Shown here: one piece after another, positions 1 through 50,013 of the stretch | Layout of the letters: every line of letters begins with the position of its first letter | How positions within the stretch are numbered: the first letter of the stretch is position 1 | Origin: a phage | DNA length: 50,013 nt | Reading direction: 5' to 3' (one strand) | Sequence record: OZ346186.1 | Made by a program: the position numbers and the translations under genes | Notes under the pieces: generated by a model | What the model saw: only the letters and a program-made list of their open reading frames with translations | What the model was told of the DNA's origin: nothing | Databases searched by the model: none

Positions 1-1569
1 ATGCTGATTTGGGAAGACTTAACAGCGGCGCAAAAACGCGCCGTTAAGGAAATGAGCGAATATTCATTCGAAAAGATGATCCGCATTTGGTTTCAACTTC
101 TCCAGGGGCAAAGGTTCTTAGGAAACTGGCATTTCAGTTACCTATGTAGCGAAGTTGAAAAAATCATCAAAGGAGAGTCACAGAATGTAATTTTCAACAT
201 AACGCCAGGCAGTGGTAAAACAGAGATATTCTCGATCCACATGTCACCTTATGCGTCATTGAAAAGTAAGAAGGTGCGAAATCTTAATCTTTCGTTTAGT
301 GATGGCCTTGTCCAGCAGAATAGCAACCGAATTAAGGAGATTATTGGTTCTCCAGAATGGCAGGAGCTATGGCCTGGAAAGCTGGCAAAGGCGAGCGCAA
401 AGGATTTGATTGTAACCGATGGCGGCAAGGTTAAATTACAAGTTAACTCGCGTTCTATCGGTGGTCAGGTTACTGGTCTGCGTGGCGGATACATGGACGA
501 TGGATTTACTGGTATGCTGGTTCTTGATGATCCAGACAAACCGGATGACATGCTTTCTAAGGTAAAGCGAGAAGCCGGACACATGCGGCTAAAGAACACG
601 GTTCGATCGCGTCGAATGAAGGACACCACGCCAATTGTGATGGTTCAGCAACGCCTACACGTCAATGATTCAACATGGTTCATGACAAACGGCGGCATGG
701 GCGGTATCAAGTTTAAGGTGGTTAGTATTCCGGCGCTCGTTACTAAGGAATATCGCGAAACACTTCCTGATTGGTTAAAGCCTGAGTTTGATCGCGATGT
801 TTTGTCCAGTAAGCCAGTGATGATTGATGGAGTTGCTCATTATTCATTCTGGCCTGCTAAGGAAAGCGCGGAGGAATTGCTTGCGCTTCGAAATGCTGAT
901 CCGTACACGTTCGCTAGTCAGTATCAGCAACAGCCTGTTGCGCTTGGCGGTAACGTGTTTAAAACAGAGTGGTTTCAGTATTACGGCAGCAGCGAGAAAT
1001 GCACGCTACCAAAACCGGATCGCTTTGAATATACATTTATCACGGTTGATACCGCACAGAAAACAGGGGAGCTTAACGACTACTCCGTGATCTGTTATTG
1101 GGGGATGTATAAAGATCGCGTTTACTTCATTGATGGTGTTCGCGGAAAATGGGAAGCACCAGACCTTGAGACTAATTTTGTTGCGTTCGTTAATCAGTGC
1201 TGGAAGCGCAATAAAGAATGCGGAACGTTGCGAAGGATTCATGTTGAAGATAAATCGTCTGGCACTGGTTTGATTCAGAGTGCAGCGAAAAAAATAATGA
1301 TCAAGATCAATCCCGTTCAGCGCGATAAAGACAAGGTTACTCGTGCAATGGACGCAGCGCCAGTAATGCGCGCCGGACGCGTAGCACTTCCAGAATCCCA
1401 CCCTATGCTGGCTGAGATACTGGCTGAAGTTGCGGCGTTTACATTCGATGATTCGCATCCTCATGATGATATTGTTGATAACATCATTGATGCTGTTAAC
1501 ATTGAAATGAACATGGCAGATGATCCGGTAGGAAGAATGAAAAAATTGGCAGGTTTGCGGAACAAATAG
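1..1569 (+). CDS. terL: terminase large subunit
   Basis: 522-aa ORF at head of late operon, directly upstream of portal; window begins at its ATG, which overlaps the stop of the terS ORF at the window end if circular. Confidence 0.8.
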   Translation: MLIWEDLTAAQKRAVKEMSEYSFEKMIRIWFQLLQGQRFLGNWHFSYLCSEVEKIIKGESQNVIFNITPGSGKTEIFSIHMSPYASLKSKKVRNLNLSFSDGLVQQNSNRIKEIIGSPEWQELWPGKLAKASAKDLIVTDGGKVKLQVNSRSIGGQVTGLRGGYMDDGFTGMLVLDDPDKPDDMLSKVKREAGHMRLKNTVRSRRMKDTTPIVMVQQRLHVNDSTWFMTNGGMGGIKFKVVSIPALVTKEYRETLPDWLKPEFDRDVLSSKPVMIDGVAHYSFWPAKESAEELLALRNADPYTFASQYQQQPVALGGNVFKTEWFQYYGSSEKCTLPKPDRFEYTFITVDTAQKTGELNDYSVICYWGMYKDRVYFIDGVRGKWEAPDLETNFVAFVNQCWKRNKECGTLRRIHVEDKSSGTGLIQSAAKKIMIKINPVQRDKDKVTRAMDAAPVMRAGRVALPESHPMLAEILAEVAAFTFDDSHPHDDIVDNIIDAVNIEMNMADDPVGRMKKLAGLRNK

Positions 1570-1595
1570 CACGAATCGACAAACCAATATATAAT
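1566..1595 (+). promoter_or_regulatory. degenerate box copy (ATAGCACGAATCGACAAACC) + TATAAT after terL
   Basis: stop TAG embedded; TATAAT 1590-1595; immediately followed by terminator hairpin. Confidence 0.3.
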
Positions 1596-1596
1596 C

Positions 1597-1622
1597 AAAG
1601 GCTGGTAAATCCAGCCTTTTTT
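1597..1622 (+). terminator. rho-independent terminator-like hairpin + T-tract after terL
   Basis: aaaggctgg..ccagccttt stem then TTTTT. Confidence 0.5.
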
Positions 1623-1637
1623 ATTGGAGGAAAGATA

Positions 1638-2918
1638 ATGAGTAAATCACGAATCGTTAAGGCTGACGGCTATAACGAGATCTTTAAAGGCGAGAATTGC
1701 AAATCGCGAGTAGAGCAACCATTCTACATGCAATCAATGCCATACAAGACACTTGCTGACTTTTACGAAAAAGATGGCCTGGCAAAAAGGATTATTGACG
1801 TAGTACCAGAGGAAATGGTTTCCCCTGGCTTTACTGTTGACGGCGTGGCAGACGAGGCGGCATTCCGTTCTTTGTGGGATGAGAAGCGATTGAATGCAAA
1901 AATCATTGATGCGCTTTGCTGGTCGCGTTTGTTTGGCGGATCTGCAATCATTGCTCTTGTTCAGGATGGGCGAGCGCTCAAATCACCTGTAAAGCCTGGA
2001 GCTATTCTGGAAGATGTGCGCGTTTATGATCGTTATCAGATTCGCGTTGAAGCGCGCGAAACTAATCCCCGCAAGGTTCGCTATGGTGAGCCAGTGCTTT
2101 ACACTGTAACGCCAGGCGGAGACTTGCCGGAATACCAGGTACACTACACGCGTGTTTGCATTATCGACGGTGAGCGGATACCTAACGCAAAGCGACGCAG
2201 CAATGATGGATGGGGTGAGTCAGTTCTTAACAAGAGACTTGTTGAGTCCATTGTTGATTATAACTATTGTGAAACATTGGCAACGCAATTATTGCGGCGG
2301 AAGCAACAGGCAGTATGGAAAGCTAAAGGACTCGCTGACTTGTGCGATGATGAGGAGGGAGTTAGCGCGGCACGCCTGAGACTTGCGCAGGTTGACGATG
2401 AGGGTGGAGTAGGCAAGGCCATTGGTATTGATGCTGAGGATGAGGAATATGATGTTCTTAACTCTGATATTAGCGGCGTTGATTCTTTTCTGGAAAAGAA
2501 AATGGATCGCATCGTTTCCCTTTCAGGTATTCATGAAATCATCCTGAAAAATAAAAACGTTGGCGGCGTTAGCGCAAGCCAAAACACGGCGCTTGAAACA
2601 TTCTATAAACTGATTGAACGAAAGCGCATTGAGGATTACAAGCCTATCCTTGAATTTCTATTACCGTTCATCATTAGTGAGCAGGAGTGGAGCATTGAGT
2701 TCTCACCTTTGAGCGTACCTAGCGATAAAGATCAGGCTGAAATTCTGAATAAGAATATCGACTCAATCAGCAAGGCTATTGATGGTCAGTTCCTTGATGT
2801 TGAAGAAGCGCGAGACACGTTGCGAGCAATCGCCCCAAGCGTTAAACTAAAGGACACTAATAAAATCAAGCTGCCGGAGCCAGCGGAGCCGGAGCCAGGC
2901 ACACAGGGGAATGAGTAA
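1638..2918 (+). CDS. portal protein
   Basis: 426-aa ORF after terL; SD ggagg 8 nt upstream of ATG; position and size typical of siphovirus portal. Confidence 0.75.
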   Translation: MSKSRIVKADGYNEIFKGENCKSRVEQPFYMQSMPYKTLADFYEKDGLAKRIIDVVPEEMVSPGFTVDGVADEAAFRSLWDEKRLNAKIIDALCWSRLFGGSAIIALVQDGRALKSPVKPGAILEDVRVYDRYQIRVEARETNPRKVRYGEPVLYTVTPGGDLPEYQVHYTRVCIIDGERIPNAKRRSNDGWGESVLNKRLVESIVDYNYCETLATQLLRRKQQAVWKAKGLADLCDDEEGVSAARLRLAQVDDEGGVGKAIGIDAEDEEYDVLNSDISGVDSFLEKKMDRIVSLSGIHEIILKNKNVGGVSASQNTALETFYKLIERKRIEDYKPILEFLLPFIISEQEWSIEFSPLSVPSDKDQAEILNKNIDSISKAIDGQFLDVEEARDTLRAIAPSVKLKDTNKIKLPEPAEPEPGTQGNE

Positions 2919-3682
2919 TGAAAGTGAAGGGCGTCGTTAAACAATGGCGCTTTCCTGAAGCAAGCGAGCGGCAATTTAGCCGCTCAATTCAGGAGGCAAT
3001 TAGAGATCTTGTGGTTCTCATGCGCAAGCGAACAAAAGCGATGAAGTTTGACGCAGCAGATAATGAGATCAACAGCGCAGAAGATGAAATTAACAGCCTG
3101 GCAACTGACCTTATAGCTGGCATTGTTTCAACTCTTCCTGCAATCGCGTTGACCATTTATAAATTCAATGCGAAGCAGTTTATCAATGTTGCCAAGTCAA
3201 CTGGCGGAAAGGATAACACGGCGGTAATTGTTTTGATCGCGATTGGCGCTAACGCTAACGAGGAGTGGTATCAGACGCTTTACGGTCAATGGCACGGCCT
3301 TACAGAATCATCGCTAAGGAAGTTATTCACAAATATTGTGTCTGACTGGTCAACAAACATTCGCAATGCAAACTTTCGCGGAAGCAATGATAAACAGGTT
3401 AATGATCTTGCAGAAAAGAGATTTGCTGTTTATAGCTCCTGGGGTAAAACTAGATCAGAAAACATTATCGGCGCGTGGAATAGTCGCCTGATGCGCCAGC
3501 GCCTTTATGATGCTAAGGTGACTCATTATTTCTGGCATGGGATGTTAGATGATAGAGAGCGATTGCAGCATGTGTTATGGGAAGGTAAAAGAATAGCGCT
3601 TGATGCAATTCATGATTTCCCTGGTGAGCCGTGGGGTTGCCGTTGCTGGGCGATTCCAGATTGGAATAATAAAGGAGAGTAA
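2918..3682 (+). CDS. head morphogenesis / minor head protein
   Basis: 254-aa ORF, ATG overlaps portal stop (TAATG); position typical of SPP1 gp7 / Mu F-like proteins. Confidence 0.5.
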   Translation: MKVKGVVKQWRFPEASERQFSRSIQEAIRDLVVLMRKRTKAMKFDAADNEINSAEDEINSLATDLIAGIVSTLPAIALTIYKFNAKQFINVAKSTGGKDNTAVIVLIAIGANANEEWYQTLYGQWHGLTESSLRKLFTNIVSDWSTNIRNANFRGSNDKQVNDLAEKRFAVYSSWGKTRSENIIGAWNSRLMRQRLYDAKVTHYFWHGMLDDRERLQHVLWEGKRIALDAIHDFPGEPWGCRCWAIPDWNNKGE

Positions 3683-3685
3683 TTA

Positions 3686-4798
3686 ATGAAGGCAAAACAA
3701 AGATTTGATAGCGTCCAGGTTAAGGCGCATTTTGATGATAATGGCTTTTTAGTGGATCGCCCAATTGTGGCGCGAATTGGCTTGCAGGAGTACCGCACAC
3801 CGTATGGAATCAGACGAGAGTTCCGTCCAGCGTCAGAGGTGTTCAAGGCTGATTCTCTTGCTACGTTCGCAGGTAAGCCGATCACTATCGGTCACGTCAC
3901 AGTGACGCCAGATAATGCGGATCAGGTTGTTGTCGGTTCATGCGCTGGTGCTGGTGTTCCAAATGGCGTTGGCGTTGAAGTTCCGTTAAGCATTTACTCA
4001 AAGCGAGCAATTGAGAGCGCAAAAAAGAAAGATACGGCTGAAATTTCAGTTGGTTACACATCAATTGATATTGATAAGCCAGGCTGGGGCAACAATAAAA
4101 CTGGTGATTACTTATTTGAGGAAGACATTAAAGAAGACTGGAAGCCGGATTCTCCTGATTGGGTTAAATTTGACGCCATTCAGACGAATATTCGCGTTAA
4201 TCACATTGCGCTTGTCTTTCGTGGTCGTGCTGGCATTGCCAAATTAAATCTTGATAGTGAACAAGATTTTCCGTATAGTGACGAGGTTCTAAATGACAAA
4301 GGAGATGAGGAAATGACAGTAAAAATTAAACTTGATGGCGCGGTAGAATTTGATGTTCCAAAGGCCGTTGCTGATCATATTGAGGCGTTAAAGGCAGATG
4401 CAAAAGCTGCAACCGAAAAAGCTGATGGCCTTGAGGCCGAGCGCGACGCCCTGAAAACTAAAGTAGATGGCATTCCGGCGCAGATTGCAGAAGCTGTTAA
4501 GAAGGCAAAGACTGACGCAGAAGAACATGCCAAGCTGGTTGCAGATGCAACTGAAATTGGCATCAAGTGTGACGGCTTGGACGCTAAAGCGATCAAGGTT
4601 GCTTACGTCAAAGAAGTCACTGGCGCTGATATTTCAGAAAAAGCCGATGCATATATTGAAACAGCTTTTGACCTTGCGAAGCAGTCTGATAAAATGGCGG
4701 CGCAGCGTAAATCTGTTAAGGGCGATTCTTTCGAATCTGGCAAGAGTGAAAAAACCGACTCCCTTGATCCTACTGCGCGTTTGAAAAAACTTAAATAA
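3686..4798 (+). CDS. scaffold / prohead protease-like protein
   Basis: 370 aa; C-terminal half Ala/Lys/Glu-rich and coiled-coil-like; sits between portal/morphogenesis genes and capsid. Confidence 0.45.
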   Translation: MKAKQRFDSVQVKAHFDDNGFLVDRPIVARIGLQEYRTPYGIRREFRPASEVFKADSLATFAGKPITIGHVTVTPDNADQVVVGSCAGAGVPNGVGVEVPLSIYSKRAIESAKKKDTAEISVGYTSIDIDKPGWGNNKTGDYLFEEDIKEDWKPDSPDWVKFDAIQTNIRVNHIALVFRGRAGIAKLNLDSEQDFPYSDEVLNDKGDEEMTVKIKLDGAVEFDVPKAVADHIEALKADAKAATEKADGLEAERDALKTKVDGIPAQIAEAVKKAKTDAEEHAKLVADATEIGIKCDGLDAKAIKVAYVKEVTGADISEKADAYIETAFDLAKQSDKMAAQRKSVKGDSFESGKSEKTDSLDPTARLKKLK

Positions 4799-4810
4799 GG
4801 AGAAATAAAC

Positions 4811-5323
4811 ATGGCTACAATTGGAGCAAGCTACTTTGCTGTAATGTCTCGTGCGTTACCTGGTCAGGTTTCTGACACTTCAGCTTATAATATTGATGGC
4901 GCTTGTGTTCTTGAGAATGCGTCAGGCAGTCAGAATCAGTCTGTTTTTGTTGGTGTGGCGGTCCAGCATGGCGGCGTTGATGCGATGGGTAATAAACTGA
5001 TCAAGCCTATGGCGGCAAGCGGCAAGGCTTACGGCGTTGCAATTCGTTCTCACTTTCAGACAACTTCGTCTGACGGTCGAATGATTTATGAATCTGGCAG
5101 CGGAATCAACGTAATGACTGAGGGGCGTGTTTGGATGTTGGCTAAAGACGCTTCCGCGCCAGCTTTCGGCACTGCAATCAAACTGTCTGATGATGGTCAG
5201 GTTGATACCACGTCTGGCACTATCGAAACAAACTGGATCGCGACTGGTGATTTCACCAAGTTTCAAGACTTGAAGCTGGTAGAGGTTCAGGTGCAAAAAG
5301 TTCCCGCAGTTTCAGCAGGTTAA
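4811..5323 (+). CDS. head structural protein (paralog of next gene)
   Basis: 170 aa; SD aaggag; followed by rho-independent terminator; shares sequence pattern with 5369..5803. Confidence 0.5.
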   Translation: MATIGASYFAVMSRALPGQVSDTSAYNIDGACVLENASGSQNQSVFVGVAVQHGGVDAMGNKLIKPMAASGKAYGVAIRSHFQTTSSDGRMIYESGSGINVMTEGRVWMLAKDASAPAFGTAIKLSDDGQVDTTSGTIETNWIATGDFTKFQDLKLVEVQVQKVPAVSAG

Positions 5324-5330
5324 TAAATAT

Positions 5331-5354
5331 GGCGCTCACTGAGCGCCTTTTTTA
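5331..5354 (+). terminator. rho-independent terminator
   Basis: ggcgctc act gagcgcc + TTTTTT. Confidence 0.65.
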
Positions 5355-5368
5355 TATTTGGGGTTATC

Positions 5369-5803
5369 ATGAGTGATTATTCAGTCATTGTTGGCGCTGA
5401 GTCGCCAGGGTGCATGGTCGATTCTTCAATAATGGTGATTAACGGATCTTTCGTGTGCGGAGATGAATTTATTGCGCCAGGTAAGATTGTGCGACTATCA
5501 CATATAACAAATGGATACAAAATAGCAAGTGTTAATGGGGATCTCGTTATTGGCGTGGCAGTAAGGCCGCCGGACTCGTGCATATATGAGGAGGGCGATC
5601 CAGTTAATGTGGTTAGTCGAGGTAATGTTTGGTGCTTAACTTATGAGAGCGAAGCGCCAGAATATGGAGATAAAGTATTTGTAACGCAAGATGGAGATGT
5701 GGCATACAGTGAAGGCGACTTGCTGATTGGTTGGATCTTTACTGGCGAACATGTAAAGGTTGATCATGATTCATATATTGTCGGGGTAAGCATTGACCCA
5801 TAA
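5369..5803 (+). CDS. head structural protein (paralog of previous gene)
   Basis: 144 aa; similar Gly/Val-rich pattern to 4811..5323. Confidence 0.5.
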   Translation: MSDYSVIVGAESPGCMVDSSIMVINGSFVCGDEFIAPGKIVRLSHITNGYKIASVNGDLVIGVAVRPPDSCIYEEGDPVNVVSRGNVWCLTYESEAPEYGDKVFVTQDGDVAYSEGDLLIGWIFTGEHVKVDHDSYIVGVSIDP

Positions 5804-5815
5804 CACAAAATTATG

Positions 5816-5843
5816 TTGCACGTTTAACAAAAAATGCTATCAT
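5816..5843 (+). promoter_or_regulatory. sigma70-like promoter TTGCAC-16-TATCAT upstream of major capsid gene, with an inverted box copy in its spacer
   Basis: -35 5816-5821, -10 5838-5843; box reverse complement 5822-5840. Confidence 0.4.
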
Positions 5844-5886
5844 TGGTCCGTTACATACTAACGACCTTTATATATGGAGGAAGAAA

Positions 5887-6861
5887 ATGGAAAAAGAAAA
5901 ATTTGATCAGCTAGATGCGGATATTGTTTCTAGCTATCTGGCTACTCGCGGCGTTAAAGGTGATGCGTCAGATATGGGTATTTGGGCCGCTCAAGAACTG
6001 CATAAGATTCGCTCTAATGCTTACGAGAAAGAATATCCGGCAGGTTCAGCGCTTCGTGTATTCCCTGTAACTAATGAGCTTTCTGATACTGATAAGACTT
6101 TTGAATATCAGATGTTTGACAGAGTTGGTTACGCAAAAATTATCGCTGATTACACCGACGACCTGCCGACCGTTGACGCGCTGATGTCTAGCGAGTTCGG
6201 TAAAGTATTCCGCCTGGGTAACTCGTTCTTGATCTCCATTGACGAAATCAAGGCTGGTCAGCGCACTGGTAAGAGCCTTTCCACTCGCAAGGCAAACGCA
6301 GCGCAAAACGCTCATGATCAGGAAGTTAACCGCCTGGTGTTTAAGGGTTCAAAGCCGCATAAGATTCTTTCGGTGTTTGAACACCCTAACCTGACAAAGA
6401 TCGTGTCAACTGGTTGGTTAAGTGCTGATGAAAACACTAAGTTCCCGCAGGCAGCATCTGATGAACTGGAAAAGGCTATTGAAACCATTCAGACCATCAC
6501 CAATGGTCAGCACCGCGCAACCAATATCTTGATTCCGCCGTCTATGCGCAAGGTTCTTTCCGTTCGAATGGAAAACACCACTGAAAGTTATCTGGAATAC
6601 TTCCAGAAACAAAACAGCGGAATCACCATCGACTCAATCGCAGAGCTTGAGGATATTGATGGCGCTGGAACGAAAGGTTGCCTGGTATATGAGAAAGACC
6701 CGATGAACATGTCGATCGAAATTCCAGAAGCATTTAACATGCTTCCGGCGCAACCAAAAGATCTGCATTTCAAAGTTCCGTGCACTTCAAAATGTACCGG
6801 CCTGACGATTTACCGTCCGTTTACGCTAGTACTTATTACTGGCTTGAAAAAATCAGGTTAA
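5887..6861 (+). CDS. major capsid protein
   Basis: 324 aa; own promoter-like element upstream and strong terminator downstream; position between head accessory genes and connectors. Confidence 0.6.
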   Translation: MEKEKFDQLDADIVSSYLATRGVKGDASDMGIWAAQELHKIRSNAYEKEYPAGSALRVFPVTNELSDTDKTFEYQMFDRVGYAKIIADYTDDLPTVDALMSSEFGKVFRLGNSFLISIDEIKAGQRTGKSLSTRKANAAQNAHDQEVNRLVFKGSKPHKILSVFEHPNLTKIVSTGWLSADENTKFPQAASDELEKAIETIQTITNGQHRATNILIPPSMRKVLSVRMENTTESYLEYFQKQNSGITIDSIAELEDIDGAGTKGCLVYEKDPMNMSIEIPEAFNMLPAQPKDLHFKVPCTSKCTGLTIYRPFTLVLITGLKKSG

Positions 6862-6874
6862 TCGTATAACATTT

Positions 6875-6902
6875 GGGAATCCTTAACTGGATTCCCTTTT
6901 TT
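6875..6902 (+). terminator. rho-independent terminator after major capsid gene
   Basis: gggaatcc..ggattccc + TTTTTT. Confidence 0.7.
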
Positions 6903-6917
6903 ATTGGAGGTTATGAA

Positions 6918-7190
6918 ATGGCTAAAGAAAAAACTGTAACGTTAAAGGTTTCCGGTGTGTGCCTTATCATTGTTGATGGCGAGCATTATCATCCAGGTAA
7001 AGAGTTTGATGTAGAAGAGTCAAAATTGAAAACAAGCGCGTTTGAATATCTAATTGCAAAAGGCGATCTTGAAGTTAAAGACAACTCCGCATTGAACGAA
7101 GAAATTAAACAGAGCGCAGCAAGCAAGCGTAAAAAAGACCCGCGAGAGGGCAAGAGCAAAGCCGAACTTGAAGACGGCGGCATCTATTAA
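6918..7190 (+). CDS. hypothetical head-associated protein
   Basis: 90 aa from ATG 6918 with SD ggagg; the longer track ORF from 6873 would read through the terminator hairpin. Confidence 0.5.
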
Positions 7191-7195
7191 TAAAG

Positions 7196-7220
7196 AGGGC
7201 GCTTATAGCGCCCTTTGTCA
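7196..7220 (+). terminator. terminator-like hairpin
   Basis: agggcgc ttata gcgccct + TTGT. Confidence 0.45.
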
Positions 7221-7237
7221 TATCTGGAGGAAACACA

Positions 7238-7654
7238 ATGGTTGATGAATTTTTCACTGACGCAGAAATCACGCAGCAAATCGTGAAATTAGCTCCACCG
7301 ATGAAGCAGATTGATCCAGATTTAATGGTGGCATGGATTGAGCTTGCAAAGGAATTTGTTTGCAAGAAGCGGTTTAAAGAATCATATCCTAAAGCGGTCG
7401 CTCTTTATACGTTGCACCTTATGACGCTTGACGGAGCGATGAAACAGGAAGGGGAAAGCGTAGATAGTTACTCGCGGCGCGTGGCGTCATTTTCCCTGAC
7501 TGGTGAATTTAGTCAGACATTTGATCGTGTGTCCGGCGATTCAAGCGGAAAAGAGATAAGGCAAACTCCGTGGGGTAAAATGTATGAAACGTTAAATCGC
7601 AAAAAAGGCGGCGGATTTGGTCTTGTTACTGGATTTAGGAGACGTTGCAAATGA
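7238..7654 (+). CDS. head-tail connector/adaptor (putative)
   Basis: 138 aa; SD ggagg; position between capsid and tail genes. Confidence 0.45.
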
Positions 7655-8022
7655 ACTATAACGAGATCGCAAGAATGGCAACCGAAGGAATTAACTTCTT
7701 TAGTGATGGCAACGGTGAGTTTAAGTGCATAACGCAGCGTGGAAGCGTTGAAATCATCGGAGGCGAAGAAGTAGAAAAGCCAGAGATCAGTGTAATGATT
7801 AAGGGTTTAATTCGCTCCCCAAAAGTCCGCGAGATTGACGGCGAGACAATACGAGTAACCGATAAGTTGGGAGTTTTTAACAATAAAGTTGAAATTAAGA
7901 ACGGGTATCATATTGATGTTGATGGTGAATTATATGTTGTAGTTGAAGCAAGACCAATCAGACAAACCAATGTCACTGTTGCTTATCGGCCTATTTTGAG
8001 AAGGATTTCTGTACATGGCTAA
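7651..8022 (+). CDS. head closure / neck protein (putative)
   Basis: 123 aa from ATG 7651 (SD aggaga 8 nt upstream); overlaps previous stop. Confidence 0.45.
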
Positions 8023-8458
8023 AAACTACACGATAAGGGAATTTCACGGCAACATTGATGCGTGGATAAACGCCGTTGATAATGGCCTGAAAGATTGCGT
8101 GGAGTTGTTCGCCGAAAAAGTGCATACAGATCTTGTTAAGCGTTCTCCGGTAGATACTGGTCGTTACCGTGGAAACTGGCAGGTAACAGCAAATAAGCCG
8201 CCATTGTATGCGCTTAACCAGTACGATAAGCACGGCGACAAAACGATAGCGGAAGGAAAACGCGCCATATACGCAATATTACGAGGTGGCGGAGCGGTAA
8301 GGGCCATTTATTTTTCAAATATGCTTATTTACGCTAACGCGCTTGAATACGGTCATTCAAAACAAGCGCCAGCGGGTGTGCTTGGTATTGTTGCCGTGAA
8401 GTTGCGTTCATATATGGCTGAAGCAATAAAAGAGTCGAGGGCTAAAAATGCACTATGA
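8015..8458 (+). CDS. HK97 gp10-like neck/tail completion protein
   Basis: 147 aa; motif PVDTGRYRGNW resembles the HK97 gp10 family signature. Confidence 0.5.
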   Translation: MAKNYTIREFHGNIDAWINAVDNGLKDCVELFAEKVHTDLVKRSPVDTGRYRGNWQVTANKPPLYALNQYDKHGDKTIAEGKRAIYAILRGGGAVRAIYFSNMLIYANALEYGHSKQAPAGVLGIVAVKLRSYMAEAIKESRAKNAL

Positions 8459-8846
8459 ATTAATGCTATCGGCGCGTAAGGCGCTGGCGACTGAATACGA
8501 GAGCAGATTCACGATCGCTTATGAAAACGTAGAGTTTACGCCACCTGGTGACGGTTCGCCGTGGTTGAAGTTTGACTATGCCGAAGTTGACACAGAATAC
8601 TTGTCATTGGATCGAAAATGCGTTTCATATATCGGAATGATTCAGGTTGGCATTGTGTTTCCACCAGGTTACGGAACTGACAGGCCGCGCGTTCTAGCTA
8701 AAGAGATTGCGCAATTCTTTTACGATGGTAAAATGCTGGAGCATGGTTATATATATGAGGGTGCAAGAGTTCACAAGCCGCTCAAGAGTGAAAGCGGTTG
8801 GATTCTCCCAATAAGGTTTTATGTTCGAATTGAAACAAAGGAGTAA
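8448..8846 (+). CDS. tail terminator (putative)
   Basis: 132 aa, immediately upstream of major tail protein. Confidence 0.45.
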   Translation: MHYELMLSARKALATEYESRFTIAYENVEFTPPGDGSPWLKFDYAEVDTEYLSLDRKCVSYIGMIQVGIVFPPGYGTDRPRVLAKEIAQFFYDGKMLEHGYIYEGARVHKPLKSESGWILPIRFYVRIETKE

Positions 8847-8851
8847 AAATT

Positions 8852-9514
8852 ATGCATTTACCAAATGGATCGCAAATTTTCGTTGAGAGCAATCGCGGAA
8901 GCGCTATTGAGGCAACGGCAGTATCAAACGCTAAAGATCCTGTATTCACCGTTGCATCTGGCGGTACTGCGTACAAGAAAGGTGATTATGTTATCATCAC
9001 TGCGTCCTCCTGGGGCAAGCTGATTGATCGTGTTATGCGTGTAAAGGCTAACGGTGAAGAAACAAGCGTGACTCTTGAGGGTGTTGATACTACCGATCAG
9101 AACGTGTTCCCGACTGGCGGCACTGCATCTTTTGCCAAGATTGATGCATGGACTGAGATCCCTTGCGTTCAGGATTTGTCGCAGGACGGCGGAGAACAGC
9201 AATATTACACTTATCAGTGTTTGGCGGACGACCAGGAGCAGCAGTTACCTACCTATAAGAGCGCCGTTTCTCTGACCTACACTTTTGCGCACGAATACGA
9301 TAACGCGATCTATCCGTTACTTCGTGCAGCAGACGAATCCGGTGAGGTGACCGCGCTTCGCATGTATGTACCGAAAGCGAAAGAGATGCGTTGCTGGGCT
9401 GGTGTCCTTTCGTTTAACGAGATCCCACAAACGACCGTTAACGAAATGGAAACTGTTTCCCTGTCTGTATCCCTGAAAGGTCGATTCACCTTCCTACCTT
9501 CTCAAGTAGCATAA
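8852..9514 (+). CDS. major tail protein
   Basis: 220 aa; SD aaaggag; strong terminator after stop; directly upstream of chaperone/frameshift and tape measure. Confidence 0.6.
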   Translation: MHLPNGSQIFVESNRGSAIEATAVSNAKDPVFTVASGGTAYKKGDYVIITASSWGKLIDRVMRVKANGEETSVTLEGVDTTDQNVFPTGGTASFAKIDAWTEIPCVQDLSQDGGEQQYYTYQCLADDQEQQLPTYKSAVSLTYTFAHEYDNAIYPLLRAADESGEVTALRMYVPKAKEMRCWAGVLSFNEIPQTTVNEMETVSLSVSLKGRFTFLPSQVA

Positions 9515-9520
9515 TCACAA

Positions 9521-9544
9521 GGGGCGTTGCGCCCCTTTTTTTGT
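9521..9544 (+). terminator. rho-independent terminator after major tail gene
   Basis: ggggcg ttg cgcccc + T9. Confidence 0.7.
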
Positions 9545-9581
9545 TACTGTACAATCATGCTACACGATTCATAATCAATTC

Positions 9582-9600
9582 TTTTAACAAAAAGTGCTAT
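9582..9600 (-). promoter_or_regulatory. box copy in orientation opposite to the late operon
   Basis: plus strand reads TTTTAACAAAAAGTGCTAT between terminator and chaperone gene. Confidence 0.35.
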
Positions 9601-9613
9601 CAAGGAGAAAGAA

Positions 9614-9931
9614 ATGTCAAAAATGAAATTGACGATTGGGCCGCTTCCTGACTTTAAATTACCAGTGAAATTTGCAATGCCTAACGGAGAAGATCAAACG
9701 ATTATCTTCACAGTTCGCCACCGCAAAACAAGTGAGATTCACGAGCGATACACGTCAGATACTCCAATGGGCGATGTTGAAATGATCACCTTCCTTGCTT
9801 CAGGTTGGAATCTTGATGATGAATTTAACGAAGAAAATATTAAACAGCTTCTTGATTACTACCCAGCAACAGCAATCGGATTAACTAGCGCATACATGAA
9901 AGCGCTTGCGGGGCAGCGAGTAAAAAACTAA
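9614..9931 (+). CDS. tail assembly chaperone (lambda G-like, short form)
   Basis: 105 aa between major tail protein and tape measure; ends VKN* with slippery A_AAA_AAC at 9922-9928. Confidence 0.7.
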   Translation: MSKMKLTIGPLPDFKLPVKFAMPNGEDQTIIFTVRHRKTSEIHERYTSDTPMGDVEMITFLASGWNLDDEFNEENIKQLLDYYPATAIGLTSAYMKALAGQRVKN

Positions 9932-10242
9932 AAAGGGCGGTTTACCTGTTTTATCAGAAACCGCCGACAGATGCAGAGCTTGAGGCCGTTGGCCTTACAA
10001 GGGCAGACTATGAAGGAGAAGATCCGCCAGAGGTTATATTTGATGAAAGCATGATGCAATCATGGGATATATTTTGCGCAATGCAAACGCAATGGAGATG
10101 TTCTGGCGGTGGCGCTTACGGATTTGATTATAATGTCTTGCCTATGCTTTTTGAGATTTACAAGGTTGAGGATCGCGAGATGGCGCTAAACGACTTGCGA
10201 ATCATGGAGCAAAAAGCACTTGAAATGATGCATTCAAAATAA
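9614..10242 (+). CDS. tail assembly chaperone, -1 frameshift fusion (lambda GT-like)
   Basis: -1 frame after the slippery heptamer is open from 9928 to stop at 10240-10242 (hand translation, no stops); canonical position. Confidence 0.6.
9922..9928 (+). other. programmed -1 ribosomal frameshift slippery heptamer AAAAAAC
   Basis: X_XXY_YYZ heptamer in zero frame, 1 codon before stop of chaperone ORF. Confidence 0.65.
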
Positions 10243-10264
10243 GCGCCTACGGGCGCTTTTTTAT
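10243..10264 (+). terminator. rho-independent terminator before tape measure gene
   Basis: agcgcc tacg ggcgct + TTTTTT. Confidence 0.65.
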
Positions 10265-10281
10265 TACCTGGAGGATTAATA

Positions 10282-12954
10282 ATGTCAGAACAATACGCAG
10301 GTTTGACGCTTGGGGTTGACGTTTCTCAACTCAACAATGCTGTAAAGTCTTTGCAGCAATTCAAGAAGGCAAACGACGACGCAAAGGGGAGCGTTGAGAG
10401 TTTTGTTGATTCAGAGGTTGTTGCAAGACAAAGAGCCAAACAACTGGCTGAGGAATTGGCAAAGCAGAAGCAAGAATTTAAAGCAATTCAGTCGGCAATA
10501 GATCCGACAGCAAGCAAAATGGATAAGTTGCGCCAGGCTGCGACACAGCTTGATGCGCTTTGGAAAAAAGGAATTGTGCCGGATGATACATTCTTTGAGT
10601 TAGGATCAATTCTTGAGACGCAGCAAAATAAACTGATCGCAACTAAAAAGGCACTAACTGAAGAAGGCCGCGCAGCGCTTGAGGAAGCAAAAAATAAGGC
10701 AAGAGCAGAGGCTGAGGCAAGAAAGTTCATTGCGGCATTGCAGGCGCAAGCTGACGCAGCGGAAAAAACAAAATCAGAGCTTGTAGAAATGAGAGCCGCA
10801 CAACTTGGAGTTAGTGCAGAGGCCGCGCCATTTATTGCAAAAATGAAGGAGCAGGAAAAACAAGCCTCAAAACTTGGCGTTTCTATGGGGCAGTACAAGC
10901 AAGCAATGGCGCAATTGCCAATGCAGATCACTGACGTTGTTACTTCTCTTGCTTCAGGTATGCCAGTATGGATGATCGCAATCCAGCAGGGCGGGCAAAT
11001 CAAGGACTCATTTGGCGGTGTTGCTAACACGTTTAAAGCGCTAATGACATTTGTCACGCCTTTAAGTGTAGGAATGACGGCGCTGACTGGTGCTCTTGGT
11101 TATGCTGCATATAATGCATACAAAGCAAATGCACAACTGAAGGAGATCACAAAAACCGTTCAGGAGGCAACTGGTCTTTCTGGTGATTTTGCGGAGCGGA
11201 TTGCAACTGGAATCCAGGCGCTATCTGACAAGACAGGTGAGAGCGCCGATAATCTGGCAAAGGCATACATAAGCACTAAGGATGGAGCAACCGAGGCCAT
11301 ACAAAAACTCGTCGATGTTGGGTTTACCTATGACGAAGCAAAGGTAAAGGTAAACGAATACAAGAATGCATCAAGTTTTGTAAGTCTCAACAATGAGATT
11401 GCTGATCACAAAAACAAGGTTCTTGAGCTTGGCGATTCGTGGTATGAAGTCTTAAAAGCGAAGAATGATTATGCTTCACCGTCCGGCGGGCTGTTGGGGA
11501 AAGAGCTTGGTTATGTAAATCCTATGTTGCAATTTGCGAAGAACACCTATGAGGATATAGGAAAGATCGTAAAAGATGCTAATAAGGATATGGCGGAACG
11601 AGCAGCACGCATCGACAGAGAAAATCTTTCCTTAAACAGAGTTCGAGCGGCGCAAGAGGCTTTAAACAAAGCCATAGAGGATCAGAAAAATGTAGCAAGG
11701 ACAGCAGACGAAGAGTTGAAAAAACGAGCAGCCGAGAACGTTGAGTTCAGGCGAAAAGAGCTTGAAGAGGCGAAGAAGGCACAGCAGCAAAAGGAGAAAG
11801 TTGGCGGAGTTGTAAAAGCACCAACAGAGCAGCTTGATAAGGAGCTATATGTGCTCAAGGCGCAACTTGAAACGCTGAAAGAGCACCGAACTGTAAATGA
11901 TGTTATTTCACGCCAGAGGCAATCTTTGTGGAGTATTGAAAAGCAGATCCAGATCCTAGAGGAAGCGCAAAGCAAACGTAAGCTGACAAAAGCTGAACAG
12001 GCGTTACTAAACGAGCAAAAAACAGTTCTTGCTATGGCAAAAGAAAAGGCAGAGATAGGCGATCAGATTGTTTTGCAACAGAGAAAGAACAAGCAATACC
12101 AGGAAGGGCTAAAGTTCATTCAGCAAACTTCAGATGCCATTGATGCTATGAACTTGCGACAGTCTGGAGCTACAGATCTGCAAATCCAGCGAGAGCTTGA
12201 GTTGAAGAAGTTGCGAACTGATTATGTTGCTGGTGGCGGTAGTATCGACGATGAAATTTATCAGCAGATGGAAGCAAAGCTGAAAGAGTATTACGCCACT
12301 GAGGATCAGCTTCGAAATAACTGGATTGCAGGAGCAAAAAACGCTTGGGAGGTTTACGGACAAGATGCAATGGATATGTACGGCAACGTGCAAGATATTG
12401 CAAGCGAGGCGCTCAATGGTCTAACCAATCAAATGGCTACATTCCTTGCAACAGGTAAGGCAAACTTTAAGAGCTTCGCAACGTCAATCATCCAAATGAT
12501 TATTCAGATGATCACAAAGATGGTTATCTTTAATGCCATATCTGGTGCGATTGGAGGTGACACTTGGACGATTGGAAGCCTTCTTAAAAATGTTGGATTT
12601 GCAACAGGTGGATACACTGGCGACGGCGGGAAGTATGAGCCAGCAGGTGTTGTCCATAAAGGCGAGTTTGTCATGACGAAGGAGGCCACGAAACGGATCG
12701 GAGTTGGAAATCTTTACAAAATGATGCGCGGTTATGCAAATGGCGGCGTTGTTGGCGGCACTTCATACACTGGCGGCGGAGTTTCATCTGGAGCAACAAA
12801 TCTTAATATTGGCGGGATCAGCGTTGATATTAACAACGGAAGCGATCCGAAAGGGTTGGAGACTGGTGTAAAAATGATTTTCACTGATATGATTAAGCGT
12901 TCCTGTACGCAGGGTGGGGAAGTTTACGAATTTGTTATGTCTAAGCGGGGGTGA
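10282..12954 (+). CDS. tape measure protein
   Basis: 890 aa, coiled-coil-rich N-terminal half, Gly-rich C-terminus; follows chaperone frameshift. Confidence 0.85.
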
Positions 12955-13010
12955 TAGTGAAACTTGAGCAATTCAAATGGTGCACGCAAACGCAAGGAGG
13001 CGGCGGCACT

Positions 13011-13307
13011 ATGACCACATCGAATAACGACAGGGAAATCTCATTTGGCAATGGTTACACGCAGGTTGCTTCAGGAGGGTTTAACACGGTACGCAGGGAG
13101 TTTCCCATTGTCTATGTTGGCAAGGATTACAGAGACGTTGTTGACTTCCTGAATGGACACAGGCTGAAGCCGTTTTTATGGTTTATGCCTGACGGTCAAC
13201 CTGGTCTATTCAGGGTAAAATCTGGTAGCGTTGGATTAACTCCAATATCAGCAACCGTTCAGGAAGTGAAAGCAACATTTACTGAACAATTTACATCAAT
13301 GCAATAA
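13011..13307 (+). CDS. minor tail protein (lambda gpM-like)
   Basis: 98 aa from ATG 13011 (SD aaggagg); motif ISFGNGYTQ matches the gpM conserved FGDGYSQ region. Confidence 0.65.
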   Translation: MTTSNNDREISFGNGYTQVASGGFNTVRREFPIVYVGKDYRDVVDFLNGHRLKPFLWFMPDGQPGLFRVKSGSVGLTPISATVQEVKATFTEQFTSMQ

Positions 13308-13311
13308 TTCA

Positions 13312-13336
13312 AGCCGCCTTTGTGCGGCTTTTTTAT
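13312..13336 (+). terminator. rho-independent terminator
   Basis: agccgc ctttgt gcggct + TTTTTT. Confidence 0.65.
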
Positions 13337-13368
13337 TGATGATACAATGTACGAAAGGAGGTGCAATT

Positions 13369-14130
13369 ATGGCTAATGAAACAACAGGTCGCGCGGATCT
13401 TGAAAATTGTCTGCAAAGCCTTTACCCTGGCGAGATTATCACGCTAATTGAAATTGACGGAACAAAGTTTGGCGCAAACATTTACCGCATACACAATGAG
13501 AACATCTCATACACTGCGGAAGAATTATTGCAGGCGCGAGAAACTGGAGTTCTTCCGCCGAAAGAGATTACATTCCGTGGTGAGGTTTACGGCGCGCGCC
13601 CGTTCGGAATATCAGGTATCAACTTCACAAGCAACGGAAAGGCTGATAAGCCACAATTGATACTGTCAAACCTTGACAGCCAGGTGAGCGCGATGATTCG
13701 CAACTTTAACGGCATGATGCAAGCTAAGGTTACAATCTGGATCACGCCAGCAGAATTAATGGGTAAAGATGGCAGCATTAAAGATGGCGCTTCAAGAAAG
13801 CTGGTTTATTACATTGAGCGCCCAAGCCATTACAATAGAATGATGGCAAAGTTTGATCTTACATCGCCTTATGATATGGATGGAATAATGATTCCTCCGC
13901 GAATAACTCAAAGCGTTTGTTATTGGGCGCAGCGTGGATGGTATCGAAGCGGAAAGGGTTGCGGATACAATGGATCGCGAATGTTTGACAAAGACAACAA
14001 TCCTGTAACCGATCCATCTCAAGACTTTTGCGCCGGAACTGTAACAGCGTGCAAACTTCGTTTTGGTGCAGATCAGCAGCTTGATTTTGGCGGTGCGCCA
14101 GTAGCAAGCCTGTTAAGGAGAAATCAGTGA
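13369..14130 (+). CDS. minor tail protein (lambda gpL-like)
   Basis: 253 aa; Cys-rich C-terminal region CxYxG...C...C resembling gpL; order M-L-K-I-J. Confidence 0.7.
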   Translation: MANETTGRADLENCLQSLYPGEIITLIEIDGTKFGANIYRIHNENISYTAEELLQARETGVLPPKEITFRGEVYGARPFGISGINFTSNGKADKPQLILSNLDSQVSAMIRNFNGMMQAKVTIWITPAELMGKDGSIKDGASRKLVYYIERPSHYNRMMAKFDLTSPYDMDGIMIPPRITQSVCYWAQRGWYRSGKGCGYNGSRMFDKDNNPVTDPSQDFCAGTVTACKLRFGADQQLDFGGAPVASLLRRNQ

Positions 14131-14861
14131 TGATTAGTGCAAAAATAAAACTTGAAATAATGCAGCACGTAAAAGATGAATACCCGCGCGAGGCGTGCGG
14201 TGTTATCACTCAAAAATCACGCGTGCAAAAATACCGCCGCATAACCAACGTACATGATGATCCTGAAAATCATTTTGAGATGGACGCAATTGAATACGTT
14301 GAAGCGTGCGAAAGTGGCGAGCTTATTGCTGTTGTGCATAGCCACACTGGAGACGGGGCAAGTACAATTCCAAGCGCCCATGATACATGCATGTGTGATG
14401 AAATGGGTGTTTCATGGGTTATTGTGTCATGGCCCGAAGGTGATATGAGAATCATTGAGCCTGAATCTCGTCCTCTGATTGGTCGCCCGTGGTCGCTTGG
14501 GGCGTATGATTGCTGGGGGCTTATTATGGCATGGCATAAGCAACATGGCGTTATCCTGAATGACTTCAGGAAACCATATGAATGGTGGAAGCCTGAGCAC
14601 GGTGAAAATCTTTATCAAGAAAATTATCTGAAAGAGGGCTTTATTGAAACAGGAGAGCCGCCAAAACCTGGTGATATGGTTATCTTTCAGCTTTCCGCGC
14701 CAGTGTGGAATCATGCAGGTATTTATCTTGGCAACAACCAATTGCTCCATCATGCCTTTGGCAAGTTGTCAAGTGTTGATTTGTATTCTGGATGGTATCA
14801 GGAACATGCAAAAATGGTTTGTAGACATAAGGATCTAAAATATGACTTTGAAGGTAATTAA
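14130..14861 (+). CDS. tail tip protein (lambda gpK-like, MPN/JAMM + NlpC/P60)
   Basis: HSHTGDGASTIPSAHD (JAMM HxH...S..D motif) plus downstream DCWGL Cys; ATG overlaps upstream stop. Confidence 0.8.
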   Translation: MISAKIKLEIMQHVKDEYPREACGVITQKSRVQKYRRITNVHDDPENHFEMDAIEYVEACESGELIAVVHSHTGDGASTIPSAHDTCMCDEMGVSWVIVSWPEGDMRIIEPESRPLIGRPWSLGAYDCWGLIMAWHKQHGVILNDFRKPYEWWKPEHGENLYQENYLKEGFIETGEPPKPGDMVIFQLSAPVWNHAGIYLGNNQLLHHAFGKLSSVDLYSGWYQEHAKMVCRHKDLKYDFEGN

Positions 14862-15438
14862 ATTATCTGGATCTTTAGGCCGAAGATTTGGAGTATTTCA
14901 TAAGCTGGCTGTTGATTCATACCCAGAAGCAATACGCGCACTATCTTCGCAGGTGGAAGGATTCAAGGACTACATGCAAAGCGAAGTAGGATCGCGTATG
15001 CGTTACGCTGTATTTGTTGACGGTAAGAATGTAGGACAGCACGATGAAAAAGCGTGGCAATGCGCAAAGGAAGTGAGGATTATTCCAATCCCAACAGGTT
15101 CAAAGTCTGGTGGGTTGTTTCAGGTTGTTCTTGGGGCGGTTATTATGGCGACTGCATTTTTCACTGGCGGCGCTTCACTTGCGTTGATGGGTGCTTTTGC
15201 ATCGTCTGCTTTCATGATGGGTGGTGCTATGGTGCTTGGCGGCGTAATGCAAATGATTTCACCACAGCAAGGCGGGTCGCGGCTATCATCCCAATCAGCA
15301 GAGAATAAGCCGTCTTACGCTTTTGGCGGTGCAGTTAACACAACGGCGGCAGGATACCCAATACCATTGCCATACGGTCAAAGGACCGTCGGCGGAGCTA
15401 TCTGGTCGGCTGGTAGTTATGCAGAAGATAAGGCTTAA
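14842..15438 (+). CDS. tail assembly protein (lambda gpI-like)
   Basis: 198 aa with Gly/Ala-rich hydrophobic C-terminal half; position after K-like gene. Confidence 0.65.
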   Translation: MTLKVIKLSGSLGRRFGVFHKLAVDSYPEAIRALSSQVEGFKDYMQSEVGSRMRYAVFVDGKNVGQHDEKAWQCAKEVRIIPIPTGSKSGGLFQVVLGAVIMATAFFTGGASLALMGAFASSAFMMGGAMVLGGVMQMISPQQGGSRLSSQSAENKPSYAFGGAVNTTAAGYPIPLPYGQRTVGGAIWSAGSYAEDKA

Positions 15439-15447
15439 TATAAAAGA

Positions 15448-15472
15448 GTCGCGCGTTGCGCGGCTTTTTTTT
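15448..15472 (+). terminator. rho-independent terminator before J-like gene
   Basis: GC-rich hairpin + T8. Confidence 0.6.
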
Positions 15473-15517
15473 GCCCGTATAATTCAACAAATCAAATAGC
15501 ACAAAAGGTGAAAAAGC

Positions 15518-18500
15518 ATGGCTGAAAATATGATAACGGGCAGTAAGGGTGGATCATCAAAACCTTATGTTCCGAAAGAGATGGAAGATAACCTGATCTC
15601 AATCAACAAAATCAAAATACTTCTTGCCGTTTCCGATGGTGAGTGCGATCCAAGTTTTACACTTCGCGATCTGTATCTTGATGATGTTCCGGTAATTGCA
15701 GACGACGGAACTGTTAACTACCAGGGTGTGAAAGCTGAATTTCGACCTGGAACGCAGACGCAAGATTACATCCAGGGATTTACTGACACATCAAGCGAAG
15801 TGACGCTGGCGCGTGACATTACTACATCAAATCCTTATGTAATTTCTGTAACCAACAAAACATTATCGGCTATCAGAATCAAAATGCTAATGCCAACAGG
15901 CATTAAGCAAGAGGATAACGGCGATCTTGTCGGCGTTAAGGTTACTTATGCTGTTGATATGGCTGTTGACGGAGACTCTTACAAAGAAGTATTGCTAGAC
16001 ACCATCGAAGGTAAAACGCGTTCCGGTTACGACAGAAGCCGAAGGATTGACCTTCCGGCATTTAATGATCGCGTATTGCTTAGGGTTAGAAGGGTTACGG
16101 CAGACAGCGCATCCTCTCGCGTTACTGATCTGATTAAGCTACAAAGTTACGCTGAGGTTATTGATGCAAAATTCCGTTATCCTCTGACTGGTCTTGTATA
16201 CGTTGAATTTGACAGTGAGTTGTTCCCTAACCAGATCCCTAACATTTCAATCAAGAAGAAATGGAAGTTAATTAATGTTCCGAGCAATTACGATCCGGTA
16301 ATGCGAGAGTATCACGGTTCATGGGATGGTACTTTCAAGAAAGCGTGGTCGAACAATCCGGCGTGGGTTCTTTATGACATTATCACAAACCAGCGATACG
16401 GATTAGATCAGCGAGAACTTGGCGTGCAGGTTGACAAATGGAGTCTTTACGAAGCGGCGCAATACTGCGATCAGAAAGTGCCGGATGGAAAAGGCGGTAC
16501 AGAGCCGCGTTATCTATGCGACGTTGTGATTCAAAGCCAGATTGAGGCTTATCAGCTTATTCGTGATATTTGCTCAATCTTCCGAGGCATGAGCTTTTGG
16601 AATGGCGAGAGCTTGTCAATCGTCATTGATAAGCCGCGCGATCCGTCGTACATCTTCACCAATGACAACGTTGTTGATGGTGATTTTCAGTACACAACAG
16701 CAAGCGAAAAGAGCATGTACACGCAGTGCAACGTGACGTTCGACGACGAACAAAACATGTACCAACAGGACGTAGAGGGCGTATTCGACACCGAGGCAGC
16801 ATTGCGATTTGGATACAATCCTACAAGCATAACAGCGATTGGATGTACACGCAGGAGTGAGGCTAATCGGCGCGGTCGATGGATACTAAAAACTAACTTG
16901 CGCAGCACTACGGTAAACTTTGCTACTGGACTGGAAGGCATGATCCCATCAATAGGTGATGTGATTGCTATTGCTGACAACTTTCACAGCAGCAACCTTA
17001 AGTTAAACCTATCAGGGCGCGTGATGGAAGTTTCAGGCTTGCAGGTGTTCGCTCCGTTTAAGATTGACGCGCGACCAGGTGATTTCATTATCATCAACAA
17101 GCCAGACGGGAAGCCAGTTAAGCGCACAATCTCAAAAGTAAGCGGTGACGGAAAAACCATTGAGCTAAATATTGGGTTTGGATTTGAGGTTAAACCTGAC
17201 ACGGTTTTTGCAATCGACCGCACTGATATTGCATTGCAGCAATACGTTGTAACGAGTATCGGCAAAGGTGATGATGATGATGAATTTACATACTCCATCA
17301 CGGCTGTTGAATATGACCCGAACAAATACGACGAGATTGATTATGGAGTAAACATTGACGACAGGCCAACTTCAATTGTCCAGCCTGACACAATGGCAGC
17401 GCCTGAAAATGTGCAAATATCCTCCTACTCGCGAATTGTCCAGGGTGCAAGCGTTGAAACAATGGTTGTGTCGTGGGATAAAGTACCTTACGCATCGCTG
17501 TATGAAATGCAGTGGCGAAAAGGTGATGGCAACTGGCTGAATACACCACAGACTGCAAACAAAGAAATTGAGGTTGAAGGTATTTATTCAGGAAACTACC
17601 AGGTAAGGGTTAGATCTGTTTCTGCTTCAGGTTCGACGTCGCCGTGGTCCAGAATTGTAACAGCTTCACTGACTGGTAAGGTAGGAGAGCCAGGCGCGCC
17701 AGTTAACTTAACTGCATCCGACAATGAGGTGTTTGGCATTCGTGTTAAGTGGGGGATGCCAGAAGGCAGCGGAGACACGGCATACATTGAGCTTCATCAG
17801 TCGCCGGATGGAACGGCTGAAAACTCAAGCCTGTTAACTCTGATCCCATATCCACAATATGAATACTGGCACGGTACGCTTCCGGCTGGTCATGTTGTAT
17901 GGTATAGAATCCGCAGTGTTGACAGAATCGGCAACGTTTCCGGATGGACTGATTTTGTTAGAGGCATGGCTTCAGATGATGTGGAGGCTGTTTTAGGCAA
18001 TATTCTTGATAAGATTTTTGATACCGAAGCAGGGAAGGATCTGAAAGAGAATGCCATTGATAGCGCAAACAAAATCAAGGATCAGGCGCAAAGCATCATT
18101 CAAAACGCATTGGCGAATGATGCAGACGTTAGGATTATGAGGAAGGAAAACGGAAAACGCAAAGCCGAATTCAGGCAATCAATACAGTTGATCGCAGATG
18201 AAACTGAGGCGCGCGTTACCGCAATGACGCAACTCAAGGCTGAATTTGACGAGGAAATAACTAGCGAAGTAACGAGGCTTGATCAGGCAATTGCAACAGA
18301 ATCGGAAACGCGAGCAACAGCCATTGAGGAATTGAAATCACAGATTGGAGATGATATTCAGGGGCAGTTAACGAGAGTTGAGGAGGCGATTGCAAGCGAA
18401 ACAGAGGCGCGCGTTTCTGCTGACACAGCATTAACAGCGAAGTTTGGAGATGTTGAATCAGCGTTGACGGAAAAACTTGATTCATGGGCTGGCGTTAATG

Positions 18501-18943
18501 GAGTTGGCGCACAGTACGCAATGAAACTTGGATTGACATACAACGGTCAGAAGTACAGTGCTGGTATGGTGATGCAGCTTTCGCAGGGTTCATCCGGCCT
18601 TATTTCGCAGATTTTGTTTGATGCGAACAGGTTCGCTATCATGACAAGTTCGACCGGAGGGTCGTATACATTGCCTTTTGTGGTTGAAAATAACCAAGTT
18701 TTCATTAACAGCCTGTTAGTGAAAAACGGATCAATCACAAACGCCATGATCGGTAACTTCATCCAATCAAACAATTACGTTTGGAATCAAACAGGATGGA
18801 GGCTGGATAAAAACGGAACGTTTGAAAATTATGGTTCTACTCCTGGAGAGGGGGCCATGAAAATGACAAGCGAAACGATCAGCGTTAGGGATGCAAACGG
18901 CGTTTTGCGTGTTCAGATTGGTAGGCTTACTGGTACGTGGTAA
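15518..18943 (+). CDS. central tail fibre / host specificity protein (lambda gpJ-like)
   Basis: 1141 aa, last gene of the M-L-K-I-J block; FN3-like segment and coiled-coil repeats near C-terminus. Confidence 0.8.
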   Translation: MAENMITGSKGGSSKPYVPKEMEDNLISINKIKILLAVSDGECDPSFTLRDLYLDDVPVIADDGTVNYQGVKAEFRPGTQTQDYIQGFTDTSSEVTLARDITTSNPYVISVTNKTLSAIRIKMLMPTGIKQEDNGDLVGVKVTYAVDMAVDGDSYKEVLLDTIEGKTRSGYDRSRRIDLPAFNDRVLLRVRRVTADSASSRVTDLIKLQSYAEVIDAKFRYPLTGLVYVEFDSELFPNQIPNISIKKKWKLINVPSNYDPVMREYHGSWDGTFKKAWSNNPAWVLYDIITNQRYGLDQRELGVQVDKWSLYEAAQYCDQKVPDGKGGTEPRYLCDVVIQSQIEAYQLIRDICSIFRGMSFWNGESLSIVIDKPRDPSYIFTNDNVVDGDFQYTTASEKSMYTQCNVTFDDEQNMYQQDVEGVFDTEAALRFGYNPTSITAIGCTRRSEANRRGRWILKTNLRSTTVNFATGLEGMIPSIGDVIAIADNFHSSNLKLNLSGRVMEVSGLQVFAPFKIDARPGDFIIINKPDGKPVKRTISKVSGDGKTIELNIGFGFEVKPDTVFAIDRTDIALQQYVVTSIGKGDDDDEFTYSITAVEYDPNKYDEIDYGVNIDDRPTSIVQPDTMAAPENVQISSYSRIVQGASVETMVVSWDKVPYASLYEMQWRKGDGNWLNTPQTANKEIEVEGIYSGNYQVRVRSVSASGSTSPWSRIVTASLTGKVGEPGAPVNLTASDNEVFGIRVKWGMPEGSGDTAYIELHQSPDGTAENSSLLTLIPYPQYEYWHGTLPAGHVVWYRIRSVDRIGNVSGWTDFVRGMASDDVEAVLGNILDKIFDTEAGKDLKENAIDSANKIKDQAQSIIQNALANDADVRIMRKENGKRKAEFRQSIQLIADETEARVTAMTQLKAEFDEEITSEVTRLDQAIATESETRATAIEELKSQIGDDIQGQLTRVEEAIASETEARVSADTALTAKFGDVESALTEKLDSWAGVNGVGAQYAMKLGLTYNGQKYSAGMVMQLSQGSSGLISQILFDANRFAIMTSSTGGSYTLPFVVENNQVFINSLLVKNGSITNAMIGNFIQSNNYVWNQTGWRLDKNGTFENYGSTPGEGAMKMTSETISVRDANGVLRVQIGRLTGTW

Positions 18944-18950
18944 AATCAAA

Positions 18951-18973
18951 GCGGGGCATTTGCCCCGCATTTA
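18951..18973 (+). terminator. terminator-like hairpin after J-like gene
   Basis: gcggggca tt tgccccgc then ATTTAT. Confidence 0.5.
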
Positions 18974-18986
18974 TGGAGGTTTAATA

Positions 18987-19292
18987 ATGGCTGAATATGG
19001 TGTTTCAACGTGGGATGCTAACGGGAAGTATAACAACTACGGAATCAAGCCAGTTTCCGTTGTTGGTGTCATTAGCCTTGCGGCTGGTCAGACAAGCGGA
19101 TCGTGGAGCTTTAGCATTCCAAGTGGTTTTAAGGTTGGGTATGTTGTTTCGCTTGATGAGGGTGCTAGAGGGGTTGGAAGGGAAATAGTAGCATCTGGAA
19201 ACACAATAAGAATCAGTCCTACATCTTCAGTTGGTGCAAATAGATATTCTTCTTCAAAGTGTGAGTTAGTTGTTTTTCTTGAGAGGGCTTAA
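18987..19292 (+). CDS. hypothetical tail-associated protein (MAEYG N-terminus)
   Basis: 101 aa from ATG 18987 (SD ggagg); AGG/AGA/ATA-rich codon usage. Confidence 0.5.
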   Translation: MAEYGVSTWDANGKYNNYGIKPVSVVGVISLAAGQTSGSWSFSIPSGFKVGYVVSLDEGARGVGREIVASGNTIRISPTSSVGANRYSSSKCELVVFLERA

Positions 19293-19293
19293 A

Positions 19294-19935
19294 ATGGCTG
19301 AATATGGAGCAATGTTATCTTTATCAAATGGGAATCCATTTATCACACCAAAATCAACGCCATTTTGCTTATATGGCAAGTACACTTATTCATCTTCTGG
19401 CACTTCTGCCTATCATAGCGCAAGCGCAAATATACCATTGAATCAATCTTATCCATGTATGGCATTTATAAAAACAACAAACACACAGCAGCCAACTGCA
19501 TTAATAGCTTACAGGAATGGTGGCAACATTTATGTAAACGGAGGCAATCCATACGGGCAATCATTTACAATGACTGTTTATATATTTGCCATATTCCCTC
19601 AAACTCTACCCAAATATGGTATGGCTATATGGGATGCAAGCGGCAAGTTGGTTTTAACTAATGAAAGCAGGGTGCTAACAGATCTTGTTACAATTGGTAC
19701 TCCTGGTTCTTCAGGTGGAACGAATATAGATCAAACGTTATCTGGTTCTTATGCCGTTTGCCCTTCAAGGCTTGGTGCGGTTGTAGGCATGGGTGCTTCT
19801 GACATATATACATCATGCAGGTATGATGGTTCAAGCACAAGGATAGGTGCAGCAAGGACAACGCCAGGAACAGGATCTATAACAAATAACGGAAATTCAA
19901 TAATTGCAATAAGGACTGATATTTACGACCAATGA
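19294..19935 (+). CDS. hypothetical tail-associated protein (MAEYG N-terminus, paralog-like)
   Basis: 213 aa; shares MAEYG start and a YG.AIWDASGK segment with previous gene; AT-rich. Confidence 0.5.
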   Translation: MAEYGAMLSLSNGNPFITPKSTPFCLYGKYTYSSSGTSAYHSASANIPLNQSYPCMAFIKTTNTQQPTALIAYRNGGNIYVNGGNPYGQSFTMTVYIFAIFPQTLPKYGMAIWDASGKLVLTNESRVLTDLVTIGTPGSSGGTNIDQTLSGSYAVCPSRLGAVVGMGASDIYTSCRYDGSSTRIGAARTTPGTGSITNNGNSIIAIRTDIYDQ

Positions 19936-19960
19936 AAAAGGGGCTTTCGCCCCTTTATTT
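19935..19960. terminator. bidirectional terminator between late operon and Cor-like gene
   Basis: A-tract, ggggc tttc gcccc, T-tract. Confidence 0.6.
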
Positions 19961-19964
19961 TTAT

Positions 19965-20192
19965 TTACATACTGCAATCAGCGTTTTTAAAGTTATCAAT
20001 ACTTACCCACTGAAAATTAAACGGATATCCAGCCTTAACAAGAGTGCGGTCGCCAACTCGTTTTACTCCAAAAATAGCAACTGAATACTGCATACCGCTA
20101 TTTTCATAAATAGCCGTGCATTCACGCTTAGGCATATTTGCGCAACCAGTCAGGGTTGCGGCTGCAATCAAAACGGCGATTAATTTTTTCAT
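19965..20192 (-). CDS. lipoprotein, Cor-like superinfection-exclusion candidate
   Basis: 75 aa, lipobox LTGC after 16-aa signal peptide; located just after tail genes as cor is in T1/phi80-type phages; preceded by box promoter. Confidence 0.5.
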   Translation of the reverse strand: MKKLIAVLIAAATLTGCANMPKRECTAIYENSGMQYSVAIFGVKRVGDRTLVKAGYPFNFQWVSIDNFKNADCSM

Positions 20193-20223
20193 CTTGGTAT
20201 CTCCTTAGTTGTTGTTGGTTGCA

Positions 20224-20267
20224 ACTATACACGATCTTGCGGCGGTCGTTTAGCAAAAAGTGCTATT
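20224..20267 (-). promoter_or_regulatory. conserved box (variant) + TATAGT, promoter cassette for Cor-like lipoprotein gene
   Basis: minus-strand box 20249-20267, -10-like 20224-20229, 18-nt spacer. Confidence 0.5.
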
Positions 20268-20340
20268 CTGTTCTTTTTGTTTTCCTGCGTTCTCAAATCT
20301 GCGGAGGCGTAAATTTAGCGCAAAAAGTGAGCAACAATAG

Positions 20341-20520
20341 AGCGTAATAAATACAGATAAATATATATATATATATATAAATCAATAAGTTAGCAGTATA
20401 TATATTTATATTTGTTTTTTCTTGTTATCTATGTTTTGTGTGATTTTGTGTGTCTGGTAATTTTATGTGGTTGTGTATGTGTCAGTGATTGTGTGTGTCT
20501 ATATATCTATATACGGCGCA
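20341..20520. repeat. AT-rich (TA)n and GT-rich low-complexity region with IHF-like site AATCAATAAGTTA; homolog of 40501-40720
   Basis: (TA)9 at 20361-20379; 15-mer aaatcaataagttag at 20379-20393; TGTG-rich 20431-20500. Confidence 0.6.
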
Positions 20521-20635
20521 AATGGAGGAACAAGAGAACAAAAAGACAACAAAGATATTTATCAATCACTTACATGTAAATTTTGTTATCCGATTCGCCT
20601 GGAACGTTGTTAGAACAGAAAAAACAAAATAACTG

Positions 20636-20663
20636 TTGACTAAACGCATTAAATAGCTAAAAT
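20636..20663 (+). promoter_or_regulatory. sigma70-like promoter TTGACT-16-TAAAAT upstream of exonuclease gene
   Basis: hexamers read directly at 20636-20641 and 20658-20663. Confidence 0.45.
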
Positions 20664-20692
20664 GCAGGCATACCAACAAACGAGGGCAAATA

Positions 20693-21754
20693 ATGAATAA
20701 GTTTATGGCGTACACCAGCGAAGAAATGAGCAACGAGCTTTATCACGATCCAGAAGCGTGGACGGCTGATTATGTTAGCGGTTCAAGCCTGGCAGAGATT
20801 TACAGCACATGCCCGGCAGCGTGGAAGTTCAAGCCGCGTGACGATAAGAGCAAGGCGCTAGTTTTTGGTACGCAGTCGCATACCAACTTTGAAAGCAAGG
20901 AGCTTTTCGAAAAAACTTATCGCCGTGCGCCAGCGCCAGAAGACTTTAAGGATCTGATAACCAGCCAAACGGCGCTTGCTGCAAAGCTGAAATCATTTGG
21001 CCTGAAAGGTACAACCGGAAAGACTTACCCCGAACTTATAAAAATGATGGTTGACTGCGGAGAAGACCTTAACGTCATGTGGTTAATCGACATGATCGCA
21101 GAAAGTCAGGCCAGGGCCGATGGGGTTCAGTTAATCGAGGCTAAAGATTACGATTCGTGCGTGGCAATGCGCCAGGTTCTGGAATCAATACCGGAACATA
21201 ACGCATGTATGAATAGCAAGACGGCACAGCGTGAATTATCGTTGTTCGGTGAAATTAACGGCGTAAAAGTCAAAGTGCGATGCGATCACGTTGACGTAAC
21301 AAAGAACGTCACCGCAACGCTGATTGATGGTTACGATGAAAAAGGCCAGCCGATTTGCCGCGATATTATTTATCCAGAGGCCATTGTGATCACAGACTAC
21401 AAAACTACAATGAGCGCGAATCCGGCTGAGTTTATGCGCCTGGCTTACAATCACGGCTATTATTTGAAAATGGCGTTGCAATGTGATTTATTCAGAAAAG
21501 CGTATCCAGAAGAAAAGCGACCTATAGTTGTGCGACTGTTAGCGCAAGAGAAGAAAGAGCCTTATTTGCCGTTGGCTTTCCGCATGAATAGCGAGCAGTT
21601 GAAGATCGGGCGCATTCAGTACATGAGCGTGATTAACCAGTTTGCCATGTGCCAGCAACATGACGTTTGGCCTTCGTATTCAAACGGTGAGCCTGAGGTT
21701 TGCCTTGATACTCCTGATTGGGTGCGCCGCCAGTTTAAGCAATATCTTATTTAA
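20693..21754 (+). CDS. recombination exonuclease (PD-(D/E)xK, RecE/lambda-Exo-like, putative)
   Basis: 353 aa; ITDYK motif; adjacent to Erf and SSB genes. Confidence 0.45.
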   Translation: MNKFMAYTSEEMSNELYHDPEAWTADYVSGSSLAEIYSTCPAAWKFKPRDDKSKALVFGTQSHTNFESKELFEKTYRRAPAPEDFKDLITSQTALAAKLKSFGLKGTTGKTYPELIKMMVDCGEDLNVMWLIDMIAESQARADGVQLIEAKDYDSCVAMRQVLESIPEHNACMNSKTAQRELSLFGEINGVKVKVRCDHVDVTKNVTATLIDGYDEKGQPICRDIIYPEAIVITDYKTTMSANPAEFMRLAYNHGYYLKMALQCDLFRKAYPEEKRPIVVRLLAQEKKEPYLPLAFRMNSEQLKIGRIQYMSVINQFAMCQQHDVWPSYSNGEPEVCLDTPDWVRRQFKQYLI

Positions 21755-21835
21755 ACAGCACAAATAGCTAAACAAATGAAAAATGCGGTGTTATAATTCA
21801 CCGCACAAGTTAACAACAAGCGTGAGGAAATAAAC

Positions 21836-22114
21836 ATGGAAAACAAGCAAGTGTCAGAGGTGGCAGTTCATATCAACAATTTTGCAACTGGCATGGCTAT
21901 GTTGCTTCGTGACTTTGTGGCGCCACTTGATCCAACTGCAGGCGAAGAAGAAATGGAGTACATCAGAAAAGTAATTGATGCGGTCGATAACGTCGTACTT
22001 ATTGCAACAATGAGCGAAGACAACGATGAAGCAATCAAGGCGGTAAAAGAAAGTTCTGATCGCATGATGGAAAATCTGATTAAATTACACACCAAAGAAG
22101 AAACAAAGCACTAA
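21836..22114 (+). CDS. hypothetical acidic protein
   Basis: 92 aa, Asp/Glu-rich; SD gtgagga; lies between exonuclease and Erf. Confidence 0.55.
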   Translation: MENKQVSEVAVHINNFATGMAMLLRDFVAPLDPTAGEEEMEYIRKVIDAVDNVVLIATMSEDNDEAIKAVKESSDRMMENLIKLHTKEETKH

Positions 22115-22159
22115 CAGCAATAAGGCGGCGAAAGCCGCCATGAATTATGGGAATTAATC

Positions 22160-22816
22160 ATGAAACTATCAGAGCAATTCGACAAGGTTTTACCAGCGCT
22201 GCATAAGGCTCGCAGCTTGTTTGTGAAGGTCAAAAAGGACAAGCAAAACACTCACCTTAAAAATCGTTACGCAACGCTTGATGCAGTTCTTGATGCAATC
22301 ACTCCGGCATTGAATGATAACGAGCTAATGTTGATGCAGGACATGATTGAAAGCGAACAACCTAACCGCATCAAAGTTGAGACAACCGTTCTTCATGTTT
22401 CCGGTCAGTGGGTGAAATTTTACGCAGAGCTACCAATCGTTAAAAACGATCCTCAAGGTGTCGGATCTGCATTCACATACGCGCGTCGTTATGCAGCCGC
22501 AGCCGCATTTGGCTTAAGCCAGGCAGACGATGACGCACAGATTGCCGTTAAATCTGCAAACGACTGGAAGCGTGACATTGAGAAATGCGAAAGCGTAAAC
22601 GAATTACAAGAAGTGCTCAAATCAGCATGGAAGGCAAGCGATCCGGCAAGCAAGCAGGTAATTAAAGAGCATTACGAAAAACGCAAAGCAGAGCTTGAGA
22701 TCGGAAAAGCACGAGGATTTAATCCGGCGCAACCACGGCAAAATCTCGCCACTACAGAAGTTGACATAAAAAACGACGAGCAAGTAAAATCACAAAGCAT
22801 AACTGATTTTGAATAA
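22160..22816 (+). CDS. Erf-family single-strand annealing protein
   Basis: 218 aa with [12 protein letters not shown] segment typical of ERF; followed by SSB. Confidence 0.65.
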
Positions 22817-22823
22817 TTGACAT

Positions 22824-22845
22824 GGGGCGCTTGCGCCCCTTTCTT
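22824..22845 (+). terminator. terminator-like hairpin after Erf gene
   Basis: ggggcgc..gcgcccc + TTTCTT. Confidence 0.5.
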
Positions 22846-22860
22846 ACAGGAGAATAAATA

Positions 22861-23301
22861 ATGCATATTATTACTGGTGAGATCAGAAAAGAGCCGCGAG
22901 TAAAACAAATGCCTAACGGCAGCACACTTTATGTGGTTGAGCTTTCAGAGCGATACAAAGATAAAGATGGAAACTGGCAATATACAAACTACAGTTTCTT
23001 TTTTAATGCCAAAACAGAAGGTCTTAATGGTTGGTATGCTGAGGCGTTTCAGGTTGGAAAGGTTATTTCTGTATCTTGCGATACGCTACGCATAGAAACG
23101 CGTGAATATAACGGAAAGATGTATTCAAGTTTAATGCCTGGTGGATTCGCAAATCTTATATTCAGCCAGCGCGGAGAAGGCCAGCCGCAACAGCAACAAC
23201 AAGGAGGATGGGGCCAGCCACAGCAACAGAATCAACAGCAACAACAACCCAAACAAAGCAATCAGCCTCCTATGGACTTTGACGACGACATTCCTTTCTG
23301 A
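22861..23301 (+). CDS. ssb: single-stranded DNA-binding protein
   Basis: 146 aa; Gln/Gly-rich linker and acidic C-terminal tail DFDDDIPF typical of SSB. Confidence 0.8.
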   Translation: MHIITGEIRKEPRVKQMPNGSTLYVVELSERYKDKDGNWQYTNYSFFFNAKTEGLNGWYAEAFQVGKVISVSCDTLRIETREYNGKMYSSLMPGGFANLIFSQRGEGQPQQQQQGGWGQPQQQNQQQQQPKQSNQPPMDFDDDIPF

Positions 23302-23306
23302 TCAGC

Positions 23307-23330
23307 AAAGGGGCATTACGCCCCTTTTTC
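23307..23330. terminator. bidirectional terminator between SSB and minus-strand gene
   Basis: AAA ggggc attac gcccc TTTTT. Confidence 0.6.
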
Positions 23331-23573
23331 ACTTTCAGCCATTCCAAGCACGGCAATAACCTTAACAGCAATTCTCTTTGCAAGTTCAGTTTGATGAGCG
23401 TTCAGCTTTCCAGTGGTCATTATTGACAACATTCCGCTCATACTTCCAAGCCCGTTAAAATCTGACATTGCCGATTTCATTATTGATATTGGCGAATGAC
23501 CTTCATCAGCTATTTTGTGCGCTCTCTCTGACAGGTCTTTAACTACCTGATCTATTCCTTCACTTTTCGTCAT
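23316..23573 (-). CDS. hypothetical protein
   Basis: 85 aa; SD aagga upstream of ATG at 23573. Confidence 0.5.
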   Translation of the reverse strand: MTKSEGIDQVVKDLSERAHKIADEGHSPISIMKSAMSDFNGLGSMSGMLSIMTTGKLNAHQTELAKRIAVKVIAVLGMAESEKGA

Positions 23574-23609
23574 TTACTTTTCCTTCAGGAGTTGATTGCT
23601 GTTCTGGCA

Positions 23610-23699
23610 TTACAGGCCACCAACAGCACCACCAAGTCCAGCCGCGCCAGCTTCGCCACCAAAACCACCACCAGTAGGGAGTAAAGTCATATCTGACAT
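23610..23699 (-). CDS. Gly-rich 29-aa peptide (MSDMTLLPTGGGFGGEAGAAGLGGAVGGL)
   Basis: hand-translated; SD gaggaa 6 nt upstream of ATG; not in ORF track (below 60 aa). Confidence 0.35.
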   Translation of the reverse strand: MSDMTLLPTGGGFGGEAGAAGLGGAVGGL

Positions 23700-23834
23700 A
23701 GTAAATTCCTCTTTGACGTTAAGAAAATTAAAAAAAATTTGCAACATTTATGTTACGACAAAGAGTATGCGCCTAACTGTCAGGAATAGATATAAAGCAT
23801 TTGTAAGCGATATGTAAGCAACTAGCATAAAGAC

Positions 23835-23862
23835 GAAAAAAAGCGCAGCATGAGCCGCGCTT
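23835..23862 (-). terminator. rho-independent terminator after tail fibre gene
   Basis: minus strand aagcgc..gcgctt followed by T-tract (plus-strand A-tract 23835-23840). Confidence 0.5.
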
Positions 23863-23877
23863 TGGTTAAAAATATTG

Positions 23878-26073
23878 TTATTTATTGAGCAGTGCAGCAA
23901 CAGCCGCCTTTAATTCGTCTATCTCCTTTTGCTGGTTTTCGATCATTCCTCCCATGTAAACCATAGCGCAAGCCATATCAGCCATGATAACGTTATTGTC
24001 AAGCGCTAATGTATCATCTGCTTTGTCAACAACAATTTGACGATCCACATATTCTTCACCTTCATCATTAACGCCTATAACATCTGCAAAAATGTCCCCG
24101 CCAGGTACTAGTTTTACATATTCAGGATCTATTTTTAGCAGATCCTGAGCTATCATCCCGAATCGCTGGATGTTGCTTCCATTGTATTTAAACATTGTAG
24201 GCAGCCACTGCATAACGCGATCATAGCTTTCTTTTCCATCTGTATAAATTATATCGTGCTTTAAATCCCTGTCAGAGTTAGCGGCCTTTTGAAAAATGAA
24301 ATTTCCACTTGATGACCATGTAGTTATATCGTTTGATGCTGGCTGGAACTGGAAGTTACAGAAAAAATTACCATCACCACGAAGCCTTAACGAGCAAAAA
24401 GGCCATGCATTATTTCCTTGTGGAATAAGACCCCAAGTTGCGCGAATAGGATAGCCACCAGTTGACTGTGTTCCCCATGAAAGACCTGGCGCCCAACCAC
24501 CGTCATTGTTAGCAACAATCTCACCCCAAACAAGAGCATTACCCCAATAATTTGGATCGTCCCACCCCATTTGTTGAGTTCTTCCGGTGTATTGAGCAGA
24601 ATGCGTTCTGCCGTCAGGGTAAAACTTGTGCATATAGCTTTGAACACCATGCTTATACAGTTCAATCCCAAAAGACTCAATTTGGGCAGTATCACCTCTG
24701 ATCAAACCTGCGATAGCGTAATCGTTATACCAGTTGTAACGACTTACACCAGTCCATGTGTTTATCGGCGGGTTCATAATTGAAAATAGTTGTGACGGAT
24801 TGTGTTCATTTCCTTCAGCATAAAAACCAGCCCCAGGAGCTAAGGAAATACTTTTCGCCCCTGAAAAAGTACCATTTTCATTAAACTGATAATACTGTGA
24901 TGCACCATTATGAAATACGCCTATTGTATGCTTTCCTACGCCTACTTGAGTCTCAAAATAAGACTGAGAAGATCCAATATCTTCACCTTGTGTACTCTTT
25001 AGTTTTGAATGGTATATACCTGCGTTTGCAGTATTTGCATTTTCCGTTTCATTTTCAACATTAAGGCTTAGAAATTTTGGTGCATGTTTTTCGCCAAGCC
25101 CTATATTGTTTCTGATGCCATTTGCGTCAATAGCTCCAGTACCACCAGAAGAAATAGCTAAAGGCACAGTTTCAAATGAGCCAGATCCTGAAGTGTCTCT
25201 CTGAAAAACAAGAAGACCATCATTTCTGATAACAAGCCTATATTCTCTATTTCTAGAGTACAAGATAGTATGCACGTAATCCTGAAAAAATGAATCAATG
25301 CTAAGCGTCTGGCGAGCAGATTCGATGTCAGAAAGATCTTTAAGGTTCTGATCCTTATGCAATAGATTTTCAGGATTTACCTGTTGCGCCCACTGGCGAG
25401 CTTCATCACGCGCAGTTTCAGCGCCAGCCTTTGCATTATTTGCCTCAACGGCATGATTTCCAGCAGTATCACGCGCCAATTCAGCCTGATCGCGAGCACC
25501 GAAAGCCTCTTGTTTAATGGCTTCCGTTTCGATTATAGCTGAATCTTTAATCTGTTGCGTTTGCGCCTTGATTGCGTCAGTGTCTGATTTAATCTGGTTT
25601 GTTTCAGCAACAGCAGAATCCTTTATCTGCTGAGTGTTGTTTTTCAGTTGTTCAGTAGCAGCACGATCATTGGCCGTTTTCTCTGCATCACCTTTAACCT
25701 GATTAGCCAGATCTTGCAACTGTTTCAGGTCAAAGTTTTTGAAAAATTCAATAGCTTCCTCGATCTGAGTTTCTTTGCTTTGGTAGTAGCGCAGAGTTTC
25801 CGCAACATCTTGCGCCAGGCCGTCAACCGTGATTGAGTCATGCAGCAAAATAATGTAATTGCTTCGCCCAATTTCAGCTCCTCCAGTTGTGATGGCGCGG
25901 ATTTGTGTATCGCTGATAACTTCACTGATCACAGCCGCTTGGAATGGTGCATCAATGAAAAAGATTGTTGCACCAGGACGAATGAGCGTTAGTTGCTCTC
26001 GCCATTTCGTTTCGTATCCAGTTATATAACCTTGAGCGTCCATTGACGCCTGTCCGGTTCTGTAAATTGCCAT
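23878..26073 (-). CDS. tail fibre with C-terminal intramolecular chaperone (peptidase S74-like) domain
   Basis: 731 aa from ATG 26073 (SD gggaga); C-terminus LKHDIIYTDGKESYDRVMQWL...GMIAQDL resembles S74 chaperone domain; repeats in N-terminal third; track ORF start at 26172 reads through terminator. Confidence 0.75.
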   Translation of the reverse strand: MAIYRTGQASMDAQGYITGYETKWREQLTLIRPGATIFFIDAPFQAAVISEVISDTQIRAITTGGAEIGRSNYIILLHDSITVDGLAQDVAETLRYYQSKETQIEEAIEFFKNFDLKQLQDLANQVKGDAEKTANDRAATEQLKNNTQQIKDSAVAETNQIKSDTDAIKAQTQQIKDSAIIETEAIKQEAFGARDQAELARDTAGNHAVEANNAKAGAETARDEARQWAQQVNPENLLHKDQNLKDLSDIESARQTLSIDSFFQDYVHTILYSRNREYRLVIRNDGLLVFQRDTSGSGSFETVPLAISSGGTGAIDANGIRNNIGLGEKHAPKFLSLNVENETENANTANAGIYHSKLKSTQGEDIGSSQSYFETQVGVGKHTIGVFHNGASQYYQFNENGTFSGAKSISLAPGAGFYAEGNEHNPSQLFSIMNPPINTWTGVSRYNWYNDYAIAGLIRGDTAQIESFGIELYKHGVQSYMHKFYPDGRTHSAQYTGRTQQMGWDDPNYWGNALVWGEIVANNDGGWAPGLSWGTQSTGGYPIRATWGLIPQGNNAWPFCSLRLRGDGNFFCNFQFQPASNDITTWSSSGNFIFQKAANSDRDLKHDIIYTDGKESYDRVMQWLPTMFKYNGSNIQRFGMIAQDLLKIDPEYVKLVPGGDIFADVIGVNDEGEEYVDRQIVVDKADDTLALDNNVIMADMACAMVYMGGMIENQQKEIDELKAAVAALLNK

Positions 26074-26130
26074 GCGTTTTCTCCCATGTTGCATGTTAAT
26101 GTCAATGCAGATAATAGCATTTGATAAGGC

Positions 26131-26154
26131 AAAAAAAAACCCCGCAATGCGGGG
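26131..26154 (-). terminator. rho-independent terminator between primase and tail fibre genes
   Basis: minus strand ccccgc att gcgggg + T9. Confidence 0.65.
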
Positions 26155-26172
26155 TAAAAGTAGCAGTGACAT

Positions 26173-27105
26173 TTAGAGAAGAGATTCAGGTTTGTAAACC
26201 TTCCTCTCTATCCCTTGCCTGTAATTATCATTAATCGGCATCATAATTTCAAGACCTCTTTCCTCAGCAGCAATGATCGCGTCACGGTCTGTACTCTTAC
26301 AGACAACTCGCATTCTTCTGTTGCCTTTATACCTGTAAGCTACAATCTCAATGTTAGTTGCATCAAAGCAGGCCCAAACCTCTTGACCAGTTGCAAGGTG
26401 AATATGTTGCGCATCAATCCAGTCAACGCAAAGATAGATCGTCTTATCTGTGCTTCCTGTTCTCACAATTGACCCGCGCGTGTAGTCCTTTGCGAGAAAA
26501 GACTTATTACCTTCTTCATCAATGAAAAGCACATTGCACATTTCATCATCAATTTCATCTGAATGTACCAGGTAACATGGGAGCGCGTGAATGTATCGAC
26601 CATCTTTAACGCCGCATTCATAATGACCATCTTCAGGCGGGTATATTCCTTCATATGTGCTTAACGGCGTGCGATCAAATTTTAGTGTTTTTGACATAAC
26701 GCGATCGCAGCATTCATGGCTTGCCTGTTTCCCAAATGAATAACCAGAATCACGAGATACTCGCTTATTTGCCTTGATTCTATAGTCCTGCGGAACTTTT
26801 CCAAGAAAGCGGCCCAAAATATTGATCACTTCGCTGTAAGGTTCTCCGGTTAGTTTCATGATCCAACCAATTCCAGTATCATTACCGCACACGTTGCAGA
26901 TCGCACCGCCATCGCCTTTTTTATCGCCAAGTTTATCCGTCCACCTGAAGCGATCCTTTCCGCCGCAGTGGGGGCAAGATTGATGCTTGCCGTTAAAAAC
27001 TTCATTTGGAAGACCGCAAATACTTTGTAGCGCCTCACGCCATAATCCCTGCATATATGGGAGAACATCTTCCTTTTGATAAACCATAAAGTTTTCGTTA
27101 TTCAT
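26173..27105 (-). CDS. DNA primase (zinc-ribbon type, putative)
   Basis: CPHCGGKDRFRW...CNVCG zinc-binding motif typical of phage primase N-termini; start ATG 27105 preferred over TTG 27120. Confidence 0.5.
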   Translation of the reverse strand: MNNENFMVYQKEDVLPYMQGLWREALQSICGLPNEVFNGKHQSCPHCGGKDRFRWTDKLGDKKGDGGAICNVCGNDTGIGWIMKLTGEPYSEVINILGRFLGKVPQDYRIKANKRVSRDSGYSFGKQASHECCDRVMSKTLKFDRTPLSTYEGIYPPEDGHYECGVKDGRYIHALPCYLVHSDEIDDEMCNVLFIDEEGNKSFLAKDYTRGSIVRTGSTDKTIYLCVDWIDAQHIHLATGQEVWACFDATNIEIVAYRYKGNRRMRVVCKSTDRDAIIAAEERGLEIMMPINDNYRQGIERKVYKPESLL

Positions 27106-27162
27106 ATGCACCTCAAACAAAAAAAAGCCTGACAGATGATAACATCATGCCAGGCATTGTTT

Positions 27163-27636
27163 TTAGCAATTAGTGCTTTCAGGTTTATACAGGAATCCTC
27201 CAGGTTCATAATCTGACATTCTTACCACTCGCAACATTTCACGCTTATCACATCTCTTTGTGAGCGGTTTGCCATTGGAATCAAATCGCAGATCTGGACG
27301 GCAGAATGACGCGCGATAGCCTTGACAACCATATTTCTTGTAATCGTTATGCACCTTTTGAGCGCCAGCGGCTGAAATCATACCGCGAACGCGCCACTGA
27401 TTTACAGTTTGCTGGCTAACGTTAAGACGCTTTGCCATTGCTGACACGCTGCCGTAATACTCAATAAGAATGTCAAGCCGTGCTTTTAGTCCGGCGCGCA
27501 CTTCATCTTTTAAAACATAGTATCCTGTAGGGCGCTTGCGCTTTTTCTTATCTTTACCCCGTCGAGTTCCGTTATTGCCATTAATTGTGCGCTTGTCAAT
27601 CTTGCCTGTTGATACTGCGATTCGCTGTTCTTTCAT
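27163..27636 (-). CDS. HTH DNA-binding protein (putative transcription regulator)
   Basis: 157 aa; basic N-terminus (KDKKKRKR) and helix-turn-helix-like AKRLNVSQQTVNQWR. Confidence 0.45.
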   Translation of the reverse strand: MKEQRIAVSTGKIDKRTINGNNGTRRGKDKKKRKRPTGYYVLKDEVRAGLKARLDILIEYYGSVSAMAKRLNVSQQTVNQWRVRGMISAAGAQKVHNDYKKYGCQGYRASFCRPDLRFDSNGKPLTKRCDKREMLRVVRMSDYEPGGFLYKPESTNC

Positions 27637-27648
27637 TATTCATTCTCC

Positions 27649-27692
27649 AATAGCATTTTTTGTTAAACGATGATTTAATGATTGTGTATTAT
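27649..27692 (+). promoter_or_regulatory. conserved box AATAGCATTTTTTGTTAAAC + 18-nt spacer + TATTAT (promoter cassette for helicase operon)
   Basis: box 27649-27668, -10-like 27687-27692; divergent from HTH regulator gene. Confidence 0.5.
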
Positions 27693-27725
27693 ACACGCCA
27701 AATGGCATTACTCAAAGGTTTTAGA

Positions 27726-29765
27726 ATGATTCCAAACATTGAAAAGCAAATATCAGCACTTGGTGAAGCGGTAATTAAATCCATTCAGGAGCGATTCACT
27801 GTTGGCGAGATTGTGCCTTACCCTTACCAGTGCGTTGCATACGCTGAGATCGCAAAGCGTATGAAAAATTATGAGCATCCATTCTTTGTTAAAGCGTCCG
27901 TATCGGCTGGCAAAACATTGATGTTTGCAATGGTTGCTCACCAGTGCCGGAAAATGGGATTAAAAATGATGGTCCTTGCTCGCCAGGCTGAGATTGTGGA
28001 TCAGGATTCTGAAGAGATAACAAATCTTGGCGTGCCGAACTCAATCTATTGTGCAGGACTGAAGACAAAAAGCGCATACTTTCCGATTGTTGTTGGTTCT
28101 GAGGGCACTGTAGTTAATGGGCTGTTTAAAGCGCTTGGCGACTATGTTCCGCACGTTATCGGGATTGACGAGTGTCACCAGGTGGATTGGGAAGACCTTG
28201 CCGACGCCATAGAGAAAGACGAATCATTTTTACAAATGACAACGAAGAAAGGCGAAAAAGTACCAAATCCAGATTATGACATAACGAGCGATAACGAATG
28301 CGAAGAGTTCCTGATTGGTGAGGATGGCTTACCAATGGAGGGAACAGGCCGCACGCAATACACTGTTATTATCATGGAAATGATGCGACGTTGCAGGAAA
28401 GCATATGGTCATGAACTGCGCATCTTTGGTATGACTGGTTCGGAGTTTCGCGGAGTAGTCCCGATCCTGGTAGAAGACAAAAAACAGAAAGGATTCTGGC
28501 GTGAACAGGTTACTAATATTGACACCAACTACCTGATCAAATTCGGTTCTGTTGTGCCAACAAATTTTGGCGACGTTGGCGATCTAGGGTATGACCTTTC
28601 AGAGTTTGAGGCATCCAGCGAGGATGGCGTCGCAGACTTTGACGCTAAAACGCTTCGCAGGATGGAACAAAAAATTCATGAAGAAGCGACCATGACAAAG
28701 CGCATCATGGCGAAAGTTCACGAGATCTGTAAAAACCGTAACGGCGTACTTGTGACATGTGCAGGAGAAAGGCATTGCAAAGAGGCAGCGGCGGCATTGC
28801 CACCTGGAACGACTTACAGGATCATTACTGGTAAGACTGGCGACAACCAGCGCAAGGAGTGGTTGAAGGAAGCATACGAGGGGAAGGTAAAATACATCTT
28901 CCAGGTTCAGGCGCTAACAACTGGCGTTAACGTGCCGTTTTGGGATACGTCGGTTATATTGCGTAAGATTGGATCTCTTACGTTGCTGATTCAGCTTTTA
29001 GGGCGCGGAATGCGACTACTTAAGAAGTGGCATAAGGAGCAAGGATTCCAGAAAGATGATCATCTCGTCATGGATTTTTCAGGAACGATGGACGAGCTAG
29101 GGGAGCTTTATTTTGATCCGATACTGGAACAGGCGCAGCACCAGAAGCGATTCAGAAATGGTAAAGATCCGAAGCCTTGTCCTATTTGCGGAACTCTTAA
29201 CAGCTATTATGCTCGTCGCTGTATGCACGTAGACGAAGACGGCAACAGATGCGAGTGGTTCTTTAAATTCAGGACATGTGACGATCAGGTTGACCCACGC
29301 ACTAAAAAGATTATTCATCGCGGTTGTGGAACGAAAAATGATATTGCGGCCAGGGTGTGCAGACATTGCGACATGTCATTGATTGACCCTAACGAGAAGT
29401 TGAGCGGAAAGCACTACACAAAAAACGACTGGTTCCAGGTGCAATCTTTCTCGGTTGACATGACGAAAAACCAGAAAGGGATAATATTTAATTATGAGCT
29501 TTCCGATGGCATAGACACTTTCAGGGCGAGAGAGATATTTTTCCCTGAATCTGAGAGCCAAATTTGCCGCGCAAAATGGCGAAGCGTTGCTCTTAAGCAC
29601 ATACCAGATCGCCGCGTTGCTGGCATGGTGGCGAGCTATCGTAATGCACGAAAAATAATGCAATATGTTAATCACATTATGCCGCCATCGCGTGTGACTC
29701 ACCGCAAGACTAGCAAGGGAGAAGATAATTTGTACAAGAAGGAATTTAATTATGGCAATGACTGA
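27726..29765 (+). CDS. SF2 helicase (DEAH-box) with C-terminal Cys-rich zinc ribbons
   Basis: Walker A SVSAGKT, DEcH box GIDECH; start ATG 27726 chosen from spacing to box promoter; track ORF from 27660. Confidence 0.75.
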   Translation: MIPNIEKQISALGEAVIKSIQERFTVGEIVPYPYQCVAYAEIAKRMKNYEHPFFVKASVSAGKTLMFAMVAHQCRKMGLKMMVLARQAEIVDQDSEEITNLGVPNSIYCAGLKTKSAYFPIVVGSEGTVVNGLFKALGDYVPHVIGIDECHQVDWEDLADAIEKDESFLQMTTKKGEKVPNPDYDITSDNECEEFLIGEDGLPMEGTGRTQYTVIIMEMMRRCRKAYGHELRIFGMTGSEFRGVVPILVEDKKQKGFWREQVTNIDTNYLIKFGSVVPTNFGDVGDLGYDLSEFEASSEDGVADFDAKTLRRMEQKIHEEATMTKRIMAKVHEICKNRNGVLVTCAGERHCKEAAAALPPGTTYRIITGKTGDNQRKEWLKEAYEGKVKYIFQVQALTTGVNVPFWDTSVILRKIGSLTLLIQLLGRGMRLLKKWHKEQGFQKDDHLVMDFSGTMDELGELYFDPILEQAQHQKRFRNGKDPKPCPICGTLNSYYARRCMHVDEDGNRCEWFFKFRTCDDQVDPRTKKIIHRGCGTKNDIAARVCRHCDMSLIDPNEKLSGKHYTKNDWFQVQSFSVDMTKNQKGIIFNYELSDGIDTFRAREIFFPESESQICRAKWRSVALKHIPDRRVAGMVASYRNARKIMQYVNHIMPPSRVTHRKTSKGEDNLYKKEFNYGND

Positions 29766-30171
29766 TAAAGGCGATTATCTGGAGTTTTACGAAAGAGATC
29801 CGACAGATACTCTGAAAGAGGAATCGCACCAGATCGGGGCGTTTCAATGGGTAACTTATGCTCATCCTGAATTACTGGCATGGCATACGAAAAACGAGGG
29901 CGACAAGGGAATCGCCACCGCAATGATGGATCAGCAAGCCGGACTCGTTAAGGGCGTAAGTGATTTTATCATCCTGATTGGATTAAAAGGCCGTTACCCG
30001 TTTGCAGCAATTGAGATGAAACGCGTCAATAAGTCAGGCAAGGGGAAGGCTTCACCAGTCAGCAAGGAGCAAAAAGCCTTCTTGCGCCGTGTGCGTGAGC
30101 TTGGCGGATTCGCTGCCGTAACATACGGATATAAGCAATTCATGATCGCGGTAGAATACATGATGAAATAG
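29752..30171 (+). CDS. VRR-NUC domain nuclease
   Basis: 139 aa; D...E.K nuclease core (DFIILIG...AIEMKR) typical of VRR-NUC, commonly paired with phage helicases. Confidence 0.6.
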   Translation: MAMTDKGDYLEFYERDPTDTLKEESHQIGAFQWVTYAHPELLAWHTKNEGDKGIATAMMDQQAGLVKGVSDFIILIGLKGRYPFAAIEMKRVNKSGKGKASPVSKEQKAFLRRVRELGGFAAVTYGYKQFMIAVEYMMK

Positions 30172-30211
30172 CACTTTTTGTTAAAACAGGCGCGAAGGAT
30201 TGCGCCATAAT
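30167..30211 (+). promoter_or_regulatory. conserved box + hairpin + CATAAT (promoter cassette upstream of dam)
   Basis: box 30167-30187 includes stop TAG of VRR-NUC gene; hairpin ggcgc..gcgcc; -10-like 30206-30211. Confidence 0.5.
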
Positions 30212-30245
30212 AACACCAGTTCAACAAGCAACAGGTAATTAAGAA

Positions 30246-30947
30246 ATGAGCAAAGAAACCGAAGTGACATTTGAACAAATAGAACGCGAAACATTCATTG
30301 GCAATGCTCTCGCTACTGGTGGTCATTACCAGGCTGTTAAACCAAATCAATATTTCAAAGTGACTGGCAACCGATATAACGGCAGCAATACGCCGGACAT
30401 TGTGCGCGATTTGTGGTCTACGCCGTATGAGCTTGTCGCATGGATGGAAAGCGAATACGGTGATTATGACATCGACGCGGCGGCAAGCAAAGAAAATGCT
30501 GTATGTGAAAAATTCTACAGCAAGGAAACAAATTGCTTAAAGCGTTGGTGGGGTAGTAATAAGCATATATGGCTGAATCCACCGTACAGCAATATTACTC
30601 CATTTGTTAAGAAGGCGATTGAGCAAATGGAGCACAACAACCAGATCGACATTCTGTTACCTTGCGACACGTCAACAGGATGGTTTTATGAGGCGCAGCA
30701 GCGCGCAGCGGAAATCATCTGGATCACTGGCGAAGTTTACCAGGAGGACGGAACAGAATATTCCCGCACAGGACGCCTTGCGTTTACCTCGGCTCTTACA
30801 GGTAAGCCAGTGCAGGGAAACAACAAAGGAAGCGTTATTTTCATCATGCGCGAACTTAAAGAAGGTGAGCAGCAGAAAACTCGATACGTTAAAATCAGCG
30901 ACATTTGCCCTTCGGTGGCAGACCGTCGCGCACGGAAACGGAGCTAA
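30246..30947 (+). CDS. dam: DNA N6-adenine methyltransferase (Dam-like)
   Basis: 233 aa with NPPY catalytic motif (LNPPYS). Confidence 0.75.
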   Translation: MSKETEVTFEQIERETFIGNALATGGHYQAVKPNQYFKVTGNRYNGSNTPDIVRDLWSTPYELVAWMESEYGDYDIDAAASKENAVCEKFYSKETNCLKRWWGSNKHIWLNPPYSNITPFVKKAIEQMEHNNQIDILLPCDTSTGWFYEAQQRAAEIIWITGEVYQEDGTEYSRTGRLAFTSALTGKPVQGNNKGSVIFIMRELKEGEQQKTRYVKISDICPSVADRRARKRS

Positions 30948-30951
30948 AACC

Positions 30952-31209
30952 ATGCAAAAAGAAAGAAGCGTTTATTTAAATGAAACTGGCGAATGGTTGT
31001 TATTTCGCGCTATGGTATGCGATTCACTTGATAAAAACCCTAACGTGAAAAAGATGATTGATTGCGATCCGTGGGAATTTTCAAGCGCATTAGATATGAG
31101 CTTTGAGGAGACAAAAAAACTCCCGCTTGAAAAATGGAACGAGAAAATCAGAAATGACATGCAAGAATTTGTCGATTCGTGGAATTTTCAGCACGGAATA
31201 ATCCACTAA
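30952..31209 (+). CDS. hypothetical protein
   Basis: 85 aa from ATG 30952 (SD ggag); track ORF 30604..31209 is the same frame extended over dam. Confidence 0.55.
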   Translation: MQKERSVYLNETGEWLLFRAMVCDSLDKNPNVKKMIDCDPWEFSSALDMSFEETKKLPLEKWNEKIRNDMQEFVDSWNFQHGIIH

Positions 31210-31252
31210 TAGCACTTTTTGTTAAAACGCCCGACCTTGTGTCGGGCATAAT
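31208..31252 (+). promoter_or_regulatory. conserved box + hairpin + CATAAT
   Basis: box 31208-31228; hairpin gcccgac..gtcgggc; -10-like 31247-31252. Confidence 0.5.
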
Positions 31253-31284
31253 TATTTCATCAAAACGAACAAGAGGAAAACAAA

Positions 31285-31464
31285 ATGGTTGTTTACGATC
31301 CACGCGCTTTTAAAATTGCTCAAGAAGTTTCACGCGAATCTGTTGCTGGCGGTTCGGTTAACGGCTATCAGTTTGATTGGTCGGCAGCAATGACCTTGCT
31401 TAAGGTTGCATATGGTCACGCGCCAATTGAAACAGCGGAGGCATATTATAAGCATGAAGGTTGA
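31285..31464 (+). CDS. hypothetical protein
   Basis: 59 aa hand-translated; SD aagagga; downstream of box promoter at 31208. Confidence 0.5.
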   Translation: MVVYDPRAFKIAQEVSRESVAGGSVNGYQFDWSAAMTLLKVAYGHAPIETAEAYYKHEG

Positions 31465-31696
31465 ACAAGGTAGGCAGGCTGTATGGAATCACGCAAAGGA
31501 ATGCGGGATCGCAGAAGACATAGCCAGGATAGCGAAATATTTTGATATTGCTGACATAAGCATTATCAGCGGCGACAAAATGACATTTCTCAATGAGCGA
31601 CCGCGCAAAATGCATCGCGTACCTGCAATACCAACAAAGATTGATTTCAAAGAGGCTATGGCGAAAATTCGCGAGCCGCGCAAATACTACAAATGA
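31454..31696 (+). CDS. hypothetical protein
   Basis: 80 aa from ATG 31454 overlapping previous stop. Confidence 0.5.
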   Translation: MKVEQGRQAVWNHAKECGIAEDIARIAKYFDIADISIISGDKMTFLNERPRKMHRVPAIPTKIDFKEAMAKIREPRKYYK

Positions 31697-31707
31697 GGAT
31701 TATTATC

Positions 31708-31782
31708 ATGTGGCGTTTGTTACTTTTGCCCTTACCTGTTATGATGGCGATCTATATTGTATATGTTGTCATAATGAGATAA
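31708..31782 (+). CDS. 24-aa hydrophobic peptide (MWRLLLLPLPVMMAIYIVYVVIMR)
   Basis: hand-translated; SD gagga 8 nt upstream; its stop lies inside SD of the next gene. Confidence 0.3.
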   Translation: MWRLLLLPLPVMMAIYIVYVVIMR

Positions 31783-31794
31783 GGAGAATTTTTG

Positions 31795-32910
31795 ATGAAG
31801 CAAATCAAAATCACAGATGAACAATTTATCAATGAGCGCAAGCAGGGAAAGACATATAAGCAGATCGCTAATGAGTATGGTATGAACGTTCGCAGCATTG
31901 AGCGACGCGCGGCACGATTAGCAAAGCAAGGTAAAGTTACAACCATCGGATCACCTGGTTTTGGTGTTACTGGAGAATCAAAGCTAATTGATAAAGATGG
32001 CAATGTGGTTATGACATGGATTAAGACAAGTAAGGACCGCGAACAGTTAGAAGCATTAATGCAGGCCGCTATGGATGCATTTAGCGAAGAAGTTCCTCGA
32101 CTTGATCCACAGCCAGAATCACAAAAGGATTATAGCGAGACGTTATCACTGTATCCGATCTTTGACATGCACTTGGGCGCAATGGCGCATAAGCATGAAT
32201 GCGGCGAGAATTGGGATACAGCAACAGCAGAGCGCGTAATGAATAATTTCATTGATTATTCCATCCAGTGCGCTCCTGATAGTGAAAAAGCTGTTTTGCT
32301 GATTGGTGGTGATATGCTTCACAGCGACGGACTGGAAGCGGTAACGCCTGCAAGCGGTCACGTATTAGATCAAGATAGTCGATACGCAAAACTTGTTTAT
32401 GTTGCCATCCGGTCAGTGCGTAGAGCAATCACAAAGCTGTTATCAAAACACAAAAACGTCGAGATTCAGATTATTGAAGGAAACCACGACCAAAGCGGCA
32501 TGATCTGGTTGCGCGCAGCAATGGCGGCAGCATATGAGAATGAGCCACGAGTGCATGTTGATGTGTCTCCGCGAGTAGTTCATCACACACAATATGGCAA
32601 AACGTTCCTGGCATACCATCACGGGCATACTATCCGCAAACCTGAAACGTTGCTTATGATGTGCGCGGCAGACTGGCGAGAAGACTTCGGTAATTCAAAA
32701 ATGATGTATGCTCACGTAGGGCACTGGCATCATCAGACAGTAACTGAAACAAGCCTGGGCATTGTTGAAGTGCATAGCACTATGGCGGCAAAAGATGCAT
32801 ATGCGGCGCGCGGTGGATGGCGTTCTCGTCGCCGTGCGGCTGTTATTGTTTATGATAAAGAATACGGAGAAGTAGGGCGATTTATGCATTATCCAGAAAT
32901 GGCTGGTTGA
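31795..32910 (+). CDS. HTH domain fused to Mre11/SbcD-type metallophosphoesterase
   Basis: N-terminal HTH-like KTYKQIANEYGMNVRSIERRAARL; phosphoesterase motifs DMH, GGDMLH, GNHD, GHWHH. Confidence 0.55.
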   Translation: MKQIKITDEQFINERKQGKTYKQIANEYGMNVRSIERRAARLAKQGKVTTIGSPGFGVTGESKLIDKDGNVVMTWIKTSKDREQLEALMQAAMDAFSEEVPRLDPQPESQKDYSETLSLYPIFDMHLGAMAHKHECGENWDTATAERVMNNFIDYSIQCAPDSEKAVLLIGGDMLHSDGLEAVTPASGHVLDQDSRYAKLVYVAIRSVRRAITKLLSKHKNVEIQIIEGNHDQSGMIWLRAAMAAAYENEPRVHVDVSPRVVHHTQYGKTFLAYHHGHTIRKPETLLMMCAADWREDFGNSKMMYAHVGHWHHQTVTETSLGIVEVHSTMAAKDAYAARGGWRSRRRAAVIVYDKEYGEVGRFMHYPEMAG

Positions 32911-32953
32911 ACTTTTAATCATTAAAATATAAATATAAATCATCAATTTAATT

Positions 32954-32983
32954 GGGCGTGGCATTTTGCTTCGCCCTTTTTTT
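32954..32983 (+). terminator. rho-independent terminator before lysis cassette
   Basis: gggcg..cgccc + T7. Confidence 0.55.
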
Positions 32984-33056
32984 ATTCCTTTTTGTGCGTT
33001 CAATGGTTAGGATACAATCAATTAATTGTTGACTTTTATATACAGGAGATCTAATC

Positions 33057-33272
33057 ATGAAAGATTTTTTAAACGCTGCAACTTCCGGCACTGGCGGCGC
33101 GTCAATCACTGGCGCGGTAACTGGTCAAACAACTATCGCAATAGCCAGCTTAGTTTTGATGGCTGCATTTGGTATGTGGGGCGCTTATCTTCGCTGGCGT
33201 GATAGTAAGGCGCTACGTGACGCGCTTGAATGCGGTGATATTAAGAAAGCTATTGAGATCAGAGGTAAATAA
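33057..33272 (+). CDS. holin (single-TMD, pinholin-like)
   Basis: 71 aa, one hydrophobic segment, charged C-terminus, immediately upstream of endolysin. Confidence 0.6.
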
Positions 33273-33760
33273 TGAGTATAAAACAAAGAGTGACCGCTGC
33301 GGCTTTTGGCGTTGCTCTTGCCCTTACTTCTCCGCTACTGGAGGAAATAGAAGGAGTAAAATATAAGCCGTACAAAGATATTGCTGGAATATGGACGGTT
33401 TGCGCCGGAATAACTGGACATGACGTAATACCAGGTAAAACGTACACACAGAGAGAGTGCGATGCGCTACTGGCAAAGCATATCAAGATCGCAAAGGATG
33501 AAGTTGATAAGCGTGTGAAGGTTGACATTCCTGATACAATGCGCGCGGCGATGTATTCATTCACATACAATGCTGGCACTGGCGCTTTTAGAAATTCAAC
33601 CATGCTTAAGCTGATTAATAACGGTCGTTATATGGAAGCGTGCGATCAGTTATGGCGATGGACAAAATACACCAATCCAAAAACAGGAAAGAAAGAAACG
33701 TCTAAAGGACTGCGCAACCGCCGCGCGGTGGAATTTAAATATTGCATTAAGGATCTGTAA
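33272..33760 (+). CDS. endolysin, T4-lysozyme-type muramidase with SAR-like N-terminus
   Basis: E-x8-D-x5-T catalytic spacing ([16 protein letters not shown]); Gly/Ala-rich weakly hydrophobic N-terminal segment. Confidence 0.75.
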
Positions 33761-33762
33761 TT

Positions 33763-34161
33763 ATGCGAAAGTTATCAATAATCGCGATCGCTGTTATTTT
33801 GTCTGGATGTTCAAGCGTTACGCCACTGACCGGATTGATAGGAAGCAAGCCTGAGATAACAGCACAGGCAGGAGCGGAGAACGTAAAGCAGACCGTTGGA
33901 GTTACCGCAAAGCAGGACACCAGCACAAAACAGGAAACTACAATAAAGGAATCTGCGGTTGATAAGGTGGACACTTCCAGCAAGAAGGATTTCACTACGT
34001 CAACCATTCAGGCAAACACCATCAAGGCTGATAAAATCCAGGTTGTGCAGGGTGAGCAAAGGAAGTGGTACGATCCTATAATCTATTGCGCTGCAATTTT
34101 CAGTGGTCTTTTGTCAATGCTTTACTTTTCCTACCGCAAAGGCAACAAAAAGGAGGCTTAA
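33763..34161 (+). CDS. unimolecular spanin (u-spanin)
   Basis: 132 aa; N-terminal lipoprotein signal (lipobox LSGC) and C-terminal TMD; directly after endolysin. Confidence 0.6.
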   Translation: MRKLSIIAIAVILSGCSSVTPLTGLIGSKPEITAQAGAENVKQTVGVTAKQDTSTKQETTIKESAVDKVDTSSKKDFTTSTIQANTIKADKIQVVQGEQRKWYDPIIYCAAIFSGLLSMLYFSYRKGNKKEA

Positions 34162-34177
34162 CGCCTCCTTTGTTTTA
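34147..34177. terminator. bidirectional terminator after spanin gene
   Basis: aggaggc ttaac gcctcct flanked by A- and T-tracts. Confidence 0.6.
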
Positions 34178-34396
34178 TAGTGAATCCATCAAATCTTGAA
34201 AGCTGTTTCCGCTATAATCATTCTCGACAAGAATGTAAGCACCTTTCTTCTTTATATCCCATAACATTTCATTGTATTCGTAACGATTTATTTCAAACGT
34301 GCTGCCATCTTCTCTTGTCGCAGTTCCTTTGTCGTTGAAAACATCAAAAGTTACATTGATGATTTTTGTCTCTTTCTTTGTTACTTTGATAGCCAT
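34175..34396 (-). CDS. hypothetical protein
   Basis: 73 aa from ATG 34396 (SD gagga); downstream of box promoter 34430-34474. Confidence 0.55.
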   Translation of the reverse strand: MAIKVTKKETKIINVTFDVFNDKGTATREDGSTFEINRYEYNEMLWDIKKKGAYILVENDYSGNSFQDLMDSL

Positions 34397-34429
34397 TTTT
34401 AAAATCCTCATATTCGTTTCGATGAAACA

Positions 34430-34474
34430 AATATACCCGATACGAGATCGGGAGTCTTAACAAAAAGTGCTATT
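34430..34474 (-). promoter_or_regulatory. conserved box + hairpin + TATATT (minus strand)
   Basis: box 34454-34474 includes stop of 34470..34664; hairpin cccgat..atcggg; -10-like 34430-34435. Confidence 0.5.
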
Positions 34475-34664
34475 CAATACGCTTTACAGTAACCAACAAA
34501 ACGCCGTCCTCATCACACAAATTATGCTCTGATATATCAAACGCTCGCATGTCAGAATGAATGAGCGTTAACATTGCGTGCATGAAGTCGTCATGTGAGA
34601 TTGAACTTGCGGCGCAGAACTTCAATATTTTGTCTATTAGCATTTGACGTAAACAATTCTTCAT
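34470..34664 (-). CDS. hypothetical ORF overlapping previous gene in +1 frame (possible frameshift partner)
   Basis: stop TAG is embedded in a box copy like other real genes; overlaps 34591..34983 by 74 nt. Confidence 0.35.
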   Translation of the reverse strand: MKNCLRQMLIDKILKFCAASSISHDDFMHAMLTLIHSDMRAFDISEHNLCDEDGVLLVTVKRIE

Positions 34665-34983
34665 CGCTCATTTCTCCGATCCTTAAAACATCCCTTACCC
34701 ATTCGTTTTGCATACCTTCCAGACTGTAAAGTTCAAACGAGAAAGGTCGATTTGCAGACCCTTTCTTACACCAGAACTTTCCACCAACTCCATCAAGATA
34801 ACCAGCGGTCATCATTCTTGCGCAAAACTCTTTTGAAACGGCGGTTGCAAACATTCTCGGCGTAAATCCTGCGGCCCTTGCGAGCCGCTCACATTCTCTA
34901 TGCTGAAATATAAATTTTGCGATATGTTGACGTGTAAACCATTCGAATGACTCACACCAGCGATACAGATCCAGAAGAAACAT
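34591..34983 (-). CDS. hypothetical protein
   Basis: 130 aa; start overlaps stop of replication protein gene. Confidence 0.5.
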   Translation of the reverse strand: MFLLDLYRWCESFEWFTRQHIAKFIFQHRECERLARAAGFTPRMFATAVSKEFCARMMTAGYLDGVGGKFWCKKGSANRPFSFELYSLEGMQNEWVRDVLRIGEMSDEELFTSNANRQNIEVLRRKFNLT

Positions 34984-34985
34984 AA

Positions 34986-36569
34986 TTACCCCAGCAATGT
35001 TGGATTTACGAAAACAACGCCATTAATCACACAAATATAATTTCTTTCTTCAAGCATCGGCAGCAGTTGCGTTTCCATACGCTTCATTACGCCAGCCTGA
35101 CCAACAAACGGCTTAACTTTTCGTGCAGCCTCATATATGGCGCGCACATTCAAGATTCCCTTGTTAGCCTTACCGTGTCGAGTGATAATCTCGATTAGTT
35201 TACCCATTTCAGCATCATCACCAGCATAGCCAGAAGCGTTGGCGGCGCTAATGTATGTTTTGCTCAACTCGCTAAACATCAGCAGTGCTTCTTGAACGGT
35301 TTCAACTTCAATCTCTTTCGACTTCTGAGGGTATCCACCAGGATTAAACCAGTTGCGGATAGTGTGCAAAACCGAAGCAATCCTGATCACCTGCTTATCC
35401 ATTTTGCCAAGAGCACCGCGCAGCATTGTATGCGAATACTTTCCGCCATCGGCAAGGTGCGGTTCCATCTCCTGACGAGCCATGTTAAGAACTCGCATTG
35501 CTGATTTGCTGATCTTAAGCTGGATGTTTGATTCACTCATGATGTTATGGATCAGCTTGAAATATTGGCTTTTCAGTTCTCCATCAACAGGTTCATAAGT
35601 AGAATCACCGTTATCATCAACAAACTTTCTACGGCCTAAAAATGATTCCTCACGCACAAGCAAATAACGCTCACTCACACCGATACCGCGCGATCCTGCA
35701 TCCATGATGGCATTTATTGTTTCATCCTGGGCAATTACCGCCATACAGCCAAGAGCTTTAAAACTCATATTGTTGTCAGCGTTTGCACGAGCTATAGAAA
35801 CATGACCATGATCCCATGCTTTTAGCACAAGTTCGCTGTTGGTTTTACGTTCGCTATTGGCATATGTCAGACCTAAAAGGCTGTTAATACTTGTTGCCTC
35901 GTCTGAAATCACAGCAAAGTTACCCTGGCGATTGTTGATTCTTGCAAGTCCTTCCGGCGTTGTGTCGGACACAGGGAAAACGATGTCACACATCTTTTCC
36001 AGTTTTTCTTCCAGATCTTCTTTCTCCTGGTACAGAGACTCCATATCAGCGCCGGAGCGCTCGCTTTTCATCTCTTTTGCAAGACCTGCCAACTTTGCCT
36101 GAATCTTTTTTCTTTCCTTCTTTCGATGATCATTAATTCTTTCCACTTCAGCAACCATAGGAGCAAGTGCCAGGCTGTTAACGGCAGATTTACCAGTTGA
36201 TGGAGGCTGGCTTGTGACAACGTAAAGAGCGGTTGGTTGATCCGTTCCGTGATACTCAACCGTGAAGCGTCCAAGCATTGCAGCAGATACACAGCCGATA
36301 AAATGCATATATGCCGATGATTCAGGGAATTGAACAGATCGAGCAATGTTTCGCGCCAACTTTCCAACAACATCAACATCATTGCCAAGAGAAATTACAG
36401 GGTAGCGATCGTTTCCGTTATTAACATCATTAACCTCACCCCAAAAGCTGGACGATTGACGGTATCCGTTAGCCTGAATGGACACGCGCACCGGAGACAA
36501 TCCTTGTGCATCAGCTAATTCGATAATTTGTTTTGGTGTTAGTTTATTGGTTTCAAACGAAAAATTCAT
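34986..36569 (-). CDS. P-loop replication ATPase (helicase/primase-associated, putative)
   Basis: 527 aa from ATG 36569 (SD aaggag); Walker A SQPPSTGKS and Walker B-like AVISDE. Confidence 0.55.
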   Translation of the reverse strand: MNFSFETNKLTPKQIIELADAQGLSPVRVSIQANGYRQSSSFWGEVNDVNNGNDRYPVISLGNDVDVVGKLARNIARSVQFPESSAYMHFIGCVSAAMLGRFTVEYHGTDQPTALYVVTSQPPSTGKSAVNSLALAPMVAEVERINDHRKKERKKIQAKLAGLAKEMKSERSGADMESLYQEKEDLEEKLEKMCDIVFPVSDTTPEGLARINNRQGNFAVISDEATSINSLLGLTYANSERKTNSELVLKAWDHGHVSIARANADNNMSFKALGCMAVIAQDETINAIMDAGSRGIGVSERYLLVREESFLGRRKFVDDNGDSTYEPVDGELKSQYFKLIHNIMSESNIQLKISKSAMRVLNMARQEMEPHLADGGKYSHTMLRGALGKMDKQVIRIASVLHTIRNWFNPGGYPQKSKEIEVETVQEALLMFSELSKTYISAANASGYAGDDAEMGKLIEIITRHGKANKGILNVRAIYEAARKVKPFVGQAGVMKRMETQLLPMLEERNYICVINGVVFVNPTLLG

Positions 36570-36596
36570 TGATGATAACTCCTTTTTGATGCGGCA

Positions 36597-36641
36597 ATAA
36601 TACCGCACCAATGCTACCCGCATTTAACAAAAAATGCTATT
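36597..36641 (-). promoter_or_regulatory. conserved box (variant) + TATTAT, upstream of replication ATPase gene
   Basis: box 36621-36641 includes stop TAG of 36637..36858; -10-like 36597-36602. Confidence 0.5.
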
Positions 36642-36858
36642 TTATCCGCTCTATGCTAACTAAGATTTTTTCTGGTTCCTTTGCACTATGGCAATGCGCG
36701 GTTACAGAATCAACAAAATCAAAGTAAAGTGATTTGTGATATGAGAATCCAATCAGCCACCCAACCATCGTTTTCTTTATTGGCCTGACTACATCGCCAG
36801 GCTTGAAGGTTTTTGTTGCTGAATAAGTCACCTTATAGCGATATTCAGTCTTGATCAC
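36637..36858 (-). CDS. hypothetical protein
   Basis: 73 aa; stop TAG embedded in box copy. Confidence 0.55.
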   Translation of the reverse strand: MIKTEYRYKVTYSATKTFKPGDVVRPIKKTMVGWLIGFSYHKSLYFDFVDSVTAHCHSAKEPEKILVSIERIK

Positions 36859-37241
36859 TTATACATAGCCTCAAACAAATGACAGCCACCAGCGGAAAAC
36901 CCTACTTCTTCGCGGTATAGCGTCCAGCGGTCGCCAGCTTCATCAAACACATAACCAGCAACAGCGCCAAGCGCGCGGCCTTGCTCAATCTGGTAGCGCT
37001 TTCCTTCTTTGAAATGCTTTTTACAAGGGATCTTGTGATCTACAAAGGTGCATTTAATTGTTTTTGTCTTGATATGACGATAGTCAGACTCAACAGCGTT
37101 TTGCCACTTACTACCCTTTGTAATGCTCTTTACCTGGAATTGTTCCAACTCGATCACATCATCGCTACCAGCAATTTTTTCGTATACAGCTTTATAACGA
37201 CCGTTCATCAAAACGTTGGTTTTATTGCAGATAACTTTCAT
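36855..37241 (-). CDS. hypothetical Cys-containing protein
   Basis: 128 aa; SD aaggag; downstream of box promoter 37272-37317. Confidence 0.55.
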   Translation of the reverse strand: MKVICNKTNVLMNGRYKAVYEKIAGSDDVIELEQFQVKSITKGSKWQNAVESDYRHIKTKTIKCTFVDHKIPCKKHFKEGKRYQIEQGRALGAVAGYVFDEAGDRWTLYREEVGFSAGGCHLFEAMYK

Positions 37242-37271
37242 CGTTTATTTCTCCTTTCGTTTCGGTGAAGT

Positions 37272-37317
37272 GATTATGCCAGGCTTTTACACCTGGCTTT
37301 TAACAAAAAGTGCTATT
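37272..37317 (-). promoter_or_regulatory. conserved box + hairpin + ATAATC (minus strand)
   Basis: box 37297-37317 includes stop TAG of methyltransferase-like gene; hairpin gccagg..cctggc; -10-like 37272-37277. Confidence 0.5.
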
Positions 37318-38023
37318 TTGCGTTAGCTTCAAAGATTGCGCGAGCAAAACCGCGCGGTGTGAGGGAGCGGATCATCTTTGTACGAGATGATTTTCCGCCA
37401 GTTTTGGCCCAGCCAGGATTATCCTTGTCGTCCTCTTTCGGTAGGATCGTTGCGCGCGGAGGAATAACAAAGCCGTTACCAGTCCAAAGGCATGTTTTCT
37501 TAAAGTACCGATCCCGCGCCGGAATAATATCAGGGAAGTCGGGATGTTTATCATCTTCCGGCAGATAGCCAGCGTAATCGCACGGATGGAACGTATAATC
37601 AGGCTTACGCCATAACGTTGACAGCTTGCCTACAGGATTCTCTATCATGTAAGGAACACCGAAATAATCAGCGATATGCGCGGCTATTTTGCAAGTGTCG
37701 GCGGCCTCATTTTGGAAGTTAGGATTTTCCATGCGCTTTTTAGCCCAATGGCGAGATCCGCTGTTTGCTAATTGTGTGCAAGGTGGGAAGGCCATAATGA
37801 AATCAGGCTTACCCCAATTTTCAAGTTTTGCGGTATATTTGAATAGATCATCAATCCACACATTAACGTAAAAAATGTTATCATGGATTATGCGCACTGA
37901 TTGGTAATCGCCGTGATCGGCATCATCGTAATTAAAGCAAATGCATTTATAACCAGCATCAGCCCAATCTTTAACAGCCTTACCAGATCCATCAAACAAA
38001 GAGAAAATTAAACCTTTATACAT
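37313..38023 (-). CDS. DNA (cytosine-5)-methyltransferase-like protein (short)
   Basis: motifs FDGSG (motif I-like), FPPCTQ (PC motif IV-like), ENPVG (ENV motif VI-like); only 236 aa so target-recognition domain unclear. Confidence 0.4.
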   Translation of the reverse strand: MYKGLIFSLFDGSGKAVKDWADAGYKCICFNYDDADHGDYQSVRIIHDNIFYVNVWIDDLFKYTAKLENWGKPDFIMAFPPCTQLANSGSRHWAKKRMENPNFQNEAADTCKIAAHIADYFGVPYMIENPVGKLSTLWRKPDYTFHPCDYAGYLPEDDKHPDFPDIIPARDRYFKKTCLWTGNGFVIPPRATILPKEDDKDNPGWAKTGGKSSRTKMIRSLTPRGFARAIFEANAK

Positions 38024-38032
38024 TTCATCACC

Positions 38033-38257
38033 TCAAAACGGAAAGCATCGCGGGCAGTTAGGATCAAAATTGCATCCGCAATCATTGACAATCATAGTTG
38101 GATCTGCAAATGCAGCGCCGCATTCATGATCCATATCCATTTCACCCAGCGCATCATCAAGCGTTCTGATCTTATATGCAACTTCAAGCGCTGCCTCTTT
38201 ATTTAATCCGGCATCTTCAGCCATTTGCAGGCGCTCAAAAAATCCGTCCTGACTCAT
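38033..38257 (-). CDS. hypothetical Cys-rich protein
   Basis: 74 aa with CGCNFDPNCPRC. Confidence 0.5.
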   Translation of the reverse strand: MSQDGFFERLQMAEDAGLNKEAALEVAYKIRTLDDALGEMDMDHECGAAFADPTMIVNDCGCNFDPNCPRCFPF

Positions 38258-38367
38258 TTCATAATCTCCTTTATAGCAACCAAAATAATAGCAAGACCAG
38301 CAGTGACAACAAAAAGACCAGCAAGGACAATCATCACTACAAATAAAATATCAAGAAATTTCATCAT
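38254..38367 (-). CDS. 37-aa single-pass membrane peptide
   Basis: hand-translated MMKFLDILFVVMIVLAGLFVVTAGLAIILVAIKEIMK; SD aaggtga; stop overlaps next ATG (ATGA). Confidence 0.35.
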   Translation of the reverse strand: MMKFLDILFVVMIVLAGLFVVTAGLAIILVAIKEIMK

Positions 38368-38414
38368 TATTATCACCTTTATTTAAAGGGAGGCGGAAAC
38401 CTCCCATTGGTTAA

Positions 38415-38642
38415 TCATACAGCCTTCCAGCTTTCAATAAACATGCTGTTTTCTTCCAGCAGTTTAATCAATTCTTCGCGCGTGTATTTGCGGATTTTAC
38501 TACCTGGATGTGAGCCAACAACAAACACACCTTTACCACTCGTGATTGTTAACTGGTTGATTCCGCAAGATTTATCCATCTTAATTGCGACGCGGTGATG
38601 TGCATCAACAGTGTTCATGATGTTAGTAACTTTAGCTTTCAT
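38415..38642 (-). CDS. hypothetical protein
   Basis: 75 aa from ATG 38642 (SD gagga); downstream of box promoter 38673-38715. Confidence 0.55.
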   Translation of the reverse strand: MKAKVTNIMNTVDAHHRVAIKMDKSCGINQLTITSGKGVFVVGSHPGSKIRKYTREELIKLLEENSMFIESWKAV

Positions 38643-38672
38643 TATGCAATCCTCATTATATTTGGTGTGATA

Positions 38673-38715
38673 ACTATACCAGGTTTGAGAAATATTGTTT
38701 AGCAATTCGTGCTAT
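38673..38715 (-). promoter_or_regulatory. conserved box (variant ATAGCACGAATTGCTAAAC) + TATAGT (minus strand)
   Basis: box about 38697-38715; -10-like 38673-38678. Confidence 0.45.
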
Positions 38716-38816
38716 CAGTTGAAATAGCTATGGCGCTTTGCTCGCTTGCCGTCTCCGCCATAATGATCATTTGCAACAGCTACCATCCAGGAATTATGGA
38801 ATATTATTAGCTTCAT
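38715..38816 (-). CDS. hypothetical 33-aa ORF
   Basis: hand-translated; stop TGA abuts box copy as in real genes, but no SD. Confidence 0.2.
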   Translation of the reverse strand: MKLIIFHNSWMVAVANDHYGGDGKRAKRHSYFN

Positions 38817-39098
38817 CTAATTAATGCCAACAACGTTAAAACTTACAGCTTTTGTTGCGCTAAATACATACGCTTCAACAGCCTCACCAAATACACGAAT
38901 TTTTCCATAGCCGTACTGCGAATTCATATTGCGCCAAACCGTCCTGTTAGAACAGAACGCGTTACCAGTCTTGATAAGATTATCCATCTCTTTTCTTAGG
39001 TCATGATAATCAAGCCAGAATCTATAAGCGCGTTGTTTAATGAGTTGCGCCTTGATTGTTTCGGCTGAGTTTTTAAAATCGCTGTTTTTGTATGCCAT
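38817..39098 (-). CDS. hypothetical protein
   Basis: 93 aa; start overlaps upstream stop. Confidence 0.55.
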   Translation of the reverse strand: MAYKNSDFKNSAETIKAQLIKQRAYRFWLDYHDLRKEMDNLIKTGNAFCSNRTVWRNMNSQYGYGKIRVFGEAVEAYVFSATKAVSFNVVGIN

Positions 39099-39292
39099 TA
39101 CACAACCTCCATAAAAGTATTGAATCCACGCAGTTTGAAAGCATTGCCATGTTTAACAACGTTCCATGTCAGGCCGGAGTGATACGCAACCATATCCTCA
39201 AGATCAATTGTGATGATAGCGCCTTTCTTAAAGATTCCTTTCTCGTGAGTGGTGTCACGCTGTACAACTTTAACATCAACCTGATTTTCCAT
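39098..39292 (-). CDS. hypothetical protein
   Basis: 64 aa from ATG 39292 (SD gagga); downstream of box promoter. Confidence 0.5.
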   Translation of the reverse strand: MENQVDVKVVQRDTTHEKGIFKKGAIITIDLEDMVAYHSGLTWNVVKHGNAFKLRGFNTFMEVV

Positions 39293-39322
39293 TTTTTTAA
39301 TCCTCGTTCGTTGTCGATGCGC

Positions 39323-39369
39323 ATAATATACCAATCAGAGGCGCATCGGTTTTAACAAAAAGTGCTATT
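39323..39369 (-). promoter_or_regulatory. conserved box + TATTAT (minus strand)
   Basis: box 39349-39369 abuts stop TAA of 39369..39635; -10-like about 39323-39328. Confidence 0.5.
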
Positions 39370-39635
39370 TAGTCCAGGAATTCGATTTCGCGCTCGCCAG
39401 TTAACGGATCTTTAATCCAGAATCCGAGCGCCTCACCGTAAATACCGCCATAGAATCCAAGCGCCGACAGATCCTCACCTTTAACAAATACCAGATCCCC
39501 GCTACGGCTTACGTGAGATACGTTAACGATAACCGGAAAGGTGCGATCCTTAAATGCAGGCCGCAGGGCGTAACACCCGTTATTGAGCAAACGTGCTTTG
39601 CGCTTAACTGGAATAGGTGCATTGATTCGCGCCAT
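39369..39635 (-). CDS. hypothetical protein
   Basis: 88 aa; stop TAA fused to box copy. Confidence 0.55.
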   Translation of the reverse strand: MARINAPIPVKRKARLLNNGCYALRPAFKDRTFPVIVNVSHVSRSGDLVFVKGEDLSALGFYGGIYGEALGFWIKDPLTGEREIEFLD

Positions 39636-39648
39636 CTTTATTTCTCCT

Positions 39649-39894
39649 TCATTGTTGATCGTGTTTAACTGCCATCAGAATATCACATGACTCGTTAATA
39701 AATTTTGCCATGCGCTTATCATCCCCATCAGGGATTAGCGCGTTAAACTCGCGTTTGCTACTGAACACAGTCACTTTATGGAATGATGCGAACGGCATCG
39801 ACGGGAACTCGACGGTTTGCGTCAAGATCCGCAATCCCATCTTTTTGGCCCTTACTTGGGCCTCAGCGAGTTCAAAATCCACTTCATTAATCAT
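39649..39894 (-). CDS. hypothetical protein
   Basis: 81 aa. Confidence 0.5.
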   Translation of the reverse strand: MINEVDFELAEAQVRAKKMGLRILTQTVEFPSMPFASFHKVTVFSSKREFNALIPDGDDKRMAKFINESCDILMAVKHDQQ

Positions 39895-40163
39895 TTCTTG
39901 ATCTCCTCAGCGATAAACTTCAGGACTTTGCGCAAAAACACTTCATTATTGATGGTCGCTGGCAATTCTTCTTTTACTTCTTGCGGCAGGTAAACGTTGC
40001 CATGCCAGGTTAAGCAATCGTAGTTGATACGATAAGAGCAAAGCCACTCGCAATCGTTATCCGCTTCCCAAATGCAGAGTTGCAGAACATCACCGAAATC
40101 CTCAACAGTCAGATCCAGACCGTGACGCTTTGCAAAGTTGAAAGTGGTTTTGCTGATGTTCAT
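39891..40163 (-). CDS. hypothetical protein (first gene of leftward early block)
   Basis: 90 aa; SD caggag; downstream of box promoter 40201-40246. Confidence 0.55.
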   Translation of the reverse strand: MNISKTTFNFAKRHGLDLTVEDFGDVLQLCIWEADNDCEWLCSYRINYDCLTWHGNVYLPQEVKEELPATINNEVFLRKVLKFIAEEIKK

Positions 40164-40200
40164 TTGCTTTCTCCTGATGGGTATCTCGTTTCGATGTGTG

Positions 40201-40246
40201 CATTATGCCGAATCCAGTCAGGCACGTTTTAACAAAAAGTGCTATT
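40201..40246 (-). promoter_or_regulatory. conserved box + ATAATG (minus strand), first promoter of leftward early block
   Basis: box 40226-40246; -10-like 40201-40206. Confidence 0.5.
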
Positions 40247-40260
40247 TGCTTACTGGTCAT

Positions 40261-40300
40261 TATTCCATCTATTCCATTAATCAGGAATAACAGGAATAAC
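40261..40300. repeat. short tandem direct repeats (attccat x2; caggaataa x2)
   Basis: tattccatctattccatt and caggaataacaggaataac read directly. Confidence 0.5.
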
Positions 40301-40500
40301 TCATTCGCGATCACCTGGATTGGGAGACTTTGAGTTTGGTCAATTTTAATCAAGTGATTAACTTTTTGTGTGGAGGGGATAGAGAAACGCGGCCTCTTGC
40401 GTCCTTTCCGGCAATCCTGGCGCGCACATCTGTTATTTTTGTTCCCCATGTTATCTCAAATAAGCCTCCGCACTTTTAGATAACAGAATCGGCGTTCATA

Positions 40501-40720
40501 AACAAAAAGAACAAAATAAAATTTATATATATACCCATAAAATCAATAAGTTAGTTATATATGTATTTATATTTGTTATTTACTGTTGAGCTTGTTATAT
40601 GGGTATATGGTGGGGTGGTATTGTTTGTGGTGATATGTATGTGTGATTGTATATTTTTTAATCAATGGTGATGTGTGGTGATTTTTGTATGTATATATAT
40701 GGGTATGGAGCAATCCTCCG
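40501..40720. repeat. AT-rich and GT-rich low-complexity region with IHF-like site; homolog of 20341-20520
   Basis: same 15-mer at 40540-40554 followed by similar tatat..tatttatatttgtt and GTG/TGG-rich stretch. Confidence 0.6.
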
Positions 40721-40899
40721 TCAACCAAGTCAACAAGGTCATTTTTAACAGAAAAACCAATGACTTAACTGAAGCATTTTGTTATCTTTAAACGCGCCAC
40801 ATGACAAAAATTGTTATTAAAACACAAAAATACATTGACACGTATGAAAGGCAAGGCAATAATGCATCCAGTTTAAACGCAACAAAAGGAGTAGACGCC

Positions 40900-41385
40900 A
40901 TGAGCGAAGAAAATATTAGCACCATGTCGCGTAGTGAGTTCTGCGATATGCTTCGCAGCCTGGGTGCGGCAATTGGTAGCGGCGAGCGTAACAATGTATT
41001 CATGCCAGCACTTTTCTTGTGCGCTAACGTGGAGAACGGCGACGCAATTACAGCATCGTACATGCGCCAGGTTGTAAACCGCGTACCAGAAGTGAAGCAA
41101 AAAGGCGTGATCAGCATTAAGCGAAAGGTGACTGATGAGGGTGATGGCTTTGTGTTTACGCTCACAGAAGCCAAAAGCAAGCCACGCGTTCTGACTGGTG
41201 AAGAAATCGACGAGATCGCAGAAAAGCGCGCAGAGAAGGCGGTAAGCAAAATTCTTAATCACCTGGTAAGCGTAATGCCAAATATCACAGACCTGGAAGG
41301 CGACAAACTTGCTGGAGCGTGTGAGGCTATCGGGCGCTACCAGGATATGATTCGTAAACTCGCTGGAGGAAAAGAGGATGAATAA
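40900..41385 (+). CDS. hypothetical protein (first gene of rightward block)
   Basis: 161 aa from ATG 40900 (SD aaaggag); track ORF from 40801. Confidence 0.55.
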   Translation: MSEENISTMSRSEFCDMLRSLGAAIGSGERNNVFMPALFLCANVENGDAITASYMRQVVNRVPEVKQKGVISIKRKVTDEGDGFVFTLTEAKSKPRVLTGEEIDEIAEKRAEKAVSKILNHLVSVMPNITDLEGDKLAGACEAIGRYQDMIRKLAGGKEDE

Positions 41386-41638
41386 GGCATTAATTGGAGT
41401 TTTGATTGCAATTGCTACCCTGACCGGATGCGAAAAGGCATCGGAATCAACGGTTGTCGTAGGCGTGGAGTCAGATTTCAAAGTCGGTCGCCTGTTCACT
41501 GTTGACGGATGCACAGCATACAGATTCTATGATAACGGTCGCGCGATCTATTACACCAATTGCAAAGGCGCAACGGATAGCACGTACAACAGCGGAAAGA
41601 ACGTAATGCACCAGCAAGTCACAACAGATATTAAATAG
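41378..41638 (+). CDS. lipoprotein
   Basis: 86 aa; signal peptide MNKALIGVLIAIATLTGC nearly identical to that of the Cor-like gene; stop TAG embedded in box. Confidence 0.55.
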   Translation: MNKALIGVLIAIATLTGCEKASESTVVVGVESDFKVGRLFTVDGCTAYRFYDNGRAIYYTNCKGATDSTYNSGKNVMHQQVTTDIK

Positions 41639-41678
41639 CACTTTTTGTTAAAACGCCAGGCGCAAAACCTGGCATAAT
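41634..41678 (+). promoter_or_regulatory. conserved box + hairpin + CATAAT
   Basis: box 41634-41654 includes stop TAG; hairpin gccagg..cctggc; -10-like 41673-41678. Confidence 0.5.
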
Positions 41679-41710
41679 AGCCTCATCGAAACGAGATTGA
41701 GGAAAACAAA

Positions 41711-41896
41711 ATGGCACGTCGCATCACCAAAGACCTTAAAGTCCTGAACAAAGAAAACGTAGTTAAAATTCTGGTTATCTGGGGCTACAACGAAGAAACA
41801 GCAAAGCAGAAGGTAGAGGCAGGTTATGACCTGGCTGTAAAAGCAATGCCAAACGACGACGCCAAAGGAATTGCAAACTATGTAGCTTTCTTTTAA
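41711..41896 (+). CDS. hypothetical protein
   Basis: 61 aa; SD gagga; conserved leader. Confidence 0.5.
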   Translation: MARRITKDLKVLNKENVVKILVIWGYNEETAKQKVEAGYDLAVKAMPNDDAKGIANYVAFF

Positions 41897-41911
41897 TTAG
41901 CAGGTGAATAA

Positions 41912-42097
41912 ATGAAAACGAAATTAGTCCATAAATCAGAAATCAAGATCGGCGATACTGTGATTCACAACGGAGAGCTTAGAACGGTTGGCAAAGAGTC
42001 AATAAGCCACGATGAATTTATGGGGATTTTGTTGTTCGGTGACTCTTATCGTCTTGGTTACAAGATGGTTGAGCTTGTGGAAGAAGTGAAATTCTAA
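41912..42097 (+). CDS. hypothetical small protein
   Basis: 61 aa; SD aggtga; pattern SEIKIGDTV...G.LRTV shared with 42345..42527. Confidence 0.5.
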   Translation: MKTKLVHKSEIKIGDTVIHNGELRTVGKESISHDEFMGILLFGDSYRLGYKMVELVEEVKF

Positions 42098-42141
42098 ATA
42101 GCACTTTTTGTTAAAACTCAAAAACGATAACCAGGCATAAT
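42097..42141 (+). promoter_or_regulatory. conserved box + CATAAT
   Basis: box 42097-42117; -10-like 42136-42141; followed by about 200-nt leader. Confidence 0.5.
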
Positions 42142-42344
42142 AAATCACATAGACGGGCGGCAAGGATTGCTGCGGGAGAGGAGCAACGCAGGGGCTTGAT
42201 CGAAGTGTCATGATTCCCAACCGTTAGGCCAGAACTATCACACTCGCCACCAGGCAGAACGCTAGATAGGTCACTGAGCTGAGGCTACCGACGAAGTGAA
42301 GCCCGTCACCAAAGATTAAACGATTATTTATGTGAAAGGGGTTA

Positions 42345-42527
42345 ATGATGGATAAGATCATCAAAATGAGCGAAGTCAAGCCGGGAATGATGGTTAAGTT
42401 TGCTGGCAAATATCGCCTGGTACTGGATAACTGCCGAAAAGAGAACATTCTCACCATTCGCGTTAACGGCAAGGCGCAGCTATTCGCCCCCACCTCAGAT
42501 ATTAATGTTGAGGTCAGAATTAAGTAA
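42345..42527 (+). CDS. hypothetical small protein (paralog-like of 41912..42097)
   Basis: 60 aa; possible start at 42348; preceded by about 200-nt leader. Confidence 0.5.
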   Translation: MMDKIIKMSEVKPGMMVKFAGKYRLVLDNCRKENILTIRVNGKAQLFAPTSDINVEVRIK

Positions 42528-42595
42528 TAAGCCAGGGCCGGATTTCCGGCCTATAACAAGAAATAATTTTGTTAAACCAATCAGGAGAAATCACC

Positions 42596-43501
42596 ATGTT
42601 AAAACTTGCTGACATTAAATTCCCGATCACCTTCGAATCTCGCGGCGTTGGTCATTTCATGTTTACCGACGAGAAGACATGCACTAAGTTTAACGAATAC
42701 GGAAGTCCAAACGCTTCAACAATGGAGATTGAACACTTCATTGAAGCGCACAATAAACACTACAACTCACTCAGAGACTACGGTTACGCAATGCCAGGCT
42801 ACACTTGCTTGCACTATAAGCCATACAGGGGCCAGGTGTTACCAGTGCGCTCACCGGAACGCGCAGAGATTCCGATGGTCCATATGAAAACCTGCGACTA
42901 CAAAAAGCTGTGGTGCTTAAGTGTGGACAATATCAAGTATCCGATCACGTTCCATACGACTGGTAACTCAACGATTCGCTTCACATCACGCGACAATGGC
43001 GTTTATAGCGATGGTACGAAATCAGAGTTGAAAGTTGATTTCTTTGTTAATGGTCACAACAAATTCAATCCACACAATGAAGAGGATAAGGTGTACTACG
43101 TGGAAGATATTACAAAACACTTGTTTGGAGAAACACCATTCGGCGGCGGAAAGACGTCAATTCAGAAAATCATTGGCGAGGAGATCCACAAAGCTGCTAC
43201 CGAAATGAAAGCGCCTGGAGGCTGTAAGATTGATAAAAGCGACCTTGTCACCATTCGTTCAAAGATTGGCGGAGTTGAATACGAGGGCGCAATTGAAAAA
43301 ATGCCGCTCGGCGCTTCAATCATCGGCATCAAAGACGACAACGGCGATTGGCATGATGTTTCTTTCCCGATCAAGCGTATCGAAGTGCACGACGACTTGA
43401 TTTGCCTCCTGGCGCATCATGGTAGCTATAAGAACAATCCGTTCTCCGCAGAGCTAAACATCAAGCGCGGAACGATGGTTAAGTGGAAGGTTAAAGTGTA
43501 A
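42596..43501 (+). CDS. hypothetical protein with internal tandem domain duplication
   Basis: 301 aa from ATG 42596 (SD caggag); two repeats each containing IKFPITF / IKYPITF. Confidence 0.55.
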   Translation: MLKLADIKFPITFESRGVGHFMFTDEKTCTKFNEYGSPNASTMEIEHFIEAHNKHYNSLRDYGYAMPGYTCLHYKPYRGQVLPVRSPERAEIPMVHMKTCDYKKLWCLSVDNIKYPITFHTTGNSTIRFTSRDNGVYSDGTKSELKVDFFVNGHNKFNPHNEEDKVYYVEDITKHLFGETPFGGGKTSIQKIIGEEIHKAATEMKAPGGCKIDKSDLVTIRSKIGGVEYEGAIEKMPLGASIIGIKDDNGDWHDVSFPIKRIEVHDDLICLLAHHGSYKNNPFSAELNIKRGTMVKWKVKV

Positions 43502-43544
43502 ATAGCACGAATTGTTAAAACTCAAATGTGGGGCCAGGTATAAT
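43501..43544 (+). promoter_or_regulatory. conserved box (variant AATAGCACGAATTGTTAAAAC) + TATAAT
   Basis: box 43501-43521; -10 43539-43544 inside inverted repeat ggcc..ggcc. Confidence 0.5.
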
Positions 43545-43574
43545 GGCCTCACTTTCAACGAAGGGGATAAAACG

Positions 43575-43805
43575 ATGTACATTAACAAGAAGATGAAATG
43601 CATTTCCGTTAACTATGGTTGCTCTGGCATGTTCAAGCCTGGCGAAATCTATATGGCGCAAAAGTTGAAATCATCAACCGGATCTTTTTACGTGAGCAAT
43701 AGTAAGGGGCATCGCATGTTCCTGAACGGCGGTGAAGGCACTAAGGTTATGGCACACGCTATGGTAATTGCTGAATTTGAGGAAGTGAAAGATGAAAACA
43801 AATAA
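43575..43805 (+). CDS. hypothetical protein
   Basis: 76 aa from ATG 43575; downstream of box promoter. Confidence 0.5.
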   Translation: MYINKKMKCISVNYGCSGMFKPGEIYMAQKLKSSTGSFYVSNSKGHRMFLNGGEGTKVMAHAMVIAEFEEVKDENK

Positions 43806-44013
43806 GCGCGTCAAGCACAAGTTTATTGATAATCATGGTGATTCACTTGAAGTATATAAGTTCGGAGATCTCGTGTTTATTGATGGCACGTTTGAAGGTG
43901 GACGCAGGCCGGATTTTAGGTCGATACTTACCGTTGACCAGGTGCGCAAGCTCGCGGATAAGTTAAATGATCTGGCAGATGAAATCGAATACAAGCAAAT
44001 CCATTTTAATTGA
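43792..44013 (+). CDS. hypothetical protein
   Basis: 73 aa; SD gaggaag. Confidence 0.5.
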   Translation: MKTNKRVKHKFIDNHGDSLEVYKFGDLVFIDGTFEGGRRPDFRSILTVDQVRKLADKLNDLADEIEYKQIHFN

Positions 44014-44024
44014 TAGGTTTGATA

Positions 44025-44564
44025 ATGAAAAAATACGAATTTGAACTTTGGGGAAGTAAATACCATTTTTCCACGAGCAAGCCGATTGTTATCGTTGACC
44101 TGGACGGCACTTTATCCGATGGAACGCATCGCTTGCACCTGCTACCGACAGAAGATTTGCACCTTACAGAAAGCTGGTCTGAGTTCAATAAGGCGGCTGT
44201 TGGAGATTCGCCGATTAAGAGCACGGTTGCAGTGGTTAACGGATTGTGGATGTCAGGATTTGCCATCGTTATCCTGACCGGACGAAGCGATGAAGTGATG
44301 GAGGACACCTGCAAATGGCTTAACGAAAACGGCATCAAGTACGATGCGTTAATCATGCGCCGCAAGGAAGACAACCGCAAAGACACAATCATCAAAGAAG
44401 AAGTCTTGCGCGCTATCGGCCTAGAAAACATCGTGTGCGCTTTTGATGATTCGCCGAACGTGGTTAAGCACTTCCGCAGCCTGGGAATCACAACCTATCA
44501 GGTCACGGAATACGACAAGCCACATAATCATATCCAATCGCATGGCGTGGAGGAATTGAAATGA
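44025..44564 (+). CDS. HAD-family phosphatase, T4 Pnk 3'-phosphatase-domain-like
   Basis: DLDGTL HAD motif I; C-terminal KDTIIKEEVL...FDDSPNVV resembles T4 polynucleotide kinase phosphatase domain. Confidence 0.6.
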   Translation: MKKYEFELWGSKYHFSTSKPIVIVDLDGTLSDGTHRLHLLPTEDLHLTESWSEFNKAAVGDSPIKSTVAVVNGLWMSGFAIVILTGRSDEVMEDTCKWLNENGIKYDALIMRRKEDNRKDTIIKEEVLRAIGLENIVCAFDDSPNVVKHFRSLGITTYQVTEYDKPHNHIQSHGVEELK

Positions 44565-44722
44565 CCTGGTTACTTTTAATCTTTGTCACAAGTTACAACT
44601 CCGCCGCTATTGAATCGCAAGAGTTCCACGGCGAATCAAGATGCCAGGAAGCACGAAAACAAGTTATTCTCCACATGTCAGATAGTGGGAAAGATGTAAC
44701 AGCGTTATGCGTTCGTAAATAG
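44561..44722 (+). CDS. 53-aa small secreted/membrane protein
   Basis: hand-translated; hydrophobic N-terminus MTWLLLIFVTSYNSAA; ATG overlaps upstream stop; stop TAG embedded in box. Confidence 0.4.
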   Translation: MTWLLLIFVTSYNSAAIESQEFHGESRCQEARKQVILHMSDSGKDVTALCVRK

Positions 44723-44762
44723 CACTTTTTGCAAAAACAGATTGTCGGGCTTGCTGTATAGT
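44718..44762 (+). promoter_or_regulatory. conserved box (variant ..TTTGCAAAAAC) + TATAGT
   Basis: box 44718-44738 includes stop TAG; -10-like 44757-44762. Confidence 0.5.
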
Positions 44763-44793
44763 AAGCCCATCTACAACAAACGAGGATTAAATC

Positions 44794-45057
44794 ATGGCTA
44801 ATAAAGTTGAGTTTTTCAAAGCGGTAGACAAGATTGACGGCGCGCCAAGTTTCTTTGCTATCCATTCCATTGACGGCGAAGACGTTGCATACAACGTGAT
44901 TAGTCGAGACGGTATATCAAAACTTAGTGACCTGGTGGGTTATATTGTGGCGAACGGGAAATGTGCATGGCCCGATTCGCCACGAGAGCCGCGCCGCCGC
45001 GACATGCAAAATCCAGTTCTGCTTTACACGCTGGTAATTGAAGGAGTCAACAAATGA
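44794..45057 (+). CDS. hypothetical protein
   Basis: 87 aa; SD gagga; downstream of box promoter. Confidence 0.5.
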   Translation: MANKVEFFKAVDKIDGAPSFFAIHSIDGEDVAYNVISRDGISKLSDLVGYIVANGKCAWPDSPREPRRRDMQNPVLLYTLVIEGVNK

Positions 45058-45239
45058 TTTGGTTACTTGTATTTTTGGTGGTTTTCTTTTATATTTCAGG
45101 CTTATTCATCTTCTGCGCGCTGGTGAAAACATGCGATTGCACGGATAAAGATCAGCCTCTTGTTCTGATGTTCTGGTTTGTGTGGTTTTGGGTTGCGCTT
45201 TACCAGATTGTACGGGATAAAAGCGGATTCAAGTGGTGA
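45054..45239 (+). CDS. small two-TMD membrane protein
   Basis: 61 aa, two hydrophobic segments; SD aaggag. Confidence 0.5.
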   Translation: MIWLLVFLVVFFYISGLFIFCALVKTCDCTDKDQPLVLMFWFVWFWVALYQIVRDKSGFKW

Positions 45240-45247
45240 TTCTTACT

Positions 45248-45272
45248 ATAGCGCATTCATGCAGTGCGCTAT
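45248..45272. promoter_or_regulatory. perfect 8-bp inverted repeat ATAGCGCA-N9-TGCGCTAT (operator or RNA stem-loop)
   Basis: read directly; half-site resembles the box core ATAGCAC. Confidence 0.35.
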
Positions 45273-45433
45273 GTTGAGATAACAACATGAGATCATGAAG
45301 ATGCGAAACTTCGAAAAAATCGTATCCAAGAAGAAGCGATACAGCTACTACGAGCACCAAGAGATGAATTAACGCTATCGCAAAAAGCGCCAGCGCAAAG
45401 GTAAACATTCCAGTAAACATGGAGAAAATCAAT

Positions 45434-46024
45434 ATGAAACGAGACATTATCATCCTTAACGGACCGCCAGGAGTTGGCAAAGATACGATTGCGGCATACT
45501 TAACGGGTCATCGTTACGCAGCGGTTAAAGCGTCATTTAAACAGCCTATGTTCGATATTGCATTCTCCATGCTTGGCGTTTACCGATATGACGAGTTCAT
45601 TGATCTGTATAACGACCGCGAGCAGAAAGAAAAGCCTCAAGCAATCTTGCAAGGCAAGTCGCCTCGCCAGTTCATGATCTGGATTAGCGAAGAAGTCATG
45701 AAGCCAGCTTTTGGCGAGCAATATTTTGGGGATCGCATGGTTGAGCAAGTACACGAGATGTACAGAGATTTAGCTGTTGTAATTAGTGATGGCGGATTCC
45801 CTGAAGAAATCAAGCCGCTCGTTAAGGCAGGCCATGAAGTTCACATTTGCCGACTGCATCGCGAAGGATTCACGTTTGATGGCGATTCGCGAAACTATAT
45901 TGACCTGAGCGGATACCATCACCGAGTCAAGCATTACGACTTCACAATGACTGATGGCGAGCCAGAAAAGACTGTTGACGAGATCATCAAAACTGTCCAG
46001 TGGAAACACATTAAGATTGAATAG
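45434..46024 (+). CDS. deoxynucleoside monophosphate kinase (T4 Dnk-like)
   Basis: P-loop GPPGVGKDT and QGKSPRQ segment resembling T4 gene 1 kinase; start 45434 has SD ggaga (track start 45419). Confidence 0.6.
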   Translation: MKRDIIILNGPPGVGKDTIAAYLTGHRYAAVKASFKQPMFDIAFSMLGVYRYDEFIDLYNDREQKEKPQAILQGKSPRQFMIWISEEVMKPAFGEQYFGDRMVEQVHEMYRDLAVVISDGGFPEEIKPLVKAGHEVHICRLHREGFTFDGDSRNYIDLSGYHHRVKHYDFTMTDGEPEKTVDEIIKTVQWKHIKIE

Positions 46025-46064
46025 CACGAATTGCTAAAAGCGGGGCGCAATGCCTCGCTATAAT
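46020..46064 (+). promoter_or_regulatory. conserved box (variant ATAGCACGAATTGCTAAAA) + TATAAT
   Basis: box 46020-46039 includes stop TAG of kinase gene; -10 46059-46064. Confidence 0.5.
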
Positions 46065-46094
46065 GCAAACACCAATCAACGAGAGGAAATCATC

Positions 46095-46496
46095 ATGGTA
46101 GAGTTAAACGACATTCGCGTTGGAACAAAATTTCGCGTAACCTGGGCAGATAAATATTGCGGAGTTAGTAAGGGCCAGGTTGTTACTGTGGATAGTATTT
46201 ATCGCGGATGCAGCAAAGACTTTCGCCGCCCACGCATCAAGAATGGCTATATCATTACTCGCCGTTTTGGCTTTGATCATTATTGCGTAGTGGCCACTCA
46301 AGGAGTTTTGATTGAGCTTCAGCGGATCAGCGATCATCGCGGCTGTCATGTCAAAACAACGAAGATACCATCTCAGCGATCGCGATACGATGCGCGCAGG
46401 ATGCGCAGGCTTGCACGAAACGCGATCAAGTTCAAAAAGCCTGGTGGTAACTTTTACCGAATGTACAAAGGGATTGCGCGAAATGCTGGAAAATAA
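46095..46496 (+). CDS. hypothetical basic protein
   Basis: 133 aa from ATG 46095 (SD gagagga); basic C-terminus. Confidence 0.5.
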   Translation: MVELNDIRVGTKFRVTWADKYCGVSKGQVVTVDSIYRGCSKDFRRPRIKNGYIITRRFGFDHYCVVATQGVLIELQRISDHRGCHVKTTKIPSQRSRYDARRMRRLARNAIKFKKPGGNFYRMYKGIARNAGK

Positions 46497-46614
46497 CAAC
46501 AACGCAACCAATCCAAAGCCGCCATTTGATTTTCATGAAATCATGATTGTGTTATTCTTTATTCTCTTAGTTATTTATTCAGTGAGGGCCGCACTATGGT
46601 TTTTAACGCACTAA
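46483..46614 (+). CDS. 43-aa membrane peptide
   Basis: overlaps both neighbours; SD aaggga; hydrophobic C-terminal half. Confidence 0.3.
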   Translation: MLENNNNATNPKPPFDFHEIMIVLFFILLVIYSVRAALWFLTH

Positions 46615-46859
46615 AACGAATCTTTAAACCTGAATACCGGATCGTTGCTTGCACAGAATGCAAGATTTATTATCTGCAACGCCGCCGCGTTATTAGTGGG
46701 GATTGGGAATATCTGACTGATGATGCTTTCGGCTTTTGGGCTATGGAGTTCAATAGCTACAGCGAAGCGCGTGAATACGCTAAAAAGTTGCACAAGTTCC
46801 GACCTTACAAACTGCGTTTGCTGGTTGTCAAAAAATGCGATGTGTGGGATCACGAATGA
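46596..46859 (+). CDS. hypothetical protein
   Basis: 87 aa; SD gaggg. Confidence 0.5.
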   Translation: MVFNALKRIFKPEYRIVACTECKIYYLQRRRVISGDWEYLTDDAFGFWAMEFNSYSEAREYAKKLHKFRPYKLRLLVVKKCDVWDHE

Positions 46860-47035
46860 AAAGAGTAATTATCATTTTTATTGCCGTTATCGCTGGTTGT
46901 TACCTGGCTTATAATTATAGCGGCATTGTTGAGTCAATCGGCGGGTTGATTATCTTCATGGCTGGTGGGTATGCTGGCTATTGTGATGGATTCGAAAACG
47001 GAAAGCGTTACATGCTGACCGGAAAAAAGAAGTAA
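46856..47035 (+). CDS. small lipoprotein/membrane protein
   Basis: 59 aa; N-terminal MKRVIIIFIAVIAGC with lipobox-like IAGC; ATG overlaps upstream stop. Confidence 0.4.
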   Translation: MKRVIIIFIAVIAGCYLAYNYSGIVESIGGLIIFMAGGYAGYCDGFENGKRYMLTGKKK

Positions 47036-47078
47036 TGCTAACCGCGCCGCTTCGGTGGCGCTAAAAGGAGGAAACAAA

Positions 47079-47366
47079 ATGGCTAAAAGCAATCGTAAAA
47101 TGTTGATTAACGCATTCGAAAAGGCGGCGCTTGAGCGTGGTTGGAATGACTCATTTCACACGGCAAACTGTATCCGCCGTTACGGATTCAAGAATTGTCG
47201 CTCATGGGCGCGTCAAATGGCTTCATGGTATGATCTTGATGCGCATTACCTTGATATGGATTGCGCCCTGGTTGAAATGATTGAGCAGGCCGCATTAGAG
47301 GATCGACCATTAACGCAATCTGATTTTGACGATTTTGTGCGCGATGAAATCTATTACATGAGCTAA
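47079..47366 (+). CDS. hypothetical protein
   Basis: 95 aa from ATG 47079 (SD aaaggagg). Confidence 0.5.
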   Translation: MAKSNRKMLINAFEKAALERGWNDSFHTANCIRRYGFKNCRSWARQMASWYDLDAHYLDMDCALVEMIEQAALEDRPLTQSDFDDFVRDEIYYMS

Positions 47367-47409
47367 TAGCACTTTTTGTTAAAACTTCCGCGAGGGCATT
47401 TGTTAAAGT
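47365..47409 (+). promoter_or_regulatory. conserved box + TAAAGT
   Basis: box 47365-47385 overlaps stop TAA; -10-like 47404-47409. Confidence 0.45.
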
Positions 47410-47441
47410 GTCCTCATTGAAGCGAAACAGAGGAAATCAAA

Positions 47442-47654
47442 ATGAAAATTCGAATCACCAGGGTTGACATTGACCGCAACGATGGAAGCATTACCCTTGA
47501 GCAATGCGGGTTCAAAGTTGGTGACATTGTAGAGGTTGACGGATTCTTTCGTGATGGTTCTTACTGCGTGTTAGCAATCCGCAACACAGAAGAAATTCGA
47601 ATCGGTGATAACATCGGCGTAAACCATGACGAATGCGAGGTAGTAGAAGAATGA
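47442..47654 (+). CDS. hypothetical small protein
   Basis: 70 aa; downstream of box promoter. Confidence 0.5.
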   Translation: MKIRITRVDIDRNDGSITLEQCGFKVGDIVEVDGFFRDGSYCVLAIRNTEEIRIGDNIGVNHDECEVVEE

Positions 47655-47914
47655 TCACGATTAACCTTTCAGAAGAGCAAGCACGCATTATGTTAGCGGC
47701 CTTTGGATGGAGAGAAAACATCGGGCTTCAAGCGACGGTAAAAATTTACGAGCCTGTGGCGTGCGAGGTTTTTAAGCAGTTGGAGCACGCTTTCGAGCCG
47801 TCAGGAACAGAACAGGCAGAAACAGCAGCCTGGTTTGGTGAGAACGGATACCGCGATCAGCAGATTGAAGACTGGAAGCGCAAAAACGAGGCTGCGGAGG
47901 AGGCCGGATTATGA
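47651..47914 (+). CDS. hypothetical protein
   Basis: 87 aa; ATG overlaps upstream stop. Confidence 0.5.
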   Translation: MITINLSEEQARIMLAAFGWRENIGLQATVKIYEPVACEVFKQLEHAFEPSGTEQAETAAWFGENGYRDQQIEDWKRKNEAAEEAGL

Positions 47915-48225
47915 TTTACATTCACTACTACCAGATCGGGACAAACGAGAACAAGAAAGAGCATCGTTTCATTCATGATGATTTTGACAAGGCAAAAGCC
48001 CAGCAACAGGTTTTAGGCGGCGTTATTCAGGCTTTTGAGCCAGTGGAAGACATAGAGCACCGAGAGCATTTGAAAGAGATTGTTGTTGATGAAATTTCAT
48101 CACTAATCGACGACATGACAAATCACGGTCCTGGTTCTCCGTGGGAAGAAGCTGGATCGACGGAGTGGGATTGCGCTAAAGTTGCAACGCTTAACAACTT
48201 TCGTGAGTTGCTCGACGATTTTTAA
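47911..48225 (+). CDS. hypothetical acidic protein
   Basis: 104 aa; SD ggaggagg; followed by terminator. Confidence 0.5.
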   Translation: MIYIHYYQIGTNENKKEHRFIHDDFDKAKAQQQVLGGVIQAFEPVEDIEHREHLKEIVVDEISSLIDDMTNHGPGSPWEEAGSTEWDCAKVATLNNFRELLDDF

Positions 48226-48235
48226 TTAAAATTGA

Positions 48236-48282
48236 ATGCCTCATACAGCGAACAGGACGCATTTTGACGAGGCATTTTTTTA
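48236..48282 (+). terminator. terminator-like hairpin + T7
   Basis: atgcctc..gaggcat + TTTTTTT. Confidence 0.5.
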
Positions 48283-48296
48283 GGTAAGGTGATTCA

Positions 48297-48425
48297 ATGG
48301 GTAGCTACATAAAACCGTCGCAATGGTGCGCACAGAAGCAAGAGGAAGCATTAGAGCGCGGCGATACTGAAACAGCAATGCACTATTTCGAGATGTACAA
48401 CTTGTGGAAGGGTAGAGGTCTGTAA
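48297..48425 (+). CDS. hypothetical 42-aa protein
   Basis: hand-translated; SD aaggtga. Confidence 0.35.
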   Translation: MGSYIKPSQWCAQKQEEALERGDTETAMHYFEMYNLWKGRGL

Positions 48426-48655
48426 TGTTTGGAATGAGCGAGGCACAATTCAACGCTGCAAAACGCCAGGCTAAGAAGTGCGGCGAGGCAATGAAGGCGG
48501 ATGTTGAAAAGCGCGGAAAGTATGTTGATGAAGTTATGAAGGGAATTATTGCCGAACATTATCAGCCAGTTGCGCCAATGCTGACAATTACCCAATTCAT
48601 CTGGTTATGTGGTTATCTTCGTGGGCGATGGGGAAACGCGTTTGACCGCGAATGA
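48425..48655 (+). CDS. hypothetical protein
   Basis: 76 aa; ATG overlaps upstream stop. Confidence 0.5.
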   Translation: MFGMSEAQFNAAKRQAKKCGEAMKADVEKRGKYVDEVMKGIIAEHYQPVAPMLTITQFIWLCGYLRGRWGNAFDRE

Positions 48656-48684
48656 TTGACAACGATTTCCTGATTGGTTAACAT
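48656..48684 (+). promoter_or_regulatory. sigma70-like promoter TTGACA-17-TAACAT
   Basis: hexamers at 48656-48661 and 48679-48684; followed by structured leader and terminator-like hairpin. Confidence 0.45.
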
Positions 48685-48747
48685 CTTCGGTGTTTACATA
48701 AGAGCGGCGTTAGTGCCGAACGGGTGGCGCGGTTGCCACGCAACAAC

Positions 48748-48790
48748 GGCGATATGCAGGTTTTTACCGTAAGACGTATCGCCTTTTTTA
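48748..48790 (+). terminator. terminator/attenuator-like hairpin in leader of 48802 gene
   Basis: ggcgata..tatcgcc + TTTTTT, about 60 nt downstream of sigma70-like promoter. Confidence 0.45.
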
Positions 48791-48801
48791 TAGGTGAATA
48801 T

Positions 48802-49035
48802 ATGGAAAAGTACAAATTAACTTTCATGTTTAATGGCATGGTGATGAATCCCCTAAATGGTTACGCTTGCAATAGCTTTTCTGTTACCGTGAATGAGGAT
48901 GAGATTGATGATGATGGCAAATTCATTCGAATTGGTGAATACTTGTACCCAGTTCACAATATCAATTGCATCAAACGCGAGATCGTAAAAGATGAAGTAC
49001 AAGGTAAGATTGACGATCAGGCGAATGGGGCGTAA
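48802..49035 (+). CDS. hypothetical protein
   Basis: 77 aa from ATG 48802 (SD aggtga); longer track ORF from 48724 would read through a terminator-like hairpin. Confidence 0.45.
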   Translation: MEKYKLTFMFNGMVMNPLNGYACNSFSVTVNEDEIDDDGKFIRIGEYLYPVHNINCIKREIVKDEVQGKIDDQANGA

Positions 49036-49173
49036 TTGCTCGTCATGCAGACAAAGTTTTGAATGTGAGGTTGAAGCTCGCGGAGAGCTTGAGGCAGCAG
49101 CAAGAGCAAAAGAGTTGTCCGGCGCTAATCAACACACTCACCAGTTTTCAATAGATCTTGTAAGGAAAATGTC

Positions 49174-49413
49174 ATGAGTTCTGTAATTATTTGTTTGGTT
49201 GCTTTAATCATTGGTGTTCTAATCGGCTTTGTTGCTGTATCTTTCGTGGTGGCTGTTGGTGTTCGCTATAAGTCAAAAAAAGGTGAATTTGCTTTAGCGT
49301 TTTGGGATGAAGATCAGAAAGTTTGGCAGGTTCGCGGTCACTATTTATCAATCGGTGGCAAGATTCACAGCACTATGAAAACAAATCCAGAAAAGGTAAA
49401 ATACAAGTATTGA
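49174..49413 (+). CDS. small membrane protein (N-terminal TMD)
   Basis: 79 aa; hydrophobic N-terminus; SD aagga. Confidence 0.5.
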   Translation: MSSVIICLVALIIGVLIGFVAVSFVVAVGVRYKSKKGEFALAFWDEDQKVWQVRGHYLSIGGKIHSTMKTNPEKVKYKY

Positions 49414-49420
49414 CAAACTA

Positions 49421-49443
49421 CCCGCCAAATGGCGGGTTTTTTA
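49421..49443 (+). terminator. rho-independent terminator before terS
   Basis: cccgcc aaat ggcggg + TTTTTT. Confidence 0.65.
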
Positions 49444-49459
49444 TTGTCTGCAATTTGTC

Positions 49460-49465
49460 TATAAT
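49460..49465 (+). promoter_or_regulatory. TATAAT -10 element upstream of terS without obvious -35 (possible activator-dependent late promoter)
   Basis: TATAAT 27 nt upstream of terS ATG, just after terminator. Confidence 0.3.
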
Positions 49466-49492
49466 GAGGCTTTGTTATAAGGAGGGCGCATT

Positions 49493-50013
49493 ATGGCTAA
49501 AAACGTTGAGCCAGCAGTAAAGGCTTGCAATTTTAAAAAACTATATAATAAACAATATGGCGATATTGCAAAAATGACAAAGGCGCACAAGTACACGCCG
49601 GAACAGGTATTTGATCTGGCTGTACGTTACTTTACGTGGGCTGAGGAAAACCATATACAGGCTGCGGAAACGGCATCCTTTCAAGGTGATGTATACGAAA
49701 GCAAGATTCACAAGCCGCGCGTGTTCACCTTAAATGGATTCCGCTTATTCGCTGGCCTTTCTGCTTCCGTGCTTGAAAAATGGCGACGCGAGCCAGGATT
49801 CAGCGATGTTATGGACTTTATCGACGGCGTTGTTTACGAGCAAAAATTCCAGCTTGCTGCAAACAATATTGTTAACGCCGGATTTATTGGTAAAGAGATC
49901 GGCATTGAAAAGCCAGCCACCGTTACCATTGAGAATAACACAAGCGCCAGCGTTGACGCTGTAACGGCGGAGGAGGTCAAAGAGGCGGTAATTGACATTT
50001 TGGAGAAGATATA
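49493..50013 (+). CDS. terS: terminase small subunit (3'-truncated by window end)
   Basis: ORF from ATG 49493 (SD aaggaggg) open to window end; last 2 nt TA plus window base 1 (A) would form TAA overlapping the terL ATG. Confidence 0.6.
   Translation, partial: MAKNVEPAVKACNFKKLYNKQYGDIAKMTKAHKYTPEQVFDLAVRYFTWAEENHIQAAETASFQGDVYESKIHKPRVFTLNGFRLFAGLSASVLEKWRREPGFSDVMDFIDGVVYEQKFQLAANNIVNAGFIGKEIGIEKPATVTIENNTSASVDAVTAEEVKEAVIDILEKI

Follow-up and report, generated by a model that had tools for sequence, protein, structure and literature searches.

Variable-sequence RNA hairpins at gene ends lie within conserved promoter-like cassettes of a Hanrivervirus-like phage and other Drexlerviridae

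The phage genome in sequence record OZ346186.1, analysed here as a single stretch of 50,013 nt (the window), contains a repeated intergenic cassette in which a conserved box and an extended -10 stand at a fixed distance and most copies carry a stable hairpin of variable sequence. The base pairing of these hairpins is under selection, the sense single strand is what selection acts on, and the hairpins are linked to the genes upstream of them and not to the promoters as such. They probably function as leaky terminators or attenuators that also protect the 3′ end of the upstream gene's message, and that are nested in the box-dependent promoter of the next gene. For this arrangement we infer termination and/or stabilisation, promoter activity and a start site.

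The window represents a Hanrivervirus-like member of the Drexlerviridae, the T1 family of T1-like siphoviruses. A 6-kb query from the region of the hairpin at 30189-30206 matches the Hanrivervirus members JLBYU41, KarlJaspers (Bas06) and pSf-1 over its full length at 94-97.5% identity, and the KarlJaspers genome is 97% identical to the window, with a collinear annotation. The late structural genes lie on the + strand at the left, and the replication genes, lysis genes and many small early genes are arranged in diverging blocks at the right. The KarlJaspers annotation contains neither an RNA polymerase gene nor a sigma gene, and no phage RNA polymerase is annotated in the Drexlerviridae (PMC11447400). 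Rfam gives no match at the gathering score anywhere in the window, and a search of the literature on T1-like phages returned no start-site, transcript 3′-end or RNA-seq data.

The box in its strict form, AGCACTTTTTGTTAAAAC, occurs in 16 copies in the window at three or fewer mismatches against 0.11 expected. The broader form ATAGCAC-N3-TTGnTAAAA gives 22 matches, about 21 of which are taken as real copies; the match at 15496 (+), which falls at the start of a gene, was excluded. Every real copy is oriented toward the downstream gene, and exactly 19 nt separate the box from a -10-like hexamer, a distance that holds throughout the family. Across the family, the consensus at the hexamer reads tGgTATAAT, which is an extended -10 (139 of 175 non-redundant cassettes have the G at -14), and the hexamer is usually followed by CATCGAAACGA, a Shine-Dalgarno sequence and ATG. 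No -35 hexamer is evident because the -10 is of the extended type; the box is centred near -41, with 22 bp between its TTGnTA and the hexamer. A scan of 29000-48900 for the sigma-70 -35/-10 consensus yielded 30 promoter-like sites against 41 expected and hence no excess. Judged by its sequence, the cassette promoter appears to use an upstream box and an extended -10 in place of a -35 hexamer, and the spacer and discriminator would therefore be free of sequence constraint and able to encode a GC-rich stem of 5-10 bp.

The box is identical to a 21-nt direct repeat, aaATAGCACnnnTTGnTAAAA, described in phage TLS and noted also for T1, Rtp and Rogue1 (Phage 2024, PMC11447400), which has the same orientation with respect to transcription and lies about 76 nt upstream of start codons. 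That study treats the repeat alone, in terms of stoperators, enhancers and UP-elements, and mentions neither the extended -10 at a fixed distance nor the hairpins; its re-annotation of TLS lists only three sigma-70-like promoters and leaves the repeat unexplained.

Stable hairpins, with folding energies of -8.5 to -19 kcal/mol, accompany 14 of the approximately 21 boxes in the window, in the spacer or straddling the -10. Two positional types can be distinguished, one in which the stem occupies the spacer and its final base is also the hexamer's first, and one in which it brackets the -10. The energies (dG) and z-scores given below were obtained by folding 46-nt RNA segments at 13 hairpin sites and comparing each with 200 dinucleotide shuffles.

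The spacer type is represented by six sites. After the VRR-NUC gene, the cassette at 30168-30211 (+) consists of the box at 30168-30186, the hairpin GGCGCGA-AGGA-TTGCGCC at 30189-30206 (dG -12.3 kcal/mol, z -3.3) and CATAAT at 30206-30211, and its orthologues covary. The cassette at 31209-31252 (+) has its box at 31209-31227 and CATAAT at 31247-31252, with the hairpin GCCCGAC-cttgt-GTCGGGC at 31229-31247 (dG -13.6 kcal/mol, z -4.1); this hairpin was flagged as terminator-like by a consensus scan, and among its orthologues L046 shows a compensatory change from C-G to A-U and L003 a change from A-U to G.U. At 34430-34473 (-), the box at 34455-34473 and TATATT at 34430-34435 flank the hairpin CCCGAT-ctcgt-ATCGGG at 34436-34452 (dG -8.5 kcal/mol, z -0.7), which is kept as ACCCGA..TCGGGT in the orthologue of Citrobacter phage Stevie and is annotated there as a terminator. 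The cassette following the Dcm-like gene at 37273-37316 (-) carries the box at 37298-37316, the hairpin GCCAGG-tgtaaaa-CCTGGC at 37278-37297 (dG -13.7 kcal/mol, z -4.4) and CATAAT at 37273-37278; the stems of its orthologues are unrelated in sequence and include GCCGGAT/ATCCGGC, GCGGGTC/GATCCGC and ACCCGGC-GAAA-GTCGGGT. The cassette at 41635-41678 (+) comprises the box at 41635-41653, the hairpin GCCAGG-cgcaaaa-CCTGGC at 41655-41673 (dG -11.5 kcal/mol, z -2.7) and CATAAT at 41673-41678, and close relatives differ there in the loop only. The sixth cassette, at 46021-46064 (+), has its box at 46021-46039, TATAAT at 46059-46064 and the hairpin AGCGGGGC-gcaat-GCCTCGCT, containing one G.U pair, at 46039-46059 (dG -16.0 kcal/mol, z -3.3).

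The hairpins of the second type enclose the -10. The cassette at 43502-43552 (+) has the box at 43502-43520 and the hairpin GTGGGGCCA..TGGCCTCAC, with one G.U pair, around TATAAT at 43528-43552 (dG -16.4 kcal/mol, z -3.9), and that at 44719-44768 (+) the box at 44719-44737 and GGGCTTGCT..AGTAAGCCC at 44747-44768, enclosing TATAGT at 44757-44762 (dG -15.1 kcal/mol, z -3.2). At 47366-47422 (+), the box at 47366-47384 is followed by a hairpin core GAGGGCA..TGTCCTC at 47392-47415, again with one G.U pair, around TAAAGT at 47404-47409 (dG -17.5 kcal/mol, z -5.5). On the minus strand, the cassette at 39315-39368 pairs a box at 39350-39368 with CGATGCGC..GCGCATCG at 39315-39348 around TATATT at 39325-39330 (dG -14.6 kcal/mol, z -3.6), and the cassette upstream of the helicase gene at 36587-36640 pairs a box at 36622-36640 with TGGTGCGG..CCGCATCA at 36587-36610 around TATTAT at 36597-36602 (dG -19.4 kcal/mol, z -4.1). 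After the exonuclease VIII gene, a variant box at 21755-21773 in the cassette 21755-21805 (+) precedes TGCGGTG..CACCGCA at 21784-21805, which encloses the -10 (dG -11.7 kcal/mol, z -3.5) and whose orthologues covary. Between the HTH regulator and primase genes, the cassette at 27119-27179 (-) has its box at 27161-27179 and a hairpin at 27127-27155 that encloses TATCAT and is followed by eight T residues (dG -18.1 kcal/mol, z -4.7); the element at 27119-27155 is by its sequence a canonical intrinsic terminator. The same sequence-based assignment is made for 1597-1627 (+), where a degenerate box after the large terminase gene (1566-1584, in the region 1566-1627) is followed by a hairpin at 1597-1619 and a T-tract, and where no -10 is found.

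The hairpin is absent or weak at the boxes 5840 (-), 9600 (-), 20266 (-), 27650 (+), 38715 (-), 40245 (-) and 42098 (+), and RNA folding detects nothing at 42098 (+), 40245 (-) and 27650 (+). At twelve of the 13 folded sites the energies range from -11.5 to -19.4 kcal/mol with z between -2.7 and -5.5, and zero to two of the 200 shuffles fold equally well; the hairpin at 34436-34452 is the one weak exception. An earlier note on this DNA had proposed such folding as a check, and its observation is confirmed. The seven inverted repeats it quoted are all present at the positions it gave, and both positional types were correctly recognised. Its list is nevertheless incomplete, as the hairpins at 1597-1619, 21784-21805, 27127-27155, 36587-36610, 39315-39348, 46039-46059 and 47392-47415 were missed, and it gave too little weight to the type enclosing the -10, which is the commoner one in the family as a whole.

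The same cassette layout is found in T1 and in phage Stevie. A family-wide survey combined an IMG/VR box scan (120 loci) with nine GenBank genomes and gave 389 box sites, or 175 cassettes once redundancy was removed, drawn from about 58 related genomes and contigs. The 45-nt regions of these cassettes have a mean minimum free energy of -10.9 kcal/mol compared with -4.9 kcal/mol in shuffles, with z below -2 in 104 of the 175 and energies of -8 kcal/mol or lower in 119. Counted from the end of the box, the end of the hairpin's 3′ arm falls into one of two ranges, +14 to +20 and +23 to +35. A stem finder restricted to Watson-Crick pairs recovered a stem in 111 of the 175 cassettes, 38 of the spacer type (mean length 6.4 pairs) and 73 enclosing the -10 (mean 7.6 pairs). 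Most loops measure 4-10 nt, and those that enclose the -10 have a median of 8 nt and reach 15 nt.

Covariation was assessed at individual orthologous junctions. At the VRR-NUC junction the box is present in all 24 loci and all 19 distinct spacers fold, using at least seven unrelated stems with GAAA, GCAA, GCGA or UUCG loops. A gap-free alignment of 13 orthologues sharing one register (alignment A1), from which L009 and L065 were left out as their hairpins lie in another register and are both followed by UUUUG, has 91.2% of its cells paired compared with 65.8% after shuffling (0/500 shuffles as high), and changes on both sides occur in seven of the seven pairs. The covariation score is 0.698 against 0.268 in shuffles (0/500), and controls with the register slid along the alignment give 20-42%. 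The exonuclease VIII junction, where the hairpin encloses the -10, behaves similarly over all ten distinct orthologues, with 92.5% of cells paired against 68.8% (0/500) and six of eight pairs changed on both sides. Within the genus, the changes fall mostly in the loops. Column-pair complementarity pooled over all 175 gap-free cassettes showed only small excesses (sums 21-25 and 38-42), as the sites do not share one stem register, and this approach was replaced by the alignments of single junctions.

The claim that these hairpins are a selected structure is thus upheld by folding far beyond shuffles across the family together with covariation at orthologous junctions. The agreement originally cited for it was drawn from paralogous sites within one genome and, strictly speaking, does not count as covariation; genuine covariation exists at orthologous junctions. 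The check proposed there, a comparison across related phages, turned up compensatory changes, and the finding that would have spoken against selection, an absence of covariation at homologous positions, is therefore not what the relatives display. A chance or compositional by-product of GC-rich spacers is on these grounds hardly credible. The hairpin at 34436-34452, taken alone, is not significant, but the remaining sites keep their strongly negative z-scores against composition-preserving shuffles, as do the 104 family sites with z below -2, the orthologues carry compensatory changes, and pairing collapses in the slid-register controls; shuffling, family-wide folding and orthologue covariation together refute this explanation.

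The strand on which selection acts was addressed through imperfect pairs, using Watson-Crick stems in which one internal mismatch of any kind was allowed. Read on the box strand, the single mismatches comprise 28 G.T or T.G and 3 A.C or C.A (p = 4.5e-5), a count partly inflated by conserved letters of the -10 and extended -10 that face each other; with the conserved promoter columns 16-25 removed, 13 G.T remain against 2 A.C (p = 0.004). Polymorphisms between close relatives point in the same direction, with 10 G.U and 5 A.C, which is not significant, alongside 8 compensatory double changes and 12 others. The tetraloops are of the GNRA or UNCG type in 11 of 13 spacer-type hairpins and in 11 of 23 overall, compared with 4.7% expected (p = 2e-9). 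The G.T excess and these loops therefore disfavour a symmetric role in double-stranded DNA, such as a protein-binding palindrome or a cruciform. A terminator on the antisense strand, formed by the reverse-strand hairpin and GUUUUAAC and suggested by a scan that flagged 30206-30189 on the minus strand, was likewise rejected, since the wobble pairs lie on the box strand.

The occurrence of the hairpin follows the upstream gene. A hairpin is present at 96 of the 109 boxes that directly follow a co-directional ORF (88%), defined as a co-directional open frame of at least 60 codons ending at the box, compared with 21 of 62 boxes without one (34%; odds ratio 14, Fisher p = 4e-13), and some of the latter hairpins may follow ORFs shorter than 60 codons. 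In the window, all four boxes without an upstream co-directional gene, whose positions are divergent or antisense, are hairpin-less, namely those at 5822-5840, 9582-9600 and 20248-20266 on the minus strand and the divergent promoter at 27650-27693 (+), which has the box and extended -10. The exception in the other direction is the cassette at 42098-42141 (+), with box and CATAAT and an upstream co-directional ORF, whose folding energy is 0. The commonest stop codon of the upstream ORF is the TAG of aTAGcac itself (54 of the 109 boxes with a co-directional upstream ORF), and the stem therefore begins about 18-20 nt past the stop. The strand test and the link to the upstream ORF together place the function on RNA reading through from the upstream gene, in agreement with the original suggestion that the hairpins may act on read-through mRNA instead of, or as well as, promoter DNA; the G.T over A.C bias, the tetraloops and the ORF linkage support the read-through reading independently of one another.

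A role at the DNA level, in which promoter melting or activator dependence would be tuned by a cruciform, by a DNA hairpin specific to one strand or by no more than the GC-richness of spacer and discriminator, is accordingly improbable. It would account for the fixed place of the repeat in the promoter and for its bracketing of the -10 in most family members, and at E. coli promoters the GC-richness of the discriminator is known to influence how stable the open complex is. The promoters of the phage N4 virion RNA polymerase offer a precedent, being likewise short hairpins in the promoters of a virulent coliphage; these are formed by the template strand of the DNA, with a 3-nt loop and conserved bases, and are read by the phage polymerase. 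The cassette hairpins are instead selected on the sense strand, with variable loops of mostly 4-10 nt and no annotated phage polymerase to read them, and they are not hairpin promoters of the N4 type. A DNA-level element also predicts equal numbers of G.T and A.C mismatches, contrary to the 28 to 3 and 13 to 2 observed, and the boxes without an upstream gene keep box and extended -10 yet have no hairpin, so the promoter does not need it. The stem register differs from site to site, stems of 5-9 bp with loops of 4-15 nt extrude poorly, and the selected strand is the non-template strand in a family without an annotated phage RNA polymerase (PMC11447400).

As RNA elements, the hairpins resemble intrinsic terminators in several respects, with a GC-rich stem of 5-10 bp about 20 nt past a stop codon, GNRA or UUCG loops and an A-tract preceding the stem; the full T-tract is present in a minority, as at 27119-27155 and 1597-1627 in the window. 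About 95% of the cassette hairpins, in contrast, lack the U-tract that defines the class, and most family members have the -10 hexamer in the loop. Five or more T residues in the next 8 nt are found after 6 of 119 hairpins (about 5%) and zero or one T after 70 of 119, which agrees with the earlier note's description of the hairpins as lacking a U-tract. The 10-nt tails of spacer-type hairpins contain on average 4.1 T and 7.5 A+T, with at least five T in 17 of 38, and this partial A/U-rich tail is the -10 itself; behind the hairpins that enclose the -10, the tail is AUCGAAACGA, with a mean of 1.9 T, and their loops are long for terminators. Termination by E. coli RNA polymerase normally depends on a U-tract, and at the -10-enclosing sites it may therefore be weak or absent. 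A terminator consensus scan of the early region (29000-48900) gave 22 sites against 21.8 expected, no excess, and recognised only two cassette hairpins; over this interval the consensus rules for promoters and terminators capture neither the cassette promoters nor most of the hairpins.

Orthologous junctions connect the two kinds of hairpin. At the regulator-to-primase junction a hairpin with a T-tract is present in all orthologues and genera with differing stems, and the VRR-NUC junction carries CCCGC-UUCG-GCGGG-UUUUGUAUUAU in part of the genomes and a stem without a U-tract in others. This alternation of full terminator and U-less stem at one junction suggests that the two are functionally equivalent along a gradient of strength. 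Some individual hairpins already carry annotations: the orthologous hairpins of T1 (NC_005833) at 38973-39001, 39998-40024 and 41980-42007 are annotated as rho-independent terminators, and the Stevie record annotates the box as a repeat_region and two hairpins as terminators. The cassette hairpins also resemble REP-type and other operon-internal 3′ stabilisers, which block 3′ exonucleases: in both, a stable U-less stem-loop directly follows a cistron of a polycistronic RNA. REP elements have conserved sequences, whereas the cassette hairpins vary in sequence, are embedded in promoters and have a putative stabilising effect. With stems averaging 6.4 and 7.6 pairs in the two types, they fall short of the nearly continuous double-stranded RNA of about 20 bp typical of RNase III sites.

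In the favoured reading, the order of elements would be upstream stop codon, box, 19-nt spacer, extended -10, short discriminator, predicted start at CATCGAAACGA, Shine-Dalgarno sequence and ATG. Polymerase arriving from the upstream gene would transcribe the stem some 20 nt past the stop, outside the footprint of the terminating ribosome. Read-through would be partly terminated or attenuated to a degree specific to each site, helped at spacer-type sites by the A/U-rich -10 after the stem, and the stem-loop remaining at the 3′ end would shield the upstream mRNA against 3′ exonucleases. The promoter would then restart transcription for the next module.

Two other readings also place the hairpin in RNA. 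Cleavage of read-through RNA by RNase E in the AU-rich box (CACUUUUUGUUAAAAC) just 5′ of the stem, leaving a 5′-terminal stem-loop that stabilises the downstream message with no termination involved, would leave identical traces at the RNA level and depend equally on upstream transcription. The single-stranded, AU-rich box directly 5′ of the stem suits it, and the scarcity of U-tracts is no obstacle to it; we regard it as rather unlikely, as each downstream gene owns a promoter and a processed read-through copy seems dispensable, and as it explains neither the alternation of U-less hairpins with full terminators at orthologous sites nor the position of the stem 12-45 nt upstream of the predicted start. 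A coupled device is an unlikely further possibility: the U-less hairpin would pause or release polymerase on top of the next promoter, where it would be re-captured, possibly with a box-binding phage protein, and restart at CATCGAAACGA, or, as a variant, the U-less stems would terminate only with a phage-encoded factor. If true, each module would start anew on a transcript of its own, always with the same leader, and free polymerase would not need to find the promoter.

The closest analogue of the Drexlerviridae cassette, though not a homologue, is the promoter-early stem-loop (PeSL) of the T4-type myoviruses RB49/phi1, PST and nt-1 (Arbiol et al. 2010, PMC2839356; Comeau et al. 2014, PMC4122927), for which terminator activity, promoter activity and mini-circles have been shown experimentally (PMC2839356, PMC4122927). 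In both, a conserved promoter motif recurs between genes and points toward the gene that follows it (as do the box matches in the window), and a stem-loop of variable sequence overlaps the -10 or lies in the interval separating it from the upstream promoter element. Both occur mainly among small early genes of unknown function. PeSLs are associated with indels and module replacement between close relatives, and the Drexlerviridae cassettes may be so as well. PeSLs, unlike the present cassettes of an unrelated siphovirus family, are hosted by T4-type myoviruses and are built on -35 and -10 hexamers of the sigma-70 consensus, preceded by AT-rich DNA, in place of a palindrome-like box near -41 and an extended -10 at the 22-bp distance. 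Their stems are of the form G(n)-loop-C(n), which those of the Drexlerviridae are not, and for the Drexlerviridae cassettes the corresponding activities are predictions from sequence. The likeness is treated as analogy and not homology in view of the different phage family and promoter type.

The PeSL precedent also bears on a role in recombination or replication, in which a hairpin in single-stranded sense-strand DNA, for example the lagging-strand template, would serve module shuffling or replication with any RNA effect incidental. In PeSLs, crossovers have been located within the stem-loop or next to it (PMC2839356). DNA hairpins tolerate G.T pairs. Against five close relatives, 9 of 75 distinct homology breakpoints fall in cassettes at a coverage of 3.7% (p = 0.002), a modest effect confounded with intergenic position, and at 40205-40226 the promoter core including the whole spacer has been swapped between flanks that are more than 94% identical. 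Homology of the box and the 5′ leader alone would be enough for such exchanges, and neither the dependence on an upstream co-directional ORF nor the UUCG and GNRA loops would be predicted, so that this role is very unlikely to be what maintains the hairpins.

T1-like phages, the Drexlerviridae, rank with the most frequent phages of E. coli and Klebsiella, and therapy collections make use of them. The 21-nt repeat is now placed in a cassette of fixed geometry formed by box and extended -10, and in most cassettes it is accompanied by an RNA hairpin that covaries, is specific to the sense strand and is linked to the upstream gene. Cassette geometry and hairpins together mark out the family's transcription units in a concrete and testable way, and the cassettes may be of use in phage engineering as natural insulated expression modules. 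The nested arrangement of hairpin and promoter had previously been described only in T4-type phages, with a few T1 and Stevie hairpins already annotated as terminators. Taken together, the data indicate that T4-type myoviruses and T1-type siphoviruses have converged on nesting the hairpin at a gene end inside the next promoter, which would suggest a general solution to the punctuation of densely packed early genes, and perhaps to their shuffling.

The repeated 19-nt box that opens each promoter cassette contains an imperfect palindrome, TAGCA-N5-TGCTA, which is present at 30168-30186 and in all other boxes and is clearest among those of the window at 46021-46039 (ATAGCACGAATTGCTAAAA). The centre of the palindrome lies approximately 41 bp upstream of the predicted transcription start, the typical position for a class II activator, and the distance from the box to the extended -10 is exactly 19 nt. 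Together, the palindrome, its class II-like position and the fixed spacing suggest that the box may be read by a dimeric helix-turn-helix protein rather than by sigma region 4 or as an UP element. The obvious candidate for such a box-binding protein is the 157-aa product of 27163-27636 (-), which carries the annotation of transcriptional regulator in related phages, matches phrog_2856 (E = 3e-78) and scores slightly under the Pfam cut-offs for the YdaS and P22 Cro helix-turn-helix families. In all genera its gene is conserved as a neighbour of the one for primase. The 3' end of the gene is overlapped by a box that is followed by a canonical terminator.

Two copies of the box with an extended -10 are also found in antisense orientation inside the late structural operon, at 5822-5840 (-) and 9582-9600 (-). 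Their positions are conserved in T1 (15086 (-) and 18850 (-)) and in the Citrobacter phage Stevie (6404 (-)). As a bidirectional terminator lies near 9520-9545, about 40 nt past the copy at 9582-9600, this copy could give rise to a very short antisense RNA. The J-like tail-tip gene has a further box-like sequence, ATAGCACAAAAGGTGAAAA at 15496-15514 (+), overlapping its start and ribosome-binding site. Conservation of this sequence extends to T1, Stevie and others; a -10 is absent at the usual distance, and the sequence is unlikely to be a cassette.

Individual cassettes differ between close relatives. At 40205-40226 (-), the window and the related genomes L001 (42790-42815) and L003 (near 38490-38513) have flanks that are 94-98% identical and a 19-nt spacer, hexamer and discriminator that are wholly dissimilar among the three, with a strong -10-enclosing hairpin (GGGATA..TATCCC) in one of them. 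This replacement looks like gene conversion between cassettes. The promoter at 42098 (+) belongs to the only co-directional cassette of the window that lacks a hairpin, and it is directly followed by an insert of about 420 bp (42152-42571) that is missing from KarlJaspers (Bas06). The insert encodes a 60-aa ORF (42345..42527) and begins with a GC-rich leader (about 42140-42200) that is probably structured.

L003 and two further related records, L004 and L005 (GenBank MG065680, MG065675 and MG065665), are named 'Campylobacter phage A113/A118/A131' (UNVERIFIED). The stated host appears doubtful because all three are 83-92% identical to the coliphage-type window genome (6-kb query from 29000-35000, 93-95% covered) and carry the same cassettes.

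A conserved CATCGAAACGA motif common to different genera lies approximately 6 nt past the -10 (31258-31269 and 41684-41694, with equivalents after most hexamers), coinciding with the predicted transcription start and the beginning of the leader. On the upstream side, the stop codon of the preceding gene is the TAG of aTAGcac at 54 of 109 junctions (box positions 2-4; e.g., 30169-30171 and 31210-31212), and at other junctions it is a TAA immediately before the box or within TTGTTAAAA. The promoter repeat thus has gene ends built into it.

Follow-up and report, generated by a model that had tools for sequence, protein, structure and literature searches.

A candidate DNA-cleaving HTH-metallophosphoesterase of T1-like phages and the conserved gene for a putative membrane micropeptide that precedes it

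Our analysis favours, with slightly more confidence than doubt, the reading that a 371-residue protein of a T1-like phage is a stand-alone, HTH-targeted and Rad50-independent metallophosphoesterase (MPE) that cleaves DNA within a takeover module, and that its gene is coupled to one encoding a membrane micropeptide. The enzyme is probably a nuclease attacking DNA, its likely substrate, during host takeover, and it would be a leading candidate for the host-genome degradation function of T1-like phages. The enzyme gene is not new, having already been catalogued as part of a widely annotated phage family. In addition, the pattern of variation among related loci identifies the short open reading frame that precedes it (the micro-ORF) as a genuine gene under amino-acid-level selection.

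Background

T1-like phages, which count among the commonest coliphages, are encountered both as laboratory contaminants and as candidates for therapy. Whether a phage used in therapy destroys the DNA of its host matters for transduction and for the release of resistance plasmids. High-transducing mutants of T1 with a defect in host degradation have been reported (Roberts and Drexler 1981). Both T1 and TLS degrade the genome of their host, and a 2024 re-annotation of TLS describes the responsible gene as not known, as it does the way in which T1-like phages shut off the host (PMC11447400). The Bas1 orthologue of the enzyme described here, Bas01_0050, has been reported in one 2026 preprint to be dispensable, yet toxic in E. 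coli, and its missense and frameshift mutants, the latter being viable, escape the DRT7 reverse-transcriptase defence (bioRxiv 10.64898/2026.02.16.706125). The window enzyme and this orthologue are 59% identical over their full length.

Results and discussion

Gene coordinates and genomic setting

The window, that is, the whole stretch of 50,013 nucleotides of sequence record OZ346186.1 that was analysed, derives from a T1-like phage (Hanrivervirus) with 97-98% identity to pSf-1 and JLBYU09. Bas07 JakobBernoulli is 97% identical to it in DNA sequence. The enzyme ORF extends from an ATG at 31795 to a stop codon at 32908-32910, an in-frame TTG being also present at 31792, and the coordinates and length given for it in the original prediction are correct. 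Helicase, VRR-NUC and Dam genes lie upstream, as judged from Pfam scans and from the genes annotated in a 98%-identical genome, and Pfam scans of the window ORFs also revealed a RecE-like exonuclease and Erf recombination proteins. The 98%-identical genome has neither a Rad50/SbcC-like gene nor a polymerase gene in its annotation, and Pfam scans of the nine largest non-structural ORFs of the window and of the small upstream gene returned no SMC or AAA_23 match; the enzyme thus lacks a Rad50/SbcC partner in both sources, as originally noted.

The enzyme gene ends a string of small genes (Table 1). A terminator-like hairpin upstream of this string probably marks the 5' limit of the local unit, the terminator-like sites of the region being no more numerous than in shuffled sequences (12 found versus 7.7 +/- 3.1 expected). 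The 80-aa gene that precedes the micro-ORF matched no Pfam or NCBIfam family, and the gene in this position varies between T1-like lineages whereas the micro-ORF is constant. At the 3' end, an intrinsic-terminator-like hairpin (-14.6 kcal/mol, z=-3.43), which none of 200 shuffled sequences equalled in folding, stands between the enzyme gene and the lysis cassette. A promoter-like site at 33029-33058, ahead of the holin gene, is a consensus match only.

Table 1. Features of the micropeptide and enzyme locus, in coordinates of the window
Feature	Position	Strand	Remarks
Terminator-like hairpin GCCCGAC/GTCGGGC with A/T-rich tail	31229..31256	+	Pattern scan, consensus match only
80-aa gene, equivalent of pSf-1 gp9	31454..31696	+	Stop TGA overlaps first ATG of the micro-ORF (ATGA)
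Micro-ORF, hydrophobic single-helix peptide	31693..31782	+	29-aa form MRIIIMWRLLLLPLPVMMAIYIVYVVIMR
Shine-Dalgarno (SD) sequence of the enzyme gene, AAGGAG	31781..31786	+	8 nt before ATG 31795
HTH-metallophosphoesterase gene, 371 aa	31795..32910	+	PHROG 704; = pSf-1 gp10, JLBYU09_76, Bas01_0050
N-terminal three-helix HTH	31816..31926	+	Residues 8-44; AF2 helices 8-16, 21-27, 32-44
Beta-hairpin and helix linker	31963..32085	+	Residues 57-97; G69 and W75 nearly invariant
MPE catalytic domain	32134..32889	+	Residues 114-365; motifs I-V
Intrinsic-terminator-like hairpin GGGCG.GGCA/UGCU.CGCCC, then U7	32954..32984	+	44 nt past the enzyme stop

Domain architecture and active site of the enzyme

The AF2 model of the 371-aa protein (pLDDT 92.7) has the beta-sandwich fold of an MPE, so that structure prediction, one of the checks suggested with the original prediction, did return a phosphoesterase fold. 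Its closest structural matches are PolD-DP1, Mre11 and SbcD; the cyclic-nucleotide phosphodiesterase Rv0805 scores in a near-tie with these, and GpdQ is also close. The C-terminal capping domain of Mre11 is absent from the model, in which the MPE core ends at residue 365 of 371, and the matches in BFVD were all uncharacterised phage proteins.

All five motifs of the superfamily (DxH, GDxx[DH], GNH[DE], H and GHxH) are present, in the form of D124-x-H126 (DMH), G172-D173-x-x-H176 (GGDMLH), G229-N230-H231-D232 (GNHD), H276 (HHGH) and G309-H310-x-H312 (GHWHH); those already read from the sequence in the original prediction (DMH, GGDMLH, GNHD and GHWHH) are thus canonical MPE motifs. D124, H126, D173, N230, H231, H276 and H312 are invariant across 111 relatives of 31-57% identity. 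GDxxH and GNHD fit the Mre11 motif pattern. Between motifs II and III lies a family-specific insert, HSDGLEAVTPASGHVLDQDSRY, in which T184 is invariant and D178, L191, D192, D194 and R196 almost invariant; H176 is counted with motif II.

With 14.2 bits (E=0.063) the window enzyme stayed below the gathering threshold of the Pfam Metallophos model (PF00149), which is 21.5 bits, and only 27 of the 111 relatives reached E<=0.01; the family is too divergent for this model. Its motifs and fold nevertheless assign the enzyme to the calcineurin-like metallophosphoesterase superfamily. A search of the PDB with the single protein sequence yielded noise only, and with the family profile SbcD and Mre11 chains appeared at E=0.7-2.3, which is not significant. 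This want of a significant profile match to Mre11/SbcD counts against the reading we favour.

The helices of the N-terminal HTH are modelled with a pLDDT of 92-95. HTH_28 matches the window protein at E=0.0026, below the Pfam cut-off, and relatives match HTH_1, HTH_8, Sigma70_r4_2 (1.5e-9), GerE (2.4e-8) and others; the family profile also weakly matches GerE/LuxR-type HTHs in the PDB. A tri-helical HTH is thus a family-wide feature, with a predicted role in DNA binding. As the alignment of many distant relatives begins only at about residue 55, the hairpin-helix linker belongs to the conserved core and the type of HTH varies. The three modelled helices, the HTH matches of the relatives and the complete MPE core together bear out the fusion of an HTH to an Mre11/SbcD-like phosphoesterase that was originally proposed.

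Family distribution and genomic contexts

The enzyme matches PHROG 704 at E=1.7e-151 (residues 5-370 on positions 3-389 of the 390-position profile), a family whose name, "DNA repair exonuclease", is an annotation rather than an experimentally tested function. Deposited proteins are 100% identical to it across all 371 residues and differ only by a short C-terminal tail. PHROG 704 genes are present in about 2,000 phage records, and, when clustered at 50% identity, the enzyme family comprises about 4,600 clusters. Among Drexlerviridae the gene is persistent in 508 of 522 genomes, immediately 5' of the lysis cassette (PMC13164509). The T1 orthologue occupies positions 40822-41955 of MK213796. It is accessory in the laboratory and strongly retained in nature; the published transposon-essentiality and genome-reduction studies covered no T1-like phage.

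In the temperate phage mEp021 the homologue, gp11, lies within the replication module and adjoins DnaB, and is not mentioned in the mEp021 paper; in Jedunavirus it follows primase/helicase and PNK genes, in CP30A it adjoins a DNA ligase gene, and in a Vibrio phage it follows the gene of an OB-fold protein. In Dhillonvirus and Jedunavirus it is located upstream of terS.

Several of these contexts would also suit a DNA-end processing nuclease that serves the phage's own replication and recombination, a Rad50-independent analogue of Mre11 acting together with the RecE-like exonuclease, Erf and SSB. The replication module of mEp021 and the ligase neighbour in CP30A are consistent with such a role, as are the nearest folds (Mre11, SbcD and DP1), the RecE-like and Erf proteins encoded by the phage and a low-scoring match to PdeM, a ligase-associated nuclease, whereas the enzyme has neither a capping domain nor Rad50, its gene is dispensable in the laboratory and toxicity on expression alone is more easily explained by attack on the chromosome. 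We regard end processing as possible but not probable; it overlaps with the reading we favour, as the activity is common to both and the target differs.

A conserved micropeptide gene

The 24-aa core of the micro-ORF starts at ATG 31708, with its own GAGG 9 nt upstream, and the 29-aa form at ATG 31693; the stop codon, TAA (31780-31782), overlaps the SD sequence of the enzyme gene. The original prediction had described this tight juxtaposition accurately, including the SD of the 24-aa ORF and its stop within that of the enzyme. T1 and Bas01 have the same stop-in-SD arrangement, as TAAGGA. A homologous micro-ORF was found in all 48 T1-like loci compared, adjacent to the enzyme gene in 46 and displaced in 2; its start codon either overlaps the upstream stop or lies directly next to it, and a gap of 2-17 nt separates it from the enzyme ATG. 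The micro-ORF has almost never been annotated: it is missing from the annotations of T1 and Bas01 and was found annotated in only two relatives, and it thus provides a small, clean example of a conserved gene missed by standard annotation.

The window contains dozens of listed ORFs of this size, and a 24-codon ORF in AT-rich sequence could arise by chance. It is the evidence of conservation, and not the mere existence of such an ORF, that makes the micro-ORF real. The 48 loci retain it despite a pS of about 0.5-0.7; pN/pS is 0.38 in frame and rises to 0.70 and 1.80 when the two alternative frames are read, and the numbers of variable columns at codon positions 1, 2 and 3 are 11, 7 and 18 of 23. 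The 30 distinct micropeptides have GRAVY values of 1.4-2.5, as compared in script-trimmed forms of 17-25 residues, the full ORFs being of 23-31 aa, and they keep a positive N-terminus, hydrophobicity, one or more central prolines and an aromatic residue near the C-terminus. The hydrophobic segment, kept as such throughout, is of sufficient length to cross a membrane. Their composition suggests a single-pass peptide that spans the membrane, and hence a putative membrane micropeptide that would be more than a leader.

The micro-ORF might instead serve only as a translational leader or coupling device, or be a chance ORF, its peptide having no function. Its overlaps with the upstream stop and with the enzyme SD fit such a device, and its shortness, with chance ORFs of this size being common in the window, fits an accident. 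The leader-peptide idea of the original prediction is nevertheless not supported, because selection acts at the level of amino acids, the second codon position being the least variable, and because the peptide persists when uncoupled: in TLS-like loci an HNH-like homing endonuclease gene places about 480 nt between the micro-ORF and the enzyme gene, and the micro-ORF is kept. Moreover, RNA structure over the micro-ORF and SD is not significant (z=-0.38). We therefore consider a peptide without function unlikely.

Two further features were considered and rejected. A translation-gating hairpin over the micro-ORF and SD, seen in the MFE fold, was discarded at the z value given above. In the window, the micro-ORF and the enzyme ORF share a frame and are parted by TAA plus four codons, but stop read-through fusing micropeptide to enzyme was rejected as a conserved feature because few of the gap lengths in relatives (2, 8, 10, 11, 12, 13 and 17 nt) are divisible by three. 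Homologues of the enzyme in Dhillonvirus, Jerseyvirus, Jedunavirus, Rhizobium, Roseobacter and Campylobacter phages have no consistent small transmembrane neighbour.

Proposed activity of the enzyme

We propose that the enzyme, structurally of the Mre11/SbcD/PolD-DP1 type, is a catalytically competent phosphodiesterase with a binuclear metal site; it would be brought to DNA by its fused N-terminal HTH and would work without a Rad50-type ATPase. Its gene would form part of a DNA-metabolism and takeover module of the phage, and the upstream gene, the micropeptide and the enzyme would be translated as a coupled string. The most likely activity would be cleavage of DNA, either of the host chromosome or of DNA ends and intermediates. 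Such cleavage would explain both the toxicity of the orthologue when expressed alone and the escape of Bas1 from DRT7 upon its loss. Further points weigh against this proposal. The toxicity and DRT7 results stem from a single preprint and concern an orthologue of 59% identity. The genome encodes other candidates for a host-DNA nuclease, namely the VRR-NUC protein and the RecE-like exonuclease, and the family occurs also in temperate phages such as mEp021, in which wholesale destruction of host DNA is less expected.

Three functions had been considered in the original prediction: a DNA-binding nuclease, a regulator and an enzyme that degrades nucleotide signals. The first fits best, because the HTH is family-wide, the nearest folds are nucleases, the context in unrelated phages is one of DNA metabolism and the orthologue is toxic.

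As a signal-degrading enzyme, the protein would be an anti-defence phosphodiesterase that destroys second messengers (of CBASS, Pycsar, Thoeris or type III CRISPR systems) and not DNA. The MPE fold does include cyclic-nucleotide phosphodiesterases, with Rv0805 and GpdQ among the close structural matches, and the catalytic motifs alone do not tell the substrate. Beyond this near-tie in fold nothing supports the idea, which the fused DNA-binding domain disfavours: a DNA-binding HTH is fused to the enzyme in many family members, the genomic context is one of replication and repair and not of anti-defence islands, and the orthologue is toxic by itself. Loss of the orthologue helps the phage against DRT7, so that there the gene is a liability and not a counter-defence. 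We know of no signal-degrading family (e.g. Acb1, Apyc1) with an HTH-MPE architecture, and overall we judge this function distinctly unlikely.

Finally, that the enzyme is mainly a transcription regulator (e.g. a late or lysis activator) with its phosphoesterase domain a sensor or relic, as the HTH of sigma-4/LuxR/Fis type and the position next to lysis genes or terS might suggest, is very unlikely, since the whole catalytic site is invariant in relatives, over thousands of clusters, and since the orthologue yields viable frameshift mutants, which would not be expected if it were an essential activator of late genes; moreover, a terminator separates the gene from the lysis cassette, and in mEp021, CP30A and Vibrio phages the gene is not directly upstream of lysis or terminase genes.

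The DNA-cleaving MPE that we favour is a concrete and testable candidate for host degradation in view of its persistence, its large family, the combination of a nuclease-type site with a DNA-binding domain and an orthologue that is toxic and sets sensitivity to a defence system.

Comparison with known systems

With Mre11 and SbcD (T. maritima Mre11, 3qg5 and 4o43; S. aureus SbcD, 7dog) the significant similarity is structural only. The window enzyme differs from them in lacking a capping domain and a Rad50/SbcC partner in the genome, in carrying an N-terminal HTH and hairpin instead of the usual Mre11 ends, and in its family-specific insert between motifs II and III. The small subunit of PolD, DP1 (a 3'-5' proofreading exonuclease, 5ihe), is close in fold at 14% identity, but has other N-terminal domains, and the window enzyme has no DP2 polymerase partner, no polymerase being listed for the 98%-identical genome. 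PdeM, the Pseudomonas putida MPE that acts as a ligase-associated ssDNA endonuclease (6nvo; TIGR04123), scores 19.9 bits against a cut-off of 150; it has no HTH, and in bacteria it is encoded alongside Lhr and ligase in a repair operon.

Destruction of host DNA by a phage MPE has precedents in T5 A1, by annotation, and in Gp48 of the mycobacteriophage A10ZJ24, a cluster A MPE with phosphodiesterase and nuclease activity (PMC12287305). Gp48 is toxic and breaks host genomic DNA, and it is dispensable on one host and needed on another (PMC12287305). Gp48 and the window enzyme are alike as phage-encoded MPEs, their relationship being known here at the superfamily level; motif I of Gp48 lies at residue 10, which leaves no room for an N-terminal HTH.

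The pre-early region of T5 combines in one locus A2 (DNA-binding), T5.005 (a small 2-TM protein) and A1, an MPE-motif protein annotated as required for degrading host DNA, for shut-off and for second-step transfer. To our knowledge T1-like phages, unlike T5, have no two-step DNA transfer. A1, of 556 aa, has a large extra N-terminal region compared with the 371-aa window enzyme and matches PHROG 1745 only, without cross-match to the PHROG 704 of the window enzyme. Its motifs III-V, including NHDxxxSxWL, are collinear with those of the window family, and hhalign comparison of the MPE domains gave a probability of 61% (E=8e-5, 220 columns) with motifs I-II out of register, whereas the full-length profile-profile comparison reached 28%, on the HTH only. 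A2 showed no relationship to the window family profile, and T5.005 is unrelated to the T1-like micropeptide in length and topology. A more far-reaching scenario, which we think rather unlikely, is that micropeptide and HTH-phosphoesterase form a two-part takeover device specific to T1-like phages, functionally convergent with A2, the small membrane protein and A1 of T5, in which a toxic nuclease bound to DNA would be tethered, timed or restrained by the peptide. That nuclease would be the enzyme behind degradation of the host chromosome, and DRT7 would detect its action on DNA or on RecBCD homeostasis, as with lambda Gam. The two loci share their three ingredients, a DNA-binding HTH, a small membrane protein (putative in the T1-like locus) and an MPE-type enzyme, and in some homologues of A1 an N-terminal HTH is fused to the enzyme, as it is in the window.

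Architecture of the phosphoesterase

The enzyme gene and the small hydrophobic-peptide ORF directly upstream of it (here called the micro-ORF) were both confirmed at the positions given in the original prediction (see table), whose description of the locus proved accurate. The phosphoesterase motifs it had named are among the canonical metallophosphoesterase (MPE) motifs, of which all five are present, and D124, H126, D173, N230, H231, H276 and H312 are invariant in an alignment with 111 relatives of 31-57% identity. PHROG 704 matches the enzyme end to end (E=1.7e-151); the Pfam matches to Metallophos (E=0.063) and HTH_28 (E=0.0026) are both below threshold. In a confident AF2 model built from the 111-sequence alignment (pLDDT 92.7), residues 8-44 form an HTH of three helices and residues 57-97 a beta-hairpin plus helix; a short linker then leads into the MPE core, which occupies residues 114-365 and reaches almost to the C-terminus.

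Features of the window and of related loci retrieved for comparison
Feature	Sequence	Position	Strand	Remarks
Dam methylase gene	window	30246-30947
TTG ORF	window	30604-31209		201 codons; overlaps 3' part of Dam gene in another frame
Micro-ORF, start 1	window	ATG 31693	+	29 aa; overlaps upstream stop as ATGA
Micro-ORF, start 2	window	ATG 31708	+	24 aa; GAGG 9 nt upstream
Enzyme ORF	window	ATG 31795 to stop 32910	+	371 aa
Terminator-like hairpin, U7 tail	window	32954-32984	+	strong; z=-3.43; 3' of enzyme gene
Promoter-like site	window	33029-33058		pattern scan, consensus match only; 5' of holin gene
HNH-like gene	L031	2444-3000		~160 codons
Micro-ORF, apparently frameshifted	L044	2896-2972
Gene directly upstream of phosphoesterase homologue	L006 (Jerseyvirus)	2597-2926		~100 aa
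Gene directly upstream of phosphoesterase homologue	L093 (Jedunavirus)	3702-3992		~100 aa
Pre-early locus	T5 (AY543070, L092)	1706-4134		A2, T5.005, A1

When the model was used to query Foldseek, Mre11 and DP1 ranked first, with the cyclic-nucleotide phosphodiesterase Rv0805 in a near-tie (3.3e-7 vs 8.9e-8); the fold is thus best described as an MPE nearest to the nuclease branch, which leaves the substrate undecided. The earlier assignment to the Mre11/SbcD type is therefore upheld by fold and by motif style but not by the remaining evidence: the model lacks a capping domain, sequence profiles of the family do not reach Mre11/SbcD, and no Rad50/SbcC was found in the annotation of a 98%-identical genome or by Pfam scans of the large ORFs of the window. 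Our claim is that the enzyme probably works like a stand-alone Mre11/DP1-type nuclease, not that it is an Mre11.

The family is very large, with 4,649 representative clusters at E<=1e-3 and 1,042 at E<=1e-30, and most members are 370-420 aa long. Using tblastn, 2,043 phage records were matched, including T1-like phages, Dhillonvirus, Jerseyvirus and the temperate mEp021 group as well as phages of Vibrio, Rhizobium, Roseobacter, Campylobacter and Flavobacterium. The N-termini of relatives match assorted HTH families (HTH_1, HTH_8, HTH_50, Sigma70_r4_2, HTH_28, HTH_23 and GerE), indicating that the HTH-MPE architecture is family-wide while the type of HTH varies. Two elements are family signatures: the hairpin-helix unit (G69, W75) and an insertion that lies between motif II and motif III (T184, D192, D194, R196).

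Genomic context

The window amounts to approximately an entire T1-like genome, and region 31285-33300 shows 97-98% DNA identity to Hanrivervirus (Drexlerviridae, Tempevirinae) members such as pSf-1, JLBYU09 and JakobBernoulli, in whose records the enzyme gene is labelled "putative phosphoesterase", "DNA repair exonuclease" or "hypothetical protein". Some 20 records labelled "Campylobacter phage", e.g. A16a (protein 95.7% identical), and a protein of "Streptococcus phage MBBL140" (79% identical) are nearly identical to T1-like phages of E. coli; these are probably T1-like contaminants or entries with mis-assigned hosts.

In the window the enzyme gene is the last in a run of small genes; an SNF2-like helicase, a VRR-NUC nuclease and Dam are encoded further upstream. 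The distal part of the TTG ORF overlapping the Dam gene is annotated in JLBYU09 as a gene overlapping Dam by 83 nt, and in pSf-1 as a shorter gene with no Dam overlap. A terminator-like hairpin, overlooked by the pattern scanner because of an internal U-U mismatch, parts the enzyme gene from the holin/endolysin/spanin cassette. A 2026 pangenome study (PMC13164509) reported the order exonuclease-holin-endolysin-spanin in 508 of 522 Drexlerviridae and rated the gene persistent; given this hairpin and the promoter-like site before the holin gene, the conserved adjacency is probably not due to co-transcription.

Elsewhere the homologue is flanked by a replication protein/Zn-ribbon protein and HNH/DnaB (mEp021), follows primase/helicase and PNK and precedes terS (a Jedunavirus), adjoins DNA ligase (Campylobacter phage CP30A), follows an OB-fold protein (a Vibrio phage) or lies between the lysis genes and terS (Dhillonvirus). 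The recurring theme is a placement at the tail end of a DNA-metabolism module.

The locus also has the look of a homing-endonuclease hot spot, which would be expected where the neighbouring gene is highly conserved: in L031 and L032 an HNH-like gene separates the micro-ORF from the phosphoesterase gene, and in T1, Bas01 and mEp021 an HNH homing endonuclease instead lies directly downstream of the latter.

A conserved micropeptide gene

The micro-ORF was surveyed in 80 related IMG/VR loci together with T1, pSf-1, JLBYU09 and Bas01. A hydrophobic ORF of 23-31 codons ending 2-17 nt before the enzyme ATG is present in 46 of 48 T1-like loci; in L032, one of the two exceptions, it persists upstream of the HNH-like insertion (MRYIYVIIFPPVIAWVIVYFLVMGLS). 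Its start overlaps or abuts the upstream stop in nearly all lineages, though the upstream gene itself varies by lineage, and in the window its TAA stop shares nucleotides with the enzyme gene's AAGGAG. The peptides are strongly diverged (T1, MKLYFAVVLTPLISFSVMYFIIM; Bas01, MTSLILVASLPLFSFTILYFIVMN; window core, MWRLLLLPLPVMMAIYIVYVVIMR), the constant elements being an overall hydrophobic character, a basic N-terminus, one or more central prolines and, some four positions before the end, an aromatic residue.

A gap-free alignment of eight sequences gave a pN of 0.20 and a pS of 0.52 (ratio 0.38, against 0.70 and 1.80 in the other two frames). Variable columns at codon positions 1, 2 and 3 numbered 11, 7 and 18 of 23 (chi-square 10.8, 2 degrees of freedom, p ~0.005), which is supportive rather than a strict test because the sequences are related. 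We conclude that the micro-ORF is a genuine gene that is linked to the enzyme gene and encodes a small peptide with a predicted membrane location. The alternative put forward earlier, a mere leader of the enzyme gene, is not supported in view of this amino-acid-level selection and of retention in L032 despite the insertion; no significant RNA structure was detected at the micro-ORF.

In the window the micro-ORF and the enzyme ORF share a frame (31693-31797), separated by the TAA and four sense codons (GGA GAA TTT TTG), such that read-through would yield a membrane-anchored fusion. As a conserved feature this was rejected: most of the gap lengths seen in relatives are not divisible by three, and the shared frame is probably a coincidence. 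In L044 the N-terminal half (MKMLFTVTFLLPVAAG...) and the conserved C-terminal half (...IMYAVIMS) lie in different frames, through a sequencing error in this IMG/VR contig or else a natural knockout.

The micro-ORF has no PHROG and is almost never annotated, although JLBYU09 annotates its own variant; exact look-ups of the micropeptide returned a sole deposited copy, in Shigella phage ESh4. It was not found beside homologues outside T1-like phages. The ~100-aa proteins encoded in L006 and L093 have signal-peptide-like or lipoprotein-like N-termini (MKTLIALGLLTVSLQSFA..., MRKLLFCLMLCGTANA...); though without homology to the T1-like micropeptide, they again represent an envelope-directed neighbour.

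A candidate for host-DNA degradation, and comparison with T5

In a 2026 preprint (bioRxiv 10.64898/2026.02.16.706125), Bas1 mutants escaping the DRT7/UG10 reverse-transcriptase defence had missense or frameshift changes in Bas01_0050, termed "a putative nucleic acid-targeting phosphoesterase"; the toxicity of this protein in E. coli precluded a co-expression test. In our comparison with the Bas01 genome, Bas01_0050 is the positional orthologue of the enzyme (59% identical over the full length). The gene is thus not needed under laboratory conditions, harms the cell when expressed by itself, and helps to determine how sensitive the phage is to a defence. Lambda DRT7 escape mutants lost Gam (same preprint), which ties the DRT7 trigger to DNA-end and RecBCD biology. 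The enzyme gene is already catalogued and touched on by a preprint, and novelty is limited to its uncharacterised architecture and the conserved but overlooked micropeptide.

Host-genome degradation occurs in both T1 and TLS, and the genes responsible were named an open question in the TLS re-annotation (PMC11447400). Going by the title of Roberts and Drexler 1981 cited there, the classical T1 mutants with a defect in degrading the host were viable, consistent with a dispensable gene. The main interest of the enzyme gene is that it offers a concrete, straightforwardly testable candidate for this question.

Mycobacteriophage Gp48 provides a precedent for a phage MPE that destroys host DNA (PMC12287305), and T5 A1 (556 aa, with MPE motifs) is a further one by annotation. 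A1 matches PHROG 1745 only. Full-length profile comparison of A1 with the enzyme family aligned the HTH alone (28%); for the trimmed MPE domains the probability was 61%, motifs III-V being in register and I-II out of register. A sister relationship between the two families is not demonstrable from these comparisons, and we treat the likeness as a functional analogy rather than as membership. Some A1 homologues (44-49% identity, ~87% coverage) bear N-terminal HTH Pfam domains (HTH_23, HTH_38, HTH_7, CENP-B N) and are HTH-MPE fusions like the enzyme, whereas in T5 itself the DNA-binding A2 is encoded apart from A1, with T5.005 (65 aa, two TM segments) between them, which suggests that T5 A2 and A1 may represent a split version of the HTH-MPE fusion.

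Follow-up and report, generated by a model that had tools for sequence, protein, structure and literature searches.

We found that three adjacent genes at positions 33057–34161 of a 50,013-nt phage sequence (OZ346186.1; the whole stretch is hereafter called the window) very likely serve a T1-like siphophage (Hanrivervirus) as its late lysis module, in which a holin, a signal-arrest-release (SAR) endolysin, and a unimolecular spanin (u-spanin) would act in three steps. We place the probability of this reading at roughly 80%. The first-pass annotation had proposed the same combination of holin, SAR-type GH24 endolysin, and u-spanin, and it was supported by homology to T1 gp13, gp12, and gp11, respectively, together with an alignment of the endolysin to the full length of R21. 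The cassette is already known: it is annotated in near-identical genomes and described as a family-level system. The finding is thus a correct but ordinary annotation of a T1-like phage's lysis module; it counts for little as a discovery.

Locus, source phage, and relatives

The three ORFs sit exactly where a three-gene lysis cassette had been claimed. They lie tightly packed on the plus strand and encode 71, 162, and 132 aa: the stop codon of the holin gene and the start codon of the endolysin gene overlap by 1 nt (TAATG), and a 2-nt gap lies between the endolysin and spanin genes. As read from the sequence, purine-rich candidate Shine–Dalgarno motifs precede all three starts, the clearest being the AGGAG of the holin gene (33044–33048, plus strand), a candidate ribosome-binding site 8 nt 5' of the ATG. 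"Compact" was an apt description of this arrangement, which is typical of Tempevirinae, though. Because all three ORFs had PHROGs or Pfam matches and pN/pS values of 0–0.22 (against BEK12B, pSf-1, Henu8, and KarlJaspers), they are real genes under purifying selection and not chance ORFs.

The cassette was 97–99% identical to those of the Escherichia phages vB_EcoP_06, KarlJaspers (Bas06), herni, and egaa, and 94–95% identical to that of Shigella phage pSf-1 (Hanrivervirus type). Among these Hanrivervirus cassettes (pSf-1, egaa, herni, KarlJaspers/Bas06, and vB_EcoP_06), nucleotide identity to ours was 93.7–98.8%, with point differences only. Both halves of the window matched the same phage group at 95–97%, and, judged by sequence, the window is from a Hanrivervirus-type T1-like phage (Drexlerviridae, Tempevirinae). 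It covers approximately 50 kb of the approximately 51.5 kb of related genomes, and therefore represents a nearly complete phage genome. A 522-aa ORF at window positions 1–1569, whose ATG begins at the first base of the window, lies under matches annotated as terminase large subunit; neither tRNA genes nor Rfam families were found in the window. GenBank records of near-identical phages label the three genes holin, endolysin, and u-spanin; the last of these is also named "RzlA" or "Rz-like spanin", and some records call it only "lipoprotein". In addition, approximately 20 unannotated "Campylobacter jejuni phage" records carry a T1-like coliphage cassette with 83–93% identity, such as GenBank MG065681, MG065673, and MG065667 ("Campylobacter phage A139/A119/A127"). 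These approximately 20 records also match the rest of the window, and their Campylobacter host label looks doubtful for Drexlerviridae.

The corresponding locus of T1 (NC_005833, 42878–43982) has the same gene order, with gp13 (holin), gp12 (endolysin), and gp11 (u-spanin) of 71, 162, and 133 aa, respectively, compared with 71, 162, and 132 aa here; amino acid identities were 58%, 65%, and 47% in the same order. The two loci also have in common the LSGC lipobox, a terminator located at the stop codon of the spanin gene, a DNA-repair exonuclease gene upstream, and convergent homologs of gp10 and the gp9 helicase downstream. In T1 alone, the exonuclease and holin genes are separated by an HNH endonuclease gene (gp15) and by a gene for a standalone SH3 protein (gp14); in their place, the window has 146 bp of non-coding sequence with a terminator hairpin, and no counterpart of gp14 (SH3) or gp15 (HNH) was detected anywhere in the window by tblastn. 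This absence agrees with published work that places the SH3 gene among the shell components, present mainly in other Drexlerviridae subfamilies (PMC13164509).

The T1-type module has been described in previous studies. T1 gp11 complements the lysis defect of lambda RzRz1 and is the prototype of unimolecular spanins (Kongari et al. 2018; PMC6139136). The same study included pSf-1 in the 28-member T1gp11 u-spanin family and described cassettes of this family as encoding a pinholin and a SAR endolysin. The T1 module is likewise described as pinholin, SAR endolysin, and u-spanin in a later work, in which the series exonuclease–holin–endolysin–spanin was a persistent core in 508 of 522 Drexlerviridae (PMC13164509).

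Features of the three lysis proteins

The endolysin gene (33272–33760, plus strand) encodes a GH24 (T4-lysozyme-type) enzyme. It matched PF00959 (Phage_lysozyme; Pfam, 6.7e-38), in line with the "T4-like lysozyme" of the first-pass annotation, and phrog_7 (PHROGs, 8e-56). Residues 3–159 aligned with full-length R21 (PDB 3hde; E = 7e-42); the alignment extends through the SAR region. A similarly strong match was obtained with Escherichia coli RrrD (4zpu; 6e-41). R21 of phage 21 is a SAR endolysin. Relative to the phage 21 and DLP12 enzymes R21/RrrD, the protein is homologous over its full length and shares both their E-D-T triad and their Cys pattern. The E-x8-D-x5-T spacing noted earlier was recovered in the translation as E27 (33350–33352), D36 (33377–33379), and T42 (33395–33397) on the plus strand, and it fell opposite the triad region of R21 in the alignment. 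A 6-residue deletion in the same alignment makes the linker from the anchor to the catalytic Glu correspondingly shorter than in R21.

At the N-terminus, the basic sequence MSIKQR (with K4 and R6) is followed by a 17-residue uncharged anchor, V7–L23 (33290–33340, plus strand; mean KD 1.84, no Cys), and then by E24–E25. The earlier description of this region as Gly/Ala-rich holds, as V7–L23 consists of 53% Gly/Ala/Ser/Thr. R21 has a longer and more hydrophobic anchor (24 vs. 17 uncharged residues here; 15-mer KD of 2.2 vs. 1.85). Among 120 homologs, 115 carry the catalytic motif, with an uncharged stretch that comes after one or two basic residues and stops just short of the catalytic Glu; this stretch is 17–19 residues long in 105 of those 115, and only five homologs have a Cys in the N-terminal region. 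Because the E-D-T triad is present and the anchor lacks Cys, assignment as a candidate R21-type (class II) SAR endolysin, not the disulfide-caged P1 Lyz type, is supported by the sequence. P1 Lyz (class I SAR) is also a GH24 enzyme with an N-terminal SAR anchor, but its structures (1xju/1xjt) gave only a distant match (E of approximately 1e-6). P1 Lyz is reportedly controlled by disulfide isomerization; with no Cys in the anchor and an E-D-T triad, such control cannot apply to the present endolysin. T1 gp12 has been predicted to be a SAR endolysin (PMC11447400), and lysis by a Drexlerviridae endolysin with the same motif was azide-sensitive (bioRxiv 10.64898/2026.09.09.750462).

The holin gene (33057–33272, plus strand) belongs to the T1 gp13 family, matching phrog_2877 along residues 1–71 (PHROGs, 1.4e-35) and T1 gp13 with an E-value of 5e-29. 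PF27028 (precomputed Pfam) was present in all 30 holin homologs, and the gene lies directly upstream of the endolysin gene, as in the T1 gp13 family. A match to Pfam DUF3262 was rejected, as it scored below threshold (21.3 bits vs. a cut-off of 27) and is probably compositional. The protein comprises a conserved, weakly hydrophobic, Gly/Ala/Ser/Thr-rich segment (residues 4–23; 33066–33125), a strong transmembrane domain (TMD) according to hydropathy (residues 24–45; 33126–33191), and a highly charged C-terminal tail (residues 46–71), which is probably cytoplasmic. Residues F4, T9, G13, G14, A20, and Q24 are invariant among close Hanrivervirus-type homologs and T1 gp13; in the wider family, only G14 is nearly invariant, and even the most distant members keep the composition of the first half.

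The number of holin TMDs was less clear. The first-pass annotation predicted one, and simple hydropathy indeed gave a single peak (residues 27–45). However, this count is not secure, because the same method also gave only one peak for EssD, the K-12 homolog of the phage 21 pinholin, and thus missed the first hydrophobic segment of that protein. The KD17 values of the first half of the holin (0.2–0.6) were close to those of the first hydrophobic segment of EssD (0.1–0.6), and the uncharged run of the holin extends over 42 residues (4–45). The AF2 model contained a helix at residues 15–59 (pLDDT 70.9 overall and about 50 for residues 1–20). The GenBank note for T1 gives its holin one TMD, whereas the holins of T1 and TLS were regarded as putative class II pinholins with two TMDs in the TLS paper (PMC11447400).

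EssD of DLP12 equals the holin in size (71 aa), and the Gly/Ala/Ser/Thr-rich N-terminal segments of the two are similarly weak. Nevertheless, the two are unrelated in sequence (no BLASTP alignment at E ≤ 100), and the holin lacks both a charged loop between its two hydrophobic halves and a dual start. An in-frame stop codon lies eight codons upstream with no ATG, GTG, or TTG between, indicating a single start without a dual-start motif. In a profile search of 1.84 billion proteins, the holin family consisted of eight close clusters at 50% identity, with no bridge from its alignment to any characterized holin among the 1.84 billion representatives, and our literature search found no experimental paper on the T1 gp13-type holin family, including its topology or hole size. 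Since there is no EssD similarity, the family is tiny, and no characterized member was found, small holes are an assumption for this holin, and the label "pinholin" is a reasonable inference from the cassette context. We tentatively consider, at somewhat less than even odds, that residues 4–23 are a releasable, SAR-like TMD1, which would make T1-type holins convergent, sequence-unrelated analogs of S21 68 with a dynamic topology but no antiholin. Alternatively, the holin may be a true single-TMD, N-out/C-in pinholin, like a natural "S21 68 delta-TMD1". Either topology, if true, would define the topology class of a holin family present in hundreds of Drexlerviridae.

The last gene of the cassette (33763–34161, plus strand) encodes a u-spanin of the T1 gp11 family. 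The u-spanin architecture proposed for this third gene was confirmed by full-length matches to phrog_1804 (PHROGs, 1.6e-49, residues 1–130) and T1 gp11 (E = 1e-36), and the protein is 100% identical to RzlA of egaa. Its N-terminus reads MRKLSIIAIAVI-LSGC-SS, in which the lipobox L13-S14-G15-C16 (33799–33810, plus strand) is the lipoprotein signal reported earlier. LSGC occurs in 111 of 120 homologs and Ser at the +2 position in 115 of 116; a non-Asp +2 residue such as this Ser is what outer-membrane sorting asks for, and the protein is predicted to be lipidated. The C-terminal TMD (approximately residues 105–124; nt 34075–34134, plus strand), also part of the earlier proposal, was recovered both as a hydropathy peak at residues 106–124 and as an AF2 helix at residues 103–129 (pLDDT 81–89, with 54.9 for the whole model). 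It is followed by a basic tail, RKGNKKEA; 115 of 116 homologs have a tail with a net positive charge.

Between the two anchors lies a periplasmic domain of 88 residues (17–104) that is rich in Thr, Lys, Ser, Val, and Gln. It contains no Cys, since the only Cys residues are C16 in the lipobox and C109 in the TMD, and the combination of lipobox, +2 Ser, TMD, and Cys-free periplasmic domain holds in 115–116 of 120 homologs. Absence of periplasmic Cys is a criterion for T1 gp11-type u-spanins (Kongari et al. 2018; PMC6139136). The beta-strand-dominated periplasmic domain of u-spanins in the same study is a secondary-structure prediction. We did not reproduce it, because the periplasmic domain had no secondary structure in the AF2 monomer, with pLDDT below 50 for residues 17–76. 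No other ORF with a lipobox is embedded on the plus strand of the cassette, and hence no separate o-spanin is hidden there; the spanin is a single polypeptide, whereas DLP12 has an embedded rzpD/rzoD pair. Matches of the spanin to NCBIfam spanin2_3 (23.4 bits vs. 80) and to TraV were sub-threshold. Residues 82–96 (window 34006–34050), the best-conserved C-terminal part of the periplasmic domain, display a 5-residue periodicity (IQANT-IKADK-IQVVQ), the T1 counterpart of which is IQANT-VNAES-ITVTK. Residues I82, A84, and A89 do not vary across 45 spanin homologs including T1; I87 and I92 are nearly invariant there.

Proposed lysis pathway and alternative explanations

In the pathway that we propose, the endolysin would be exported by the host Sec system via the weakly hydrophobic V7–L23, without cleavage, and would stay tethered to the inner membrane in an inactive state. 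The anchor ends only 3 residues before the catalytic Glu27, and the location of this residue at the membrane surface presumably keeps the tethered enzyme inactive. The holin would build up in the inner membrane until, at a programmed time, its lesions, most likely small "pinholes", collapse the proton-motive force. Upon depolarization, the SAR segment would leave the bilayer, and the enzyme would refold as R21 does and degrade the peptidoglycan. Loss of the wall would then leave the u-spanin, with lipidated Cys16 as its outer-membrane anchor and the C-terminal TMD as its inner-membrane anchor, free to act on the outer membrane by disruption or fusion.

The holin may be a canonical large-hole holin, not a pinholin, which we regard as rather unlikely. 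The SAR endolysin would still be released by depolarization, as in phage P1 (LydA/Lyz), which pairs a SAR endolysin with a non-pinholin holin. The protein belongs to an isolated family with no sequence relation to the S21-type EssD, our literature search found no hole-size experiment for the T1-type holin family, and neither the number of TMDs nor protein size is diagnostic of hole size. For example, T of phage T4 has one TMD and makes large holes. However, a SAR endolysin needs no large hole, and the protein is very small, with two TMDs at most. The literature also labels T1-family holins pinholins consistently, albeit by inference (PMC6139136, PMC11447400, PMC13164509).

In another alternative, the N-terminus of the endolysin would be an ordinary cleavable Sec signal peptide, leaving a soluble periplasmic enzyme that is restrained in some other way. 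It does look like a short signal peptide, with the basic n-region MSIKQR, 17 hydrophobic residues, and a possible signal-peptidase site, A15-L16-A17, before L18. This small-x-small motif is, however, not conserved across the 120 endolysin homologs (the corresponding position reads ALTLT in T1 and LMLAS, MMLTI, or VGMAV in others), which argues against cleavage as the mechanism of the family. Furthermore, the N-terminus corresponds in the alignment to the SAR domain of R21, which is not cleaved, and a cut after A17 would leave only nine residues before the catalytic Glu, whereas the released SAR segment of R21 reportedly forms part of the active fold. We regard cleavage as improbable. For the third gene, a weak match to phrog_1119 (Cor superinfection exclusion; 1.8e-5, residues 1–63 only), along with its plain "lipoprotein" label in GenBank, could point to a Cor-like or other accessory outer-membrane lipoprotein. 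We rejected this match as signal-peptide similarity; the phrog_1804 match (1.6e-49) is far stronger and full length, as is that to T1 gp11, and the C-terminal TMD is conserved, which Cor does not need. T1 also carries a separate cor gene elsewhere, and the spanin function of T1 gp11 was demonstrated by complementation (PMC6139136), so that a role other than that of a u-spanin is very hard to credit.

Flanking elements and mosaicism

Upstream of the cassette, an ORF at 31792–32910 (372 aa) has 57% identity to the DNA-repair exonuclease encoded by T1 gene 16. It is followed by a terminator-like hairpin with a U7 run (32954–32983, plus strand), which RNA folding placed at −14.6 kcal/mol (z = −3.77), with none of 200 shuffled sequences being as stable. 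This hairpin is conserved in pSf-1, Henu8, and KarlJaspers, a terminator is also annotated in T1 behind the corresponding gene 16, and the hairpin separates the lysis cassette from the replication and repair genes. At the other end, a terminator scan found an intrinsic-terminator hairpin (34149–34171, both strands; nine pairs, five of them GC) with the stop codon of the spanin gene in its loop. Its folding energies were −14.7 kcal/mol on the plus strand (z = −3.3) and −16.1 kcal/mol on the minus strand (z = −4.4), and T-runs on both strands indicate a bidirectional terminator. In T1, a terminator is annotated at the equivalent position, by the spanin stop codon. Both the cassette and the minus-strand genes that converge on it end at this hairpin.

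We found no convincing sigma-70 promoter in the stretch from the upstream terminator to the holin gene, and the number of promoter-like sites was not above that in shuffled sequences. A sigma-70-like site at 33029–33058 was rejected, as transcription from it would start inside the holin ORF. By eye, TTGTGC-15-TACAAT at 32992–33018 is a weak promoter candidate that is conserved in close relatives. The 146-bp spacer (32911–33056) also contains conserved TTGAC(T/A) and ATACAA(T/A) motifs, which are kept even in the diverged BEK12B. On the minus strand, a 78-aa ORF (window 34175–34411) converges on the spanin terminator. It had no NCBIfam match and no T1 counterpart at that position; in relatives (KarlJaspers bas06_0050 and pSf-1 gp14) it is annotated as a hypothetical protein.

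The cassette also bears traces of mosaicism. In many near-identical relatives, the C-terminal TMD and tail of the spanin (window 34091–34161, spanin codons about 98–132) are swapped for an unrelated hydrophobic module, as in Henu8 (96.6%), PGN590, slyngel, and most phages with 78% identity; the replacement in Henu8, for example, is NNGRWYDPIIICVVVLIVLIWLYWREKKKEA. In these cases, the nucleotide alignment breaks off at query position 1034. As the C-terminal module is replaced in otherwise near-identical relatives, the membrane anchor of the spanin seems to be exchanged as a unit, and the recombination junction appears to lie near the conserved WYDP. Synonymous divergence was also uneven along the cassette: against BEK12B, pS was approximately 0.57 for the holin and endolysin genes and 0.22 for spanin codons 1–105, with no amino acid change in the latter, whereas the pattern was reversed against pSf-1 (0.10 for the holin gene and 0.37 for the spanin gene). 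These opposite patterns suggest that recombination breakpoints lie between the endolysin gene and the spanin gene.

Follow-up and report, generated by a model that had tools for sequence, protein, structure and literature searches.

Phages related to T1 carry between their genes a 21-nt direct repeat, aaATAGCACnnnTTGnTAAAA, which was published as the 'DR' of TLS and is present also in T1, Rtp and Rogue1 (Kropinski/Misra 2024, PMC11447400). The roles offered for it were those of a stoperator, an enhancer or an UP-like element, the question being left open, and only three sigma-70-like promoters were reported in that genome (PMC11447400). The box analyzed here is the same element, agreeing with it in consensus, in gene orientation, in lying ~76 nt before the start codon, and in having T, G and A subtypes. 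The published description and its Table S1, however, cover the 21-mer only; a phased -10 hexamer, a C/A start, a leader motif, hairpins in the spacer and a linkage to subfamilies are absent from both, and the -10 hexamer, start site and leader on the 3' side of the box are not described in the literature consulted. We found them in a window of 50,013 nucleotides (record OZ346186.1), the whole stretch of DNA that was analyzed, from a T1-like phage (Drexlerviridae, Hanrivervirus) with ~95% identity to phage herni. A literature search yielded no mapped transcription start or transcriptome for any T1-like or Drexlerviridae phage, the sole match being a T5-like phage, so that every +1 given below is a prediction.

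The middle promoters of T4 combine a MotA box with a sigma-70 -10 hexamer; they lack a -35 hexamer and are not known to have a conserved transcribed region. The cassettes resemble them in that a conserved phage-specific box stands in for the -35 hexamer, at a rigid spacing from a good -10 hexamer, but the box is longer, located further upstream (-51 to -31, compared with ~-30 for the MotA box) and unrelated in sequence. The promoter-early stem-loops (PeSL) are mobile regulatory cassettes of T4-type phages. As in these, a repeated promoter with a hairpin precedes many small early ORFs with no assigned function, at mosaic junctions between related genomes; the cassettes differ in sequence and phage family, in having the hairpin inside the promoter (in the spacer or the discriminator), and in their conserved transcribed segment.

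The start region, in turn, is like those of T7 A1, T7 A3 and lambda PL, where a C is followed by A(+1) 6-7 nt past the -10 hexamer. T7 A1 (c|ATCGAG) is identical to the cassette consensus from -1 to +5 (cATCGA), lambda PL (c|ATCAGC) begins with cATCA, and T7 A3 (c|ATGAAACGAC) shares GAAACGA, one position out of register; this likeness is a post hoc observation. The paradigm of T7 A1/A3, lambda PL and T5 N25 differs in that these promoters have a canonical -35 hexamer and are single copy, whereas each genome studied here carries 7-10 copies of the start region behind a non-canonical box, and the escape role suggested for it is sequence-based. The epsilon element of T7 gene 10 and the A/U-rich S1 sites are likewise single-stranded segments of a short 5' UTR located 5' of the Shine-Dalgarno (SD) sequence, but the motif shows no 16S complementarity, is U-poor and is not phased to the SD.

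Architecture of the cassettes in the window

The focal cassette lies on the minus strand, upstream of a gene for a 73-amino-acid protein with no function assigned (phrog_10679; 34175..34396, ATG 34396-34394). Its 21-nt box, AATAGCACTTTTTGTTAAGAC (34454..34474, -51 to -31), matches the published repeat; a spacer hairpin, CCCGAT-CTCGT-ATCGGG (34436..34452), separates it from the -10-like hexamer TATATT (34430..34435), which starts at offset 38 from the box start. The discriminator TGTTTC comes next, and the interval 34400-34430, in which the first-pass annotation had placed a conserved leader, also includes the last hexamer base (TATATT, 34435-34430). The predicted start and motif, ATCGAAACGAA, occupy 34413..34423 (+1 to +11), with A(+1) at 34423 and C(-1) at 34424. 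The leader of 27 nt, cATCGAAACGAATATGAGGA, contains GAGGA, read from the sequence as the SD (34405..34409), and ends at the ATG. With its T-rich -10 hexamer and discriminator, the focal hairpin also looks terminator-like, and was called so by a scan. The focal site is the top match in the window to a weight matrix trained on 98 gene families from other phages only, without a member in the window or in herni; the predicted +1 positions of the window cassettes rank 1, 3, 8, 9, 14, 16 and 34 among 100,006 positions.

The leader and GAGGA had been noted upstream of seven ATGs, and all seven indeed have a (c)ATCGAAACGA-like leader with GAGGA (7/7 checked), located ~76 nt 3' of the start of a 21-nt box, aaATAGCACTTTTTGTTAAAAC; the typical distance from box start to ATG, 76-77 nt, agrees with the ~75 bp that had been estimated for the cassette. 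Three of the seven are on the plus strand. The cassette of ATG 41711 (41634..41713) has the box at 41634-41654, CATAAT at 41673-41678 and a predicted start at 41685, with the motif ATCGAAACGAG and the leader cATCGAAACGAGATTGAGGA (rank 8); that of ATG 31285 (31208..31287) has the box at 31208-31228, CATAAT at 31247-31252 and a predicted start at 31259, with ATCAAAACGAA and the leader cATCAAAACGAACAAGAGGA (rank 14); and that of ATG 47442 (47365..47444) has the box at 47365-47385, TAAAGT at 47404-47409, here enclosed by the hairpin, and a predicted start at 47416, with ATTGAAGCGAA and the leader cATTGAAGCGAAACAGAGGA (rank 16). The others, besides the focal one, are on the minus strand: ATG 37241 (37239..37317; box 37317-37297, CATAAT 37278-37273, predicted start 37266, ACCGAAACGAA, leader cACCGAAACGAAAGGAG, rank 3), ATG 39292 (39290..39369; box 39369-39349, TATATT 39330-39325, predicted start 39318, ATCGACAACGA, rank 34), with a one-base insertion variant of the leader, cATCGACAACGAACGAGGA, and a homology breakpoint at each end of the cassette, and ATG 40163 (40161..40246; box 40246-40226, CATAAT 40207-40202, predicted start 40195, ATCGAAACGAG, rank 9). 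In the last of these, which has a 32-nt leader, cATCGAAACGAGATACCCATCAGGAG, the SD is 7 nt further off, yet the distance from the motif to the -10 hexamer is unchanged.

The leader had been described as lying downstream of many cassettes, with weaker versions elsewhere, and this holds for part of the set: of the 18 cassettes in the window, ~7 have a strong motif and three a weak one, and eight have none. Weak motifs are found before ATG 44794 (44718..44796, plus strand; TATAGT 44757-44762, predicted start 44769, ATCTACAACAA, rank 113) and ATG 36569 (36567..36641, minus strand; TATTAT 36602-36597, predicted start 36590, ATCAAAAAGGA, rank 111). Cassettes of the GAA type are those of ATG 43575 (43501..43577, plus strand; TATAAT 43539-43544, predicted start 43551, ACTTTCAACGA) and, without the motif, ATG 46095 (46020..46097, plus strand; TATAAT 46059-46064, predicted start 46071, ACCAATCAACG) and ATG 38642 (38640..38716, minus strand; TATAGT 38678-38673, predicted start 38666). 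The motif is missing also before ATG 30246 (30167..30248, plus strand; CATAAT 30206-30211, predicted start 30218, AGTTCAACAAG), before the helicase gene at ATG 27726 (27649..27728, plus strand; TATTAT 27687-27692), where the cassette overlaps, and is divergent from, the promoter of a Cro-like regulator gene, and before a lipoprotein (Cor-like) gene (20190..20267, minus strand; TATAGT 20229-20224, ATG 20192). Another cassette without the motif (42097..42158, plus strand; CATAAT 42136-42141) has a long G+C-rich leader, which was considered as a structured RNA and rejected, since it folds no better than shuffled sequences. Two minus-strand cassettes are antisense to the late operon. The one just past the major tail protein gene (9540..9601) has a T1 counterpart (box 18850, minus strand), and its predicted transcript heads directly into a bidirectional terminator hairpin; the other, before the major head protein gene (5764..5841), has a poor -10 hexamer and a T1 counterpart as well (box 15086, minus strand).

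Phasing and anchoring across the family

A search with the box pattern returned 16 copies in the window compared with 0.33 expected (16-18 copies overall). In the window, 15 of the 18 boxes are intergenic and oriented with the gene, at 71-82 nt, mostly 74-77 nt, from box start to ATG; of the remainder, two oppose the late operon, and for one, whose leader is long, no start codon was called within range. For the family-wide analysis, 229 cassettes in 115 gene families were collected from T1, TLS, Rtp, Hanrivervirus and one Klebsiella Webervirus. Across the 115 families the box columns carry 1.2-1.8 bits, and among 298 boxes, with offsets measured from the box start, 67% have a -10-like hexamer at offset 38, compared with 1-3% at other offsets. 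The -10 columns are T(-12) in 78%, T(-10) in 86% and A(-9) in 70% of the families, A(-11) and T(-7) being preset by the cassette filter rather than found. Upstream of the hexamer, G(-14) is present in 83% and T(-17) in 68% of the families, but T(-15), which together with G(-14) would make an extended -10, in only 43%. Downstream of it the start columns show C(-1) in 77%, a pyrimidine at -1 in 100% and A(+1) in 85%, so that C(-1)A(+1) stands 7 nt past the hexamer, followed by T-C-G-A-A-A-C-n-A-A. We accordingly place the predicted start at this conserved A.

No -35 hexamer is found in the cassettes 16-18 bp from the -10 hexamer, the TTGnTA inside the box being 22 bp from the -10 hexamer, and a standard sigma-70 scan of the window shows no excess of promoters (33 compared with 40.4 expected), calling a single cassette, at 43515, with a weak first hexamer TTAAAA. 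The window does contain a canonical sigma-70 promoter (TTGACT, 16 nt, TAAAAT, then gcaggc and A at 20670), which has the same 6-nt discriminator length and a cassette-like leader, ATACCAACAAACGAGG. Across the family, hairpins are overrepresented in the spacer, with the best perfect stem averaging 5.6 bp compared with 3.7 bp in shuffled sequences; mismatches in these stems, which bear on the strand on which the hairpins work, are G-T in six cases and A-C in three, a small count. Two other identities of the box were considered and rejected. A sigma-54 reading (TAGCAC-N3-TTGC compared with TGGCAC-N5-TTGC) has the spacing off by 2 nt and often GT for GC, and the reverse complement of the box contains an rrn boxA-like TTTAACAA, but this is on the wrong strand for the genes served. 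As an UP element, the box would presumably have its T-tract and A-tract about one helical turn too near the -10 hexamer, and the start region appears to be unlike the NAD-capping promoter consensus.

The leader motif is anchored to the -10 hexamer and not to the start codon. For the 39 gene families whose leaders are at least 28 nt long, an alignment on the -10 hexamer gives 1.05, 1.01 and 0.76 bits at columns +2, +3 and +4, compared with at most 0.12 bits in columns -25 to -22 of the alignment on the ATG. Similarly, the starts of AACGA form a sharp peak at +6 or +7 from the predicted start and are scattered from -27 to -15 relative to the ATG, to which only the SD columns are anchored. The suggestion that the leader is a translation-initiation determinant is therefore trivially correct for GAGGA, an ordinary ATG-anchored SD, but does not suit the behavior of (c)ATCGAAACGA, which is tied to the -10 hexamer and is not complementary to 16S rRNA. 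Because its position is fixed relative to the -10 hexamer rather than the ribosome-binding site, the motif is most likely the transcription start and the first transcribed bases of a compact T1-like promoter cassette, not a translation signal.

Possible functions of the leader motif

The reading that we favor, with a probability of about one half, is that the motif constitutes the start-proximal end of a ~62-bp Drexlerviridae promoter module, comprising the start and the initial transcribed sequence. Such a module would open with the box (-51 to -31), followed by 16 bp of variable sequence (-30 to -15), in most cases encoding a hairpin, and by G(-14). The next parts would be a -10 hexamer near the consensus, six discriminator nucleotides of which the last is C, A(+1), and T-C-G-A-A-A-C-(G)-A-A at +2 to +11. 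Transcription by host RNA polymerase would then begin with this conserved A, located 7 nt past the hexamer, and the first 10-11 transcribed bases would be selected mainly for initiation and promoter escape, with a fixed C/A start and a purine-rich tract free of pyrimidine-G steps at +5 to +7 as the favored traits. The same bases would form the 5' end of a short, unstructured, U-poor leader of ~25 nt, with ribosome binding handled separately by the ATG-anchored GAGGA. Promoter activity and a reader of the box are putative, and the effect on initiation or escape is deduced from sequence. The initial transcribed sequence modulates escape >10-fold, and its purine content correlates with productive yield; pyrimidine-G steps near +6 slow escape down, and GG or GA favor it (PMC5961368). 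In the cassettes, +5 to +7 is AAA, without a pyrimidine-G step, in the region that matches the +6 escape zone. As a counterpoint, the consensus contains C-G steps at +3/+4 and +8/+9, a step type that is unfavorable near +6.

An RNA-level determinant at the 5' end is possible but doubtful. Under this explanation, AUCGAAACGA, at the very 5' end of early mRNAs, would be read by a phage or host RNA-binding protein, or would stay single-stranded and act in ribosome landing or in stability, boosting translation or protecting the transcript. The motif would occupy the first 10 nt of the transcript, and its anchoring to the start site suits a 5'-end tag equally well. The leaders, with a modal length of 25-26 nt, are 48% A and 13% U, and they are unstructured, as expected of an accessible and RNase E-poor segment: the folding energy is 0 both for AUCGAAACGAU and for whole leaders, which are less structured than shuffled sequences (z = +0.49). 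The two cassettes without a gene, 9601- and 5841-, lack the motif, although two cases carry no statistical weight. On the other hand, the distance to the SD or ATG is not fixed, about eight of the 18 window cassettes, those of replication genes among them, do without the motif, and no candidate RNA-binding protein was identified. Searches for signals that an RNA-level element might carry were likewise negative, with no match to either strand of E. coli rrsB 16S at up to two mismatches, no match in the whole window to Rfam 15 at the gathering threshold, and no covariation, the pairing of columns 2-10, 3-9 and 4-8 (0.44, 0.31 and 0.36) being close to expectation (0.42, 0.25 and 0.31). A 5' mini-hairpin UCG-AAA-CGA was rejected, its pairing being at the independent-column expectation in the 115 gene families and its fold energy 0; some leader variants do look compensatory (TTG...CAA, TTC...GAA). 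Also rejected was a sigma-70-dependent pause element or Q-type loading site. The pause element of the lambda PR' type, AACGAT, is -10-like, with A at position 2 and T at position 6, and the motif has no T at the sixth position: AACGAA is found in 40 and AACGAG in 20 gene families, and AACGAT is outside the 25 commonest 6-mers.

Constraint among orthologs bears on the favored reading as well as on the RNA-level explanation. The motif changes faster than the box or the -10 hexamer (substitution rate 0.195 compared with 0.064 for the box), that is, the constraint is soft. Within the leader it is strongest at +5 to +7 (0.07-0.15), which fits the escape zone around +6 of the favored reading; at +2 to +4 the rate (0.20-0.25) does not fall below that of the discriminator, so that the TCG part can be only a preference. 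Of the RNA-binding determinant proposed in the first-pass annotation, a role of the 5' end has some probability, whereas a strict protein-recognition site is disfavored by this softness.

Somewhat less probable still is that the motif lacks a separate function and was inherited as the downstream end of a single subfamily of mobile promoter cassettes, kept alike by descent and recombination. The strict motif is linked to the box subtype (65% against 22-33%, p = 6e-4) and to the hairpin class (69% against 26%, p = 5e-4), and strict ATCGAAACGA thus marks one cassette subfamily, with a TTT-type box and a hairpin upstream of the -10 hexamer; common descent of the subfamily could explain this linkage too. 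Homology breakpoints with three close relatives are concentrated in the cassettes (15/46 compared with 6.2% expected, p = 6e-8, under a null of all sequence), one of them being exactly at the downstream edge of the motif, 34413, and there are cassettes that are identical through ATCGAAACGAA and then lead into different genes. In the favored reading, too, the cassettes double as recombination joints, which helps the copies to stay alike. However, in same-subfamily pairs with unrelated spacers (identity 0.20), +1 to +11 still reaches 0.61 (TTT-type cassettes), between a discriminator (0.32) and a +12 to +22 segment (0.35) that are both at background; an 11-nt island between such flanks would not be left by descent or conversion alone. 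Among all cassettes with unrelated spacers, the mean pairwise identity at +1 to +11 is 0.47, compared with 0.32-0.35 expected. The motif is also retained across subfamilies whose terminase large subunits are just ~61% identical. In line with the favored reading, the same leader precedes non-homologous genes in T1, TLS, Rtp, Hanrivervirus and the Klebsiella Webervirus.

A broader proposal, which we consider improbable, is that the whole module represents a previously uncharacterized Drexlerviridae promoter class, in which the role of the first 10 transcribed bases would go beyond the tuning of escape: AUCGAAACGA would be a 5' signature letting a phage or host factor tell phage early mRNA from host mRNA, and the spacer hairpins would join in promoter recognition. 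The signature might then serve selective translation or protection during takeover; one register of the hairpin puts the -10 hexamer in the loop.

It is quite unlikely that the motif is a DNA operator, TCG-N3-CGA at +2 to +10, bound for later shut-off by a phage protein such as the Cro-like regulator (27163-27636, minus strand). The 9-mer TCGAAACGA is a short imperfect dyad, the Cro-like helix-turn-helix protein is conserved in the family, and the motif shares AAAC with the 3' end of the box, but covariation between the dyad arms is absent, the most frequent variants disrupt the dyad (ATCAAAACGA, ACCGAAACGA) or shift the spacing of its arms (ATCGACAACGA), and the constraint is far weaker than on the box.

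Finally, chance or the composition of A-rich, SD-containing leaders has next to no probability: the bare 9-mer is not enriched in the window (11 matches with up to one mismatch compared with 13.4 expected) and its information content is partly plain A-richness, but the three exact copies are all at +2 of a cassette, and the matrix ranks, the composition and shuffle baselines and the non-cassette control refute this explanation. In that control, the window's cassette leaders, scored against leader composition, exceed the leaders of 66 other ORFs in it that have an SD but no cassette (Mann-Whitney p = 1.3e-6), and 60% of the cassette leaders lie above the 95th percentile of the controls. The first-pass annotation would have given up the leader had its similarity been no better than expected for such leaders; the matrix ranks and the SD-leader control decide that it is better.

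Implications for Drexlerviridae

Taken alone, the leader motif is a modest refinement rather than a surprise. As part of the promoter module that we favor, it makes the published repeat the upstream half of a rigidly phased unit, which turns the open question of the role of the repeat into a testable promoter model. The module would also be a very compact terminator-promoter-leader part for engineering. The model yields base-level predictions of transcription starts at ~17 sites in this genome and at hundreds across the family, and with these, transcription units could be annotated better in the ~500 Drexlerviridae sequenced so far, among which are many candidates for therapy against Klebsiella and E. 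coli.

A phased cassette that includes the 21-nt repeat

The phage is a T1-like siphovirus (Drexlerviridae, Tempevirinae, Hanrivervirus) that shares, across positions 30000-42000, 94-96% identity with Escherichia phages herni, phiE31-2 and JakobBernoulli and with Shigella phage pSf-1. The late structural genes occupy about 1-20 kb on the plus strand; the genes for replication and lysis lie in the remainder of the window, as do two divergently oriented arrays of small ORFs of unknown function. The window carries 16-18 copies of a 21-nt box, compared with 0.33 expected. This box is already in the literature: the 2024 reannotation of the related phage TLS describes 18 intergenic copies of the 21-nt repeat aaATAGCACnnnTTGnTAAAA, in subtypes T, G and A, oriented with transcription ~76 nt 5' of start codons; T1, Rtp and Rogue1 are said there to hold similar repeats, only three sigma-70-like promoters are reported for TLS, Table S1 contains 21-mers only, and the function of the repeat (stoperator, enhancer or UP-like) is left as an open question (PMC11447400). 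In the literature, we found no description of a -10 hexamer, start site or leader downstream of this repeat, and no start-site or transcriptome data for Drexlerviridae phages.

Read from the sequence, the minus-strand cassette before the ATG at 34396 consists of the box AATAGCACTTTTTGTTAAGAC (34474-34454), the intervening segment tcccgatctcgtatcggg, the -10 hexamer TATATT (34435-30) with the discriminator tgtttc, the leader motif ATCGAAACGAA (34423-13) followed by tat, and the Shine-Dalgarno (SD) sequence GAGGA (34409-05), which ttttaaaa separates from the ATG. The first-pass annotation had noted a shared leader followed by GAGGA before seven ATGs, and all seven fit that description; the majority consensus of an 18-sequence alignment is AAATAGCACTTTTTGTTAAAAC-n-GGTATAAT-nnnCnC-ATCGAAAnGAAA-n-GGA-n-ATG.

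The window, herni, T1 and 120 IMG/VR loci retrieved by the box pattern yielded 298 box matches, among which 229 cassettes with enough flank passed a -10 filter and were grouped by downstream coding sequence into 115 families. In 67% of the 298 matches, a -10-like hexamer (second base A, sixth base T, 4/6 or more matches) starts exactly 38 nt past the box start, compared with 1-3% at each of the other offsets from 20 to 120. With the hexamer set at -12 to -7, the box spans -51 to -31, and the TTGnTA within it (-40 to -35) is not usable as a -35 element because it lies 22 bp from the -10. The columns of the 115 families show T at -17 (68%), G at -14 (83%), C at -3 (70%), C at -1 (77%; pyrimidine in 100%), A at +1 (85%), T at +2 (55%), C at +3 (49%), G at +4 (51%), A at +5 to +7 (69%, 73% and 67%), C at +8 (50%) and A at +10 and +11 (68% and 73%), and the predicted start precedes the ATG by 24-27 nt in most cassettes. 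Relative to the predicted start, the shared leader segment thus occupies -1 to +11. A standard sigma-70 scan called only one cassette and found no promoter excess (33 compared with 40.4 expected). A Klebsiella Webervirus outside this set has 12 cassettes with the same architecture (tacccc followed by ATCGAAACGAAGAACGGAG, and ATCGACAACGAACGAGGA, are examples), with the terminase large subunit of this group only ~61% identical to that of the window phage.

Conservation and anchoring of the leader motif

The leader similarity is greater than chance or composition would yield. Among pairs of cassettes from different families with unrelated spacers (<20% identity), identity at +1 to +11 is 0.47, compared with 0.32-0.35 expected from composition or within-leader shuffling; for the 37 TTT-type cassettes, unrelated-spacer pairs (spacer identity 0.20) reach 0.61 at +1 to +11 but only 0.32 across the discriminator and 0.35 over +12 to +22. 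The motif is an 11-nt island with unconserved flanks. A weight matrix trained on 98 families represented in neither the window nor herni places window cassette starts at ranks 1, 3, 8, 9, 14, 16 and 34 among 100,006 positions, and, scored against a leader-composition background, cassette leaders exceed those of the 66 SD-preceded non-cassette ORFs in the window (p = 1.3e-6), so that the resemblance goes beyond that of SD-containing A-rich leaders in general. The bare 9-mer is not enriched across the window (11 matches at up to one mismatch, 13.4 expected), and all three exact copies in the window occupy the same cassette position.

Constraint on the motif is uneven. In 55 ortholog pairs of cassettes with coding starts at least 5% different, the per-site difference is 0.064 for the box and 0.075 for -14 to -7 (both are biased downwards, since the filter selected on the box and the -10), 0.064 for -1 and +1, 0.195 for +2 to +11, 0.211 for the discriminator, 0.290 for the spacer, 0.361 upstream of the box and about 0.18 for the coding sequence; the best-kept leader positions are +5 to +7 (0.07-0.15). 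The start dinucleotide is strict, and the remaining leader is a preference, not a strict recognition site.

It is the -10 hexamer, and not the ribosome site, that fixes the position of the motif. For the 39 families whose leaders reach 28 nt or more, -10 alignment gives 1.05, 1.01 and 0.76 bits at +2 to +4 relative to leader composition, whereas ATG alignment leaves at most 0.12 bits in columns -25 to -22; the SD columns show the opposite pattern, with information under ATG alignment. The commonest leader word, AACGA, begins 25 times at +6 and 12 times at +7, whereas relative to the ATG its start is spread over -27 to -15. The window cassettes 41635+ and 40245- carry an identical cATCGAAACGAG 6 nt past CATAAT, with the SD 4 nt beyond it in the former and 11 nt in the latter. 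Of the earlier proposal of a translation-initiation or RNA-binding determinant, the SD part therefore stands, whereas the distinctive motif belongs with the start site.

Another stereotyped leader sequence, (AC)CAATCA(R)GRG, encompasses the SD, begins 17-19 nt upstream of the ATG and occurs in 13 of the 115 families (in IMG/VR loci, in T1, for example at 1450, 4864 and 47117, and in the window at 40170-40185(-)); unlike the ATCGAAACGA motif, it is ATG-anchored.

The cassette as a putative promoter

Because the box, the -10 hexamer and the C/A dinucleotide are rigidly phased, in the orientation of the downstream gene, a promoter is the best reading of the cassette, and the motif would be its start site and initial transcribed sequence. 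In support of this reading, the same start is found in strong E. coli-polymerase phage promoters, namely T7 A1 (acagcc followed by ATCGAGAGGG; annotated start 498), T7 A3 (gtaccac followed by ATGAAACGACAG; start at 750) and lambda PL (GATACTgagcac followed by ATCAGCAGG). The purine content of the initial transcribed sequence correlates with productive yield, and pyrimidine-G steps near +6 slow escape, whereas GG or GA there is favourable (PMC5961368). The best-kept leader bases, AAA at +5 to +7, lie in this region; for the consensus C-G steps at +3/+4 and +8/+9, no advantage is obvious.

An RNA-level role of the transcript 5' end is a live alternative. The typical leader folding energy is 0, for the UTR with 18 further nucleotides the mean is -2.1 kcal/mol, which means less structure than in shuffled sequences (z = +0.49), and the leaders are composed of 48% A, 19% C, 21% G and 13% U. 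No complementarity of the motif to E. coli 16S rRNA was found, nor any Rfam family in the whole window. A 3-bp hairpin, UCG-AAA-CGA, was rejected: the fold is not predicted and the pairs show no covariation. Pure hitch-hiking of the motif in a mobile cassette is likewise a live alternative, against which the island-like conservation argues.

Several other elements of the window resemble or accompany the putative promoters. A canonical sigma-70 promoter before the exonuclease gene (20636-20695(+), ATG 20693; TTGACT 20636-41, 16 nt, TAAAAT 20658-63, gcaggc, predicted start A 20670) has the cassette geometry, a cassette-style discriminator, a cassette-like leader ATACCAACAAACGAGGG and a partial box, AAATAGC, in its spacer; the shared geometry and leader also favour the promoter reading. 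The best canonical sigma-70 match of the early region (40835-40863(+); TTGACA, 17 nt, AATAAT, 11/12), located where two small early ORF arrays diverge, is a candidate box-independent immediate-early promoter. Two boxes, both kept in T1 (18850-, 15086-), are oriented against the late structural operon: that at 9540-9601(-) directly follows the gene for the major tail protein, and that at 5764-5841(-) immediately precedes the gene for the major head protein. The former has the -10 hexamer TAGCAT, and its predicted transcript runs at once into a bidirectional terminator hairpin (fold z = -2.8), which points to either a short antisense RNA or a block by convergent transcription. A gene for a Cro-like helix-turn-helix protein (27163-27636(-); phrog_2856, weakly matched by Cro proteins in the PDB) is served by the canonical promoter TTGAGT-16-TATAAT (27715-27688(-)), whose -10 overlaps that of the divergent helicase cassette (27687-27692). 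The 5' UTR of this gene holds the box in reverse complement (27650-27666). If the protein binds the box, such a layout (27630-27730) would be suited to autoregulation.

Subfamilies, hairpins and recombination joints

The strict motif (at most two mismatches to ATCGAAACGA or ATCGACAACGA) is found in 65% of the TTT..T box subtype, compared with 29-33% in two other common subtypes, in 54% of all TTT boxes compared with 22% of non-TTT boxes (p = 6e-4), and in 69% of cassettes with a hairpin upstream of the -10, compared with 26% (p = 5e-4). Other subfamilies have stereotyped leaders of their own, for example, ggcctt followed by ATTGAAGC..CAACCAATCAGAGGA, and atcccc followed by ACACCAAC.

Family-wide, the variable segment between box and start nearly always contains a hairpin (mean best perfect stem 5.6 bp compared with 3.7 bp in shuffles; stems of at least 6 bp in 55% of cassettes compared with about 4% of shuffles), for example, at 34436-34452(-), 41655-41673(+), 44747-44768(+) and 47393-47415(+), and the stem sequence varies between cassettes while complementarity is kept. 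In one register, the 3' arm ends at -13/-12 and, with the -10 and a T-rich discriminator, looks terminator-like; hairpins of this type are annotated as terminators in the T1 record. In the other, the discriminator itself forms the 3' arm, which extends to -1 or 0 and leaves the -10 hexamer in a 10-12 nt loop with no U-tract after it. In the window cassettes at 31209, 39352, 42098, 43502, 44719 and 47366, among others, the upstream gene ends where the box begins, its stop codon overlapping or directly adjoining the first box bases (TAA-ATAGCAC or TAATAGCAC). Everything from this stop codon through box, hairpin, -10, leader and SD to the ATG thus fits into about 76 nt, and such compaction may be the reason why the hairpin occupies the only segments of the promoter that are free in sequence.

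When the window is compared with herni, pSf-1 and damhaus, 15 of the 46 homology breakpoints fall inside cassettes, compared with 6.2% expected (p = 6e-8), or 8 of 32 when counted as distinct sites (p = 6e-4), an enrichment that partly reflects the ordinary preference for intergenic joints because the control was all sequence, not gene boundaries. The breakpoints often lie exactly at the box edge (31208, 41633, 43500, 44718, 39369) and also at the leader or ATG edge (34413, 39293, 42165). Since breakpoints fall within them, the cassettes are recombination joints to which different genes are attached, and in allowing small early genes to be exchanged they resemble the PeSL cassettes of T4-type phages. 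Overall, the analysis extends a published, so far unexplained repeat to a full, putative promoter model with base-level predictions.

Follow-up and report, generated by a model that had tools for sequence, protein, structure and literature searches.

Does the DNA between positions 34470 and 34983 of the phage record OZ346186.1 encode one protein or two? In the window, as we call the whole 50,013-nt stretch that was analysed, this locus carries two overlapping ORFs on the minus strand, for which the initial annotation considered a +1 frameshift, a sequencing indel or an overprinted gene, with a single interrupted protein of about 170 aa as a plausible outcome. Its description of the layout, two minus-strand ORFs in a +1 relation with a 74-nt overlap, proved exact in all details when coordinates, frame and overlap were confirmed from the ORF list and the sequence of the window. 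According to the ORF list, gene A (34591..34983, minus strand) encodes 130 aa, with an ATG start and a TGA stop at 34593..34591, and gene B (34470..34664, minus strand) encodes 64 aa, with its ATG at 34664..34662 and a TAG stop at 34472..34470. The dual-coding overlap (34591..34664, minus strand) measures 74 nt including the stop of A and comprises A codons 107-130 plus the stop and B codons 1-25. The second base of the A codons is the first base of the B codons, i.e. B lies in the +1 frame.

With Hanrivervirus phages such as vB_EcoP_06, KarlJaspers, pSf-1 and egaa, the region shares 97–99.4% identity, and the window, judged by its sequence, is a Hanrivervirus-like, T1-like coliphage (Drexlerviridae, Tempevirinae); a search of a plasmid collection with the region gave no match. 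Upstream of A lies a gene for a DUF3987-type 'DNA helicase' of 527 aa (34986..36569, minus strand; Pfam PF13148, E 7.5e-43, and annotations of relatives), whose stop is 2 nt ahead of the ATG of A. A small ORF follows B and precedes the convergent spanin, endolysin and holin genes. We consider it very probable that A and B are separate conserved cistrons of one leftward unit and that B is translated from its own ATG, so that no frameshift is needed. The leftward transcription unit would comprise, in this order, the DUF3987 helicase, A and B, and the overlap stretch would be read in two frames, frameshifting not being the main route.

To compare the locus across Drexlerviridae, 88 unique loci were gathered, from phage records in GenBank and from IMG/VR; they represent Hanrivervirus, Warwickvirus, Tlsvirus, Henuseptimavirus, Kyungwonvirus and Vilniusvirus, as well as Eclunavirus, Tunavirus (T1-like), Sertoctavirus, Webervirus, Rogunavirinae and Braunvirinae. 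The A/B layout is identical in every B-containing relative examined (about ten genera), with B always in the +1 frame relative to A. The two-frame structure is kept in all close relatives (L001–L008, 97–99% nt identity), which were sequenced independently, and the ORF boundaries are also kept in genera with only 50–60% protein identity. This conservation excludes the sequencing error proposed initially. More generally, the idea that the frame break stems from an indel of sequencing or assembly, or from a gene recently inactivated by mutation (a pseudogene), has nothing in its favour beyond the bare appearance of two overlapping frames and, given the boundaries shared by independent genomes and by distant genera, is improbable in the extreme. 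Homopolymers in the overlaps are also short, 3–4 nt in most cases and never above 6 nt, and this speaks against transcriptional slippage as well. One IMG/VR locus considered as a separated A/B pair (L013) was dropped, being a messy assembly with internal duplications. About 20 'Campylobacter phage' records (MG0656xx, host Campylobacter jejuni) share 90–97% identity with these Hanrivervirus-like coliphages; their host assignment looks doubtful, and contaminants or mislabelling may be the cause.

Protein A matches the PHROG family phrog_2794 over its full length (E 3e-59) and was found by tblastn in 835 phage records; protein B matches phrog_9539, also over its full length (E 2.5e-23), and was found in 446. 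Pfam gave nothing significant for either protein, a match to DUF6154 (E 0.23) being below its cut-off. The AlphaFold model of A, built on a 34-sequence alignment, has a mean pLDDT of 86 and is confident to about residue 110, with values of 55–64 for residues 111–130. In this predicted structure the N-terminal ~65 residues adopt a winged-helix fold, since the predicted three-helix bundle and beta-hairpin wing superpose on solved winged-helix domains. Protein A probably serves the replication module as a nucleic-acid-binding accessory. The label 'YdbL', common on A homologs, is an inherited annotation without Pfam support, and the literature on 'YdbL' in phage contained nothing relevant to the A/B gene pair. 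The model of B (pLDDT 93.9) consists of helix 2–19, helix 24–41 and a beta-hairpin and, as predicted, is a compact and complete small domain by itself. Foldseek of B against the PDB returned only partial CBS-domain matches of 27–30 residues (E >0.6), which we regard as meaningless.

Outside the overlap, variation across codon positions is of the coding type in each gene. Among 33 unique sequences of the 129/130-aa clade, diversity at the first, second and third positions was.18,.14 and.42 in the A-only part and.31,.19 and.50 in the B-only part. The tblastn spread, this codon-position pattern and the confidently predicted fold of B (pLDDT 94) together indicate that the arrangement is not a chance ORF. 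Moreover, A exists alone and B exists detached from A in relatives, and each is predicted to fold independently.

The start of B is embedded in conserved codons of A. In all lineages the core of A ends with ...EMMNIGEMSD[DE]ELF(G), in which D107, L110 and F111 are invariant; in the window this core (residues 1-111; 34651..34983, minus strand) closes on the family-wide motif ...GEMSDEELF. The ATG of B (34662..34664, minus strand) combines the last two bases of the A codon D107 (GAT) with the first base of E108 (GAA), and a Shine-Dalgarno-like GGAG (34674..34677, minus strand) is located 9 nt before it, within the A codons G104-E105. The GGAG/anti-SD duplex at the start of B amounts to -6.6 kcal/mol, compared with medians of -6.0 at the start of A itself and -2.1 at background/random sites. 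These features point to initiation of B by the SD-ATG route in this phage: ribosomes would start at its own ATG (34664), at this distance past the GGAG, both signals being placed inside the last conserved codons of A.

The ATG of B (GAT GAx of A) was present in 74 of the 74 unique B-containing loci and in none of the 15 B-less loci, all of which carry GAC GAC/GAA/GAG at that position (15/15). The association is weaker than these raw counts suggest, because GAT is in any case the commoner Asp codon in these genes (76%) and the lineages do not count as independent cases. The B frame is, in addition, closed in most lineages by a stop 1–2 codons upstream of the ATG. A good SD was found at only 44% of the B starts across genera, the duplex reaching -3 to +0.7 kcal/mol in TLS-like, Henuseptimavirus and Webervirus phages. 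Since the SD is missing in part of the genera, it cannot be claimed family-wide. About half of the lineages lack an SD-like sequence before the ATG of B, which would fit a variant where B is a separate protein translated through coupling to, or re-initiation from, A rather than by free SD-directed initiation. In the endonuclease-bearing relatives described below, there is an 11-nt overlap (ATGGAAAGTAA) between the ATG of B and the stop of the endonuclease gene, which is a classic arrangement for coupling. On the other hand, the stop of A in the window is 71 nt downstream of the ATG of B, far for back-scanning re-initiation, and the GGAG is good, optimally spaced and surrounded by unstructured RNA; on balance, we find coupling unlikely as the way in which B is translated.

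A programmed +1 (or -2) frameshift in the 74-nt overlap, giving an A core–B protein of ~170 aa as the sole or a minor product, would account for several features of the locus: the +1 relation conserved in all B-containing lineages, the lack of an obvious SD for B in some genera, and the tblastn alignments of distant relatives, in which conservation switches frame at the same place: it covers residues 1 to about 112–119 in the A frame and resumes at about residue 7–9 in the B frame. Against it, the downstream frame of the overlap has its own conserved ATG and, in most lineages, is closed upstream of it, contrary to what programmed +1 frameshifting implies. A codon allowing +1 P-site re-pairing is absent from 30 of the 51 unique overlaps, that of the window among these, and no candidate for a conserved +1 slip site is common to more than 9 of the 51. 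Inspection of the overlap sequences revealed no stop/hungry-codon context of the prfB type (CUU UGA) or of the PSA type (CCC UGA). No stimulatory RNA structure was detected at 34580–34720 (141 nt), this RNA being less structured than its shuffled versions (z = +1.8; 197 of 200 shuffles fold at least as well). Finally, the 9 nt between the GGAG and the ATG of B correspond to the spacing of initiation, as opposed to the ~3 nt upstream of a shift site that stimulation involves.

Protein databases were also searched for fused forms. An exhaustive HMMER scan of 1.84e9 representative proteins for B homologs gave 12 real matches of 49–69 aa, which align from residue 1–8 and include no A–B fusion. A word-indexed search of 5.8e9 proteins with B yielded nine matches (49–66 aa), none of them a fusion, and the 117 homologs of A, of 74–131 aa, contained no in-frame A–B fusion. 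Two candidates for such a fusion were rejected. A 710-aa match (P0018) was spurious, without a matched stretch; in the 153-aa ORF of Webervirus, the tblastn frames place the B homology still in +1, which identifies this ORF as the A frame running on across B. With its own ATG for B, no shift site, no RNA structure, no fusion in any lineage, and relatives where A stands alone or B lies ~470 nt apart, the single ~170-aa frameshifted protein is not upheld, and programmed frameshifting in the overlap appears very unlikely. The initial annotation had named the comparison with homologs as the means of refuting a single protein, and what it revealed is two separate conserved genes with their own starts. 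We attach just as little likelihood to the idea that a small fraction of ribosomes may shift +1 in the overlap, giving an A–B fusion besides free A and B; if true, such a minor fusion would represent conserved +1 recoding in the Drexlerviridae replication module without a recognisable slip site.

The independence of A and B is further illustrated by lineages where the two genes are not overlapped. The A-only lineages (Rogunavirinae and Braunvirinae) have no B, and their A, of 111 aa, comes to its stop immediately behind ...SDDELFG; in Rogue1, phiEB49 and JulesPiccard, a terminator hairpin and then the convergent spanin come directly after this 111-aa A. In another group of relatives, A and B are separated by an annotated HNH homing-endonuclease gene. 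This is the case in at least 7 listed records, among them BEK7, BEK1-23, BEK12B, BEC3 and Fulano1 of Hanrivervirus and tonnikala of Warwickvirus; the four BEK/BEC records match the query at 100% identity, and brachmannus (Warwickvirus), unannotated, matches at the same identity and coverage as tonnikala. The A/B junction was inspected in two of these phages, BEK1-23 and tonnikala. Their endonuclease genes (BEK1-23, L112, MN158211, 1327..1799, ~470 nt; tonnikala, L113, NC_049817, 662..1135) both correspond to positions ~34595..34625 of the window, and encode a free-standing HNH protein with an AP2-like C-terminus, placed exactly in the A/B junction. An A–B fusion is therefore impossible in these phages, in which both genes are intact.

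In BEK1-23 and tonnikala the overlap is resolved into two single-coding copies, the tail of A and the head of B, and both are recoded. Copy 1 encodes the A tail ...ANRQQI(E/K)ALRKRYGLE* (end ...NANRQQIEALRKRYGLE*), and the old B frame meets a TAG there. Compared by hand with the tail codons of the window, it agrees at about 42% of the nucleotides, and 8 of the 12 residues are the same or similar. The A tail is kept at the amino-acid level in these de-overlapped relatives (QQIEALRKRYGLE; the corresponding tail of the window includes NIEVLRRKFNLT). Copy 2 encodes the B head M(KIM)ESKLIDEILKFCATSQISH..., differs from the window at many synonymous sites, and has the old A frame closed. These relatives thus offer a natural experiment, a modest curiosity, in which a dual-coding stretch was made into two single-coding copies.

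In phages without the endonuclease gene the overlap contains ...GAAGCACTGCGCCGTAAATTCAAT...; where the gene is present, the recoded copies take the place of the 30 nt of the overlap that are most conserved in nucleotide sequence, and this highly conserved stretch is probably the homing target of the endonuclease. In tonnikala a Warwickvirus-type A is joined to a Hanrivervirus-type B, a mix that would be expected if flanking DNA had been co-converted during homing. The endonuclease gene of the BEK phages is itself found in two overlapping frames (L112 1327..1713 and 1647..1799), around an A-rich run GGAAGAAAGAAAGAAATGG, and in tonnikala the endonuclease is one intact 157-aa ORF; the split is either a true frameshift mutation or a sequencing error in the BEK records. 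A different HNH endonuclease gene is present in pSf-1 (L003, 2188..2700), between the helicase gene and A. Since this insertion adds to those between A and B, the helicase-A-B module looks like a hotspot for homing-endonuclease insertion.

What, then, is the status of the A tail? In the window, residues 112-130 (TSNANRQNIEVLRRKFNLT; 34594..34650, minus strand) follow the core, and this whole tail, of lineage-specific length, doubles as the head of B. Because B starts before the end of A, the A frame stays open for 19 codons more, up to a TGA that is formed by conserved His-Asp codons of B (CAT GAc; CAT GAx). According to the genus, the total length of A is 111, 116, 118, 120, 124, 128–134 or 153 aa (116 aa in Vilniusvirus, 132–134 aa in T1-like phages and 153 aa in Webervirus), and the overlap with B varies from 35 to 146 nt.

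In the same 33 sequences used above, diversity over the last 48 nt of the overlap was.16,.16 and.32 at the three codon positions in the B phase, which become.32,.16 and.16 in the A phase. This phase indicates that B is the dominant frame there. The overall diversity of the overlap is lower, its distal ~30 nt being the most conserved stretch of the region, and the value at B third positions is.32 in the overlap vs.50 elsewhere in B. Conservation of both frames in the overlap is a partly circular argument, as the same DNA is concerned. In Tempevirinae, a change of CGT to AAA/AAG means R to K in A, as opposed to V to K/R in B; the CGC that the window has in place of CGT leaves A as it is, whereas B receives A for V. 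Together with the recoded but similar A tail of the endonuclease-bearing phages, such substitutions suggest that the A tail could be more than passive read-through in Tempevirinae.

These data bear on a variant of the two-gene explanation, compatible with it, in which only B is functional in the overlap, A truly ends at ...ELF(G) and residues 112-130 are a tolerated run-on dictated by B. The most variable position of the overlap is indeed the third of B, i.e. the first of A; the length of A differs between genera, the tails of TLS and T1 are not positionally homologous to that of the window, the tail is modelled with low pLDDT, and a 111-aa A works in Rogunavirinae. Against this variant, the endonuclease-bearing relatives, freed from the constraint of B, keep I-E-x-L-R-K/R-K/R-Y/F-x-L with heavily changed nucleotides. 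The two substitutions above and the reduced diversity of B third positions within the overlap also speak against it. A run-on tail is thus possible, though we tend to doubt it, and with moderate confidence we take the tail of A to be functional in itself. Whichever holds for the tail, the reading of A and B as two separate cistrons is the same.

Overlapping genes are familiar in phages. In lambda, Rz1 lies in the +1 frame of Rz, and phiX174 also has overlapping genes. As in these cases, A and B would be two independently initiated proteins encoded in different frames of the same DNA, with the downstream start and ribosome-binding site inside the upstream CDS, and the arrangement is conserved across the phage family. 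Unlike them, A and B overlap by their ends only (74 nt, 24–25 codons) without full embedding, have no known functional link, and show an overlap that varies from genus to genus and is gone where B is absent or where an endonuclease gene splits the pair. The overprinted gene of the initial annotation was nearest the mark: the 74 nt form a genuine dual-coding overlap, but of two independent genes that share only their ends.

Programmed +1 frameshifting is known from prfB/RF2 (CUU UGA C with an upstream SD) and from the capsid and tail genes of Listeria phage PSA. The A/B locus resembles these systems in its conserved downstream ORF, which lies in the +1 frame over the 3' end of the upstream one, and in the SD-like GGAG nearby. 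In contrast to them, it has no slip site, no stop/hungry codon at the shift position, no stimulatory structure and no fused homologs, while B possesses its own conserved ATG and the GGAG is spaced for initiation. The tail assembly chaperone genes G/GT of tailed phages rely on a -1 slippery heptamer, the downstream ORF lacking an independent start. As with A/B, two ORFs of a siphovirus overlap in two frames and the pair is conserved family-wide; however, A and B belong to the replication/early module, are in a +1 relation and have separate starts.

The A/B overlap is thus real as an observation and ordinary in meaning, and it leaves the current understanding of recoding and phage biology unchanged. 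It matters mainly for annotation, which is erratic at this locus in Drexlerviridae genomes. The two overlapping CDSs are already annotated in JLBYU16, U136B, LF82-19 and K50_evo20. KarlJaspers annotates only B, without A, egaa only an 87-aa piece of A ('YdbL', from an internal Met start), and pSf-1 annotates A together with a 37-aa piece of B. Many RefSeq records lack B, which is unannotated in egaa, TLS, IME18, Shfl1 and ESP2949-1; the annotation of Webervirus prolongs A over B, to a length of 153 aa. In the Klebsiella phage RAD2 of this genus (L025, 701..1162) and in loci L098-L111, the 153-aa A frame overlaps the B frame by 146 nt. The B of Webervirus, of 67 aa, has the conserved ATG, no SD-like sequence and no annotation, only the long ORF being annotated. 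Since the arrangement is already annotated in several public genomes, it offers no novelty beyond tidying of the annotation. As a rule, A should be annotated as the conserved core of about 111 aa plus a lineage-specific tail, and B as a protein of about 64 aa starting at the ATG inside the SD[DE]ELF codons of A.

The 3' end of B coincides with a repeated element of the phage. The earlier observation that the stop of B is embedded in a copy of a box is confirmed: the 16-nt box TAGCACTTTTTGTTAA, a copy of which occupies 34457..34472 (minus strand), opens with this TAG. Next to this copy, a terminator-like G+C-rich hairpin, CCCGATctcgtATCGGG, precedes a T-rich run (34436..34452, minus strand; terminator scan) and closes the helicase-A-B unit. 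On the other side, a box copy with one mismatch (36624..36639, minus strand) is located ~55 nt upstream of the helicase start, so that helicase, A and B are flanked by two copies. The window contains 15 copies vs 0.09 expected by chance, the other 13 sites being at 5824, 9584, 20250, 27651, 30169, 31210, 37300, 39352, 40229, 41636, 42099, 44720 and 47367. In the two copies examined, the box is on the minus strand, as are the adjacent genes, and lies just after a stop or ~50–60 nt before a start. The 16-nt box is probably a phage promoter or a regulatory element delimiting transcription units. The helicase ORF, when called mechanically, extends over 34986..36623 (minus strand) and encodes 545 aa from a start at 36623, while relatives annotate 527 aa from MNFSFETNK (36569); the 18 extra codons, which reach the box copy, are probably untranslated.

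Follow-up and report, generated by a model that had tools for sequence, protein, structure and literature searches.

The gene on the minus strand at positions 37313..38023 of the window, by which we mean the whole 50,013-nt stretch of phage DNA analysed here (sequence record OZ346186.1), likely encodes an active, SAM-dependent orphan enzyme that methylates DNA cytosine at C5, belongs to a phage "mini" family and would have a Dcm-type role in infection. A first-pass annotation had described a short C5-cytosine-methyltransferase-like gene whose 236-aa product carries FDGSG, FPPCTQ and ENPVG, is too short for a typical target-recognition domain and is accompanied by a Dam-like N6-adenine methyltransferase. 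All of this is borne out by our analysis: the three motifs fall at F10-G14, F79-Q84 and E128-G132, the catalytic Cys and Glu are invariant, near-identical phages carry the same annotation, an orthologue forms 5-methylcytosine, and about 35 residues stand in the place of a target-recognition domain. The gene is already known, since it is annotated in essentially identical genomes, and the activity of an orthologue and its role as trigger of the retron Ec86 have been published. The features discussed here are listed below.

37313..38023, minus strand: mini C5-cytosine DNA methyltransferase coding sequence ("phage Dcm", here dcm), stop codon included, assigned from the ORF list, phrog_757 and identity to orthologues.
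38028..38034, minus strand: Shine-Dalgarno sequence GAGGTGA of dcm, 5-11 nt 5' of the ATG, read from the sequence.
37778..37780, minus strand: codon of the predicted catalytic nucleophile Cys82 in motif IV (F79-P-P-C82-T-Q84), invariant and a catalytic residue of the Dcm of phage K42.
37640..37642, minus strand: codon of Glu128 of motif VI (I-E-N-P, the ENV equivalent; E128-N-P-V-G132), invariant, paired by hhalign and mutated in the K42 Dcm^mut protein.
37370..37477, minus strand: residues 183-218 (about 35 aa), the only possible stand-in for a target-recognition domain, with the conserved LGG-K-S-x-R-T-K, defined by the model and the family consensus.
30246..30947, plus strand: Dam-family N6-adenine DNA methyltransferase, the phage's second methyltransferase, assigned by PF05869.

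The dcm reading frame begins with ATG, comprises 236 codons and a stop codon (711 bp) and is transcribed leftward, among small minus-strand genes. Its Shine-Dalgarno sequence shares bases with the TGA stop codon (38033-38035) that ends the preceding 74-aa ORF, indicating that dcm is a member of a tightly spaced leftward gene run. Scanning positions 34500-42500 for promoters and terminators gave matches that did not exceed those of shuffled sequence, with nothing convincing beside dcm. In the window 236 aa is the sole possible length of the product; longer versions of 774 bp (257 aa, protein P0001) are annotated in phages swan01 (locus L004, 401-1174) and aalborv (locus L006, 401-1174), where the start lies further upstream and the gene overlaps the previous one.

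The window is, overall, the mosaic genome of a Hanrivervirus (Drexlerviridae, Tempevirinae; T1-like). The structural half (bases 1-25000) matches phage G29-2 best (96.9%), and the replication/early half (bases 25014-50013) matches herni best (95%), with pSf-1 also at about 95%; no single record in the searched collection matched the whole window (1-50013). Over the 2.4 kb round dcm, the window shares 99.7% identity with Escherichia phage JakobBernoulli (BASEL Bas07, MZ501079), the dcm locus is 99.3-99.7% identical to haarsle and JakobBernoulli, and dcm itself is 99.7% identical to that of haarsle at the DNA level and 100% identical at the protein level. JakobBernoulli bas07_0054 is labelled "Dcm-like C5 cytosine methyltransferase", and elsewhere in the records the gene is named dcm, DNA-cytosine methylase or site-specific DNA methylase. 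The BASEL paper already remarks on how abundant genes for N6-adenine and C5-cytosine methyltransferases are in Drexlerviridae.

Profile searches hardly detect this protein. The sole profile to recognise it is phrog_757, "DNA methyltransferase", in the PHROGs search (E=2e-85, residues 2-235). The Pfam C5-methyltransferase profile PF00145 reaches 11.4 bits, below its gathering cut-off of 22 (E=0.22, residues 7-94 only), and finds only two of 60 diverse family members at E<0.01. The NCBIfam profile search gave no match, and neither did phmmer with the single protein against PDB sequences; a profile built from the 60 family sequences retrieved from the PDB sequences only the N-terminal part of M.HaeIII (E=0.54) and chance kinase and SDR matches. 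Classification by sequence alone was dropped, the Pfam, NCBIfam and PDB sequence searches being unable to place the family, and structure prediction was therefore needed.

The mini-Dcm family is very large and phage-borne. We found 1,637 homologues in the 90%-clustered database; most have 225-260 aa, and they often lie on contigs of some 40-55 kb. At the 50% identity level there are 1,250 clusters, and the homologues typically measure 210-260 aa. By tblastn, 1,502 of 50,697 phage records gave matches, the positive phages including Drexlerviridae, Dhillonvirus, E. coli phages of 136-168 kb and many Klebsiella phages. The 236-aa protein is best filed in this phage mini-Dcm family (phrog_757), within the C5-methyltransferase superfamily.

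To locate the conserved residues we used an alignment of 60 sequences with 34-55% identity to the query. The results show that C82, E128, P130, P147, Y173, W180 and P188 are invariant, while F79, P80, T83, K175, T177, R219, S220, P223 and G225 are conserved in at least 90% of the sequences. The Pro-Cys of motif IV is present (P81-C82). The Glu of motif VI, which in C5-methyltransferases contacts the target cytosine, corresponds to E128. The motif I-like F10-D-G-S-G14, to be compared with the F-x-G-x-G of the canonical SAM-binding loop, lies at the end of the strand 5-9 of the model, as expected for the Rossmann loop; the family consensus at this place is SLFDxTG, and the first Gly is not conserved. 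Motif VIII, Q-x-R-x-R, is absent: the strand reads Y173-F-K175-K-T177-C-L-W180, in which a Lys and a Thr replace the two Arg, and the Y, K, T and W of this strand are conserved in the family. No recognisable GN(A/S)V of motif X was found in the 236-aa protein. The segment R219-S-L-T-P-R-G-F-A, followed by a C-terminal helix, is aligned by BLASTP with motif IX (RRLTPRECAR) of E. coli Dcm. Between motifs VIII and IX there is no target-recognition domain of the usual size, about 80 aa or more.

One position of motif IV varies among close relatives. Residue 84 (37772-37774, minus strand), two after the catalytic Cys, is Q in the window and in haarsle (PPCTQ) and D in phage KarlJaspers and the family consensus (PPCTD); Q is also the residue of the canonical PCQ motif.

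An AlphaFold2 model of the 236-aa protein, built on a 48-sequence alignment, was obtained with high confidence (pLDDT 92.6, pTM 0.90), residues 183-218 being its least confident block (pLDDT 64-86). Foldseek ranked the catalytic domains of DNMT3A and DNMT3B first (E=4e-8). The predicted model has the fold of the C5-methyltransferase catalytic domain, about 183-198 of the 236 residues aligning to the catalytic core, and DNA methyltransferases outscore Dnmt2 in the structural comparison. Compared with enzymes of about 330 aa, the protein lacks the target-recognition domain, as residues 183-218 alone separate the motif VIII-like strand (177-182) from the R219 segment. The protein is thus predicted to have a C5 DNA methyltransferase fold, yet it fails the PF00145 profile and has neither the canonical motifs VIII and X nor a normal target-recognition domain.

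Comparison with known enzymes places the phage protein at some distance from each of them. DNMT3A and DNMT3B, its closest structural neighbours, have a small target-recognition domain and share 15-17% sequence identity with it. These mammalian enzymes are de novo methyltransferases specific for CpG and act as oligomers with DNMT3L and regulatory domains. Relative to M.HhaI and M.HaeIII (PF00145), the phage protein is about 90 residues shorter, essentially by the target-recognition domain, scores below the Pfam gathering threshold, and has Y-x-K-x-T where these enzymes have the QxRxR of motif VIII, in addition to lacking a recognisable GN(A/S)V.

E. coli K-12 Dcm (b1961, 472 aa) and the related M.EcoRII are the canonical CCWGG C5-methyltransferases. 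Dcm is twice as long as the phage protein, which has neither its large target-recognition domain nor its N-terminal extension; the phage gene also has no adjacent vsr. The two proteins are alike in the Pro-Cys of motif IV and in motif VI (LENV versus IENP), both paired by hhalign, and in motif IX (RRLTPRECAR versus RSLTPRGFAR), paired by BLASTP. The same chemistry is presumed for both, and the same CCWGG target is the assumption of the literature. The sequence similarity to E. coli K-12 Dcm is not significant (BLASTP E=1.2, hhalign E=0.14), and on the basis of these direct comparisons we rejected orthology with host Dcm/M.EcoRII. "Dcm-like" is therefore a functional label and not a statement of orthology.

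[quoted passage not shown] All four K42 escapers of Ec86 had lesions at the 711-bp dcm, namely a deletion, a dG451 frameshift and, 9 bp before the start codon, a change of dC to dA, and expression of K42 Dcm was toxic solely in cells carrying Ec86 (10.1101/2023.08.16.553469). LC-MS showed that 5-methylcytosine on the Ec86 msDNA was high with wild-type K42 Dcm and low with the C82A/E128A/K175A/K176A mutant (Dcm^mut), which was inert, and defence was lost when either C of the msDNA stem's CCTGG was changed (10.1101/2023.08.16.553469). Such a Dcm is encoded by 34 of 35 Ec86-sensitive phages (10.1101/2023.08.16.553469), and later papers take the triggering of Ec86 by Dcm as established.

We compared the window protein with bas06_0055 of KarlJaspers (Bas06), standing in for K42 as the reference for protein identity. 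The two are 97% identical without gaps, differing by seven substitutions, and the genes share locus, genus (Hanrivervirus), length (711 bp, 236 aa) and Shine-Dalgarno context. The residues C82, E128, K175 and K176 of K42 Dcm are all present at the same positions in the window protein, the window gene has G at nucleotide 451, the site of the dG451 frameshift, and at -9 it carries a G on the coding strand and hence a C on the plus strand, in agreement with the dC-to-dA escape position. Based on the 97% identity, the four residues, G451 and the C at -9, the window dcm is the same gene as the dcm of K42 and KarlJaspers. From this correspondence we infer that the K42 escape mutations at -9 would hit the Shine-Dalgarno sequence of dcm. 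The window gene and its KarlJaspers orthologue differ by 38 synonymous and 7 non-synonymous codons, indicating that dcm is under purifying selection.

The K42 work was carried out in MG1655, where the host Dcm left the msDNA without appreciable methylation and did not set off the retron (10.1101/2023.08.16.553469). The MG1655 genome carries a dcm gene. The host of the K42 experiments was thus presumably dcm+. With the phage Dcm methylating the msDNA and the host Dcm not doing so appreciably, the two enzymes must differ in their access to it, their level or their site.

The analysis also confirmed the other methyltransferase gene, which lies on the opposite strand. The gene at 30246..30947 matches Pfam PF05869, "DNA N-6-adenine-methyltransferase (Dam)", strongly and over its full length (E=2.3e-60, 203.5 bits, cut-off 28.1), and its JakobBernoulli orthologue bas07_0041 is labelled "Dam-like N6-adenine methyltransferase". 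GATC is assumed to be its target, given the name of the family and given that GATC is not avoided in the window (268 sites, observed/expected 1.00).

In the explanation that we prefer, the mini-Dcm would have retained the catalytic core, namely LFDGSG, C82, E128, the K175/T177 strand replacing QxRxR and RSLTPRGFA with the C-terminal helix, and would work with a target-recognition domain that is almost absent. In infection, the enzyme would methylate phage DNA at CCWGG sites of the Dcm type; with the phage Dam (GATC) alongside, it would make the phage independent of the dam/dcm status of the host and would protect it from EcoRII-type and similar restriction. As suggested by the orthologue, its expression would also raise 5-methylcytosine on the Ec86 msDNA and activate the Ec86/Eco1 abortive-infection system, so that the cost of the mini-Dcm would be detectability by the retron. 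Within this explanation, CCWGG is an assumed target, and the anti-restriction purpose of the two phage methyltransferases is one that we infer.

The frequencies of candidate sites bear on the choice of target. CCWGG occurs 125 times in the window (observed/expected 1.03), about twice the 66 sites expected from base composition, and the host Dcm alone could account for this non-avoidance. Many palindromes of the restriction-site type are strongly depleted (observed/expected counts: AAGCTT 0/18, GGATCC 0/12, AGGCCT 0/10, GCATGC 0/9, CCATGG 0/9), and so are TCCGGA (1/18), GGCGCC (2/20), GGCC (76/132) and CCSGG (2/12.6). The avoidance of CCSGG and GGCC, next to the non-avoidance of CCWGG, speaks against an enzyme with a broad CC, CCNGG or GGCC specificity.

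We hold it to be rather unlikely that the protein is an active DNA C5-methyltransferase whose target is not simply the host-like CCWGG; such an enzyme might read a shorter or relaxed motif, act as a DNMT3-like dimer, or prefer a hairpin or imperfect duplex such as the msDNA stem. Several observations favour such an enzyme: only about 35 aa are left as the equivalent of a target-recognition domain, the best structural matches are the small-domain enzymes DNMT3A and DNMT3B, similarity to E. coli Dcm is not detectable at the sequence level, and it is the phage enzyme, not the host Dcm, that methylates the msDNA and triggers the retron. However, the loss of defence upon changing either C of the msDNA CCTGG speaks for CCWGG itself, as do its expected frequency and the avoidance of CCSGG and GGCC. 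There is a limited chance that the mini-Dcm reads DNA in a manner undescribed for bacterial and phage C5-methyltransferases, for instance as a DNMT3-like dimer or with a relaxed or structure-dependent specificity that admits hairpin or imperfect duplex DNA; if true, its target would be something other than simply CCWGG, and this novel recognition mode would explain why the msDNA is methylated by the phage enzyme but not by the host Dcm.

We consider it rather improbable that the protein is a real methyltransferase selected for a role other than protection from restriction, such as gene expression, replication, packaging or the countering of another defence. In favour of such a role, the BASEL study saw no simple pattern in Drexlerviridae that would tie restriction resistance to methyltransferase genes, and CCWGG is already methylated in most laboratory hosts. 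A conserved hairpin with two CCWGG sites directly downstream of dcm points in the same direction; however, these sites are not kept in the homologue of a Klebsiella phage. Orphan phage methyltransferases, moreover, are classically anti-restriction. To our knowledge, none of the restriction systems of the BASEL panel targets CCWGG, and the negative BASEL result may therefore be uninformative.

The hairpin (37278-37297) lies in the 71-nt spacer 3' of dcm (37242-37312, minus strand), has the form GCCAGG-UGUAAAA-GCCUGGC and is supported by RNA folding (z=-2.75). It is followed by the invariant GGCATAAT. The 86-nt stretch round it is identical between the window and KarlJaspers at 85 of 86 positions, compared with only 93% identity for the dcm coding sequence. 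In the Klebsiella phage homologue the stem is CCCC...GGGG, without CCWGG, and CATAAT and TTG.TAAA are kept. The hairpin might act on the genes downstream of dcm as a promoter-like or regulatory element.

The reuse of the fold for another chemistry (for example, carboxymethylation at C5), for an RNA substrate (as in the Dnmt2-like modification of tRNA), or its survival as an inactive remnant would fit the non-canonical motifs VIII and X but is highly improbable, because the orthologue gave 5-methylcytosine on DNA, seen by LC-MS and requiring C82/E128/K175/K176, DNA methyltransferases outscore Dnmt2, and the catalytic residues are invariant in a family of 1,250 clusters, with dcm itself under purifying selection. 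The suggestion of the first-pass annotation that a divergent enzyme might carry out a different modification thus finds no support, given the 5-methylcytosine detected with the orthologue.

The preferred reading, an active mini-Dcm with a Dcm-type role, has its wider interest in the trade-off between counter-defence and sensing by the retron, on which its recognition sequence, the means by which about 35 residues in place of a target-recognition domain confer specificity, and its benefit against restriction bear modestly. The enzyme might also serve as a very small C5-methyltransferase scaffold. Our literature search found no usable methylome or specificity data on C5-methyltransferases of T1-like phages: the paper on phage TLS leaves methyltransferases unmentioned, and Olsen et al. 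go no further than dam and the resistance of pSf-1 to restriction.

The mini-methyltransferase module is also found fused within larger phage proteins, such as BFVD A0A6J5SE15 (1397 aa) and A0A6J5NPY6 (1126 aa) and the proteins P0269 (563 aa), P0210 (453 aa) and P0213 (401 aa); one of the fused proteins carries the annotation "Helicase/UvrB, N-terminal". Finally, about 39 records that lack annotation, measure about 47 kb and bear the label of Campylobacter jejuni phages, for example MG065671 (A120) and MG065665 (A131), carry T1-like DNA; this includes a dcm homologue at 45% identity and stretches that match the window by megablast. A Campylobacter host label on such Drexlerviridae-like genomes looks odd.
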